A stretch of 59,066 nt of DNA, filler included, from Fonticula-like sp. SCN 57-25 (lineage: Eukaryota), in assembly GCA_001724245.1 (NCBI GenBank). It is 4 parts of 4 records of this genome, joined end to end, with 100 filler letters (N's around TTAATTAATTAA, not from the genome) between each part and the next. Parts side by side here need not be neighbours in the genome. Positions count along the whole stretch, not along the records: positions 45,286 to 59,066 come from MEDX01000170.1; 3 more parts are not named here. One strand, written 5' to 3'. The position numbers and the translations under genes were made by a program. The notes beneath the pieces were generated by a model. It worked only from the letters and a program-made list of their open reading frames with translations, had not been told where the DNA came from and ran no database searches. Numbering within the stretch: the stretch's first letter is position 1; each line of letters opens with the position of its first letter. This document shows, one piece after another, positions 1 through 59,066 of this stretch.

Positions 1-479
1 ACTCAATGACGGGAATGCTGGCAGCAGCCAAATTAAGGCCCACCGCAAGCTTGACAAAATAATGGCATGCCCCGCAGTCTAGCGAGGGATCGTGCGTGAG
101 CAACAACAATATTTAGGTAGGCCCCTGCGCGCGTACAATACGACGGCGCCGTGCGGGCGAATGGCGTGGCCTCGCTGATCAGTGCCTTGTACCATTGCCA
201 CTGTTCCGCACTAGGACGAGCGGGATCCTGGCGTACAATACTACAAGCGCATGATGAGTCTATTGGTCCTCGGCCCTGCCCTGCTTGTACGTACGAGGAC
301 AGGACGAGCATCGGGATGCGGTCTGTTGCGGGATTCAGTTGCAAAACCGCCTCGCTCGCTTCACTCGGGCCAAGACCCAATTTAATATTCGCTTCTACAA
401 TGCGGGATATGGCTTCGGCGTCGGGCGCTGCGCGGAGGCTCTGCACCAACGCCGCCATCGCGGCATTCGTTGCCGCCAT
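1..479 (-). CDS. Probable COP9 signalosome subunit 3 (CSN3), 5' part; continues off the window edge
   Basis: Removing two GTACG..AG introns gives MAATNAAMAALVQSLR...LQLNPATDRIPMLVLS...ARTAPSYYCGACHYFVKLAVGLNLAAASIPVIE. This follows the pattern of the CSN3 N-terminus (LDxxxHSLG.L ... IRYA...FAGLCH.L). The PCI domain is not in the window. Confidence 0.5.
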
Positions 480-576
480 CGCTCAACGCTGTGATGCGGT
501 GATCAAAACCTTTACCGTAATGCTGACTGTGTTTTACATCTGTCAGCTGTCGCGCGGCCCGGATCCCTTGCAAGGA

Positions 577-1279
577 ATGGAGGAGCCGTCCACTGAACAG
601 CTGTTGCGCGGTCGCACGTATACATTTGAGGCGCCGGCGGCGTCCGTGAACGCCGACGATGAAGAGTCGAGCAAGTCGTTTTTTGAAGAGTACGTTGTCG
701 CTCTTTAGTGGGCCTGGACACTGACGATCCCTTGCAGGCGGCCCAAGCTCAAGACGGCTCTCATTTGGGGCTTCTCGCTACTGACGATAGCGCTTGTGGG
801 GACAGTCGTTGCCATTTTTATTCCTCGTGCGCCTGTGATGACGCTGACCGAGAGCGTGCGGGTCAACATCACGTTGATTCCATTTTCGATCGAGACCGAG
901 GACCACTGGGTTGTCGCGAACCGTAATTTCTTTCCTGTGACCCTCGAGGTGTACCAGTACGCTGTCTACTACGAGAGTGTGCTCATAGGCGAGGGAGTCG
1001 AACTTGAACAGCCGCCGTTCCCCGCGAAAAGCGACTCGCTGGTATGGACCAGTTACTTTAATCATCGGTTTTGGCTCATCGTGTTGCTAGTTTGTCTCCC
1101 ACAAGGTCATGACGACAAATACTTCGGCGCCAGTGCTACAGTCGATGATTGAGGATTGCCAGCAGCATCAGTCGCTGCTACTGACCGTGAGGGCTGACTC
1201 TACATGGATAATCCTGGCGTCCACGAAGCGCACCCGCTCTTACGTCGACCTCACATACCCCTGCAAGATCGCCTACTAA
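577..1279 (+). CDS. TMEM106/LEA_2-like type II membrane protein (3 exons)
   Basis: Spliced product MEEPSTEQLL...ERRPKLKT-[TM: ALIWGFSLLTIALVGTVVAIFI]-PR...VANRNFFPVTL...DC...YPCKIAY*. Basic residues, a TM helix, PR and an N-x-N-F-F motif are typical of TMEM106/LEA_2 proteins. Confidence 0.65.
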
Positions 1280-1376
1280 ACGATGGACGAGGTTGCAATA
1301 GACATGTATTGCGACAAAATGTAGAATAATAACAATATGTACAATATAATTTGGTTGAAACTTTTTGAGTCGTGCA

Positions 1377-3254
1377 TCACGGGCCGGGCGCACCGGTGTT
1401 CCCCTTGGCGGCAGGTAGCGATGAAGCGCCTGTGGAGCTGCCGGGCGTGCCCGACAATGATGAAGCGTTCCCATTGCTAGCATTGGGCAGAGCAGCAAGC
1501 CCCGCCATAGCACGTTCCGTATGCAGACGCAGCTGCAGCTGCTGTTGCAAAATGCGCTCCTTTAACGACGCGTCCATAACATTCGACTTTGGCGACGAAT
1601 CGGCCACCTGGCCCTGAGCGACGCCCGGTGTGAGCGTGTAGTGCTGCTGGGGAGTTCCTGCGGGGCGCGCGGCCACCTGCACCTGCGGACGCGCCGTCAT
1701 CTGCTGCTGCAACAATTGCTGCTGCTGCTGCTGCAGACGGGCCTGGTGAAGCTGCATCTGCGACTGCTCGAGCATCCGGCGCTGCTGCTGCTGCTGCGCC
1801 TGTGCGAGCGCAGCGGGCGACATATGCTGCTGCTGCGACGCCTGGCTCGGCGTCGGCGGAGCCGGCCTGACCTGCTGCATCGTGGAAATATGCAACGGCG
1901 TCGAAGACTGCTGCGACGGCGACTGTGCCGGAGGGCGGTACGAAGCCGCCTGGGGGACAAGCCCCTGCGCACGCATGGCAGCCAGGTGCTTGGGGGGTCG
2001 CCCGGGCCCTCTCTTGAAAGGAATCTGGTCCAGCGGCGACGAATAGACGGGCTGCGCGCGGCATCACATAAGAAACATGCAAAGAAAGGTGGGAAAGCCG
2101 TACCCGCGGCGACGGCGTGGTGAGAGGCGAGGAGGAGAACCGGTGCGCGAGCGGCGACGCTTGAAGCACTTGACCAAAGATCTGCTGCTGTGACCGCTTG
2201 AAGGCCTCGTGCCGGTCCTTGTCGTCCTCGTGAATCAGGCGCTCGAGCAGCATCAATTCGTCCGCTGAACGAGCCTAGAAAAACACACAGTCAGCGTCAG
2301 GCGAAAGCAGCCGAACGGGCGCACATTCTGTTCCCGCTCCATGCAATTTTGGAATCGCTGGCGCGCAGCCTTGGCGCGCTTGCTCAATTGCTCGGCAAAA
2401 ACGTTCACTAGTAGGCGGTTAGAGAAAGGAGTCGCTACCGCGGGGGTCGTACTCTCTTTGTAGTGGTCGGCCGGCGTGATTGGCTGCAAAAAGGGATATG
2501 TATAGAGATGGTAGGGTAAAAGGCGCTCCAGCACATCGTCAAAGCTTTCGAACGGTAGCGTGTTTGGTTTCAACACGCTGCCTATGTCCAGCAGCAGCGC
2601 CTCCGTCATTCGACGCTTGGCCTCCACAAGATGACTGTACTCTTCCGTTTCGCGCTTGATGCCGCGCGCCTCGGGGATCGCCGCAGTGATGGCGGCAGCC
2701 GGGCGGGCAGCCTGCTGGTGCGAAAGCGGAAGACCCACAACACCTGGAACTGACGTTGGCCGCATTCCGGCCTGCTGCTGCGCGGCGTCCGTTGGCATCT
2801 GTCGCGCAGAGGACTCGGCCATCGAAGCGACCAGACCGGGCATCGCTGCGCTGATCGCTTCGCCCGCCGGGAGCGATGTAGCAAGAGGAATCGAAGCTGT
2901 CGACATTGGAGCAGCCGGCCGCACATACTGCTGCTGCGGCTGGATCCCAGCCGCGGCAGGGGGCCGCGCCGCCGTCACGGTCGCCAACGGCTCCATTTTG
3001 ATACCGGTCTCCAACTTGGGATTGCGCAGTTGAGCCTGCAAAAGGTCCTGCTGCAGAGCGGTAGCTGCGCTCACACCTGCTTGCGCCGAGCCCTGCATGT
3101 GCACCGGGGCAGCAGCTTGCCCGCTAGGGTCGGCTTGCACCTTCACGGCCGCAGCCAACGGCACGGTCGCATTGGGGATGGCCGTTGGCGGGTTGGGTGG
3201 TGCGGGCCCAGCCGTGGGCGCGAGGGGCACCTGGCTTTGAGGCCGCGCGTCCAG
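1377..3254 (-). CDS. GLTSCR1/BICRA-domain protein (ncBAF-type subunit) with P/A-rich N-terminus and Q-rich C-terminus; start uncertain
   Basis: Contains VLKPNTLPFESFDDVLERLLPYHLY, then a helical segment and MMLLERLIHEDDK, matching the GLTSCR1 domain signature (P..PF.S..D...RLLPYH). Several short introns. Start is either an in-frame CTG at 3254 or an ATG near 3099. Confidence 0.8.
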
Positions 3255-3631
3255 GGTGGCCGAGCTAGAGGGAAAGGTATACGAAATCGGTGCAACCTGT
3301 AAACACCGCGCTTATTTGACAAGCCTGCCAAAAATTTGAATATTCGCGGCGCTTTGGGAAACCAACGCCGTCGAACTCGCAACAAAAAAGGTCGCGCAAA
3401 AAGCGACCAAAGAGACAATTTGTGGATTTGTAAGCAGCCAATGGGCATATGAGAAAATTGCGACATCGCGTGCTCTAAGGGGGGGCTGCGTTTGTCCACC
3501 CTGAATCAGGAAAAGTATCAATCAAAAAAAGGGACCAAACCGGGGGGGTCTCTGAAGGGTGACCGGCTTGGGTGTTTATGCTTACTCTGAAATCTGGTTC
3601 AAAGCCACCTGCCCCGCGCACCGCCATCACC

Positions 3632-4741
3632 ATGGCTGACGCCCAAGCTTGGCTATGGGCGATGGTGGCGATCTTGATCGTGAGCGCGTGCGCACTGTTT
3701 GGGCCGCTGCTGGGCCCTCTGACACAGTCGCACCGCCGCGGCGGGCGCTACTTTATGGCCGCTTTCATCTCGTTAGGCGTCGGCGTATTGGTCGGCGACG
3801 CGCTCCTGCATCTCATGCCGGCTGCGTTCGGCGTTCACAACCACGATGACGGCCATGACCATGACGAAGGAGAAGGAGACGACCACGACCACGACCATGA
3901 CCACGAGCCCGTCTCGCTTACGCTGGGGCAGGTGATGGGCCTCGGTCTGACGGTCTTTGCCGGCATTTACCTGTTCTTCCTGGTGGAGAAGACGCTCTTT
4001 GCCTTCACTAGCGGTCACTCGCACGGTCACTCGCACGGAGGCGACGATAGCGAAGAACCCATTGCGCACGGTTACGCTTGCGCGCATGGTCAAGATCATG
4101 CTGCTGGGGGCGACGTCGAGCATGCGCCCAAGGCGCTCCCGAGCGAGGACACCCACCTCATTGCCAACCCGGACGCGTCGTCGAGCCAGAGGTCGCTACC
4201 CGCGCTGCATGAGCCAAAGGTCAACTCGCAGGCGTACATGGTCCTTGTGGGTGACTCGGTGCACAACCTGATCGATGGACTGGTTATTGGCATCGCCTTT
4301 TCCTCGGACCCGTACACTGGAATCAGCACCACCCTTGCGGTGGTCCTTCACGAGATCCCGCACGAGATCGGCGACTTTGCCATTCTCCTGGATTCAGGAA
4401 TGCCGTTCAAGAAGGCCTGCATTTACTCGTTGATTAGCCAGCTTACCGCTTTCTTTGGCGGCGCTTGCGGCGTCGGGCTGGGCGAGATCGGCGGCGTGCA
4501 GCCCTACCTTTTGGCCCTCACTGCAGGCATGTTCCTGTACCTCGGTCTCGTCGACTTGGTACGCCTATCCTCGTGCACGACTGGTGTTTTACTCATTGCT
4601 ATGTCTCTTTTCCAGTTGCCTGAACTGGCACACAATAACAAGCGCGATTCTTACATGATGATGTTTGTTCGCCACGCGGGCTTGCTTCTGGGAGTCGGGC
4701 TAATGTGTGTCGTGCTGTACGTAGAAGAGCAGTTTGCTTGA
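3632..4741 (+). CDS. ZIP/SLC39 zinc transporter, LIV-1 subfamily
   Basis: Motifs GDALLHLMP, His-rich loops, [24 protein letters not shown] and AGMFLY. One in-frame 57-nt intron at 4559-4615. Confidence 0.95.
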   Translation: MADAQAWLWAMVAILIVSACALFGPLLGPLTQSHRRGGRYFMAAFISLGVGVLVGDALLHLMPAAFGVHNHDDGHDHDEGEGDDHDHDHDHEPVSLTLGQVMGLGLTVFAGIYLFFLVEKTLFAFTSGHSHGHSHGGDDSEEPIAHGYACAHGQDHAAGGDVEHAPKALPSEDTHLIANPDASSSQRSLPALHEPKVNSQAYMVLVGDSVHNLIDGLVIGIAFSSDPYTGISTTLAVVLHEIPHEIGDFAILLDSGMPFKKACIYSLISQLTAFFGGACGVGLGEIGGVQPYLLALTAGMFLYLGLVDLVRLSSCTTGVLLIAMSLFQLPELAHNNKRDSYMMMFVRHAGLLLGVGLMCVVLYVEEQFA

Positions 4742-4869
4742 GAATCCATACATGATGTGTAAATTATTTCGTTCTGTTGTCTCGCAGTGTTGGAATGCTT
4801 AATTTTTACTATATATTTCAATACGTATCAACATAATAGACTCGGTTTCGATATGATGTTGCGCCCCAT

Positions 4870-6049
4870 TTAAGGCGACGTCGAGGGGGCAATGACAATG
4901 GGGGAGTAGGTGAAGAACACAAACTTGAACGTGAGCGCGAGGCCCAGGTGCAAAAGCGCCATGGTGATAATGACCGGGACGCCCACGCGCTTGTCACCGG
5001 CCTTGAGCACCGGCCACATGTTGATGGTCAGGAAGAGCGCTGAAGAAAGGTGAGCGATGAGCAAGTCAAAATAAATAGGAAACGCACTGGAAAGAGCAAA
5101 GGCAAACATGGAAAACGCCCATTTGACGGATTCGTAGGGGGCGACGCAGATGATCTACGCTGCGATTAGCATGCGAATGCAACTAGCGTCAAGGTCGTAC
5201 AGAGATCGGGATGAAGATGGTGAGCGAATAGCCATAGAGGCAGGTGATCTCAAGGAAGCTGAGCGGGAAGCGGTAGTAGCGCAGGAGAAGCCAGAGAAGA
5301 AGAGAAAAGCCAAACGTGTAGGCGTAGACCACAGAGGCCGCGACGGTCATCTGGGTAAAATCGGGCTCAAACGGCGTCCCGGTCTCGTAGGCGGTGACCG
5401 ACTTTGCCAGGTTACCTGTGACGAAAAGAATAAAGACAACAGTGGTTGCAATCCAGAAAGGACCGTAAAGGTCGGCATTTGGGCTCACCGAGTCGAAGAA
5501 CGTGGGCTTGATCGGGAGCAATGACAGACGCATGCGGTACAGGACCTTTTCGTGCGTGCATCAGTATCAGCGGGGCCGAGAAAGTACTAAATAACGAACC
5601 TGCGGCGTGTCAACATCGAAAAAGCGCCTGTAATATTCTATCGTGTAGAAAGGCTGGTTGGCACCGGCGGCCGCGGTGCTCTCTGAGGCATTGCCATTCG
5701 GGTTAAGCGCCGCAGTGTCGGACCAGTCCTCAGCTAGGAATCCCCGCAAATTAAGCCAAACTGCAACGGTGTAAAGGAGAAGGTTCACACGCACCTTCTT
5801 GTGTGTGTGTGGTATATTGCGAGGCCTTTGGCGTCGAGGGCGTTTGGCTCAGGTTGAAATCTGTTAACCGTGGGCGTTGGTATCAAACCGAGACGAGATC
5901 TCTGACGTACTCTGAAACTCGAGGTCATTGTCCTGCTCACTCGGCCCCTCGGAGAAATCCTAACATAGCAAACAAAGGTTAGCCAATGTCGCAAACATAT
6001 GTCAAGCTCGATTGCGCACCAGCAGCGCATCCTGCTGCTTCGAGTCCAT
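4870..6049 (-). CDS. Yip1-domain protein (YIPF1/2-like)
   Basis: Spliced product MDSKQQDALLDFS...DLEFQ...FYTIEYYRRFFDVDT...PNADLYGPFWIATT...CLYGYSL.IFIP, with multiple TM segments. Confidence 0.9.
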
Positions 6050-6239
6050 GGCGCCCTGTGATGTCGTGGCGGCAAGAAACTTGTGTGGTTTCCCACAACC
6101 CTGTCACAATAGAAGCTCAAGTTGCACCTGATTGGCCGGTGCAAGTTTACAAATCTTACGAACCAATCTTTTTTCTTGAACCTGAATCAAGGCTCTCGCC
6201 ACTTGTGTTGGTGTCTCCCGGTCGAGTAGAAAGGGAGCC

Positions 6240-7885
6240 ATGGTCGCGTCGGCGGTTTTCATCCTTGATCTGAAGGGCAAGGTGCTCATCAGCCGCAACT
6301 ACCGCGGCGATGTCCCCATGACCGCGGTCGACAAGTTCGTGCCGATGGTCCTTGAGGTGCGTGTGTTTGCGCTTTGCACTCGTCACTGACTCTTTTGCCC
6401 TGGCTCAGTCGGATGACGAGGACGTGCACCCGATCCTGGAGGTCGACGGCGTCCACTACATTTACATCAAGCACAGCAACCTTTATTGTACGCGCCTCCA
6501 TGTGCTGTTACTTGCGGGCCGCTAACCCGCCGTAGTGCTCGCTCTGACGAGGCGCAACACCAACGCGGCGTCGCTGCTGGTCTACCTGCACAAGATGCGC
6601 CAGGTGTTTGAGGAGTACTTTAAGGATCTCCAGGAGGAGAGTATTAGGGACAATTTTGTCATCATTTACGAATTGCTGGACGAAATGATGGACTTTGGCT
6701 ACCCGCAGTTCACCGAGAGCAAAATCCTTCGCGAGTACATTACGCAAGAGTCGCACAAGCTCGACATTGCGACGCGCCCGCCGATGGCCGTCACCAATGC
6801 CGTCTCGTGGCGCCCCGAGGGCATTAAGCACCGCAAGAATGAGGTGTTTTTGGACGTTGTCGAGTCGGTCAACATGCTCGTCAACCCCGATGGTAATGTG
6901 CTCCGGTCCGAGATTCTCGGTGCCGTCAAGATGCGCGTCTTCCTTTCTGGCATGCCCGAGCTCAGGTTGGGCCTCAACGACAAGGTTCTCTTTGAGAGCA
7001 CCGGCCGCAGTACGCCGCTACTATGCCCATTTGTTCCCGATCTCACCGTTGTTGTGTTGCAGCCAAGGGCAAGGCCGTAGAGATGGAGGATGTAAAGTTC
7101 CACCAGTGCGTGCGTCTTTCTCGCTTCGAGACGGACCGCACCATTTCTTTCATCCCTCCGGACGGCGAGTTTGAGCTCATGTCCTACCGCCTCAACACCC
7201 AGGTCAAGCCGCTCATCTACGTGGAGTCGATCGTCGAAAACTTTTCCAACACCCGTATGGAGTACATGATCAAGGTGCGCTAGCTATCCATACCCTCTCT
7301 CAGTGCATTGACGCCCGTGCGCATAGGCCAAGGGCCAATTCAAGCGCCGCTCCACGGCAAACAACGTAGAGATCATCATCCCGGTCCCCGAGGATGCCGA
7401 CACGCCAAAGTTCAAGACGAGCGTCGGCACTGCGCGGTATGCCCCGGAGAAGAATGCCATCGTCTGGACGATCAAGCAGTTCCCCGGCGGCCGCGAGTTT
7501 TTGATGCGCGCCCATTTCGGTCTTCCCTCCGTCCGTCGTGGTACGCGCCATCACAGCTATTCCGCTTGCACAAGCTAACCGCAGATGCTTTGCTAGGCGA
7601 GGATATCAACAAGAAGCGCCCCATCGCAGTCAAGTTTGAGATTCCGTACTTTACGACGTCGGGCATCCAGGTCCGCTACCTCAAGATCGTTGAGAGCAGC
7701 AACTACCAGGCGCTACCGTGGGTTCGCTACATTACACAAAACGGCGGTGCGTGATCCAAATGAGCCCATGGTTGACTGACATTACCTCACTAGACTATGA
7801 GCTGCGTATGCCGGAGCCGGTCCCTGGAGGCTCTGCCCGCCCCGACTTTGCGTACGCCCTTTCCACGTTTGCCCCTGTTGTCTGA
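6240..7885 (+). CDS. AP1M1: AP-1 complex mu subunit
   Basis: Motifs MVASAVFILDLKGKVLISRNYRGD, EESIRDNFVIIYELLDEMMDFGYPQ, SWRPEGIKHRKNEVFLD, KFEIPYFTTSGIQVRYLK and YQALPWVRYITQNGDYELRM. Multiple short introns. Confidence 0.95.
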
Positions 7886-8379
7886 CTCGGTCGTCGATAG
7901 GTCATTGAGTTAATTCTCATGTCGCGTTTGCGTCATTGTGTCTAGCACGGTTGTTCTTTTTATCTCTTAATTTGTTTCCACTCGGATACCTCTTTTATTC
8001 CTACGCTTTTTCATAAAAACCCCTCACTTGACGCCCGTTTTACCCCAAATCGATCGAACTGGCGTGACGTCACTGACGACGTCATTATCATTCCAGCAAA
8101 ATCTGAATCGACCAATGGCGTGACAGCTTCCCTTTGCTTCATTCCTAAACAACCCAAAGACACACACAAAGCGGTGCAAGACAAAGGTAAGCTGGACACC
8201 AATTGACCTCTGTTTATTCTTTTGGTGAACCAGGCCTGCTCCTGTCTAAATCAATTTTCGTTGCGTGTACTTTCGAATAACGGCGAAAGTGCGACAGCCG
8301 CTTGGCGGGTGATCGATTCGCGACAGTTTTTGTTTTCGTCTGTTTTTCTGCATCCGGCTGCAGGGAGCCTGCTCATCTC

Positions 8380-11300
8380 ATGTCACTTATGCGCAAGTTG
8401 AGCACGCGAAACGCTGTACGCACCCCCGCCTTGCTTCTATCTTTTTTGTCCCTCTGGGAACGACCGGTTTACTGATGCCGATCCGTTCTTGCTTGTGATT
8501 AGCAGAAGGGCGACGATATGCCGCCTCCGGCGCAGCCCGCTGCGGGGAAAGATAAGGACCCCGGGCCAGCTGGATCCAGCTCGTCGTCGTCGCTTTCGTC
8601 GCGCGGGACGATTAGGCGCACTGCGCTTGGCGCCTTTGGGGTTGGCCAGCCCAAGGACATGTACGCCGCCCTGTCCCTGATGCCTCGTTGTAACCTCCCC
8701 TTGTTTTGCGCAGTGGTAAGCCGACGGCCGCGCCTCCGGCCAAGCTTCCGCAGGCGATGCCCGAGGAGGGGACCCTTAACACGCTGCTCGACCAAGTGAT
8801 GGTACGCTTGGATCGCTTGCAGCCTGCATGGTCTGACGTGATTTGCAGGAAACGATCGGTCTCGAGGAAGTGCAGCGCAGCAAGCTTCGCGTTGCGCCGA
8901 AGGAGGTCAAGTGGCAGCTGATCGTGTCGCACCAGCAAGTGCTTGAGGCTGCTGTGCGTTTTGTTTTCTTCTTTGTACGATTACTGACGCGATCCGCTTA
9001 GCACAAGAAAAGCGAAACCGGCGAGAGCAAGCAGTCGCCCGAGTACTTTATCTCCAAGCTTCAGCGCAAGCAGGCAGAAGCGCGCCACCTCGTCACTCTG
9101 CGCGTGTGCCTTCAGACGAATCCTGTCGGGTACGCTAGGCGTGTTTTTTCTTTGGCTCGTCCGCTGACTCTGCTGCTTCAGCTGGCTCGTCAACTTCCTC
9201 AAGAATGGCGGTCTCGAGCATCTGCTGGACTCGATCCTGGACTGCGACGCAAAGGTCAACAAGTACGTTGCGGCTGTCGCGCTTGCGCAGATGTTTAACT
9301 TTTGTGGCGTTAATAGAAAGAAGGAGGATGTCGAGTTCCAGCACGACCTCGTGCGGTGTATGCGTACCCTGCTCAACAACAAGAACGCGATGCAGGCGGT
9401 GCTTGCGCACCCGTCGGCCGTCAACATCATGTCGCTCATGCTCGCGTCCAACAACTTGAGTGACCGCCGCCTCATGCTTGAAATGCTGTCTGGTATCATC
9501 GTCATTGACAAGTCTGGCCACGAGAAGGTTATCAAGGGTGCGCTAGTGATGTTTCATTATGGCGGCGAAAACTGACACGACTGCGCAGCAATGGACTACT
9601 TCCGCGAGATGAAGAAGGAGGACCGCCGCTTCCGCACGATTGTGAACAACATTGGCACGTACTGCGACTCGGTTGTTGACAAGGAGCAGCTCGACTTTTT
9701 GGTGCGCTCAGCTCCGCTAGCACACTCAGGTTTCCTAACAAACGTGCCGCGTGCTGTGTTTTATTAGAACATGTCGCTGATTTTCATCAACACGCTCATC
9801 TCGGGCGCCGACGACATCGATATGCGTATCCACATCCGTAACGAGTTCTTTGCCAATGAGCTGCTTCACATGCTCAAGGTGCGTTCCACTGCAGCCTTGC
9901 TCTCCTGTTGCTCATCCGTATTTTGTGTGCCTTAGAAAATGAAAAAGATGGACGCCGCTCCTCTTGGGAAACAGATCAGCAACTTTGAGGAAGAGATGAC
10001 GGGCGACTATGAGGAGCTGCTGGACTACTTCAAGCAGCTTCGTCTTGATCTCAAGTACGAAGCAGCTGCTGGCCTGGTCGCATTTTCTAACGTGCTCCAA
10101 TAGCGATCCTGACCAGGTATGGAAGACCCTCAAGGAGTCGGTCATCAATACACCGTCCGAGGCGCCCTTCCTGGCCGTCATGCAGCACTTTTTGATCATC
10201 CGCAAGCCCCCGGAGATTCAGTACGATTTTTATTTCCGTCCCATTCATCTTGCTCACACATGATCCAGGGTGCAATATTGGCGTCTTATTGAGCAGGTCA
10301 TGTCGCAAATCCTGCTCGACGGCAAGGGTATGGACCCCAACTTTTATGGGCGGTACAAGATCAAGGTGGACGACATCATCAAGGGCTTTGTCGAAAAGGA
10401 CAAGGTTCGTTGGCGACTCTATGCAAGTGACCCGCGCTAACTTGCCGCCCCTCAACAGTACAAGCAGATGGAAGCCGATGTCAAGGACGCCAAGGTCAAG
10501 TACGACCAGGCGCTGCGGGAAAAGGACAAGATCGACAATGAGTGGTCGGACGCGTTCGGTACGCTGGCTCTTTCTCGCTCTAAGTAAACGCGGGTCTAAC
10601 CGATGGTTGCTTGCAGAGGCTATGAAGGCCGAGTTCACCAAGCGCATTGCGACCATGGAGGCGAACGGTGGCGGCGGCGGAGGCGACGTGCGTTTCACGA
10701 TTGTTTATATCGACCCTGCCCGCTGACCTTTTCTTTGCAGTCTGGCGCTTCCATCGCCGAGTCGAACCTCCTCAAGTCGATAGTCGCGCTGTTCAAGGAC
10801 GGCAAGGCCGACGAGGCGAACGAGCTGATCAAGAAGGAGAATGTGTCGCTTGTCATTCTCCCGACGCGTACGCGCCTGGCTCGCACTCGCGGCATATTGG
10901 CTAACTTTCCACTTTAGCCGACTCGATCAAGACGCCTGTCACTGGTGGTCCACCGCCGCCCCCGCCCGGTGGTGGCCCGCCGCCGCCGCCCCCGCCGCCG
11001 CCCGGAGGTTTTGGTGGGCCGCCGCCGCCGCCTCCGCCGCCGGGTATCCCTGGCGCCCCGCCGCCGCCTGGCCTTGCTCGTACGCTTTCGTGCGCCCTAT
11101 CGCCTCTTGCTAACTGTCGTGTTCCCCTGCAGCGGCCGTCAAGAAGTTTGGCCCCAAGCAGAAGATGCGCCAGTTCCACTGGGACAAGCTGCCCGACGCG
11201 ATGACCAAGGGCACCTTCTGGGCCAACAAGAAGGGAGACCCCGAGAACTACCGCAAGGTGGTCGACTTCCAGGAGTTCGAGGAGACCTTCCTTTCCAAGG

Positions 11301-12919
11301 CGCCGCTCAACAAGGACAACGGTACGTTTCCTTTGTTGAAGGGGGTCGAGCTGGTTGCTTACTTGCTGTTGGCAACGATTAGGCGCCGCCCTGGAGAAGA
11401 AGAAGAAGCCGGAAGCGATCTCTGTGCTCGACTCGAAGCGCTCGTACAATTGCTCCATCATGTTGGGTATGCTAAAGATGGAGTACTCTGCGATACGAAA
11501 GGCGATCATGTCTGTCAACGACGACGTGCTGTCGGACAACCTGCTGAGCCAGCTGCTCAACTACATCCCGACGCCCGAGGAGGAGAAGGCACTCGAGCCG
11601 TTCAGCAAGAACCCCGCGCAGCTCGCCAGCGCCGACCAGTTCTTTGTCGAGATCCTTCAGATCCCTCGCTACGAGCAGCGCCTCCGCGCCCTTGCGTTCC
11701 GCAAGACGCTCTCCGACAAGCTGCTCGACATTCGTCCTGTGCGTATTTACCTTGCTGGCTGTTACCTTGCTTACCTCGTGGCTTTAGCAACTCGAGTCGG
11801 TCGTCAAGGCCTGCCGCGCGGTCAAGGGCAGCACCGCCTTTGCGCGCTTCCTCGAGCTCATCCTCGCGCTGGGTAACTTTATGAACAGCGGGACGGCCAA
11901 GGGCAACGCGGCCGGCTTTAAGCTGTCGAGCATTCTCAAGGTACGCTGACACTGCCTGTTTTGCTCTGACTTCTCACGCCTCGCGCGCGATTAGCTGGGC
12001 GACACCAAGTCGACCAACAATGCGACGACGCTTCTGCACTACATCGTGACGATGGTGGAGAACAAGTTCCCCGACATGATGGTGATGGTGCAGGAGCTGA
12101 ACGAAGTTGATGCCGCCACCAAGCGTACGCATTCTTTTTGCTCGCCCCTAGCGGCTAACCGACGCTCGATATAGTCACGTTCAGCGTGCTGATGGGGGAC
12201 ATCAACGATATCCGCAGGAATCTCCGCGTCGTCGAGACCGAGCTGGAGAAGGCGACCGCGACAAACGTCGCCGGAGACAATTTCGCCAAGGTCTTCAAGG
12301 TGCGCTCGACGCTTGCTTGGTGCGTGTCGGTCGTTTCTCACCGTACTGTAGCCCTTCTTTGCCGGCGCCAAGAGCGATATGGACGAGCTGGACCGCAAGG
12401 CGAAGCGCGTCGATGAGTACTACAAGGAGCTCCTGCAGATGTTTGCCGAGGACGAGAAGACGCAGCCCGAGGACTTTTTCAAGATTATCCTGCAGTTTGC
12501 CACCAACTTTACTGTACGGATTTACTCTCTCTGCTGTGCCGGTGTGCTCATACTTTGGCGTACAGCAAGCGCAGACGGACATCAAGCACCGCCAGGAGGC
12601 CGCGATTGCCAAGGAGAAGCGCCAGCAGGCGCAGGAGGAGAAGGAGGCTCGCCGCAAGGAGCGCACTGAGCGCCAGGTCGTCCCGAACCTCTCCGAGGCG
12701 CAGGACGACGACAAGAACCTCCTCGACGGCATTCTGCAGACGCTCGCGTCGGGAGACGCGTTCGCCAGCAAAAAGTCGCGCCGTCGCCACGAGAACCACG
12801 AGGACGGCGACGATCTTGCCAGTACGCTTGATTTTTGAATTGGAATGCGCGGTTGCTAACATGTGTCGCTGCGCGCAGTCAATGTGGCGGACATGCTCAG
12901 TACTCTGAACGACTACTAA
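8380..12919 (+). CDS. Diaphanous-related formin (GBD/FH3-FH1-FH2-DAD)
   Basis: GBD/FH3 (KWQLIV, LRVCLQTNPVGW, CMRTLLNNK), polyproline FH1 (~10946-11070), FH2 (MRQFHWDKL, LDSKRSYNCSI, LALGNFMNSG, GFKLSSILKL.DTKS) and DAD (LLDGILQTLASGDAF...RRR). More than 20 short introns. Confidence 0.95.
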
Positions 12920-13310
12920 AGAGGTTCATTTCTCTCTGTGAATCTCCTTTTTTTCCTCTGTCTTTGACTCTTTTTTAATTTTACTTTACTTCCCTCCCAT
13001 TGTACAAGCATATGAGGCCGTTCCTTTCCTGCTGTGGTCGCCGTCCAAGCGGGCATGCCATTGCGCTGCCTCGCTCGTTCGTTTCATTATTTTAATACAG
13101 TAATGCTAAGCATGCATGCTATTCCCTTTGTCTACTTCTTACACAGTGGAGACATTAAGCGTTGTGCGTCGGCCACCGATGTGTGACCGGTCTTCCTTGG
13201 TCTTCCTACGTCCACCTTGATGTGTCACCAAAAATCACGTGCGCACCCGCCATAACCGGCGTGTCGTTCCAGTAGAGGGGCGGTGACTCGGAGGGCGGTG
13301 GCATTGGGCC

Positions 13311-16300
13311 ATGAGCGCGCCGATCTCTTCGGTGGCGGACACCGCCGAGAGCGCGTCGCTGACCCCTGTTGAAGGCGCAAGTGCGCCTGCAAAGAAAAGC
13401 AAGTCGGGCTCCAAGGGTAAGAAGAAGAGCAAGAAGGCGCTGCAGCAAACGGCGTCGACGTCGAGCGATCCGTTGATTGAAGCAAGCAGCAGTGGCGTCG
13501 ACGATCGCGGATCGCAGCCGGCGAGTGACAGTCTGGGGGTGGAACATGACGGCGCCGCTGCCTCTCATCCGACGATTGAAGTCCCGGCCGGACCAATAGA
13601 CTTTAGCGGCAGCATCCCCTCGTCGCCACATGTTGCCCTGACGCAGGCGGTGAGCAGCCCCGCGGCCCCCCCGCTGCCGTTCGAGCTCATCAACCCGCAC
13701 GTGCAGTCGCCGCTGCTCCTGTCGAGCAGCTCTTTTACGAACGTGTCGCCAGTCGTTGGCCCGTCGCGCACATCGACGCCGCCGCTGCGTCAGCCCCGCC
13801 GCATGCCGAGCGACGCATCGGTCGCGTCGCAGACGCCGTTCGGCGCAAAGCAGCACTCGGAAGCGGAGAGCGGCGCGTCGCCGCCTGCGCAGACAACACT
13901 GCCGGATGGCCTTTCAATCGCCGCCGCGCACAGGTTCGTTTGGCGCCCCCCCCCCCCCCCCCCTNCCCCCTTGCCTTGGATTTGGTCTCACGGTCTGCTC
14001 TAGCGAGCTAAAGGAGACGCTGCGCGCGTGCCTCGAGGAGCACGAGCGCAACACGCCTCGCTTTAGCATTGCCGACACGTTGAGGCACCCTGAATACAGC
14101 CTCCTTCTTGTTGTGGCGGTTGTTCTTTTGGCGTATTTTGCGTACATGCGCGGGAGCAGCGCGCCGAACACGCCCGGCGGCCCCGAGTACCAGTTCCGCG
14201 CGACGGGCGCGCTTGTAGAGTCGCTCCTGCTTTTTGTTCTCTTTGGCATTGCTGTTGCGCACTCGACGCGCGAGCGGCTGCTGTCGTACAGGGAGGTCGC
14301 CACAAAGGCGCAGCAGATCCAGCACCAACTCGAGACGTGTGACATGCAGCGCATCGCGCACGGCGGCATTCCGTACCTGCTGTCGCTCTCGGTCGTTGAG
14401 GTTGTACGAGAGGGGGCGGTGCGCATCATGCCGACAAACCTGCTCGTCAAGGATGACGTCATTGTGCTACGCGTCGGGCAGACAATTCCGACGGCAGTGC
14501 GCGCCTACTTTCCCGACACGCACCCGTCGGCGCCACCGGAAGACAGCAGTGCGTATTTGACATGATTGTCGCTGACACTGACACATGAGTGACCAGATGT
14601 GTATTCCGACATTTTGCCAGAGTCGACTGTCCTGTCGAGCACGTCCGAGACGATCAAGGCGCTCGGTCCGCGCGCCTTTTACCTGTTTAGCGTTGCCGAG
14701 ACGCCTCTCAAAGGGCTCCTTAACCAGGCCTTTACCGAGGCGCGCCCCAAGGCGGTATTGGTGCGCCAGAAAGAGCGCATCGCCGACTTTGTGCGGCGTC
14801 GCCTCGTTCTGGTCGTCTTTATCATCTCGCTTATTGTCAACATTATCCACATTGCCGCCGTGCCCGGCGCGTCGGAGCACTGGTTCGAAAGCATGCTGGT
14901 CAAGCCCGCGTACGTGATGCTGCCGCTGCTCGCGCACCTTCTCCCGCGTCTTTGGTGGGTCCTGCAGGCGTCCGGGAACGCGTACCTTTACTGCCTCTTT
15001 GACGAGCTGCAGCTGGCCAAGAAGGCGCTCAGCAGGGACGACATTGACGAGTTTGAGTTTGACGGCGCGCCGGCGGTCAAGGACGTGAAGGTGGACCCGC
15101 GCGTGGTGGCGCGCCGATTTGTGCAGCTTTTGGTTGGGACAGAGACGGCGACGCTCTTCCGCACGGCCAACCTCCTCTACGCGTTTGGAAACAGTACCGT
15201 CCTGTGCGTGCTTGACAAGGAAGGAACCGTCGCAAAGGTGCGTTGTGTGGCTTTTTGTGGACTTGTTGCAGCATTTTTTGAATCACATTATTCATTGCTT
15301 TACCTTTTTCTTTAGCCCTTCCCGCTTGCCGAGGAGATTCACTTTGTGCGCGACGAGCCCGTGACCCTCAAGCTTCGCCTGAACCCCAACAACAATCAAG
15401 AGGTTGCCTTTGAGGATGAGAACTGGGCCGAATGCCTGCCGTCACTCAAGCCCATGGGCCTCAACTTTATGCTCAACACGGACCGCGAGGTGCACATGCG
15501 CCGCGGGCTGTACACGCTCAAGCGCGTCCTCATGCGTGCCTACGGCCCCTTGGCGGTCGGCCGACTCAGTACGCGCCGGAATTCTTTTTTATACCTTTCT
15601 GCCGCTGTTTCTGACACAGTTTCAGTGGATTTGCGGTACCTTAGCAAGGCGATTGGCTTCTCTGATGACGCCGTGCGCGGCATGGTTCGCCGCCGCGACA
15701 TTCTTGTTCTGCCGCTTCGCGAGGATATTTCGGCTGCGTCGGCGTCCCCCGCGACCACTGCTCTGCCGTCGCCGCGCGCCGTCGAGCAGCCCGACGAAGC
15801 GTCAAAGGACCCGTTAACACAGTCAGGCGAGGCGCCAAAGGACTCGCTGACGCAGCCAGGCGAGGCGCCAAAAGACTCGCTGACGCAGCGCGTCGTCGTG
15901 CACAAGGACCTCCCTATGCTGCCCTCCATGGTCAGCGTCATCATCCAGGTGGCGGCCACATGTACGCTCCTTTTGCCGCTCTTTTCCTGACTGACAATGC
16001 ACCACCGTAGCGAGCTTCCAGCTGCTGACAGAGGGTACGCCCGAGTTCCTTCTGCAGTGCTGCTCCGAATACTGGGACGGCCAGGAGCTGCGCAAGATGA
16101 CCGCCGCGGACATGCAGGAGATGCAGGAGATGGTCACGCAGTGCCGCGTGCGCGACATGTCGTGCATCGCCTATGCGTACCGCCCGCTCGAAATGTCGCC
16201 GCAGTCATCCGTTCTCAGCGACGCTTTCCCAATTACGACAGAGCTCCCATTCCGCCGAAACAAGGTGCGTTCGGTATCGCTTAATTGGTACGCTGCTGCT

Positions 16301-17181
16301 GACGCGCGCCGCCGAAAGGGTTTCCACCACTCGCCAGACGCGAGCATCTCTGGCGGCGCGACGGGGGACGAGGTACGCGCGGCTGACCCGCTGAGTGGCC
16401 GCTGATTGATGCGTAGGGCGACGTCGGGGCCAATGAGGACGAGCCGGACGAGTACGAATATGACGAGGATGATCTGCCGATTGTGGACCACGTGCACCAG
16501 CTGCTGCACTCGCAGGTGTTCCTGGGCCTCGTTGCGCTGCAGCACGAAGTCCGGGAGGTGCGACTTTTGTTGATTTTGATCTCGAGGCTGACGTGCGCGC
16601 CGATAGGACATGCCCGAGTTTGTGAACGCGCTGCGCACTGCCGGCGTTCGCTTTGTGTACTTTTCCGAAAAGACGGAGCGCGAAAGCAAAGGTGCGTTTG
16701 ATATGGTTTTGTATTGATGTTCTGTGCTCACATTGCGCAGAGTTTGCAAGCCGCCTCGGCCTTGAGACCGACTGGAACTGCTGCATTGCACTTTCGAATG
16801 AAATGTCCGAGGACGAACCCGCAGAGCTCACCGAGGAAAAGTCGCAGCTCCCCTACGGCATCCAAAACATTCGTCCTCATCTGGAGAACGTGGATGACGT
16901 CCCGCTGCTCGTGCCCATCTTTTCGCGGTGCACGCCGACGACCACCAGCGAGATGATTCGCATTCTGCAGGAGAACGGCGAGGTCGTCGCGTGTCTCGGG
17001 TGCAGCGCAAAGTCATTCAACGCGCTCGCATTCAGTGTTGTGCGTCATGCTTGCCTTTGTTGATGTGTACTGATTGGGTGGCGTAGGCGGACCTTGCGTT
17101 GTCGTTTGAGGTGCTGCATCCAAAGCTGTTTCCGCCATTCAGCGAGGAGGACGCAGAGGGCGCAGAGCGTCCGGCCGCAAC
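13311..17181 (+). CDS. TMEM94: TMEM94/ERMA-like P-type-ATPase-related membrane protein, 3' end lost at the gap
   Basis: Motifs NLLVKDDVIVLRVGQ, TANLLYAFGNSTVLCVLDKEGT, LKPMGLN, RLGLETDWNCCIAL and LPYGIQNIRPHLENVDDVPLLVPIF...EMIRILQENGEVVACLG, all characteristic of TMEM94. Confidence 0.9.
15787..15888 (+). repeat. Coding 33-bp tandem repeat (3 units: QPDEASKDPLT / QSGEAPKDSLT / QPGEAPKDSLT) in TMEM94
   Basis: Directly visible units such as CAGCCAGGCGAGGCGCCAAAAGACTCGCTGACG. Confidence 0.9.
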
Positions 17182-17218
17182 GTGCGCACTGTTTTTCGCA
17201 CTATTAGCCTAGCTAACC

Positions 17219-17318
17219 NNNNNNNNNNNNNNNNNNNNNNNNNNNNNNNNNNNNNNNNNNNNTTAATTAATTAANNNNNNNNNNNNNNNNNNNNNNNNNN
17301 NNNNNNNNNNNNNNNNNN
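17219..17318. other. Assembly linker (N44-TTAATTAATTAA-N44)
   Basis: 100-nt N run with a six-frame-stop spacer; TMEM94 does not continue on the other side. Confidence 0.95.
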
Positions 17319-17673
17319 GTATGATAGTGATAATATATTGATAATCATAATAAATCTCGTGAACTGTATCATCATGGAAAAAGTAAATGAGAAACACTAG
17401 GTAAAGTGCCTTCTGGTGAAAGCGGCCGCACTGCGGCGCAAAGTAACCAATAAATCCTACACGGTACAGGCGCGGCGAAACACCAGCGCGGGCTTGAATC
17501 GTGCCACAATCGTCGAGGTATCCAGCCCGACTTGCAAATTACATAAAACAATTAAATGATGACCGGCGCGCCCAGATTCCATTACGGAATGAATCTTGGG
17601 AATAAACACATGAAGCGCGCGCGCGGCAAATGAAATGATGTACAAACGTAACAGAAACATAACTAACACAAGT

Positions 17674-19124
17674 TTACGCCGTCATCGGCCCTGGTCCGCG
17701 GGTATTCCCGTCCTCCTCGGGGGATGGGGTTTCGGGCTCGCCCTCTTCCGGGATGCCTGCCAACGAGCCGATGGATGTGCGGCGAGAGCGACTAGCAGCA
17801 CAAGAGTGAGCTGCGTGTCGCGCATAAAAGGAAAAAGTGCCGTACGCCTGCCGCTCGGACCTCGCCCACAAGCGCTTGGTACACCGGTCGAGCGAGCTCC
17901 AGAGGTCCGGTACCTCTGTGTTCACCGACTCGACGAGCAGCCGGTTGGCCGCTTGGTTGAAGACGAGGACGGCCGGGCGCGTCACCTTACGGCGCGCTTC
18001 GGCGACGCACGGCGAGCCCACCACAATATCGGGCTCCTTCTCGGCCTCGGCGATTAAGCGGTCCGAGACGAGCGGGTCCAGAATGTAAAAGGTCTTGAGC
18101 GGCACCGACGCGCCAAACGAGCGGCGTTCGCCAACGTGCCTAGCGCAAAAAGGTGAGAAAGGGTGGCGAGCGGGCTAGCAAACGCACTCGGCAAACATGG
18201 CCTCCACGCGCGCAAAGTCGCCCGCCGACATGTTGTCGAGCAGGAATACGGCGGACGACTGGACAAAGAGGGCGCCAAAGTCCGTGAGCGTGAGCGGCTG
18301 GGGGGCGAACAAGGCGGGCTGCTTGCGCGAAGCGATCTCGTTCACGCCGAGCTGCCGCTGAAGCGCGCAAAAGTCGCGCTCGTCGAGCGCCATCTCGAGC
18401 CGCTCGAGGTGCTCCTCGAGCTCGGCGACGCCCACGCTCGAGCCGGTCTGTGCCGGCATCGGGAGGACCTGCACGCCAACAAGGCGGCCCTCGAGGGCGC
18501 TGAGGCGATCAAGCAAACGAGCGAGCGCTGTCGGCGACGACGGCCCTTCGGCGCCCGTCACCGTCAGCGGCTCGTGCTGCTGGTGCGCAAAGCTAACTGC
18601 AGACATCATGCTGCGGCAATAATTAGCAGGAATAACAACAAGAGAGGCGGATCCGTACTGCGCGTTGGCGTTTTCCTGTCCAACGCTGATCTGCGCGGGT
18701 TTATTAGGCCGCTTCAAAGCAAATACGCGGCTCGAAGAACGCTGACTAGCCGCGTCAAGTACGCGCGCGGCCCCTTTCACGCCCCTGGCACTATCTAGCT
18801 GCGATAACGCACTCGAAACGCTCACCGCGTCCGCAACACTGCCCGAGCTGTCCAGGGTGTGCGGAAACCACGTCACGGCCGCTATATTTGGCTTTCCCAC
18901 GCTCGCTTTCTCACTTCGCTCCGATACAATACGATACGCCACCGGCCCCGGCTGCCTTCAGTCAGGGCGTCGGTGTCGTGGGCGCACACAAAAATGCGAA
19001 AATTCCGCCGCTCCCGAAGTCTCGTGAAAACACCGCCTTCCGCGAGGTCGGCTTTCGCGCCTTGTCGCCTAGTGCTGGGCACCGAGTCAGAGAGAAGAGC
19101 CTCCTCAGGAGACCTGCTGAAAGC
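17674..19124 (-). CDS. Hypothetical protein (~450 aa) divergent from MCM8; 5' end unresolved
   Basis: ORFs 18882-19082, 18175-18942 and 17674-18105 can be joined in frame by short GT..AG introns (...RNFRIF|PGPVAYRIV...EAMFAE|HVGERR...). No family recognised. Confidence 0.55.
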
Positions 19125-19399
19125 TCAACTTTGCGGGGAGGTTGCGCCCTGCGCGGTTATCATTCGTTGCATTTTAGCAACAAAAATTGCGCCCGTGTTT
19201 GGATGCCAATCCTTCTGCGACTTCGAATCGGCAATCGTCTCATGGTCGAAATGTTCCGATGCGTGCATAAAAGTTGCGCTCAAAAAACAAATGCGACAGG
19301 CCTGCTGCAGGTGCAATGTCGTGCGTGGCAGAGGGATATTATTAGACACGGAGACACGGGGTTATTTAGGGGTGTCCACAGGCCTGTCACAGGTGCATT

Positions 19400-19410
19400 T
19401 TTGGCGGGAA
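19400..19410. promoter_or_regulatory. Candidate E2F site (TTTGGCGGGAA) upstream of MCM8
   Basis: Matches the E2F consensus TTCCCGCC(AAA) about 36 nt before the MCM8 ATG. Confidence 0.5.
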
Positions 19411-19446
19411 GTGTGACGAGCGCGCAGCAGCAGCAAACCCGCGAGC

Positions 19447-22252
19447 ATGCGCGCGCCCGACCACTGGGACTTGTACTTTCCAGATGAAGGTACGGGTGGG
19501 AGAGGGGCGTGGGAGTGAGGCGCGAGGCTGAGGCGCGCGTTTGGTAGACTTTATGGAGGAGAGCCCGGAGGGGCAGATGGTGATGCAAATGCTAGAGTAC
19601 TTTGCGGGATACGCGCCGCTCGTGTCAAAGGTGCGCCTTCGCGTGTACGCTCCTCCCGCGCAGTCTCTTACCTCTCAACAGAGCGACCTTGAGAACTATC
19701 AAGCTGCGACCGTCGATTTTGCCGAAGTTGTTCAGCATTGCCCCGTGGAGAACCTTGCGGCCGAGTTGCGCGACCGGCCGGCGGCTGTCCTTTCGTGCAT
19801 GGCGCTGGCTCTCCACGAGGCGCTCACAAGCCAACCGGGGTCCGATGACCCGGGCGTCTTGCGCGTCATGGTGATCAACTACGAACCGCTTACTGTGCTG
19901 CGCGACATAAAGTCAAACCTAGTCGGAAAATTTGTGGCCGTCCATGGAACTGTGGTGCGCGTCAGTAACATGCGGCCGCTCGCCACGGTCGGCGATTTTG
20001 AATGCAATAGATGCGGTACTAGCCAGGTACATCTGATGTTTGTTCATTGCCTTGTACTAAGCCGCGCGTACAGCTGCTGCGCTTTGAAGACGGACGGTAT
20101 GCGGTCCCATCGAGGTGTACGACGTCGTCCTGCAAAAGCAAAGCTTTTACATTCCTGCGCGGCTCGCCAAACACGCAGTCTGTTGATTGGCAGCGAATTA
20201 GGTACATTGATGTGCGCATGTGTTTGCCGATTGCTAACGGTCAGCAGAGTGCAAGAGATCTTGAACGACGACGTGAATGACGCCGGCCGCGTGCCGCGCT
20301 GCATCGAGGTCGAGCTAAGCGCGCACCTTGTCGACCTGTGCCTGCCGGGCGATGTCGTGACGCTCTCTGGAATTGTAAAATTTCTCGGTACGGACGAAAA
20401 TGAAGGGAAAAAGCAAAGCAACGCGCCTACCTACGTGCTCTACATTGACGCCAACGCCGTCACAACAAAGTACGCGGTTGTGCGGTTGTTCTGTTTGCTT
20501 ACCTCGCCCTCAGCAAATCGCGATCCGCGGCGCACACCAAGAACGACTCGTCCGATCTCTTGCAGTTTTCTATCAAGGACATGTATGCTATCCGCGAGAT
20601 CGCCAACGAGCCCGACCTCTTTAAACTGTTCGTCAACTCTATCTGCCCCTCCATCTTCGGGCACGACTTGGTCAAAGGTCCGCCTCCCGCGCGCCCCTCT
20701 GTCTTGTCGCGCTGACTGCTCGTCGCAGCGGGCTTTGTTCTCGCGCTCTTTGGAGGAAAGCGAAAGTACGCGACGCACAAGAGCAACGTCGCTGTTCGCG
20801 GCGACCCGCACGTCCTGGTGGTGGGCGACCCTGGTCTCGGAAAGAGCCAAATGCTTCAGGCTGTGGCTGCCGTCGCGCCGCGCGGCGTGTACGTGTGTGG
20901 GTCCACTGCCACGTCTGCCGGCCTCACTGTGGCCCTGCACCGCGACTCGGCCACGGGCGATTACGCCCTCGAGGCGGGCGCGCTTGTCCTCGCCGACCAG
21001 GGCACGTGCTGCATCGACGAGTTTGACAAACTGCGTCACGAGCACGAGGCCTTGTTGGAAGGTGCGGGCTTGCGCGACACTCTTGTATGTGGCACTCACG
21101 GTCGCGGTAGCCATGGAACAGCAATCGATCAGCGTGGCCAAGGCGGGAATCGTCTGCAGTTTGCCGTCTCGCACCTCTGTGCTGGCCGCGGCGAACCCTG
21201 CGGGCGGCCACTACAAGTACGCTCTTCTTGAGGGCTGTTTTCTGAGCTCACCGCCCGCACAGCAAAGCGAAAACTGTTTCAGAGAACCTCCGGATGGGCG
21301 GCGCACTGCTCTCTCGCTTTGATCTCATTTTCATCATGCTCGACAAGCCCGATCTTGATATGGACCGCTTCCTCTCGGCACATGTCATGGCAGTGCGTCC
21401 GCTCACGCATTACTCTTGCGCCTTCTAATACTCTCTTTCCGCAGCTTCATGCCGGCAGGCGGCCTGCTCCTATGCAGGACGCCGCGCGCGTCACAGAGCG
21501 TGACCCGGGCGGCACGCAGCCCCTGTCACTTGTTCTTTCCGAAGAGGCTGCGCCGTCTCTGGCCGCGCGGCTGCGCGTCAAGAGCGGTGAGCAATTCGAG
21601 CCGATTCCGCCGTCCCTCCTGCGCAAGTACATTGGCTACGCTCGCCAATACGTGGAGCCGAGGTGCGCATACTTCTCTCGTTCCTTCCCGAGCTCAGCCA
21701 TCTCGCAGCATTTCACCCGAGGCAGCGGACCACCTGCAGCGTTTTTACCTGGAGCTCCGCCAGACGCATCGGTCGGCTGACTCGGCGCCGATAACGACCC
21801 GCCAGCTCGAGTCGCTCATGCGCCTTGCTGAAGCCCGCGCACGGCTGGAGCTGCGCGAGAATGTGACGGAAAAGGACGCGCAGGACGCCATCGAGCTCAT
21901 GTGCGCTTGATACTCCCGATGCGTTTTAATGCGGAATTGCTGACCTTTTTGTAGGCGGCACAGCCTGAATGGCACGTTCGAGGACAACGTGGGCAACGTG
22001 GACGTGTCGCGGTCGCAGCACGGCACCGGCATGATTCGCAATCATCTGGCCAAGCGCTTTGTCGGCGAGCTGGAGCGGGTGGCGGAGCAGACGGCACAGA
22101 GCACATTCACGCAGCAGGCCCTTTTTCAAATTGCGCGTGACTTGCACCTGCCGATCCCAAACCTCGCCGAGTTTATTCAGTCGCTCAACTATCAGGGGTA
22201 CCTGCTAAAGCGCGGCAACAATTCCTACAAGCTCATGTCCGCCGGCTTGTAG
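19447..22252 (+). CDS. MCM8: DNA helicase MCM8
   Basis: N-terminal [22 protein letters not shown] zinc finger, [66 protein letters not shown], and the MCM8-type C-terminus [11 protein letters not shown]. Confidence 0.93.
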
Positions 22253-22472
22253 CTGTATTTTTATGTATACTATGTACAAAAGCCTTTTGGTATATATGTG
22301 TGAGTTCTGCTGGCATCAATAGACGTTTATAATTATGTATTGCGCACCAAACGAGCATTCAACTCGACATGAATACAAGTAAGAATTATTCTAGTAGAAC
22401 CGTATTCTGATTTTTGTTTTCTATGCATGGATGACGCGGAATTGACCATATGGTGAGATTATCAATTCAGAT

Positions 22473-23089
22473 ATGGCGGCGACGCTCGTCAAGGATGTCG
22501 CGCAGACAATAGGCGCCGGCCATAACGGTACGCTAAACGGCGCTTGTTTGGGGGTGCTAACGTGTTGGTAGGTGTGTTTGACAGCGTTCTTGTGGTGGCT
22601 GCGGCCGGGAGAGGCGCCGGATCTGAAATAGCGTATGAACCTTGCTATTCATTTAAACTAGTGCTCACGCTTGCTCTGAAGGCGGCAGTACGTGGGGAAT
22701 GAAGAGGACACTGTCAGCGAGGAGCAGCTTGTATCATTATTAGAGCAGGTATTACATAGGCCAACCGCGTGGAATGGGCCTCTCTCCTTTGGCTCCCTGT
22801 CATGTACGTCATCTCCCCCTGTAAAACGACGCACCTAATAATCGCATCATAGATGTCGTGGTGCTCGCCACGCCCAGCGCGGTGCACGCGCGCGCGCTAG
22901 ACGAGTCGAATAGGGGTCTTCTTATTGCATTGTACAAGAAAACAGTGGTCATCGCCTCGTACGCCAGCGCCATTTCCTTTCTGCGTGTCTCACCTGAATG
23001 GGTCTAGGTACCGCTCTACGAGCGTGATCGAGACTGCGACTGCCCTCGAAACGTTCCAGCGGCTATGCGGGGTGTTCTGGCAGTCATGA
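22473..23089 (+). CDS. Divergent profilin-like protein (5 exons, ~140 aa), absent from the ORF track
   Basis: Removing four canonical introns gives one open frame: MAATLVKDVAQTIGAGHNGVFDSVLVVAAAGRGAGSEIARQYVGNEEDTVSEEQLVSLLEQVLHRPTAWNGPLSFGSLSYVVVLATPSAVHARALDESNRGLLIALYKKTVVIASYRSTSVIETATALETFQRLCGVFWQS*. Size and pattern fit the profilin fold. Confidence 0.65.
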
Positions 23090-23271
23090 TTATAGAACAG
23101 CGATACAATTGACGGGATCTTTTATTGTAGGAATAAGATGATGGTTGGCTATGTGAACAGACGTGCCAACAACTAGTACTGCAAATGACCAATTACTCCG
23201 CCGCAGCGAAAAGAAACGGACAGTGAAAAAAGGAAAAGGAAACGTTTACATAATTATGTCGTTAAAACTAA

Positions 23272-23852
23272 CTAGTCCTTGTTCAGCCCAAAGAGACGCT
23301 TCTTGTGCATCACGGGGAACTTTGCTACCATGACCGCCACAAGCGACGCAAAAGCCAGCATGAACGAGATGCCATTCAGCTCCACGACAAAAGAGCCGAT
23401 AAGGAAGCTAGATATAACCAGTTAGCAAACGATAATCGTGTTTATAGAAGGCGCTGGGGACGCACAGAATAATAGGAACCGCCATGAGCAGCTTGCGTGT
23501 GGGGGAGTACTGCTGACCATTGTCGAGCTGCTCCCAGAACGTGAGCTTGCTGTATTGGCCATAGTTGTCAACCTGGCCCTCGAAGGGCATCCCCTTGGCA
23601 AAGTGGAAGAGAACGAGGGTGATCTATAGGCAGTAGCCGCTCGGGTTAGCAAGCGGAAGACAAATCGGCCCCAGCCGACAGGGCGGAAAGACGTACCACA
23701 TTGTGGGCAACAATGGTGATCGTCCAGGCGAGCTCATACGTGGGCGCAAGAGATCCAAAGATTCTTACCGCCACGACAAAGAGGAGATAAGCAGCCCACC
23801 CCGACGTGGACTCGATCCACTGGGTGTTTGGGTTTACGCTCGCGGTCGACAT
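23272..23852 (-). CDS. ORMDL: ORMDL/Orm sphingolipid synthesis regulator
   Basis: Motifs VNPNTQWI..GW, AWT, FHFAKGMPF, YSKLTFWEQLDNGQQYSPTRK and AKFPVMHKKRLFGLNKD*. Two introns. Confidence 0.93.
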
Positions 23853-24038
23853 CCTTGAGGTACAGGTACACCGGGTGACGTCAAAGTCTTCCGCTCTCAC
23901 GCCTGTGACACTGTTGTAGGCCAATGAAGAATCTGCCCTTGAATCGGGCGTTCCGGAGATTCTCAAGAATGAAAAGAGAGTGGGATAAAAGGCAACCAAT
24001 CGATTGGTCTGCGCTGTTTCATTTTCATACCCTTGAGA

Positions 24039-24850
24039 ATGGCGAACTCTAACATGATGATGGCGGCGGTGGTGCTGCTGGCGCTGGCCGCCGGCAACAC
24101 TGGTACGCCCAAGTTGACTCGCATGCAAAGTAGTGTCTAACTGTTGAATAGTTCACGCTGCCTGCTACCCGACCGTTTCTGGCGCCACGGTGTCGGCCAA
24201 CACGGATGTCGAGCAGTTCTTCTGCCAGTCGACGCAGTCCGACTGCATGCACCCGGACCCCTCGACCGAGCTGGACCCGAACTCGTGCAACGGCGGTGGC
24301 GAGGACCCTTACTACGCGGGAAGCAACAAGATTGCCTGCAACGTTACCATTGTGACCGCGAGCCCCAAGTCCCAGCACAACTGCACAGTCAACCTGTCGT
24401 TCAACGCTGATCTCTACAGTACGAATCCCCGCTCAAGCTTGGCCACAGCTAACACGATTCGTAGTGGGCATGACCGTCGCTGCCTGCCCCGGCTTCATTG
24501 GCACCCAGCGCGTTTCCTGCACGACCACTCGCGTACGTCCAAAGTTGCGGGCTCGCCCCTTTTCCCTTACTCACCCCCGTTGTTTTGTTTTTGCTGCTCC
24601 CTTTCAGGCTAGCGATGACTCGACTGGCAATGGCCCCAACTCCGTCATTGGCACGGCGTCCAACCTTTACACGTACAATGCGGTTGCCTGCGGCGTCTGC
24701 ATCCACGGTGTCTGCGACGACGTGGTTGGCTGCCGCTGCAATGCTGGCTATTTCGGCGAGACTTGCGACGACAGCGGCGCCTCGGCGACCGCGGTCTCCT
24801 TCGCGGCCATCGCGCTCGGCCTTGTCGGGGCCGCCTTTAGCATGTTCTAA
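24039..24850 (+). CDS. Secreted, probably GPI-anchored Cys-rich protein with a C-terminal EGF-like domain
   Basis: Signal peptide MANSNMMMAAVVLLALAAGNTVHA; Cys-rich extracellular region with N-x-T/S sites; EGF-like CGVCIHGVCDDVVGCRCNAGYFGETC; terminal SGASA followed by a hydrophobic tail. Three introns. Confidence 0.75.
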
Positions 24851-25082
24851 AGATGACCCGGACGCCCGTCGACGCACGTCGAACGGCTGGGGCGCTTCTT
24901 AGTGTTGCTCCCGAAGGGGCGGCGATTTGCGGGCAAATCGTGCTTCTGTTCGCGGAATGTGACTTTTTCCATCCCTTTTTTTGTCTTGCTCTGCCTATCA
25001 CGGCGAGTACGTGAAGAGTGAATGAAGCGTCATATATTTTACACTGGACAAAAGTAAGAAACGAAAATGTACAGCTGCCTCT

Positions 25083-25788
25083 TTAGTCATCAGAGTTGCG
25101 TTTCCGCTTCTCCTTCTTGTGACCACCGTGGCCCGCGTCCACCTGCGCCTTGATCTTCTCCTTCCTCAACGCGCGGTTCTTGCGCATCTGCTTGGGCTTC
25201 TCGGCCCTGTCAGACTGCATCTCGTTGCGGCGCGTGGCCTTGTACCTCGACACATACATGGGGCGCTCGGTCAGGGTGTGACCGTTCAGCGTGAGCGCCT
25301 TGGGCACCCAGTCCGACGTGGTGAACTCGATGTAGCCGTAGCCACCGGGGCGGCCGCTGTTGTTGCGCGGGAGCAGCACAGTCGCGACGTCGCCCGCCTC
25401 CTTTTGAAAGTGCTCGCGAAGCTGCTCTTCGGTGACATCAAAGCTCAGGTTACCCACATAGACGGTCTGCGCAGGCTTGAGGGCATCCAGCTCTGCAGCA
25501 GCATCGCATAAGCAAACAAAGCACGAAAGGGACAAGTGCACACGTACGGGCATTCAACAGGGCCTTGCGATCGGCGATCTTTTTGGCAGCCTCCTCACGC
25601 GACGTGCGCGCATCGGCCTTGTCCTCCTTGGCAGCAGCATCCTTACCCTTTGACTTTTTCTTCTTGTCCTGCTGCGGTTCTTCCGCCTCCTGCTTGCGCT
25701 GCTTCTTGGTCTGGCGAACGGGAGCTTGCTCCTCGTCGCCCGATCCCTCGCTGTCACTCAGTCCCAGGAACGTGTACAGATCCCCCAT
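25083..25788 (-). CDS. Single-RRM RNA-binding protein, K/E-rich, probably nucleolar
   Basis: RNP2 TVYVGNL and RNP1 GGYGYIEF, with basic low-complexity flanks. One intron. Confidence 0.85.
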
Positions 25789-25939
25789 CGCCACGCGCTT
25801 CGTTCGATGATTGCTTTGTGAACCACGTGGACATGATTCGTTGTCGAGGAGTGCACCAATGTATTAGGCCAGTATACAGGAAACATACATACGTAGTTGT
25901 ACAGGTCAGTAAAGCACATAATATACACAAATAAACATG

Positions 25940-28914
25940 TCAAAACCCTCTTTTCCGCTTTGCCGGCGGCGTCCCCGGCGCGCCAAATGGCCTTGACAAC
26001 GACGTCTGGCTTGCGTACTGGCTCAGCGGCTGGCTCAGCGTAGGGAGAGAAGCGCTGGACTGCGACGAGAACAGCGGCTGCGAGAGCTGCGAGGGAGCAA
26101 CTGGCACCGTCTGTGACACTGACGGCCCTTGTGAGAGCGTCGGCGTTTGCACCCGGATGTCCTGCGACACGGCAGGCGTCGCCTGGGACGACCACGGGAC
26201 CACAGGTGTCGGCTGACTCATGGTCGAGCGCTGTGAAAAGCCAATGGATGGGCGCTGCGAAAAGCCAAGTGATCCGTGTTGCGACCGCTGCGACTGTGAG
26301 AATGGCGGCCGCGCCAGCGAGCTTCGCTGTGCGACGCGGACCATCGGCGTCCGACCCGAGAGTGATGTCGCCTGCTGCGAAAAGGAGAGCGTTGCGGCGA
26401 GCTCGCTATCCGTGTCCTCTGTCTCTGTGTCGTTGGACATTGCGCTGCCCTGGTCCCACGCGGCGCGCAGCTTCTCCGTGAGCGGCGTGTCGCTGCCCGT
26501 GCGAGACAGGCGGAGGCGGTCGAGTGCGTCGCTCGAACGCAGCACGCGGCCGCTTGCACGTAATTTCCCGCCAAACGAGCGGTCCATGAACGCCTGGTTC
26601 TGTGGCGTTGTGGCAAGCGGCGGCCTTTCAGCACGAAAAAGGAAAAGAGAAACAAAAACGTCAGTTTGATGTAAAAAGTGTGCTCAGAAGGGCCTCGTAC
26701 GCTAGTAAGCTTGCTGCCGCGTCGTAGAGGGCGAGGTCACCACGTGTGATCGCCTCGTGGATGGCCAGCCGCGCGCTGTGCGGCGGCGACGAGTCGCCGT
26801 GGCGGCATCGCTCGCTCAACATCGCCTCGGCCTCCAGCACTGTGATGGGGAACTCTGTCTCCTGGCGCGCAAAGAACGTGTCGTCCACGATGATGCAGTC
26901 GCATGCAACAGCGTCACCGTCGTCCACTGCGGGAGCAGATGCGTCGCCAGTGGTGCCATAATTGACAAAATCCCTCACCATGTCTGCAATCAACAACGGT
27001 GAGAAAAGAGGGCTGCTATTTTGTAGCCAAGCGTACGCGCGCAGACACGCCGCATGTCGACCGTGCGAAAAGGGATGAGGTCAGCGCGGGGCCGCGGGCT
27101 GAGCGGTTTTAGCAGGAATGTCGTGTCGTCCGCATCGTCATCCGCGTGTGCTTGCGGCGGCGGTGGTGGTAGCTGTGTGGCTAGCATCTCCGCGTCCTGG
27201 GTGGAGAGGGACGCATCGGGGACGTCGGCCTCGTGACGCACTATAGCGCGGCCCTCGATGCTGGAATCGCCCAACAAACATTAGCGACAAATCTAGTGCG
27301 CATCGCGGCGTACCCTCCCGTGTGCTGGAGGTACATGAGCATTCCGTCGGTGACGCACACGCCGCGCAACATGTGCCGCTGCGAGTCGCGCGTGCTAAAG
27401 ACCGGCCCGCGCCACTCTACCGGCGCCGCCCCCGGCGACGCGCCAATGACAGTCCGCCCGGTGTCGCTGCCGACCGAGTATACAATGGTCTCTGCCGCGT
27501 GCGGGCTCCATGTCACAATCGGGACTTTTTCAAGGTGCTGCTGTTAGCCTTCAACACGCACAAAATGAGCAAGAAAGATTGCGTACACGAAGATGTGCTC
27601 GCCGTTGGGTCGTCAAATACGTCTGTCTCTGGGATCTGCACGACTGTGGCGCGCCCCGTCGGAAGCATGTTGACCCACTCAAGGAGCGGCCGCCGCGCGT
27701 ACCGTGCGTCAAAGAGGCTGATCGCCGATGCTGAAGCTGTGACAAACTCAAAGCGACGCGTCGGAGCGGCGCGCACGGACGTGACCGTGTCGGCGTGCGC
27801 AAACACGGGCCCCGACGCGGTGTCGGGCGGCGCACGAACGTCGACTGAGACGAGCGATGTGTCGAGGCCGCATAGCACGACGCGTGGGTGCCACGAGTAG
27901 TCGCACGCGCCGCCGACGACGACGGCCGTGTTAGCAGGGTCCACGAGCCGCCGGTGCTCGACAATCGCGTGCGTCGATTCGCGCTCGGTGACGCGCGTGA
28001 GCGTCCCGCCGGCGCACAGCACGGCGACCTCGTCGCTCAAAAAGGGATTCAGCGCGAAATCAACAATTTCTCGGTCAAACACGACCGATCGATGGCCGCC
28101 GCGGCCGCGCACGGGCGGCAAAGATTGCTGCAAAAGTGACGATGGGCCTTCTCCCGCGCTCGCAGCGCCCGCAGCGGTGTCGCTGAAATCGGTCGTCATG
28201 GCCAGGCGGTCATCGAGGGACGGGGCGGACGCGTCCATAAAGGCGAGGCGGCTCGGCTGGCGCAGGACGAGCTGGCGACGGTCCGGCCGACGCGCGTCAA
28301 CGGAGAGCTGGCGCACGGGGGACCAGCAAGGGATTTCGACGTCGGTCGAAAGATGAGGGCGGCCTCCCTCGCCCCGTTGAAGAGTGTACCCGCCTATAAA
28401 GACAAAAGGGTTAGCGCGGCAAAGCGAGAAAAGAGGAAACTCGACCACAAAAGAGTCAAATGGTACGCACAGAGAAGAGGCTTGTCGATCCCCGACGCGG
28501 CAAATATCCTTGTCGTGCCGTCTTCAAGCGAAAGCAATGCCATGGCGCAGCCAAGGCTGCCTGCCCCAGAGGACGACACCGGTGTGGCCGTGGATGCCTC
28601 GCTGATCAGATCCCGGAGGAGATCCTCGGGGACGTAGAGGCCGGGGTACTTGCGGTCAAGATACGAGATCTGCTCCTCTACACTCGGAAGATTGAGACCT
28701 TCTGGCTCAGAGAGGTGAAGTGACGACAAGTGGCGGTCGGTCATGCTCCCAGAACGCGCGGCATCGACCGTGAACGGCGGCGTCGGGCCTACGCACACCA
28801 CACCTCGTTAGGAGGTCATCGATGGAAACCACAGAGCGAACCATATTTTCCGACGGCAAAAGCCCATTCACCACTCTCTATTAACGCTGCGGAAGACATT
28901 GTCCCTAGCGCCAT
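25940..28914 (-). CDS. RNA polymerase I initiation factor TAF1C/Rrn6-like
   Basis: Beta-propeller motifs EIVDFALNPFLSDEVAVL, CDYSWHPRVVL and ISLFDARYARRPLLEW; S/Q-rich tail ending KRKRGF*, like the basic ...GF ends of Rrn6 and TAF1C. Confidence 0.8.
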
Positions 28915-29142
28915 CGGCCCTATGGCGCGTGGAAGCGGGGCAGAGGCGAACGGCGCCCCGCGCACTCGCCGCCGCGCCATGTCACGCTCGGGGAGTGGGT
29001 TTCCCGCGTTTGATCACGTGATACCAAAATCGCATGCGGTTTATGCACGTGGCCGTTGAGTATTATTGTAACCGTCGCGGTTTTTTGAATCATCTTCCGG
29101 TGGTGACCCTTTCCGCGGCTGTCGGGCTCTTGATTAAGCGCC

Positions 29143-30113
29143 ATGAGTGCCAAGGCCGTCGTTGGCAAGCTGTGTGAGCTTGCTGCCAAGCCCGAAAACC
29201 GCTCCTTTATTGTCAAGAACCAGGGCTGTCTCCCTGGCCTTGTCCTCTTCCTCGACGATACCGATCCCCTAGTATCGCTTCTCGCGCTTCAGACGCTTGA
29301 CCTTCTTGCGCAGTGCGCCGACAACCGCCCCATCATGACAAAAGACACTGGCCTTCAGCTTGCCATTGCGCGCCTTTCCCAGAATGGGTCGGATGCGCAC
29401 ATGGCGCTGTGCGCCAAGCTGAAGCAGTCGATGCGCGGGCCCGTTCTCGCTGAGCGCAATGGCCTGCAGGCATTGGGCGGCATCGGCGGCATCTCGGCTG
29501 CCCCCGCTGACGGAAAGATGGGTCTTGGTGCGTTCTCGTCGGCGGCCCCAAAGCCGTCATTCATTGGCGCCGCGGCCAGCAAGTCGCGCACGATCGTGCT
29601 GAACATTGAGCACTACTCGGGCGCTGCTGTCCGCGGCATCGTCGAGGACGCGCTGCTCAAGATCCGCGGCGTTATTTCGTTCACATTTAATTCGGCGTCA
29701 AACAGGGTGACGCTTCGTGTAAAGCAGTACGTTTTAATTGTTGTTGCTGTGGACCGTTGCATTGCCAGTCGGCTCACATTATTTCTAGGGACCTGGCTGT
29801 GGACGCTGTCTTTGCCGCCATCCTTGCCTCCAACGACGACATTGACATCAAGCAGGTGGTCAAGCTTCCCGACGGCACCGAGCAGTTTATTGAGCCCAAC
29901 ATTTCGCGCGAGAACCAGCCGGCCGTGTCGGGCTACCTCGACGAGGACGACGAGTACGACGAGGACCAACTGAAGCGGACCGCCATCTCCCACAAGAACT
30001 CTGGCCGCGCCAGGCGACAGCGCACGGATAGCTACGGGGAGGAGGAGAGCTCCGCTTCGGGAGGCTGGCTGGGCTCGTTTGGCTCGTACATTTCGAAATC
30101 AATTTGGGGGTGA
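29143..30113 (+). CDS. ARMC1: Armadillo repeat-containing protein 1
   Basis: ELAAKPENRSFIVKNQGCLPGLVLFLD, HMA-like EDALLKIRGVISFTF, YLDED and amphipathic end GWLGSFGSYISKSIWG. One intron. Confidence 0.9.
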
Positions 30114-30305
30114 GCGGTCGGCCGCTGCCCGCCATCATGAATCCTCCTTATTTGACCTGTACATATTCCCTTACTTACAAAGCCACCTCAGTTTAATATG
30201 AAATGACCTCCCTTTACGCAAATGTGACCATCGTCCTATGAAAGCCATTTATATGTCGTATAGTACAGCCGGAAATGAACAGAATAGCAACAACAAACCG
30301 ATGAA

Positions 30306-31210
30306 CTAAAGCTCTGCGTCCTTCCTCCGCTCGCTGCGCGTGGACGCGTTCCTCTGCTTCTTGTTGCTGCCGTTCCTGTGGCCCTGCGGCTTGCCCAGTC
30401 CCTTCTTGACGCGGCGGCGAACCTCCTCGGCATCCATCGTCTCGTTGTGCGCGCGGCTCAGGCCGGCGGCACGCTTCGCCTGGGCATCAAGCAGCTGCAA
30501 CTAAAGTAAGCAGGACATAATCGGATAATAAAGCGCGTACAGATGAAGGAATCTGCGAGTGCGACTGGGCGCTTCGCGACGCGCGGTAGCTCTTGTTCTC
30601 GTTCCTTTCAATTTCCTCCTCGTCGCTGTCTTCATCGCTGTCCTCCTCGTCGTCGTCGTCGCTGCCGGCTTCGCCCTCGTCGATGCGGACGGCCTTGACC
30701 CTGCCGCTCTCGGGGCTCGCGGGGCGGCTGTGCTCATCCTGCGGCTCCGGCACGGGCTCCTTGAGCGATTCGCGCACGCTGTCGGCCGTCTTTTGTTCCG
30801 AAATTGCCGCCTCGACATCGACGCTCTGCTGCAGGTCGACCTTTGCAAGCACACCGGCGAGGTCGCTCACTTCGCTCGTCCGTGAGGAGGAGGCGCCGTC
30901 GCCGAGGGCAGAGCGCAAGGTCGCCTTCCATGACGACTCGCCGCCATTTGTGTCGTCTTGTTCTTCCTCCTCGTCATCGTCGTCGTCCATATCCTCATCC
31001 TCATCCTCATCCTCGTCGTCATCGTCATCAACCATGTCGTCCTCGCCCTCCTTGCGGTTCGACTCGAACACGTCATCGAGCTCCTCCAGATCTTTGCGGG
31101 TGAAGCCCGAAGCCGCCACGGCGACGTCGAGGTTGAACTCGCGCGAAACGTCCTTTGTAAAGCGCGGATAAAAAGCGCTCTCGTACTGGAAGCGCTTCTT
31201 GAAAAAGGCG
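30306..31210 (-). CDS. RIOK2: RIO2 kinase, C-terminal part (5' end lost at the gap)
   Basis: FFKKRFQYESAFYPRFTKDVSREFNLDVAVAASGF followed by an acidic tract and EEVRRRVKK, typical of Rio2 C-termini. Confidence 0.85.
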
Positions 31211-31310
31211 NNNNNNNNNNNNNNNNNNNNNNNNNNNNNNNNNNNNNNNNNNNNTTAATTAATTAANNNNNNNNNNNNNNNNNNNNNNNNNNNNNNNNNN
31301 NNNNNNNNNN
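31211..31310. other. Assembly linker (N44-TTAATTAATTAA-N44)
   Basis: Same spacer as at 17219; unrelated truncated genes lie on each side. Confidence 0.95.
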
Positions 31311-32219
31311 CACGTGGGCGAGGCACGCGTCGAGGTCGCGCTCGGGGTCGGCGCGGGGTAGCGCGTCAGCGGCCGCGCGCGCCGACGCCCGCAGCGACGC
31401 TGTCGTCCACGGTGTTACAGCCACGTGACGAAGTGCAATGCATCGAAGCGTGATTACGTGGTGGTGCTCCAGGTCGGCTGCGCGATCGGCGAGGGCGCGA
31501 AGGAGCTCCACAGCGGACTCGAGTGTGGCCGCGTCGGCGCCGCCATCCAGCGCGCCGCGGCCGACGCCACAGTAAAAATCCAGAATGGAGGCGCACGTCA
31601 AATAGCACACAACCGCAGAGAGACGCCCGCGGGAGATGGCCGCGGCGCACAGGGAGAGCGCGAGCGGCGCGTCCTGATTGGCCGCAAGCGACAGAGCGGC
31701 GAGAATGGCCGAGGAAATCGACGCATCGCAGCCGCTGCAGAGTCGCGCGACAAACTGCAAAGCGGCAGCGCGGTGGCGCTGCATGCCGGAAAACATCGCC
31801 GAGATCAGCCCGGCAATGTCCAGCGCATCATCGTCGTTGGCATACAGCGCGACATCGCAGATGGACGTCCAGCCGTCCGGGGATACCGCGGCGCCGGACG
31901 CGACCATCCGCTCAAGAAGACCGCGGAGGTCATCTCGGCCGGCCGCGCGCGCCGCCGCTGCCGATACAGAGGAAGAAGTACACGTCACGGCCACGTGTAT
32001 AAGTGCAGTGCGAAGCAGGTCGGTCGGTTCGCGGCCTGTGCTGTGCGACACCAGTGCTTCAAGCGCGTCAGCGCCTTGGTCGCCATCCGACTCACGCCAA
32101 AGCGCGCCCACAAGAGTGCTCGTGGGAATGTCCGCGGAGGCAAGGCCGCGCCATGCAGTGGCGCGCGCGGCGGCCTGCTTGCCGTGCATCGCCGCCGACA
32201 GCATCGCCGCCGTCTCCAT
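31311..32219 (-). CDS. Hypothetical helical (ARM/HEAT-like) protein, 3' end lost at the gap
   Basis: About 300 open codons from METAAML; Ala/Leu-rich amphipathic helices. No family recognised. Confidence 0.55.
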
Positions 32220-32241
32220 CCTAGTGCGTGCGCCTAGCAAG

Positions 32242-32262
32242 ATCACGTGACAATCACGTGAC
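32242..32262. promoter_or_regulatory. Tandem E-boxes ATCACGTGAC x2 (11-bp period) in a bidirectional promoter
   Basis: Sequence gATCACGTGACaATCACGTGACc lies between the divergent starts at 32219 and 32369. Confidence 0.6.
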
Positions 32263-32368
32263 CCAGGGGAGCGTCGGGAGTCTTTGCGGGCTTTGCGACT
32301 GCCGAGCGACTTTCTTCCTCCTTGCTGACTTCTGCGTGCAGTTGCGTCGCTTCTCGGTCCTTCGTACC

Positions 32369-33265
32369 ATGTCATTACGCGACAAGCTATTGGCCGGGGA
32401 CGGCGATCCGGGCGAGCTGTCGGTTCTTCGCGCGTCGCTTCATCGTCTTGATATGTGCCTGGCCGCCGGCGCGCTGCACGCTATGACGGCGGATGATGTT
32501 GGCCTATGGATGCACGATCTTGGCTTTGGGCAGCTAGAGTTTCGCGTTCGCGAGTTTGGCGCGAGTGGCCTTATTTTGATGCATCTTGTTGCGGACGATC
32601 TCGCCGAAGTGATTGGCAGTTTTTCGATTGCGTCTCGCATTCTTGCACACGCGTACATGTGCCGCTGGCATCTCGGGCCGGCGCCGTCCTTTGCGCTACC
32701 GACGCGCGGGGTGCTTGCCTGGACATCGCATGACGTGGATGTTTGGCTGACGGCGAACGGCTTTGGCTCGCTCGTAGGCCGCGGTTGGGACGGTCCGTGC
32801 GTGGCGTCGCTGTCGGTGGCGCGCATCAGGACGGGGTCGGCCATCTCGCTGAACGACGCCGCCCGGCTCCTCGCCGCCGTCAAGGCAGAGAAGGAGCGGC
32901 AGGTCATCACCGAAGGAGCACCGACGTGGACAATTTTGTGGTCGGGCCGGATCGCGCTGTACATGCTGACACCAACGCGTGACTATGACGGCGAGATCGA
33001 GCGCATCCGCAAAACCATGGCCGTTGTCGAGCGCGAGCGCGGAAGGCCGCCGGAGGACGCCGTGTGCCCGCTCACGCGCGTTGCAATGGAGGACCCCGTT
33101 ATTGCGCAGGACGGCTGCACGTACGAGCGCGTCGCACTCGAGAGGTTCCTCGCCATCGGCAACCGGGACTCGCCAGAGACGGGAGAGAGCTTCCGGGGAA
33201 GCTCTATCGGGCAGCAGAATCTCGCCGTGAAGCGCATGGTGGAGGACTGGAAGTCAGGAAAGTGA
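32369..33265 (+). CDS. Intronless SAM-SAM-U-box protein (putative E3 ligase)
   Basis: Two SAM-like segments (MTADDVGLWMHDLGFG...GLILMHL...DL; WTSHDVDVWLTANGFG...WDG) and a U-box (AVCPLTRVAMEDPVIAQDGCTYERVALERFL...SPETGE...NLAVKRMVEDW). Confidence 0.8.
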   Translation: MSLRDKLLAGDGDPGELSVLRASLHRLDMCLAAGALHAMTADDVGLWMHDLGFGQLEFRVREFGASGLILMHLVADDLAEVIGSFSIASRILAHAYMCRWHLGPAPSFALPTRGVLAWTSHDVDVWLTANGFGSLVGRGWDGPCVASLSVARIRTGSAISLNDAARLLAAVKAEKERQVITEGAPTWTILWSGRIALYMLTPTRDYDGEIERIRKTMAVVERERGRPPEDAVCPLTRVAMEDPVIAQDGCTYERVALERFLAIGNRDSPETGESFRGSSIGQQNLAVKRMVEDWKSGK

Positions 33266-33710
33266 AGAGTGAAGGCAGGTCAGCGATAGAGAGGGGAGGT
33301 GAAAGAGGGCGACGTGCGCCGAATTCGGCTGGCCATCAAGTGTATAGTTGTTTCTTTCGTCGTTTCCTAGTGAGCAATACAGGGTGTACGGATACTGCAG
33401 TGTAGTACTATTTGTTTTTCGTTTTGTACGGCGCTTTTGATTGTCACTGCGTAATAAACGTGTACCGGGGTAGCGACCACTTTGTTGGTTGTCAAGGCGC
33501 CAAAATGCCAAACAACGCAAAAACCGATCGCAATTACGGCCACGTGGCGATAGTTACGTAAGCACTCGCGTCGGGTGACCGACAGCGTGCGTACCACGCC
33601 CACGCGAGATCGCGCGCGTTTTGTGACTGTTTCGCAAGAGTCCAGTCACACAGCATTCTCCTTTCAACGTGGATAAAGTGAGCGAGTCCTATCCTCTGGT
33701 TGAGATCGCG

Positions 33711-35759
33711 ATGGCGTCGACCGACTGGTGGTTTGAAGGCCGCTCATCTGTGGTGGGTGGCGGCGATGCCGAGACGGTCCCCGCCTACACAACGGTGTCC
33801 CTCGGTGCGAATCGGGAGCACCGGCACGGCGGCCGAGGGCGCGGAGGCTCTCTTCAAGCGGATCGGCCGACCGGCCGGAAACACGGCGGCGGGAAACACC
33901 AGGGCGATCGGCACAACCGCGGTGGCAAGCACGCCGCGCCTTCTCCACCGCCATCATCGGCCGCCCAGCGCGGCGGTAAGCGCGGCGGTTCTTCATCGCG
34001 CGGCGGCGGCCGGGGCGCCTCCTCGCATCATGTTCATCACTTTCGGTCTTCTTCTGGCGCCTCGTCCGGGGCGGCAAACTTTATCAGCCTGAGCGGAGGG
34101 GGTGGCGGCCGAAAGCGCAAGAACGACAGCGGGCGCATGTACCAGTCTACGCCGCCGCCGCCGCCGAGCGTCGCGCCGCGCTATGCGTCGCCTCTCTTCC
34201 GCGGTGTGGATGGCCTGAGTGATTCGAGCGAGACTGATGAGACGGACGAGGCGGAAGCGCTTGCCGACTACCTCGCCAACCTAGAGAGCCAGGGCGAGTC
34301 GATCGCAATCGACCCGGAGGCCGCGGCGTCAGCAGTGGTCGGCGAGGAGCGCGCCCTCGACCGCGTGACCTTCTTTGACGACCTTTTGCCCAGCAGCGGC
34401 AGCGGCAGCGACAGCGAGAGCGCGTCAGACGGCGACGACGAGCTCGCAACCGACTCGGTGAGCGTCAACAGCACGCCGATGCGGTCGCCGTTTATGCGGC
34501 CGCACTCGGCGACGGACGAGGGAGGGCTCGGAGACGACGACAGCAGCGACAGCGACGACGAGATGGCGAGCGACGACGACGACTTTGAAGATGACGACGA
34601 TGATGACGACGACTCGGACGATTCTTTGCTGTCGTCGGACGGGGACGACTCGGACGACGAGGCCGACTCGGACGACGAGATTGCGGCGCACTTTGCGGCG
34701 TACCTGAACGATATGAGCGACGATGGTGGCAGCCGGCGCCCGCCGGGGGTGGTGGACGACGCCAATAGCCAGTACCGCCGGGCGGTCGAGCGCGTCATGC
34801 TCGGCGGGAGCCGCGGGCGGCGCAACGAAGCAGACGAAAAGGCCATCTTTAGAGCCGTCAAGACGGGCGACTTTGGTGCGCTCCCGAGTAAGAACAGGCA
34901 CAGGCGAAAGGACGACGACGATAGCGACCAGGATGGCGGCCGCTCGTACAAGAAGATGAGCAAGAAGGAGAGGAAGAGGATGCAGAGGGCAGAGGCGGCG
35001 GCAAAGAAGCAGCACAAGCAGCCGAGGTTAAAGTCGAAAAAGAGGCGCGCCGACGACGACGAGGCCGCACTCGCGGCGGCAAACATCAACCGGTCGCTAA
35101 ACTACTTTGTCACCGACAACGGCATCGAGCAGTGCGTTTTTTATTTATTGTTGCATTGCTTTTGGTTGCCATTTTGGCGTTTTTTTGTGCCACTCGAGTT
35201 TTTTTTGTGCCGTTTTTTCCATTTCACTTATCATTCCCTATTCGTTTCCAGCATTTCATTGTCGCATTCGCATTCGCAGCGCTGCTTCCGGACGGAAGTG
35301 TCCACGCTGTGCGAGCTGTACGGCCTTTCCGCGCAGACGACCGGCGGCGGCAAGCGTCGTCTCATAACGATCTCGCGGACGCACTCGACCTGCATGCCGC
35401 CGCCCGCCGAGGTCGACCGCGTGCTCGCCTTCCTGGGCTCGTCGAACGATCTCGAGTCGCCCGCGCCGCGGACACCCAGCATCAGCCGCACGCACTCGTC
35501 GCACTCGAGGCGAGGCACGCCATCGTCGTCGGGCAGCGGCGGCAGCGGGCGGCCGCACAAGACGCGCGACGGCTCGTACAGCGTTGGCGCGGTCGTCGGC
35601 GCCGCTGCGCCCATGATTGACGAGGAGAACGTCGGTAACCGCATGCTGAGGATGATGGGGTGGAGCCCGGGCGACGGTCTCGGCGCGAGGAGCCATGGCA
35701 TCGTCGAGCCGGTCAGCGCCGTCGTCAGAGGAAAGCGCACGGGCCTCGGCCTTTCGTGA
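33711..35759 (+). CDS. Sqs1/Pfa1-like R3H + G-patch protein (RNA helicase cofactor)
   Basis: Acidic/Gly-rich N-terminus, R3H-like FRTEVSTLCELYGLSAQTTGGGKRRLITISRT, C-terminal G-patch IDEENVGNRMLRMMGWSPGDGLGARSHGIVEPV...RTGLG. One T-rich in-frame intron at ~35133-35252. Confidence 0.8.
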   Translation: MASTDWWFEGRSSVVGGGDAETVPAYTTVSLGANREHRHGGRGRGGSLQADRPTGRKHGGGKHQGDRHNRGGKHAAPSPPPSSAAQRGGKRGGSSSRGGGRGASSHHVHHFRSSSGASSGAANFISLSGGGGGRKRKNDSGRMYQSTPPPPPSVAPRYASPLFRGVDGLSDSSETDETDEAEALADYLANLESQGESIAIDPEAAASAVVGEERALDRVTFFDDLLPSSGSGSDSESASDGDDELATDSVSVNSTPMRSPFMRPHSATDEGGLGDDDSSDSDDEMASDDDDFEDDDDDDDDSDDSLLSSDGDDSDDEADSDDEIAAHFAAYLNDMSDDGGSRRPPGVVDDANSQYRRAVERVMLGGSRGRRNEADEKAIFRAVKTGDFGALPSKNRHRRKDDDDSDQDGGRSYKKMSKKERKRMQRAEAAAKKQHKQPRLKSKKRRADDDEAALAAANINRSLNYFVTDNGIEQCVFYLLLHCFWLPFWRFFVPLEFFLCRFFHFTYHSLFVSSISLSHSHSQRCFRTEVSTLCELYGLSAQTTGGGKRRLITISRTHSTCMPPPAEVDRVLAFLGSSNDLESPAPRTPSISRTHSSHSRRGTPSSSGSGGSGRPHKTRDGSYSVGAVVGAAAPMIDEENVGNRMLRMMGWSPGDGLGARSHGIVEPVSAVVRGKRTGLGLS

Positions 35760-35988
35760 GCCGGCTTATTGGTCTATCTGCTTCGGTCTCATATGGTCTC
35801 ATGCCGTGATTCATGTGTGATTCTACAGTGAATGTACATACATTTCGATGCGCTACTGTTTTTGTAATCAATCAATGTATTTACGTCGCCGAGCCAAGAG
35901 CTGCATGAGAAACTCGGGACAACCAAAAAAGAAAGAAAATCAAGCATATTACAGTCAATTAAAATAATGGGCGCGGCGGCCGCGGCGC

Positions 35989-37113
35989 TTATGCCTTGAT
36001 CACCATGTCGGGCCCTAACAACTTTTTGGCCACGTATTCGTTGATCAGGCTGGCCATCGGCGCCAGCTCTTTCCTTTCAATGAGGTCGTGCTCCAGGGCA
36101 AAGCAGATAAAGTGCACAAAGAGCGTATTCAAGTGGGCTTCCAGTTGAAGCGCGATGATCCGCTCAAAGTGGGAGTGATAAATGTGGGCGAGGACGCGGA
36201 ACATGCGCTTGAAGGCGACCTTGATCGCGGCCACAGAGTCCTTCGGGAAAGGCTGGCCGTTCCGCGTCGGAAACATCGCCTCGTCGTACAATTGCGCATT
36301 CAGCCACGTCATTACGTAGTCAATGTACTGCGAGGCAGACACGCGCTGCGCCTTGCGGTCCTGGTCGGTCCACAAATATTCAAAACTGAAACATTCCAGA
36401 TGAGCAAAGTTGCAAATACAAAAGAGCGTAGGTATGCGCCACGCGTACCATTCACCAGCCGTCATGCTCGGGCATTCGCGCGGCGTGCAAAACTCGGACA
36501 CTGTCCCAGAAAAAAGGTTGACGTGATTGAAAAAGTCGAAAGCTACAGCCAACACGTCAGCAAAACAGGCAAAAGAAACATGTAGAAAATACAAAGGCCC
36601 ATTAAAAAAGAAGGTTTTGCCCTACCACTCCTCCTCTCTTGCTCCCGCCCCATTCCCAGTCAAGTTAATCCCACAGGCGTACTGAACGATGCAAGCCATT
36701 CATGGTTGTCCATGAACTTGGGCTGCTGGACGATGCGCCTCACGTCACCCGTGAGCAGCACTGAAGAGACATAGGGCTCTGACATGAACAGCGGCCCCGT
36801 AGTAGGCTTGGCGATGGCCTTGCGGGTCTTGACGGTGTCCTGCTTCTTTCTGCGACCAAGGCTTAGCATGGGCATCCGGCGGCACACGAGAGGCAACAAC
36901 GCGAAAATGCCGTTCGATTGAAAGCGACCCATCAACGCCAAAAAACAAAGTAAATTAAACAATTAAAGCGGCCTCACACGCACGCGCACACACGAACGCA
37001 CGCACACAGGCACACACATTAAAGAAAAACAGCAGGCGGGTCGCGACACCCCACAAGGGAATCAAAATAACGGGGCAAAGGGGGTCGTACTTCATCCCGA
37101 GGAGGCTTGCCAT
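35989..37113 (-). CDS. MOB2: MOB2 kinase activator, fungal-type
   Basis: Spliced product MASLLGMNLGRRKK...PLFMSEPYV...GDVRRIVQQPKFMDNHEWLA...FCTPRECPSMTAG...ASQYIDYVMTW...FRVLAHIYHSHF. The first exon (37091-37113) is inferred across a ~227-nt intron with an AAG acceptor. Confidence 0.9.
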
Positions 37114-37375
37114 CCTATTACGCTACTGGCCTTTTTCACGATAAATGCGACGCTCCCAATGTCGTCTGCTCTTCCAAAAAACGCAAGCTGTGCTCTAAAT
37201 CCACAGACGTTCCGCCGATTGCGACACGGCTGATTCCAAGTCTCTCAGCTGCGTCTCAAAATATGCGTCGAATTTGCTAAACTGCAACAGCCAATCAAAT
37301 CATCCGAGACAAATTTACAAATCGACAGTTCAGCAGGAATCGATCCACTACCGCGTGCCAAAGCAGCAAAAAAGG

Positions 37376-39071
37376 ATGGCGGATCAGCTCGCTGCCAAGG
37401 TGCTGGAGCTTGTCGGTGCCTCGGAGGGCCCCGTGTCCTCGCTGGAGCTTTCCAAGAGCGCCAATGTTTCCCATCAGGAGATGATCGGCGCTCTCAACTC
37501 GCTCATCGCGCGTGATGTACGTGCCATTCTCTCTGCTGATGCGTGTTGACGCGCCGTGGTGCAGACGCTGGTTAACGAGGCGGTGACGGAGGCGGTGGTG
37601 TGGTCGCTCACCCCCGAGGGTCGCCTGACGCTTCAGGAGGGCAGCATGGAGGCGTGCGTCTACAACGCCGTTCCCGAGGGGGGCATCGCGCAGGCCGATC
37701 TTGTGGTACGCCTACTTTTCTAGCGGCGGCGCAACCGTCCCCTGGCCTCTCTTCTAACGACTTTTGAGCAGAAGGCGCTCGGCGATCGCGGCAAGTTTGG
37801 CGTCGGAAAGGCGCTCCAGTGCGGCTGGGTGCAGAACGACAAGGGGACGCTTCGTCGCAAGGTCGCCTCGATCGACGACACGCTGCGCACTCTGGTCGGC
37901 GAGGTGAAGGAGCAGTCGTCGACGCAGACGCTTGCTGAGGCGCAGCTGAAGGACCTTGTGAAGCGCAAGCTCGCCAGCTTTTCGACGATCAAGGCGTACC
38001 GCATCGTCAAGGGCGCGCAGTTTGATCGCGGCCTCGTGAAGGAGGTTGCCGTGCTGACGTCCGAAATGCTCCTTTCGGGCGACTGGAAGACGGCCGCGTT
38101 CAAAAAGTACAACTTTAACGCAAAGGGTGTCATCCCCGACGGAGGGCATTTGCACCCGCTGCTCAAGGTCCGTGAGCAGTTTAGAAACATCTTTCTCGAG
38201 ATGGGGTACGATCTAATGTTTTTCTTTTTCAATGACTTACGTGTACCCAGCTTCTCCGAGATGCCGACGAATAATTTTGTTGAGAGCTCTTTCTGGAACT
38301 TTGACACTCTGTTCCAGCCGCAGCAGCACCCTGCGCGCGACGCCCACGACACCTTCTTCATCAAGGGTGCGCTTTACTTTTTCGGTGCCGTTTCCCTGTG
38401 TTTGCTGACACCTCACAGACCCCGCCGCCGCGACCGAGTTCCCGCGCGACTACCTTGAGCGCGTGAAGGACGTTCACGAGAACGGCGGCCACGGCTCGGT
38501 CGGCTACCGCTACGACTGGAAGGAGACTGAGGCGCAGAAGAACATTCTGCGGACGCACACGACGGCCGTCTCTGCGCGCATGCTGTACAAGCTCGCGCAG
38601 GAAGGCTTCCGCCCGACAAAGTACTTTTCGATTGACCGCGTGTTCCGTAATGAGACGCTCGACGCGACCCACCTCGCCGAGTTCCACCAAGTGGAGGGCC
38701 TCATCGCGGACCGCGGCCTCTCGCTCGGCCATTTGATTGGCACGCTGCAGGCGTTCTTCAACCGCCTCGGCATGAACAAGCTGCGCTTCAAGCCCGCGTA
38801 CAACCCGTACACCGAGCCCTCAATGGAGGTCTTTGCGTTCCACGAGGGCCTCAAGCGGTGGATCGAGATCGGCAACAGCGGCGTGTTCCGCCCAGAGATG
38901 CTCCGGCCAATGGGCCTCCCCGAGGACGTCACCGTCATCGCCTGGGGCCTCTCGCTCGAGCGGCCAACAATGATCATGTACGGATACGACAACATCAGGG
39001 ACCTCTGCGGACACAAGATCAACCTCGAGATGGTGAAGGAGAACCCCATCTGCAGGCTCGACCAGTTTTAA
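37376..39071 (+). CDS. FARSA: Cytosolic phenylalanyl-tRNA synthetase alpha subunit
   Basis: Motifs [58 protein letters not shown] and [11 protein letters not shown]. Confidence 0.97.
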
Positions 39072-39179
39072 TTATCGCACGAAAAAAGTTCATTAATATA
39101 ATAAAACAACAAATTATCCCCAGAATTGTGTTGTACAGCGGTAAAAATGGTGATGATATACACGGGCGCAGTGCAATAA

Positions 39180-40518
39180 TTACTTTGCGATGGGAAAGTG
39201 GTTTCTCTTCTTGTCGACCGGAGCGTTTTCACTGACGCGCAGCTCTCCCCACGTGGTGTCGTCTCCCTGCTTTGTCTTGAGGGGCACCTTGTCGAGCTGG
39301 CCGAGGAGCGCGAGCGTGAGCTCTGTCTTTGTTGCCAGCCTGCAGTACTGCTCCAGCAGCGTCTTGTTGATCCTGTGGATGACTTCGGTGTCGTAGATAA
39401 AGTCAACGTCCTTGAACTCGCACTCGTAGAGGACCAGCGGCAGCTCGCTCGCCATCTCGTACGCGGGGCGCGGCCGCGCGATGGACGCGTCCAGCAGGCG
39501 CGGGATAACGTCGGGGGACTCGACGCCGCGGCCGATAAACTGCAGGACGGCAACCATGTGGCGGATCTGGTGCCACAGGAAGCCCTTGCCGTGTACCGTC
39601 AGCACATGCATCCGAAGACGAGGCCTGGACGAGCATCAGTATCAAAAAGGAAAACAAACACAGCATGGCAGCAACACTCAGATTTCACGCCAATATACAC
39701 TTCATTATTGTGCCCCAGGCGTACTCGAGGTGAGCAGTGTTCTTGAGCGGCTCAAGCGTGACATCATAAACCGTCCTAACATAGTTCAAGTTTGCGTTGC
39801 TCTTGTTGATCTTGCAGAGGTAGGTAAAGTCGTGCGTTCCGATGTACTGCTTGGCGGCCTGCTCCATGAGGGCGACGTCGAGGCCGTGCGAGGGGATCAG
39901 GTACTTGTACATGCGGCTCACGCAGCTGAACCGGGCGCTAAAGTCGTCCGCGACGGGCGCCCACGCAATCACGCGAATGTCGTCGGGCAGGATTCTGTTG
40001 AGGATGGCGGGGTAGTCAAGCTCGTCGGCGGCCGCGGGCAGCGCCTGGTCGCGCGTGGCCGTCGAGCGAAGCTTGAGCGCCAGCACCTGCTGGAATGCGC
40101 TCACGCCCTTGTCCGTCCGCCCGCACCGCGAGTACGAGCACGAGTGGCGGTCGACTACAAGACGCGCGCGCTTCAGCGCAGCAAACATCTGCGTCTCGAT
40201 CGTCTGATCCGTGTGCTCCTCCTGCGCCTCCAGGCCGCTATAGTCCCAGCCAAAGTACGCCACCTTGAGCGCCACGTGGCGAGTCCAGTACTTGCCCATG
40301 TCAAACTCGCGCATCTCCTTCACCCTGCGAGGGGTGGCGGCGGGGGTGGAGGAAGGCACCGGTACGGCAGCAGCACCGCGGAGGCGCCGCACCTCGGCCT
40401 CCAGCCGATCACGGGTCCACTGCGACAGATCCTCGTCGGCCGATGCCGGCGGCGACGGCGCGTCGAGGCGCGGGCGCTTTGAGCCGGCAGCCGCGGGGGG
40501 GGAGGAGGAGAGAGACAT
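39180..40518 (-). CDS. PUS3: tRNA pseudouridine 38/39 synthase (Pus3/Deg1)
   Basis: Motifs RHVALKVAYFGWDYSG, YSRCGRTDKGVSAFQQV, FSARFSCVSRMYKY, GFLWHQIRHMV and RPAYEMASELPLVLYEC. Confidence 0.95.
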
Positions 40519-40970
40519 CGCGGTCAGCCCGAGCAAACAGAGTCCCGATCTGGCGCCCCGCGGCAGTACCTGCAGCAGCACAGACACTCGAGGCGGCAAC
40601 AGCGTGGCGGCGCTGACTGCGATGACAGGCCAAAAACTGGTAGTTTGTGAAGTTGCAACGGACCAATCACGATCCGTTCTGAGCGTCGTCGGCCAATTAT
40701 ACACGTGTAAGGAGCCGTTCCGAAGCAGCGCAGAAGGACCACTGCGACGGGGAACGAAAACAGCAATGGTTGAGTGAAGGCAATGCTATGCTCAAGCGTA
40801 ATGAAACTGATAAAACCACCGTTCAATGTGCTAGTTATACACCTACCCTTCCAAGTTGGCCATGCAATATCAAAGGCTCGATCACATAGTTTAATATTAT
40901 CACTTGTGGTGTACAATGTATCCTACACATAAAATTTTATGAGACTGCGTTCAGCGCACGCTGGCTGTCT

Positions 40971-41578
40971 TCACTTTCGTCTCCGCCACTCTTCCCATTC
41001 CTTGTACCGCGATACCCACGTGTTTATCGACCGCTCGGCCAGGTTCATCGCCGCCTCGGGATTCCCCAGCTGCGTCACCAAGCGGGAGGCAAACTTGTAC
41101 TGCGACTCTATCGAGCGGCTCACGCTTTGACGAATTGCTAAACAAAAAGCACAGTGTCAGTCACGGGAGGGCGAGAGAGGTTCCTAGCGCACATTCCCAT
41201 CGTTCATCAAAGTCGCGCATCAGCGGCGGCACCTTTGCCCTATCGCCCACACGTCAGAATACATATCGGCATCAATTAAAAAACGTACACCACCGGCGGC
41301 GGCTTCTTCTCGGGGGCCGGCGCCTTCGGCTCGGCCAAGGACGCCTCATCCTCTTGGTGAACCACGAGCCGGATGCCCGTGTGCGTGTGCCTCAAATAAA
41401 AGCTCGCAGGCAAGTTTGTCTTCGGGTCAATAATAACAAAAGAAAAGCCGATGCACTGTGTCCACTCGCCTCCTTGGTCCACGCCACGGCGCCGGTAGCC
41501 TAGGCACGTTTCCGACCAGCCATCCTTGCCGCCCTTTGGCGGGGACGGCGGCGGCTGCGGAGCCGCGTCATCCGTCAT
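40971..41578 (-). CDS. Hypothetical protein (~170 aa, 3 exons)
   Basis: Two canonical introns join MTDDAAP...ETCLGY...TQCIGF...KKPPPVV|AKVPPLMRDFDERWE|SIRQSVSRS...YKEWEEWRRRK* in frame. No family recognised. Confidence 0.6.
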
Positions 41579-42792
41579 CCTCGATATGGTGAAAATAACA
41601 ACACATCACATGGTGGAAATAACACGATCAGGGGGGAGTCCCCCCCAGCCAGTCCCAATCGACCATGGTTGACCGCGCCTACGCTCACCTTTGGTTGAGT
41701 CGGCAATATGCCGTTCGGCTCATATTTGCGCTACGGACCCCGTGCACTCGTTGGGCAACAGGGGATGGTCTATTGTGATGCAAATATGCCTCGCAACCGC
41801 TGGATTATCCCGCCTGGTTAACCGTCCTTTTTGGCGCGCACGTTTTGCCATCAATATGCTGACGTATATCTGATGACGTCAACCCATAATCAGGGTGGCT
41901 CATTGAGACTTTGGTTCTTTGCTGCTGAGTATTTCAATTGAGTAGAGTCAAAAGATGAAATGAAATATAGCCTTAGCTCATTACAGGCTGTACGTAGAGG
42001 TTGGTAAATGCCATATTATATACCATATTTTTACCTTCTTATATGATGCTTTCCCGCGCTGCGCGCTTCAATTATGCTGACCAATCAGCCTCCCCGCAAT
42101 GTTTACCCACCAATCACATGATGTTTTGGTAACCTCTGGGGTCCTCTCCTCCACGGAAATAAACAAAAACATCCGTTGACTCACGTCTCCCTCTGCTCTC
42201 CATTACCAGGCCTCCCTCGCCCTCTCATCGCGTCCACACTCGCAACACCCTATTCGTATCGCCTTACGCTTACCAAGCCACTCTACCAGCAGACAGCTCC
42301 ACTTGATCTCTGCAAGTTTATAGCCACTGCGCTCGCGCCAGAACCGGCTTTATTTCCAACCGCGTATTTCCCGCGCTTTTGCTGACGTATCGGGTTATAT
42401 TGTGGGGATCGGCATCCGGCGTTCTTGGTTGTGATCCCCCGAGCCTTTCTTTCCAAGGCTCCGCATTTTCTTCTAACTAAAGGAGAGTTTCGTGCCTGCG
42501 CTTTCTGCGGCTGCCTTGATTAACCAAGAGGCAGTCTCTGCGTCCGCACGTCGCGTCTCGGGTTTATTAGCGCGGCAAACGTTTGTTTTGCATCGCGGCG
42601 TCTGGTTTCTGCCCATCCCTGCGTCACCTGCCTGAGCCTCTTCCCTACCGGAAAGCGCTCTCCCAGCCCGACGTACCTTTCTATTGAAGGGAGCACGAAA
42701 CCTTTGCATTAATTTATTCGCATCAATCGATCTCTCGCCCCGGAGAAAGAGGTGACCTATCGACCCTCTTTCGCGCGCATCCCTTACTGTAT

Positions 42793-43715
42793 ATGTCTGC
42801 CATCGCGTACAACCCGAACTACCCCATCGATGACAAGCGCTTTGTGGAGGCAGTCCGCCTCTTGGCCAGCAACTTTGCCGGTACGCTGCTCTTTCGCTTT
42901 CGCGCCACATTTCCTAACCGCCTGCAGACACTGTCGAGAACCCCGTCTGGCTCAACGACTATGACATCAAGCTCGCTATGATGGCGGACACTGCTCTGTC
43001 TGTGGTCCCGCAGTCTGGCCGCGGCGTGAAGCGCGCACGTGAGGACGCGTACGCGACCGTGCCGACCAGCCTGAGCTACACGAGCGACCCATCCATGGAG
43101 TCGGAGCACGACATCAAGGTGCCGCGCGCCAGCTCGGTCGACCTCTCGTCCGACAGCAGCGAGATCCACCCGCTTGATGCCGACGACGAGGACGTCGAGG
43201 ACGGCGGCCAGGACGAGTTTGACGAGCTCGCGGACGTCGGCGAGGACAACAGCGACGACAGCAGCCTCGAGGACGACGACGAGGACGACGAAGAGTTCCC
43301 CGACGTCGACGACAGCGAAGAGGCGCACACCGAGCGTTCATCATCTACTTCACCGGTGCGTCATTGGTTACATATATCTGTTGCTGCATCTTTCTCTGTT
43401 CTGACACTCTAATAGGGCAAGCGTTCGTACGGCCAGGAGCGCTACTACTGCGACTTCCCCGGCTGCGGCAAGTCGTTCTGCCGCGGCTACTCGCTAAAGT
43501 ACCACAAGTACACGCACACCAACGACGCGCCGTACATGTGCCGCCAGCCCGGCTGCGGCAAGCGCTTCTCGCACCAGTCGCGCCTCAAGCGCCACCAGTT
43601 CAGCCACAACCCCGAGGACCGCTGCTTCTCGTGCGACATTGGCGGCTGCGGGAAAAAGTTTAGCCAAAAGTGCCACTTGAAGATCCACATGCAGACGCAC
43701 GCCCGCAAGAAGTAG
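42793..43715 (+). CDS. Three-finger C2H2 zinc-finger transcription factor with an acidic region
   Basis: Last exon (missed by the ORF track): YYCDFPGCGKSFCRGYSLKYHKYTH-TNDAP-YMCRQPGCGKRFSHQSRLKRHQFSH-NPEDRC-FSCDIGGCGKKFSQKCHLKIHMQTH. Introns at ~42881-42928 and ~43356-43415. Confidence 0.9.
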
Positions 43716-43959
43716 CCGGCTCGGCCGTTGTTATTTGACATTGTTACTTGCCTTTTTGTTTGTTGCCAAACCTTGTTTTATTATATCGTTATCGTGTATC
43801 GCTAGTGTGTGTTTGTGTAGCCTTGTGCCTTGCGTGTTTTATTGCGTGTGTGTAACTAGTCATTTGCGTCATTCGGTGATGTGGCCGACCTGTTTTCTTT
43901 TGCTTTCGCTTCGGCTCGCCATTCTCCGGCGCCTTGTCGCGCGAGATGGCGCCTTTTAG

Positions 43960-43981
43960 CATCATCATCATCATCATCATC
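43960..43981. repeat. (CAT)7 microsatellite in the 3' region of the C2H2 gene
   Basis: Run catcatcatcatcatcatcatc is directly visible. Confidence 0.85.
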
Positions 43982-44284
43982 CGTCATGTGTTTTATCGAT
44001 ACGTTTTGCGCCTACCTCATGTGTGTTGTGTCATACTGTGTATCTTCCTGTGTACATGCGTCGCCCTTTCTGTTTTTGTTCAATCAATTCGTCCCGTTTG
44101 CCTGGGCCTGTCATTTTTGTCCGCATCGCATGGATGGTCACCACCATCGCCTTAATAGCATTTATAGCAATCACATTCAGTCAAATCATATATTCATGCC
44201 ATTCAGGCCATATCAAATATCAAATAATAAATATTTACAGCGAAATCAGCATCATTTGCAGCACGTGCCGCTCTAAAATATATC

Positions 44285-45185
44285 TCAGAAATGCATCAAA
44301 ATGTCCTCGATGACAACGTCCGTCTCCTCCATATCGACGCCCTCGTCCTCCACGTGGCCAACTTCGACCGCCGCCTCGATGACAAACTGGACTGCGACGA
44401 CGCCCGCGCCGCCCCCGACGCGCACCGTCGCGACGCCGCCCTGCCCCGGTCTTACTTTGCCGACCTCGCGGAAGACGCGACCGTCGACGCTCACCTGCAC
44501 GGCGGCAGCGCGCACGGCACCACGTGGCCGAGCAGGGTGGCCGCTGTGCAGCGTCACGGCGCGGAGCGGTGTCGCGAGCGGCTTGGAAAACACGATGCGA
44601 AAGTAGTCACCGGCACGGCCCGCGCGCGACGACGCAAAGTAAGAGAACGGGTCCGTGTCAATCGCTGTCAATGAAAGAAGTAAGTAAAGTGGAATAATCA
44701 ATGCAATATCAATACGATACAATAAACAATATAGCATTCACTACACATACAACAAAACCCACTACATCGCATGGCCGCGCACCATTTTCGGGCAAGTGCA
44801 ACCCGTCCGACGGCAGCGACGTCACCACACGCGCCTCTGGCTCCCTCAGGGCTGCCCGCCGAGGCATCATTGCCCCATTCGTCTCGCGCACCGCCGGCGC
44901 CACCACTGGCGGCCACATGGCCACAACAAGGCTCGGCTCGACCGTGCGCACCACATCAAGCCCGCGCGCCTGCACCGCAAGCAGCGACGGCGACGAAGCC
45001 AGTCCGTCATCATAATCACTCGCGGCCCTTTTGCACAGTCAGCACAAGGACAATATTATGCGTATAGGCGCACACTGCAATGACGTCGCTGTAGTCGAGC
45101 AGCCACTGGGCGTCGTCGATTGGGCAGCCGATCCCGCCGTCAAAGTCGCACGCCGTCCCGCCCGTCCGCTCCGCCCGCATCGCTG
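44285..45185 (-). CDS. MGAT4 (GnT-IV)-like protein, C-terminal part with lectin-like domain (5' end lost at the gap)
   Basis: EPSLVV...EPEARVVTSL...YFASSRAGRAGDYFRIVFSKP...VTLHSGHPARP parallels the MGAT4 pattern PSLF...NPPAEVSTSL...FW...AGDYI.F.F.KP...FHSGN.EHP. Confidence 0.6.
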
Positions 45186-45285
45186 NNNNNNNNNNNNNNN
45201 NNNNNNNNNNNNNNNNNNNNNNNNNNNNNTTAATTAATTAANNNNNNNNNNNNNNNNNNNNNNNNNNNNNNNNNNNNNNNNNNNN
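45186..45285. other. Assembly linker (N44-TTAATTAATTAA-N44)
   Basis: Same spacer as the other two; MGAT4-like and RPN7 are both truncated here. Confidence 0.95.
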
Positions 45286-46673
45286 CGTACCGAATGCGAA
45301 TCTCCCTTGTGACAAAGACATAGTGCCTGCTCATCCACGGGTCCCTCTTCATGACCTGCTCGACGTGCGCGAGCGCCCCAAACACCTCCCCATACCTGCA
45401 CTCGTAGAGCGCGTTGAGCAGCTCGGCGAGCGCCGCCACGTCCTCGCGCCCCGACGGCCCGGACCCGGCCAGCGCCTCAATCACCTCGGGCGCGTCAATC
45501 ACCTTTGTCTTGAGCGTCACGCGGTCCCGCGACACGAGCGACGTCAGCACGGCGTAGCGGATAAAGGACGACGTCGACAAAAGCTCAGTGCTCGTAAAGG
45601 TCGCGAGCGTGTCGAGGAAGAGCGACGAGGCGGACGCGAACGAGCGCGTGCACACAAGAAAGACGGCCTCGTACACCTTGAGGCGGTTGCGGCGGTCCCA
45701 GTCACCGCCTTCGTCAAGAACCCTAACAAAAAGGACATTAGAAAGGGAAATGGGGCAGGAAAAGGCCAAAAAAATAGAAATCGCATGCGATTTTCATATC
45801 AAGAACACGGGAGACAGCACACAAGACAGTTCCACTACAGGCACATGCGCTCGTGTGCACATGGTTCTTGAAACATTGCATAAAATCCCTGCTGACGTAC
45901 TTGTGGGCCTCGTCGACCTTGAGCTTGATGAGCTTGAGGTCGCCAAACATAAATGCGAGCCTGATGACATCAAAGATCACGTCGAGCCTGGATCCGACAC
46001 CGACGCTCTTTTCATAGGCGACGGCAAAGGCCTCCACGGCGCGCTCCTTGTCGCCGATGCTCGAATAGTGAGCGGCAATGGCGTAAAGGGCGTCGCGGAT
46101 TTCAACCGAGCCGGCGTTCTGCGTGACGTCGGCGAGCTGCGCCTCCAGGGCCTCAAGCTTTGAAACATTGGCTGCAAAGGGGCAGGAACAGAGTTAAAAA
46201 GGGTTCCAGTACGATTCAATGGGAATTCAATAGAAAGAAGACAATATAGAAAAGGATAGTAGCAAGTGAGCGTGTGCTCTCTTTCCACAATGGAGCTCAA
46301 GATGTAATTCAGTATGTTATCGTACCGGCCTTCATTGACGCGAGCAGGGCCTGATCAAGCGGAACGTTGGCATCCGCAGCGAGGAACTCGTAATACGGCG
46401 CCATATCTGCGCGCTATAGTCAGTTTCCGCGCGACATACTCCTCGCCGTCATGCGCACTGTTCTCCTTGATAATTTTCATGATGGCATCGAGAACGGCCG
46501 CCTTGTTGGGCGACACCTCGTCCGACGCCTTGAGCTGGAAACGAAGCTCGACAAGCGCCATATGGAAAAGCTAAGAACACACGCAGTCAGTTAAAACATC
46601 AGAGATGCAGAATAGACGCAACGGGTGCGGATGCCGGCTTGGTAGCCTCCGGGGCCGCTGCTTCAATGCCCAT
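45286..46673 (-). CDS. PSMD6: 26S proteasome regulatory subunit Rpn7 (3' end lost at the gap)
   Basis: Motifs NMAPYY, NAGSVEIRDALYAIAAHYSSIGDKE, GGDWDRRNRLKVYE, FLDTLATFTSTEL and FVTREIRIR. Confidence 0.95.
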
Positions 46674-46731
46674 GTTCAATGGAGATCGACCCTGCGCGCC
46701 GTTTGCGTTTGCCGAATGTGCGTCAAAGAAA

Positions 46732-46760
46732 CTGATGATGTCATCAGTGACGTCACTGAT
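46732..46760. promoter_or_regulatory. Overlapping CRE-type palindromes in the RPN7 / C2H2 bidirectional promoter
   Basis: CTGATGATGTCATCAG (46732-46747) overlaps the perfect 18-bp palindrome ATCAGTGACGTCACTGAT (46743-46760), which contains TGACGTCA. Confidence 0.55.
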
Positions 46761-46813
46761 CTGGATATATTTTCGATCCCGATTGAAGGTACATTGTGTG
46801 TCGCGCGCGAAAC

Positions 46814-47944
46814 ATGGCGAATGTGCGGGCGGTCAATCCAGGGCGCTTCTGTGTGTACTGCCAGAAAGAGTTCAAGAACCAAATTGCTGCCGAGCAGCAC
46901 ATGGTGACAAAGCATGGCAGGATTGAACCGCGTGTAATTCAGTCGGCAGATGATGCCGTGGTGACCGATACAACCATCACCCACTGGTACGCAGAGTTGG
47001 CGGGAAAAACGCGGGCACTGATGCCGCACGTGCAGCGCGCTTTGCAACCAGTCATTTCAGTCAAACCACGCTCTTCGTCAGCATTTTAATAGCAAGCATC
47101 CCGCTTTAGAGCCGGAGAACCACGCGGTCCGCGTACGCATCGGCATTACTTTCTGACCATCAACCTCACGAGTGTTTAGAAATACGCGAGCGCAACGAGC
47201 ATCGCCTCCACGCCGGCCACCTTTGACTCTTTCGCTGACGACTCTATCGCCGTTGCCGTACCGCTGCCGCCCGCTGGCTTTAGCCACTCTGATCCCGGCG
47301 CGCTCAAGCAGAGCTATACCGACAGCGGGCGGTACACGCACGTCGCCAGCTTTGATCCTTCGGCCATGGACGACGACGACCTCTTTGCGGGGAGAACGCC
47401 GCCGCGTGTCATCCAAAACGACGAGGAATCCTTCCCGACGCTCGGCGCCGCGGCTGCCCCAAAGCCAAAGGCCGCTGCGCCGGCACCGTCCTGGCGGCCC
47501 GCTGCTCGCCCGACGCCACAACCCATGCAGCCTGTGCAGCCCGTGCAGCCTGTGCAAGCTCCAGTACAAGCGTCGGTGCCAACGTATATGCAAACCCCCG
47601 TGCAGCATATGCGGCCAGTCGCGGAGCGCCCGCAGCGGCCGCTCGCCTCGCAGGCGCCTCCCCAGAACCCAGGGTGGACAACCGCCCGCCCCACTCAGCC
47701 CCCGACTATGGGGCAGACTGCGCGTCCCGTCCGTCCGTCGGCGCCGCCGCAGCAACTGCAGCAGCCGCCGCAACCGCGCCCCCGCCCTTTCCGCCTGCAG
47801 GACGAGGTGCTGATGCCGACGGCGGGCGGCGATTGGGCGCGCGTGCGCGTGCTTGGTGTGTCGGCGCAGGGCCGGCTGATGGTGGAGGACGCGCAGGGCG
47901 TGCGGTCGGTCGTCGAGGGCGACGCTGTGCGGCACGCGGCCTAG
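46814..47944 (+). CDS. Protein with two C2H2 fingers, an FPxL motif, a P/Q-rich linker and a C-terminal SH3-like barrel
   Basis: Spliced product has FCVYCQKEFKNQIAAEQHMVTKH, HCALCNQSFQSNHALRQHFNSKH, NDEESFPTLG, (PVQ)n and FRLQDEVLMPTAGGDWARVRVLGVSAQGRLMVEDAQGVRSVVEGDAVRH*. Two introns keep the frame. Confidence 0.7.
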
Positions 47945-48193
47945 CTGTATGATTCGAAAAGGCGTAGACTTTTTGTTGACGTAATCAAGCACATTTTGGG
48001 TTGGTGTGGCGAGTGCGGCACGGGTTTCGTCAAAGTGATATATATTTATAATAATTATGAGTTTAAATGAAAAAGAGGCAGAGGAAGAACAGAAACACAA
48101 GGCGATGAATAGATATTGAATTGCGTGATGCATGATCTTTTGCTTCCATTCTCGTTCGTCCTTTCCATGTCACAATTGGCGCGAGGAAAGTTG

Positions 48194-48763
48194 TCAGAGA
48201 AGCGTGCATCCCCCCTTCTTGCCATCCTTTGACTTTCCCTTCTTCCCCTTCTTCCCCCCCTGCTTGGCCTCCCGAATTTGCCTCACAACAGAGTAGAAGG
48301 CGCGCTCGACGTTGACGCACGTCTTTGCCGAAGCCTCTGTAAAGTCACAATTGAGCGTCTTGGCCATCGTCTCGCCCTCCTGCGTCTTGACCTGGCGCTC
48401 ATTCACCATGTCGCACTTGTTGCCCACCAGCACGAGCGGGATGTCCTCAGTGTCCTTGACGCGCGCGATCTGATCCCGGAAGCGGTTGACGCGCTCAAAC
48501 GTCGACCGCGTCGTGATGCTGTAGACAAGAACAAAGCCCTCGCCGTCGCGGATCCACTGATCACGGAGCGCAGTGTACTCCTCCTGACCGGCTGTATCAA
48601 GAACCTCGAGCACGCAGGGCTCATCGTCAATCACAACCTGCTTGCGATACGAATCCTCAATAGTCGGATCATACGTCTCAACAAAATGATTCAGGCAAAG
48701 CTGGATGGTAAGCGCCGTCTTGCCGACACCACCATCACCAAGAACTACAATACGATACAACAT
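48194..48763 (-). CDS. Ras GTPase of the fungal Ras2/RasB type
   Basis: [34 protein letters not shown] and [22 protein letters not shown] are the filamentous-fungal Ras2/RasB signature; polybasic tail plus CAAX (CTLL). Intronless CDS. Confidence 0.95.
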
Positions 48764-49492
48764 GATCTGCAGATCGCGTGGGATGATTTGGTAAGCAACG
48801 GTGGATCAGCGAGCAAGCGAGGAGAACGCACGTGCACCGCTCAAAAATGTGGATATTAAGACAAGCACAACAACGGCTAAAAAGGCGTTATTGGAGTAGA
48901 AGAGACCGAGTTTCACTGATGACGTCGGCTAGAACGCGCAGCAAAACAAGGATGGCCGTTTGCGATAACCTTGTTGAAAAGGAGAAGCAACTCGCCGTCG
49001 GATCGCGGGTCAAAAAAAGCACGTCAAAATTAACGCAACGATATGCTCGGTACTGCCTCGGACGGAATCAAAGGCTACTGCGCACGTCGGCGTGATCGGC
49101 AGGTGCACTAAGATGCTTTGTCTTGAGGACGTGCACGCTTCGCTAGGCAAGGCGCACGCACAAATTCGCCCGAAAAGTAGAAAAAAAGGAAAACGAACAG
49201 GGGTGGAATCTTCCCTGGATGGCATTCTTCTGGTGAATCAGGCGGAATCAGAGGGAATCAGAAGAGTAAGGTGGGATTGCTCTTCCCTACAACCGAACGT
49301 ACGAGTGGGCGGTCACTGTACAAGTTGAAACATTGCCGCACAACACAGTGGCTCGTATAGTTTGAAACAATTATATATGCGTGCTAGCGTAAAGACTAGC
49401 AGTATCATAGCTTCTATAAGAGCCCTCTTCCTCCTATGATTACTACTATATCACACATCACGTTACTTGAGGGGCAGTATCAGGTTTCGGTG

Positions 49493-50028
49493 ATGCCCCG
49501 CAAGCGCGTGGCTCAGAATGTGCTTGATGCCGTGCCAGAGCCCAAGGACCATGAAAAGGTAGTTCAGATGGAGCGTGCTGTTGGGAAGCACCTCTACGAA
49601 GTGCGCTTCCCCAACGGCGAGTTGACACTTTGCCGCATGCCGCCAAAGTTTCGCAACATTGTGTACATCAAGCGGGGTACGTGGCCCTCGTGCGCGGGCA
49701 TTGGCGCCTAACATGCTTTGTAGGCGACCATTTGATCATTGAAGTGAATTCTACGAGTACGAAAGTGGAAGGCGATATTACGTACATTCTCTATGACGAT
49801 CAGAAGCGGGAGCTTGCGCGCAAGGGCCTGTGGCCGGCCGAGTTTGCGCTGACGACGGCGGCCGCGTCGGCATCGGCGCCGACGCAGGCGCGCGACGCCG
49901 ACGACAGCGACAACGAGGACGACTTGATGGAGAATCCCAATAGGCCATACTTTTCCGACTCGGACGATGATGATGACGAGGAGGAGGGGGAGGAGGACGA
50001 GGCAGATGGCGTGCAGGCCTCGGAATGA
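49493..50028 (+). CDS. EIF1AD: eIF1A-domain protein
   Basis: GKHLYEV, LCRMPPKFRNIVYIKRGDHLII, KVEGDI, GLWPAEF, ENPNR and an acidic tail. One intron. Confidence 0.9.
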
Positions 50029-50314
50029 AGTGTATATAGAGTACTGCTTTATGTGACGAGATACGTATATTGTGATAAATATAGTTATACAATTCAAAGG
50101 TGACGATAAAATACACGAATATTTGCTGAAAATAGTGATATAAGGGCCGCTCAAATTGGGTACTCTTCCTTGACAATTGACTTGGCTGTATCGCAAATGT
50201 CAGTAAACTCGACTAGCAAGAACATAGCCGAAACAATAGCAAATATTGGGCAGAAATACAATAACACGAACCCTATTTCCTTTCCTTTCCCTCTTCCCTT
50301 GTCTATTCCTTTCC

Positions 50315-51033
50315 CTATTCGAGGTGATACGCACGTGCAAGTGGTCGTATGGAAGGCGGCCTGCTCCACACACGCAGCTGCAACCAACCCAATAAGTAAC
50401 GCATTTCCCTCATTGGGCGCACGCACCGCTTCGCTTCTCATTTGCGTTGTAATTTGTTCGATCGTCGCCTGCTGCTGCGCGATAAGCGCCCCGATCGATC
50501 TCAGGCGCGCCTCCTGCTCTGCCACGCGATCCGCCAGCCCGTCGTCCACGTAGCCGCTCTGCGGCGGGAACGACGCAAAAAGCGCCGCCTTTGCGCGCGA
50601 CTGGCGAAGGAAATCGCATGCGCGCTGCAGCACCTCCACCTTATTGAGCGGGGGAGTGGCATTGGCCGCGCTCTGGCTGCCGCGGGATTCGGAAGGAGCA
50701 ACAATCATGCGGAGCTCGCTGATGCACTGGTTCAGATCGGAGCGGTACTGCTTCTCCATCGCGCTCTGGCCGCGCGACTTTTCGTCGCGGGCGAGGAAAG
50801 GAAGGCGAAGGGACCGCCCGCCACCGCGCTTGCCTCCTGGGTCAAAGGTAAGACGCACGCCAACCAAAGCAAATGTTCGAACCATCTTCATCGAGATCGG
50901 CGTCAAAGGAAAGATCGGACGGGTCGACAGAGGGAGAGTCAACAGGAGAGCCGACCGATAGAGGCGACCAGCCGGGGCTCTCCTGCCACGTCGGTGAAAC
51001 CGCGCGCGACGACGGCTTGGCCCGGCCCGACAT
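50315..51033 (-). CDS. SREBP-type bHLH transcription factor, apparently soluble
   Basis: QSAMEKQYRSDLNQCISELR...LNKVEVLQRACDFLR, with the Tyr in the basic region typical of SREBP-family bHLHs, followed by a coiled coil. Two inferred introns give MSGRAK... to ...RAYHLE*. Confidence 0.75.
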
Positions 51034-51060
51034 TGGAATGAAACAAACAACGCCCAATTG

Positions 51061-51130
51061 GTCGGTCACGGTCGGCTATAGTCGTTTATAGTCGGGTACG
51101 GTAGGTTATGGTCGGTTATGGTCGTTCACC
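51061..51130. repeat. Degenerate 10-bp tandem array (7 x GTCGGTTAYG) in a bidirectional promoter
   Basis: Units: gtcggtcacg gtcggctata gtcgtttata gtcgggtacg gtaggttatg gtcggttatg gtcgttcacc. Confidence 0.85.
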
Positions 51131-51158
51131 GCTGACGGCTTGTCAGCTGTGTGGGGCA

Positions 51159-52161
51159 ATGTCACGGCTCGCGTTGCTGCTGCTGCTCGCTTCCTCTAGT
51201 GCAGCCGTACACTTGACAGAAGAGCAAGTGAGCGAGTGGCAACTGCGGCGTTCAACGCGTCTAACGAGCAACCCCTCTATAAACTATGTTTTATATGATC
51301 CGTATGCGACAGCACCGTCCGGGCTGTGCACCTGGGCGCGCGAGCACCTCGTCGATGACAGCTATCTCCTGTTGACCTTTGCGACTCATGAATACACCGA
51401 CATTGTCCTTAACTGGGCGGCGGCGCTGTCGCGCTTTGGCGTGCGCGGCGCCGTCTTTGCGCTCGACTCATTGTCGGCAACACAACTCGCTTCTCGCGGG
51501 ATCGACGTGTACGACGGCAGTGATCCGGCATGGACCGAGACCGACTATGCGGATCTGTGGGCGGCGCGAATGGACGCCCTTCTTGATCTGCTAGAGTGCG
51601 GTGTGCGCGTTGCAATGGTGGACGCAGACGCTGTCTTTACCAGTGCACCGGAATGGCCGCAGACGACATCGATCGACATCTGGCTATCTCAGGGCACATT
51701 CCCGCAGGACGTATATTCAAAATGGGGTACGCCATGGGTGAAGAACTGTGTAGGGTCCTTTTTGATCTTATTTTGACGTTTACCGTTTGCGTGCAGGCAC
51801 CGCAGGATGCATGGGCTTTGCCCTGTTCGAGTCGAATGCGCGCACCGTGTCGCTCGTCCGCGCCGTCCTCGCCGACGTCCAATCCTCGGGCGACGACCAA
51901 GTATCGACCAACCGCATTCTTCTATCACGCGGCCTTGACCCTGCGCCCCCAGAGGAGCCCGCGGCCCTCGTCGACCGGTACGGCTGCCTCGCCGACGACG
52001 GCCTGTGCGTCGCCTTTCTCCCCACGGCGATCATCCCGCGCGACTGCGACACCCACGTGGTCAAGGGCGTGCAGCCAATGGCGATGCACTGCCTGACGAG
52101 GAAGAGCGCGCGGAGCAAGGAGAGCGACATGCGGAAGCGCGGCCTCTGGTTCATAGATTAA
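51159..52161 (+). CDS. Nucleotide-diphospho-sugar transferase (GT77/Nucleotid_trans-like)
   Basis: Signal peptide or anchor; LLTFATHEYTDIVLNW, VFALD, LLECGVRVAMVDADAVF (DxD), CMGF, GDDQVSTN, AMHC...KE..MRKRGLWF. One intron. Confidence 0.8.
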
Positions 52162-52481
52162 TGCCTTTAGGGTGATTACGTGTACATAGTTTTGTTGATA
52201 ATGGTATGGTCTTTTGGACTGCTTTTGATTATGTCTTTCGTTTCTCAATGAAACTATTGCGAAAACCTTGATTTCATTAGTACACAACGCAGAAACATGA
52301 GATGGAAGTCAAACAAAGAGAAAGGCTAAAAGCACAACAAAACTCGCTCACAAGAAGAAAGTATTGGGAAAGGAAAGAAAACCAAAGAGAGGGCGACTCG
52401 AAGACTGCAACGAAAGGAACCGGATGCATAGACAGACCAGTAGGGAGGCCGGCTAACCACGAGGCCATCGTCAATGATTGA

Positions 52482-53647
52482 CTATAGGTGATGGTGGTGG
52501 TGGACGTCGTCGGCGTGGTGCGCGGGCTGGTGGTGCTGGTGATGCACGTCCTTGTCGGGCTCTTCGGGCATCATTGACGGGTCATACATTGCAGAAGGCA
52601 GACTCGCTCGCCGCGCGAAATTCTGCAGCAAGTTGACCTCTGTAATCTATGTCACGAAAAACGTCAGAAAAGAAAAGGTCGAAAAAGGGTTTCGTACCCG
52701 CTGCGCGTGGTCGCGCATTGTCTCGACCGTCGAGTTCCGCCGCCGGTAAAAGTCCATCTTGGCGGCTTCAAAGTCATTGTCACTGAAAAGGCGCGCCAGT
52801 CAGCAACCACTGTACAAAAAAGTATAATGTCAACGTACGCTCGCGATTTCCGCTTGCGGAAATTGGCAGCCGAATTGCTCGGTTCGGGCCCCGATTCCGC
52901 CGCCATCGCCGCCGCGGCAACAACAGCAAGCCCCTATTAAATATAGTCAGCAAATGCGCCTTACATACACACGTTAAAGTGACGTACCACGCGGGGCTCG
53001 GCTGCGGCGAGCTTGTCAGTGTTGGCCAGGTACTGGTGCTGCTGCATCATTGGCGCGGGCGCAGGCATCCTCGCGTTCTTGGAAATGGCGCCGAGCTTCT
53101 TCTCGAGCACCTCGAGGCGGCCCTGCAGGTTCAAATTCTCCTGCCGCAGCGAGTCCAGCTCTGTGCAAGGCAAAAGGGTCAGTACAACTTAAGCTGGGTA
53201 ATTCGGGCGCACCGTCGGCGCTAGCGGCTCCGACGACAGCGGTGTACGGCCGCGCGGGCTTGGCAGGAACGCCGGCGCGCTCGCGCAGCCCGACGAGCTC
53301 GGTTTCGTAGACGGTCGTCTTGTTTTCGAGCGACTCGATGTATTCCTGCAATAATTAAGCGATTAGCCAATGATGGCGACAAAAAAGGCTAATGTACCTT
53401 GGCCTTTGTGAGGATCAGGACCGTCGAAGGACGCTCCTGGCGCAGCTGCGGTACAACGTCCTTTAGGTCATTCAGCCGATCCTTCTGGTGCTGGCGGCGC
53501 TTGCGCTCAAGCTCGTTGTGATTCGCACGCTTCTTTCTGCAAGGCCATCAACGTCAGCCACAAGAGTGAAATAGGCGTGAAAACGGACCCTCCGCGGGGC
53601 GTCGACCCGGGCGAGTCGGGCTCCTCGTCAGAAAAGTCGTCCGCCAT
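52482..53647 (-). CDS. Myc/Max/Mxd-type bHLH-ZIP transcription factor (7 exons)
   Basis: Exon 53396-53537, missed by the ORF track, encodes KKRANHNELERKRRQHQKDRLNDLKDVVPQLRQERPSTVLILTKAK|EYIESLE, with the H-E-R basic pattern of CACGTG binders. It is followed by coiled coils, RKRK, RRNS, RRAS and a His-rich end. Confidence 0.85.
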
Positions 53648-54250
53648 GTGTGTTCCTACTATAGCAAAGCGCGCGATGCGTGCGCGCTTGAGCGGTTCCC
53701 CCTTCGCGGCTGAAAAAAGTCAACGAGACCAAGACAGTATCAATATATGTGCGAAGCCACTCGATTCGCTCCTCGCCGTGGCCTTCACCGAGAACAAATG
53801 CTCGTTATCCCTCTCACAATTGCTCTGGCCCGCCGCCACGCAGCAGTCCTGTTTTTCCTGCAAGAATCGCGCCGCCTGTGACGCGTCCCAATGAAAGGGT
53901 CGTCCGCCCACCCCGGAATTCGGTGTCAGGATAAATCGCGATGCTGGATCCGGATCCTCGATCCATCTTCCATCGCGATCCACGCGAAGCGAACCGTTCG
54001 CACAAACAAATGCTCCCATTGGCTGCCCGTGCGCGACACCCGCGTAATGATTGGTCGGTTATTTTTTGGGCGAAATTTGGTCGGAAACACGTTTTTAACG
54101 TTCGAGACCGTGGGACGGCTTAGAGCGCGCCTCATCTAACGAGAGCTAAGCGTAGCGCGCGATCAGGTTGCAGGGCAGTCTGCAACACGCGCGCAAGCAG
54201 TCGCACCGTGATCTTTGAGTGTGGCATCACACATCACGCGAGCGCACTCG

Positions 54251-54260
54251 ACCACGTGGT
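54251..54260. promoter_or_regulatory. Palindromic E-box ACCACGTGGT in the bHLH / CKI shared promoter
   Basis: Perfect 10-bp palindrome containing CCACGTGG, the Myc/Max-preferred site. Confidence 0.55.
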
Positions 54261-54704
54261 TACCGGGGCCGTTTTTGCTGACGTGTTAAGGTCGGGTTGT
54301 AACCGTCACCCACGTTGACCGTTAACCGCCGATCCCTGGTTAGTCAGCTTCAGTCGGTTTGCCATCGAGCGCGCCGCCATCCTTCCGGTGTTTGTACTGC
54401 TGACGCGGAGGAGTACCTGCGGCACCTAACGTGTGTTGCGTTCTCTGCTTTCCGTGCATTTTGTATCGGAGGCAGACATCGGTCGGCTTAACCGTCACCC
54501 CCACGGTACCCCCAACCGGTGCGGTCGTTGTGGCGCATCAGGGGACTTCCTTTTGGAGTCCTTTTTATTGCGCCGAGCGTAGCACTATTAGAGAGAGGAG
54601 CTTTTAAGTAGCTTTCTTTCCTGGCCGTTTACTCGGCTTTTCAACCTTTTGCACCTCCGCCTTTGTGGGCATCTGATTGCGCCACTTTTTTTTGCCACGT
54701 TGGA

Positions 54705-55298
54705 ATGGCGCCAACACCGACAAGAACGCTTCGGGCGCGCCGCCCGAGCGCCCCGTCAGTCCCGCGGCCGTCGACACTGCAGCCTGTTCGCTCTGACGAG
54801 CATGCTAATGAGCGGGAGAACCATTCAACGCGGTCGGTCAATCGGCCTCGGTCGTCGCCGCAGCGTGTTCCCCAGGGCATCACGCTGGCCGACATGCCGC
54901 TTCCGGTGAGCCATCCCGCGCATATCTTGCACAAGGCCGCTGCGGCCGGTGCGTCGCCAGTTTACCAGACGAACCCCGCTCTTCTTGCCCCACCACCGCA
55001 GTCGACGTCGCCATCGACATCGCTGTCTTCGACCTTTTTTGTTGTTCGCCGCAGCCCGCGGATCTCTGCGCGGCAGCAGGACCGCCGCGCGCTTGAGCAG
55101 GAGCAGGAGCAGCAGATGCACCGGGAGACGCCGACGCTCAGCGTGCACGACCTCAAGCGGGATCTCGACAACCTCGTGAGCGACCGGTCGCAGACGTGGA
55201 GTTTTGACTTTGCCGCGGGGAGGCCACTGACCGAGAGCAACGGGAATTATATTTGGACGCCCGTGAATGTCAACAAGGCTGTGTCTGCGAGGAGGTAA
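54705..55298 (+). CDS. Cip/Kip/KRP-type cyclin-dependent kinase inhibitor (C-terminal CDI domain)
   Basis: HDLKRDLDNLVSDRSQTWSFDFAAGRPLTESNGNYIWTPV aligns with p27 EELTRDLEK...SQRKWNFDFQNHKPLEGKYEWQEV. Disordered S/P-rich N-terminus; intronless. Confidence 0.8.
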   Translation: MAPTPTRTLRARRPSAPSVPRPSTLQPVRSDEHANERENHSTRSVNRPRSSPQRVPQGITLADMPLPVSHPAHILHKAAAAGASPVYQTNPALLAPPPQSTSPSTSLSSTFFVVRRSPRISARQQDRRALEQEQEQQMHRETPTLSVHDLKRDLDNLVSDRSQTWSFDFAAGRPLTESNGNYIWTPVNVNKAVSARR

Positions 55299-55667
55299 GG
55301 GCAAGCATGTAGCTTGCTCGTTGTACACTGATTGTTATGGCTTGGCGTGCGCGTGTTTGCGTGCGGGATCATTGCAAAGTATTATTTTTGCTCCGCTGGC
55401 TGCGGATTGTATGTATTGTGTTGTGCATTGTGTTTCTGTGTGCGCGCCCATTGTTGCTCTGGCGACTGCGCTGTGCTGCTCGCCGGTTGGCTGCGTGATC
55501 CGAAACGGTTATTTATCGCGCGGTTGCCGGCGGGCGACGCTGCGGGCTGTGCTCGCGGTGTTCCTCAGACAAATATAGTTTTACTTTATTCGACCTTTAT
55601 GTGCCCTGCCCACTGTGGCGCCCAATCAGAGAATAAATATAGTATAGTCTTATTACGTCTCTAGCCG

Positions 55668-57084
55668 CTATTCGTACAGAGCGATGAGCGCCATTGCGCC
55701 GACGCCCGCGCACATTGCCAGCGTCTCTGCGACCGTCTGCGCAAACGACGCGCGCGTGAGCAGCGAAGGGATGATGCTGACCGTCGCGACGTAAATAAAG
55801 CCGCCGGCCGTGAACGGGACGACCCAGCTGACGCCGTCGCCCTCCGCGCCGGCGGCCGACACGGCCAGCCCAAAGAGGCACCCTAGACAAGGTGAGCGAT
55901 CATGTGCAAAGTACAAAGCGGTTTGCACCTGCAAAGGCGCCGACGGCGGTGAAGAGTTGCGCGATGAGCGCGGCGCGGCGCGAGTAGCCTGACTGAATGA
56001 GAACGGCAAAGTCGCCGATCTCGTGCGGGATCTCGTGGAAAAAGACGGCGATGGTCGTCGAGATGCCGACCTAGGGGGGGTGTAAGGGGAAGAAGGGGGA
56101 AAGGAGGAAGCGCACGGCGGGGCTCGACATGAACGAGGCAGCGATGGCCATGCCGTCGGTAAAGTTGTGCATAAAGTCGGCCACGAGGTTAAGGAGGCTG
56201 CCGATGCGGAGCGAAAGCATCTATTTTAAAGGTGAGGAAGAGGCAAAGGGGAAAGTTCTGCGTACATGCTCGTTGTCGGCGGTGGAAGGAGCGTCGGGGG
56301 TCGGCGGGCTGGCCGGCTTGGCAGCGTTACCGCCGCGGTGGCGGAGACCCGACGCGTCGGTAGCGTGGCTGTGATCGTGGCTGTGACCGTGGCCATCATC
56401 GTGACTGTGACCGTGACCCTCATCGTGGCTGTGGCCGTGACCATCATCATAGCCGTGGTCACCGTGAGAGTGAGAGTGGCCAGAGCCTCCAACGACTGAG
56501 CGCAGGAGCTTTTCCGTGAGGAAAAAGGTCAGCATGCCGCCGAGGACGAGCAGTCCGATGCCGAGATGCGCCGAGTGGTCGTGGCTGACCGATTGATCGT
56601 GCGAGTGCGAGTGGTCGTGGCCGCCTTCGAATGCGTGCGGCAAAAGGTGAAGAAAGACGTCGCCGAGGAGACCGCCAACGGCAAAGGCGACGAGAGTGCG
56701 CAGCACATGCGACGCGATCGGCGACCGGCCGGCCGAAGAGTTTGAGGGAACCAGAAAGAGAAACAGAATAGGAACAAGGCTGATAAACGCAGTCGCCCAA
56801 AGCGCGGACGACGACGGTGTCGTCATAAGAGGCGCCAGCCATGTAATTGGCGAATAGGCGCTCACGTACGAGGCGTACTCTTGCGCAAGCCCGTGGTGAT
56901 GGTGGTGGTGATCGTGAGCATGCCCGTGGGCATGGCCATGCTTGCACGACGACCCATGCGAGTGACCGTGCACTGCATCATGGTCATGATCATGGTCATG
57001 CGGCGGGGGCGGAGAGTACTCTGCTCCGACAACCGCCGCGGTCGCGAGCACTGCCAGCAGTGCGACAACGACACTTCGCCTCAT
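55668..57084 (-). CDS. SLC39A7: ZIP7/KE4-type zinc transporter
   Basis: Signal peptide, His-rich ectodomain, [49 protein letters not shown] and [14 protein letters not shown]. Confidence 0.92.
56365..56479 (-). repeat. Coding 24-bp repeat (GHGHSHD[D/E]) in the ZIP7 His-rich loop
   Basis: Translation reads [39 protein letters not shown]. Confidence 0.8.
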
Positions 57085-57252
57085 CCCTGCTGCCGCGTCT
57101 TAACACACTGCAATGCAGCAATGTTTGCACTTGGATCCGGATCCAGTACGATCGCGATCCGTTTGATTTTGTAACGGTTGATTGCGATTCAAGTTTGTCA
57201 GTTTTTTTCCTTCGTGTGGCGGCGATCGACGGCCGCAGGGGAATTGCACAGC

Positions 57253-58812
57253 ATGTCGAACCCATTTATCATGCGCGTAAGCGAGATTGTCGCGTGGCTT
57301 GAGGATCTTAGCGTTCCTCTCACGGCGGACAACATCAACCGCCCGACATCGGAGCACATTTCTCGCGTCTACGAGGTCCTCACGGATCTGATCCTTGGGA
57401 CGGAGCGCGATGAGTATGAGCCGAATGAGACGATTCTCGAGAGTCTGGAGCGCCCTCAGCTTCTCGTTACTGCGGTCAAGGACATGAGCTACTTTAGGAC
57501 AATGTACGCATGGTTTCCGCTTTTTTCCTGATGGCTGACGGCATGGGAATGTGCAGGTGCCAGCTCATGCAGGCCGCGTGCATCGAGGGCTTTTCGATGA
57601 ACGATCTTATGAACCCGACCCCGCAGCGTGTCATTCGCGTTCTCAGCGCTCTTCACAATTACTATGCGTTCCGCAAGATGCGCCTTTCAGAGTTTCAAAA
57701 GATTAAGGACAATTGCGAGATCCTCCTCGACCAAAAGGCAGAGCAGGAGAACAAGAATGCCGAGCTTGCCGAGCGCATCGACGAAGCAAAGTACGCACTT
57801 GGGCGAGTGTGAAAGTGTTGCTTACATGAATGCGCGTAGGGAGCAGCGCGCCGCCGAGGAGCCGCGCTTCCAGAAGCTGGCCGAGCAGCGCCAGGAGCGC
57901 GAGGAGGAGATTAAGAAGCTCAACGAGCGGCAGGAGGCCATGACCGCCGAGTTCCACCAGTTGAAAAAGATGACGTCAGAGCTCACTGAGCGTGTTGTAC
58001 GTGTTTCAATTTATATTGGAAGCGAGCATTGTGTTGGCAAGTGTCGTTAAAGTGGCGTAAAAAACTTGCGCTGTGGATCATTTATGACCGTATTCGTGTT
58101 GTTCTGCTGTGCTTTTCTGTGTTTTGGCCTTTTCTGACGTGTTCTTTAGAACAAGAGCAAGACGACGGCCGACCAGACTCGCCTCGAGACGAAGCGCCTT
58201 TCCTCGCAGATTGTCAAGGACCCCGACCACCTCAAGCAGTCCCTTCGCGACCTGACGTCGTCGCTCGCCGTCGAGCGCGAGAACGTGACCAACCTTGAGA
58301 AGAAGACGCGCGAGCTGCAGGCCAAGCTTGAGCTTCTCGCGCAGGTTGACATTGACGTTGGCAAGGCCGTGACGCTGATGCAGGAGGTTGAGGTTGAGAT
58401 GAAGCGCGTCGGCGACGCTCAGCGCGAGCTCCAGCGCGTGTCCGAGACTGTGTCTGCCAAGCAGGCCGAGATTGCCGAGCTCCAGGGCCGCCACGCTCAG
58501 CTGAAGCGCGGTGCTCAGGCTGCGCAGGAGAAGGCGATGCGCCAGGACAAGCAGCAGGCGATGCGGCGGGAGGCGAGCGACGCGCGGATGGCGCAGCTCC
58601 GCAAGGAGGTTGAGGGCGTCAACTGCCAGCGCGAGATGCTCGTCAAGCGCATTGAGGAGCAGGAGGCGGTCATCAAGGAGCTGCAGGAGGAGAATGCCAG
58701 GCTCGTCGCAAAGCACGAGGTGCCGCTCAGGATGCTCAGGGCCGACGTGGTGCAGCTCGCCGACGCCGTAAAGTCGTACCACAAGACGCTCGCGCAGTCG
58801 ATCCGCGTCTAG
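57253..58812 (+). CDS. NUF2: Kinetochore Ndc80-complex subunit Nuf2
   Basis: MSNPFIMRVSEIVAWL...LTADNINRPT, LMQAACIEGFSMNDLMNPTPQRVIRVLSALHNYYAFR, SQIVKDPDHLK and a long coiled coil. Three introns. Confidence 0.9.
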
Positions 58813-59066
58813 ATTGATTTTGATTTTGTGGTTTAATGTGCTTTGCGGGTGGCCACATGGCTCGTGCGTGTGTGGCCGTTTAGTGTATTTGGATTTTTGC
58901 TCTTTTTTCGCTGATGCTGCTGTTTTGTTTTGGTGTTTGGGCCATAGTATTGTCACGCTGCCCCTCCAGAAAATGTAAGTTTGTGATTTGAAAATTTGCC
59001 CCCGACCAATCAGAGTACAGATACGAATAGTGACAGCGAACGATGACAGCAAACGCGCGGGAAGTC

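What the first reader, a model, noticed from the sequence alone, without database searches (positions are those of the whole stretch)
52482..55298. Head-to-head Max/Mxd-like bHLH-ZIP and CDK inhibitor sharing an E-box promoter: candidate growth-arrest switch
Seen in sequence: on one contig, a CACGTG-class bHLH-ZIP and a CDI-domain protein diverge from a ~1.05-kb region containing ACCACGTGGT, Myb-like, CCAAT and CGGTYA motifs. Established knowledge: in animals the Myc/Max/Mxd network controls p21/p27 to couple growth and cell cycle; yeasts lack both families. Inference: a physically linked, possibly autoregulated quiescence or encystment module. I am not aware of this linkage being described.
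Basis: partly seen in the sequence, partly recalled or inferred. Interest (0 to 1): 0.72.

Follow-up and report, generated by a model that had tools for sequence, protein, structure and literature searches.

The report
Max-like gene beside CDK-inhibitor gene
Two real genes of an uncultured fungus-related protist, a Max-like DNA-binding regulator and a small cell-cycle brake protein, sit head to head around a perfect binding site for Max-type regulators, but relatives do not keep the two genes together, so a joint growth-arrest switch remains a guess.

Summary
A 7-exon gene on the minus strand (52482-53647) encodes a 282-aa bHLH-ZIP. An intronless gene on the plus strand (54705-55298) encodes a 197-aa disordered protein with a C-terminal CDI (Kip/KRP-type CDK inhibitor) match. 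They diverge from a 1,057-bp spacer holding GACCACGTGGTT (54250-54261), the full published Myc/Max 12-mer consensus.

The bHLH is Max-like, not Mxd-like. It belongs to a family seen in Fonticula alba and early-diverging fungi.

The CDI call is probable. It rests on a marginal Pfam pass, on CDI clusters as the nearest ESM Atlas neighbours, and on sub-threshold p27/p21 alignments. No homologue was found.

Strain variants support both gene models: 16 of 16 coding differences are synonymous.

The linkage is not conserved. None of 20 related metagenome loci holds a CDI-like sequence, and the upstream neighbours differ in all five lineages examined.

A CACGTG box within 1 kb upstream of the bHLH recurs in 7 of 11 lineages (about 2 expected). 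It ranks first of all 64 palindromic hexamers. This points to E-box feedback on the bHLH gene itself.

No RNA data exist. Whether the box also drives the inhibitor gene is untested.

Verdict: two ordinary family members in a lineage-specific adjacency; moderate interest.

The parts
52482..53647 (-). Max-like bHLH-ZIP gene, 282 aa. Exons: 53647-53589, 53536-53398, 53345-53213, 53160-52988, 52933-52839, 52782-52698, 52646-52482 (stop codon included).
   Evidence: The model is in frame, with six GT..AG introns of 51-56 nt. Of the strain variants listed in the gene, 10 of 10 exonic ones are synonymous third-position changes and 8 lie in introns.
53398..53536 (-). Exon 2: basic region, helix 1, loop and the start of helix 2
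   Evidence: Pfam HLH E 2.1e-11. Best solved relative is Max at E 9.5e-10; Mad 3.4e-5, Myc 1.9e-4, USF 4.3e-3.
53589..53647 (-). Exon 1: short acidic N-terminus with Ser/Asp/Glu runs
   Evidence: Similar acidic openings beginning with Met-Ser-Asp stand upstream of the bHLH exon in L003, L005 and L020.
52482..52782 (-). Exons 6 and 7 with two family-conserved C-terminal motifs (..RRNST.. and ..RRASLPS..) and a His-rich tail
   Evidence: tblastx shows conservation in L002-L004, L012, L014, L016 and L019. Translations are shown side by side. Reading them as kinase or 14-3-3 sites is my inference from recalled consensus motifs.
53648..54704 (.). Head-to-head spacer of 1,057 bp between the two start codons
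   Evidence: No Rfam family, tRNA or Pfam-bearing ORF.
54250..54261 (.). Palindromic E-box GACCACGTGGTT, which equals the published Myc/Max consensus RACCACGTGGTY
   Evidence: One match in the window and 0 in 100 shuffles. The consensus is quoted in a passage of PMC11739200. The site lies 604 nt from the bHLH ATG and 445 nt from the CDI ATG.
54300..54311 (+). First copy of the exact 12-nt direct repeat TAACCGTCACCC; part of the CGGTYA/TRACCG cluster
   Evidence: repeat; no other exact copy in the window. CGGTYA 5 observed against 1.09 expected.
54489..54500 (+). Second copy of TAACCGTCACCC
54705..55298 (+). Intronless gene for a 197-aa Pro/Ser/Arg-rich protein with a C-terminal CDI domain
   Evidence: Pfam CDI 25.5 bits (cut-off 25), E 1.4e-5. 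The top 3 ESM Atlas clusters are all PF02234, scores 0.84, 0.80, 0.79. Six of 6 listed strain variants in the CDS are synonymous.
55149..55265 (+). CDI match (residues 149-187) with the W-x-F-D-F ... P-L ... Y-x-W core
   Evidence: Sub-threshold alignments to p27 and p21 chains cover this stretch, E 0.6-1.8. A loose CDI pattern hits only here across six frames of the window and the 20 loci.
55086..55094 (+). Candidate cyclin-docking R-x-L (residues 128-130), 36 residues before the Trp of the core
   Evidence: One search lists the motif. Its role is inference.

Best explanation
These are two independent, real genes in a lineage-specific head-to-head arrangement.

Gene 1 encodes a Max-like bHLH-ZIP factor of a family shared by Fonticula and early-diverging fungi. 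Its basic region carries the His-Glu-Arg set that reads CACGTG, so it most likely binds that box as a dimer. It probably feeds back on its own promoter through the perfect Myc/Max-type 12-mer 604 nt upstream of its start codon. Such feedback would be a family trait, because an upstream CACGTG recurs in most relatives whatever the neighbouring gene is. Two conserved C-terminal Arg-Arg-x-Ser motifs suggest control by a basophilic kinase, perhaps with 14-3-3 binding.

Gene 2 encodes a small disordered Kip/KRP-type CDK inhibitor. It has a candidate cyclin-docking RxL, a linker, and the CDK-binding W-F-D-F/Y-W core at the very C-terminus. Seven Ser/Thr-Pro sites lie across the protein, five of them in the N-terminal two thirds.

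Because the box sits in the shared spacer it could also act on the inhibitor gene, but nothing here shows that.

Shown: the gene models, the domain matches, purifying selection, the site, the lack of conserved linkage, and the recurrent upstream box. Inferred: DNA binding, feedback, kinase control and CDK inhibition.
For: - Gene models and selection. Sixteen of 16 listed coding variants are synonymous; 4 further variant rows were not shown by the tool.
- Max-likeness. The family profile scores Max 75 bits (E 1.1e-19), Myc 43.5 bits, USF 30, Mad 22.
- Site b10 is Arg, as in Max, Myc and Mga. Mxd and Mnt have Lys there, and Mlx and Mondo have Gln, according to a passage of PMC3177325.
- Family range. 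Named hits are Fonticula alba (72% identity), Syncephalis, Spizellomyces, Phlyctochytrium, Thoreauomyces, Coemansia, Martensiomyces and Kickxella.
- The site equals the published Myc/Max 12-mer.
- Upstream CACGTG occurs in 7 of 11 locus groups against 1.65-2.0 expected, Poisson-binomial P 2-4e-5.
- CACGTG ranks first of 64 palindromic hexamers. The 23 other palindromes of the same composition reach 0-4 lineages. The control 1 kb downstream gives 0 of 11.
- In L003, L005 and L020 the box lies upstream of the putative ATG. In L003 it sits in a divergent spacer shared with a ferric reductase gene.
- CDI membership.
- Among 316 six-frame ORFs scanned against Pfam, I saw no clearly spurious hit as strong as E 1e-5.
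- No conserved linkage.
Against: - The upstream-box test was designed after I saw the data. It mixes two paralogue groups, and 4 of 11 lineages lack the box.
- The bases flanking the box differ between lineages.
- Another CACGTG reader could use the site.
- The CDI score passes the cut-off by only 0.5 bit.
- A full phmmer scan of 1.84 billion representatives found only the protein itself, plus four repeat-protein artefacts.
- Atlas scores under 0.9 are leads only.
- The related loci share no flanking gene at all with the window. Synteny has decayed generally, so the lost linkage is weak evidence against function in this one lineage.
Confidence: 0.6

Rival explanations
1. The first reader's module: the shared spacer is one bidirectional promoter. 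The Max-like factor binds the 12-mer and controls both itself and the CDK inhibitor, coupling nutrient state to cell-cycle arrest, quiescence or encystment.
For: The layout is head to head, with the box roughly central: 604 and 445 nt from the two start codons. The site equals the Myc/Max consensus. Conserved Arg-Arg-x-Ser motifs on the factor fit signalling input (the reading is inference). That the animal Myc/Max/Mxd network acts on p21 and p27 is established knowledge, recalled here.
Against: The linkage is absent in all related loci. In group A the same kind of box sits in a divergent spacer with a ferric reductase gene instead, so the box follows the bHLH gene and not the neighbour. No expression data exist.
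Confidence: 0.17
2. The E-box is a general promoter element of this organism, read by some other bHLH (a USF-, TFE- or Cbf1-like factor, or the SREBP-like neighbour), and has nothing specific to do with either gene's function.
For: CCACGTGG occurs 8 times in the window against 1.09 +/- 0.95 expected. Three of these lie in putative non-coding DNA against 0.26 expected. The two other sites stand before a G-patch gene and near an RRM gene.
Against: Plain CACGTG is not enriched in non-coding DNA of the window: 8 observed, 5.8 expected. The recurrence upstream of this bHLH family is specific among all palindromic hexamers. The coding/non-coding mask used is crude.
Confidence: 0.15
3. The 197-aa protein is not a CDK inhibitor; the CDI match is a chance resemblance in a short aromatic motif of a disordered protein.
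For: The score is 25.5 against a cut-off of 25. There are no homologues. A similar short motif in bacterial repeat proteins gave spurious hits. Profile positions 1-13, the cyclin-binding part, are not matched.
Against: The hmmscan E-value of 1.4e-5 is measured against the whole of Pfam. The nearest Atlas clusters are all CDI. Five of the 7 PDB sequences listed at E up to 10 are p27 or p21, aligned on the same residues. The C-terminal position, the disorder and the Ser/Thr-Pro sites fit the family (Atlas model pLDDT 0.53).
Confidence: 0.12

Closest known systems
Animal Max (bHLH-ZIP; PDB 1R05, 1AN2, 1HLO, 1NKP chain B)
   Same: It is the best solved relative by a wide margin. The His, Glu and Arg that contact the box align between the two proteins. 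Site b10 is Arg. Both have a short acidic N-terminus directly before the basic region. The helix after helix 2 aligns over 71 residues for the family profile.
   Different: This protein is 282 aa, with a Pro-rich break after a short zipper, a second coiled-coil stretch, two conserved C-terminal Arg-Arg-x-Ser motifs and a His-rich tail. The family lies in Holomycota, whereas a passage of PMC7003098 places the origin of the Myc:Max network in the choanozoan stem. Orthology was not tested by a tree. No Myc- or Mxd-like partner is known here.
Fonticula alba H696_00762 and 'hypothetical' bHLH proteins of chytrids, Zoopagomycota and Kickxellomycotina (P0014, P0003, P0004, P0015-P0023)
   Same: Same family: 59-72% identity over the 46-aa exon. 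The motif around RRR-x-S recurs in P0014.
   Different: Lengths range from 199 to 774 aa. None has a described function in the names the sources give. Their gene neighbourhoods could not be read here.
Cip/Kip inhibitors (p27, p21) and plant KRP/ICK proteins (Pfam PF02234)
   Same: The CDK-binding core aligns with p27 and p21. The protein is small and disordered, with Ser/Thr-Pro sites. A domain at the extreme C-terminus, with the chain ending soon after it, is as I recall for plant KRPs.
   Different: The profile score is marginal and only positions 14-49 of 49 are matched. There is no detectable homologue. The part of p27 that enters the kinase's ATP pocket (recalled) has no room here, because only about 10 residues follow the core.
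Myc/Max/Mxd control of p21 and p27 in animals
   Same: The same two protein families are involved, and a consensus Myc/Max site lies near the inhibitor gene.
   Different: In animals the genes are not neighbours, and control runs through heterodimers and cofactors (recalled). Here only adjacency is shown, and it is not conserved.

Membership tests
bHLH superfamily (PF00010) | Profile match to basic-helix-loop-helix | tested here: met
   E 2.1e-11, 43.9 bits against a cut-off of 20.7, on exon 2 alone.
Max family of bHLH-ZIP | His, Glu and Arg of the basic region (b5, b9, b13) that read CACGTG | tested here: met
   These residues align with the same residues of Max in the printed alignment. They are invariant in 12 of 12 family exons.
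Max family of bHLH-ZIP | Site b10 is Arg (Max, Myc, Mga), not Lys (Mxd, Mnt) or Gln (Mlx, Mondo) | tested here: met
   The protein has Arg there. The rule comes from a passage of PMC3177325.
Max family of bHLH-ZIP | Nearest characterised relative is Max rather than another group-B bHLH | tested here: met
   Single sequence: Max 9.5e-10, Mad 3.4e-5. Family profile: Max 1.1e-19, Myc 4.3e-10, USF 4.8e-6, Mad 1.5e-3. Only solved structures were compared.
Max family of bHLH-ZIP | Orthology in a tree with animal and choanoflagellate Max, Mlx, Myc and Mxd | not tested
   No reference set of named sequences could be obtained.
Max family of bHLH-ZIP | Leucine zipper continuous with helix 2, and dimer partners | tested here: inconclusive
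   The family profile aligns with Max through the start of the zipper. In the window protein only about three heptads precede a Pro-rich break. Partners cannot be sought because no whole genome is held.
Mxd/Mnt family | Lys at b10 and closest similarity to Mad/Mxd | tested here: not met
   Arg stands at b10. Mad ranks far below Max. An N-terminal Sin3-binding motif was not searched for.
CDI / Cip-Kip-KRP (PF02234) | Profile match at or above Pfam's gathering score | tested here: met
   25.5 bits against 25, E 1.4e-5, profile positions 14-49 of 49. The pass is marginal.
CDI / Cip-Kip-KRP (PF02234) | CDK-binding core W-x-F-D-F ... P-L ... Y-x-W | tested here: met
   Present at residues 165-186. 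It aligns with p27 and p21 chains at E 0.6-1.8.
CDI / Cip-Kip-KRP (PF02234) | Cyclin-docking RxL N-terminal to the core | tested here: inconclusive
   R-A-L at residues 128-130 is a candidate. Profile positions 1-13 are unmatched.
CDI / Cip-Kip-KRP (PF02234) | Binds and inhibits CDK-cyclin | not testable with these tools
   No CDK or cyclin of this organism is in the window and no genome is held.
Conserved divergent gene pair (functional module) | Adjacency kept in related genomes | tested here: not met
   None of 20 related loci has a CDI-like sequence by tblastn or pattern. None of 185 upstream ORFs in 5 lineages has a Pfam CDI hit at E up to 0.01.

The most novel reading that the evidence does not exclude
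Opisthokonts outside animals keep an old Max-type factor that sits on its own E-box and is switched by a basophilic kinase with 14-3-3 binding. In this nucleariid-like lineage its promoter has been joined to a Kip/KRP-type CDK inhibitor. One nutrient-sensitive factor would then set both its own level and a cell-cycle brake, giving a minimal single-locus version of the animal Myc/Max-p27 axis.
Probability: 0.12. Interest if true: 0.65.

Novelty: new member of a known kind. Interest (0 to 1): 0.4.

Why it matters
If the Holomycota family is a true Max orthologue, the Max branch of the network predates the animal-fungal split. A passage of PMC7003098 instead places its origin in the choanozoan stem.

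A CDI-domain inhibitor in a fungus-related protist would show that the Kip/KRP type persisted on the fungal side of the opisthokonts before fungi came to rely on inhibitors such as Sic1, which a passage of PMC4862756 describes as sharing no sequence identity with p27.

The recurrent upstream E-box offers a simple, testable feedback loop in organisms where transcription control is almost unstudied.

The gene pair itself is most likely a local accident of gene order.

Tried and rejected
- Whole-genome search: no genome is held for this window.
- Homologues of the CDI protein. The word-indexed search found none. The exhaustive phmmer scan found only the protein's own 60-aa fragment, plus four repeat-protein artefacts.
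- PDB search with the full 197 aa gave only a chance hit to mS26.
- Synteny by tblastx of window 44001-59066 against the 20 loci: only the bHLH gene matches. A short apparent upstream match in L019 and L020 turned out to be an acidic exon plus intron, not homology.
- Expression: no RNA holder was listed among 20 runs. All four runs laid were DNA contigs with no joints, so introns and transcript ends could not be checked.
- The 12-mer is unchanged in the strain variants. At 1-2% divergence this carries no information.
- Mxd-like reading: rejected.
- The second HLH gene (50151-51065) as a Max partner: rejected, because it looks SREBP-like.
- Papers. Young et al. 2011 and Sebe-Pedros et al. 2011 are not held, so what they say about Max outside Holozoa was not seen. 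Searches found no paper describing this Holomycota family, a CDI protein in Holomycota, or the linkage. This covers the held library only.
- Complex and structure prediction were not run. The bHLH domain is split by an intron, and no CDK or cyclin sequence of the organism was available.
- Earlier notes of the scan: nothing near this place or resembling these sequences.
Full report
WHAT IS THERE

The window is eukaryotic DNA of about 58% G+C with short introns.

The bHLH gene lies on the minus strand. I built a 7-exon model: 53647-53589, 53536-53398, 53345-53213, 53160-52988, 52933-52839, 52782-52698 and 52646-52482. It is in frame, has six GT..AG introns of 51-56 nt, and gives a 282-aa protein.

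The second gene lies on the plus strand at 54705-55298. It is a single open frame of 197 aa.

The two start codons face away from each other across 1,057 bp.

ARE THE GENES REAL?

No RNA run was available. Near-identical strains of the organism occur in other DNA runs, and four were laid on the region. The tool listed 40 differing places and withheld 4 more.
- Eighteen fall in the bHLH gene. Ten are exonic, and all ten are synonymous third-position changes. Eight are intronic.
- Six fall in the 197-aa frame, and all six are synonymous.
- The 329 bases upstream of the CDI start codon carry 10 differences and one 2-base insertion. The 594-base frame carries 4 in the same contig.

Both frames are therefore under purifying selection, and my exon borders are supported.

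THE bHLH PROTEIN

Exon 2 alone matches Pfam HLH at E 2.1e-11.

Against all solved structures the best relative is Max at E 9.5e-10. Mad scores 3.4e-5, Myc 1.9e-4 and USF 4.3e-3.

A profile of 15 family members widens the gap. Max scores 1.1e-19 (75 bits, 71 aligned residues reaching into the zipper), Myc 4.3e-10, USF 4.8e-6 and Mad 1.5e-3.

The His, Glu and Arg that read CACGTG are present, and they are invariant in 12 of 12 family exons. Site b10 is Arg. A passage of PMC3177325 says that this residue marks Max, Myc and Mga, against Lys in Mxd and Mnt and Gln in Mlx and Mondo. So the protein is Max-like, not Mxd-like.

Named relatives are Fonticula alba H696_00762 (72% identity over the exon) and hypothetical proteins of Syncephalis, Spizellomyces, Phlyctochytrium, Thoreauomyces, Coemansia, Martensiomyces and Kickxella. 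This fits the earlier, unchecked note that the genome is a fungus-related amoeboid protist.

The family also shares three further features:
- an acidic first exon;
- two C-terminal motifs, one around RRNST and one around RRASLPS;
- in L012 and L013, two paralogues in tandem.

I read the two motifs as basophilic-kinase sites, the second also as a 14-3-3-type site. That reading rests on recalled consensus motifs and is inference.

THE 197-aa PROTEIN

Evidence for CDI membership:
- Pfam CDI scores 25.5 bits against a gathering score of 25, E 1.4e-5, over residues 149-187 and profile positions 14-49 of 49.
- The three nearest ESM Atlas clusters are all CDI clusters, scoring 0.84, 0.80 and 0.79, which the tool rates as leads only. 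The Atlas's own model is disordered, with pLDDT 0.53.
- With the last 59 residues alone, 5 of the 7 PDB sequences listed at E up to 10 are p27 or p21. They align on the W-F-D-F, P-L and Y-x-W residues at E 0.6-1.8.
- A loose pattern for this core hits once in six frames of the window plus 97,961 bases of related loci, at this gene.
- The protein has 7 Ser/Thr-Pro sites, 2 of which are full CDK consensus sites. It has an R-A-L 36 residues before the core Trp.

Evidence against:
- The exhaustive search of 1.84 billion representatives found only the protein's own fragment and four repeat-protein artefacts.
- The word-indexed search found nothing.

I put membership at about 0.85.

THE SPACER

ACCACGTGGT is at 54251-54260, as reported. 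The 12-mer GACCACGTGGTT equals the Myc/Max consensus RACCACGTGGTY quoted in PMC11739200 (passage). It occurs once in the window and in none of 100 shuffles.

The bare core is at chance level: 27 in the window against 22.4 expected.

The 8-mer CCACGTGG is over-represented in the window, 8 against 1.09. Three of those sites lie in roughly masked non-coding DNA against 0.26 expected. The other five lie in probable coding sequence, where codon usage may explain them.

CCAAT and strict Myb sites are at chance. CGGTYA is enriched, 5 against 1.09, and includes an exact 12-nt repeat, TAACCGTCACCC, present twice.

Nothing else is encoded in the spacer.

IS THE LINKAGE CONSERVED?

One scan of metagenome contigs with a family alignment gave 20 loci at 62-78% identity in the exon. 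They form 11 groups at 90% DNA identity.

tblastn with the 197-aa protein and the loose CDI pattern found nothing in any of the 20 loci.

I scanned against Pfam at E up to 0.01 all 185 ORFs of at least 55 aa within up to 4 kb upstream of the bHLH exon, in the five groups with at least 3.3 kb of upstream DNA. None was CDI. The neighbours were:
- a divergent ferric reductase (L003);
- PARP (L006);
- ankyrin and a synthetase-like ORF (L007);
- mitochondrial L36 and the second bHLH (L012);
- a divergent ankyrin gene (L015).

No flanking gene of the window recurs in any locus. Gene order has therefore decayed entirely at this distance. The pair is not held together, but the test is weak for this particular lineage.

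A RESULT IN FAVOUR OF FEEDBACK

CACGTG lies within 1 kb upstream of the bHLH exon in 7 of 11 locus groups, against 1.65-2.0 expected from composition (P 2-4e-5).

I then counted L012 and L013 as one lineage and added the window. The count is again 7 of 11, and CACGTG ranks first of all 64 palindromic hexamers. The 23 other palindromes of the same base composition reach 0-4 lineages. The matched downstream control gives 0 of 11.

Where a start codon can be placed (L003, L005, L020), the box lies 58-442 nt upstream of it.

Two caveats apply. I designed the test, and the bases flanking the box vary between lineages.

The box thus travels with the bHLH gene whatever its neighbour. That fits self-regulation, or control by a sister bHLH. 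It argues that in the window the box belongs first to the bHLH promoter.

VERDICT

The proposed joint switch is unsupported, and the one available comparative test contradicts it.

What remains of interest:
- a Max-like family across Holomycota with a recurrent upstream E-box and conserved phospho-type motifs;
- a divergent Kip/KRP-type inhibitor in a fungus-related protist.

I found no paper on either, or on the linkage, in the held library. Two key papers on premetazoan Myc/Max and transcription factors were not held.

Noticed in passing
window 50151-51065 (-): A second HLH gene lies 1.4 kb beyond the 3' end of the Max-like gene, with a sugar-transferase-like gene between them. Pfam HLH E 9.2e-9. 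Its best solved relative is SREBP-1a (E 0.0017), including the Tyr in the basic region. A hydrophobic stretch near the end of the frame could be a membrane anchor.
   Followed up: partly
window 25823, 33540, 39249, 40272, 44350, 44520, 52053, 54252: CCACGTGG occurs 8 times against 1.09 expected. Three sites lie in likely non-coding DNA: near an RRM gene, 87 nt before the G-patch frame, and in this spacer. It may be a general promoter word of this organism.
   Followed up: partly
window 54300-54311 and 54489-54500; also 54056, 54316, 54323: An exact 12-nt direct repeat, TAACCGTCACCC, lies within a cluster of CGGTYA/TRACCG words (5 against 1.09 expected), on the CDI side of the E-box. These are broad Myb-core-like words.
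   Followed up: partly
window 52482-52782 (-); L003, L012, L014, L016, L019; P0014: Two C-terminal motifs with Arg-Arg-x-Ser are conserved across the bHLH family. A His-rich tail occurs in the window protein, and a His run occurs in the Fonticula protein.
   Followed up: partly
L012 1426-1557 and 4159-4296; L013: Two paralogues of the Max-like family stand in tandem, about 2.7 kb apart, in one uncultured lineage. They are possible dimer partners.
   Followed up: no
window 3563-4738 (+) and 55668-57099 (-): Two ZIP-type metal transporter genes are present. The second is only inferred: its frames were not scanned against Pfam. It has long His-rich loops and ends 370 nt from the CDI stop codon, tail to tail.
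   Followed up: no
window 2256-3311 (-), about 19532-22249 (+), 57498-58809 (+): Pfam matches to GLTSCR1, MCM8 (with its winged-helix domain) and Nuf2.
   Followed up: no
window 52647-53588: All six introns of the bHLH gene measure 51-56 nt, a very narrow size range.
   Followed up: no
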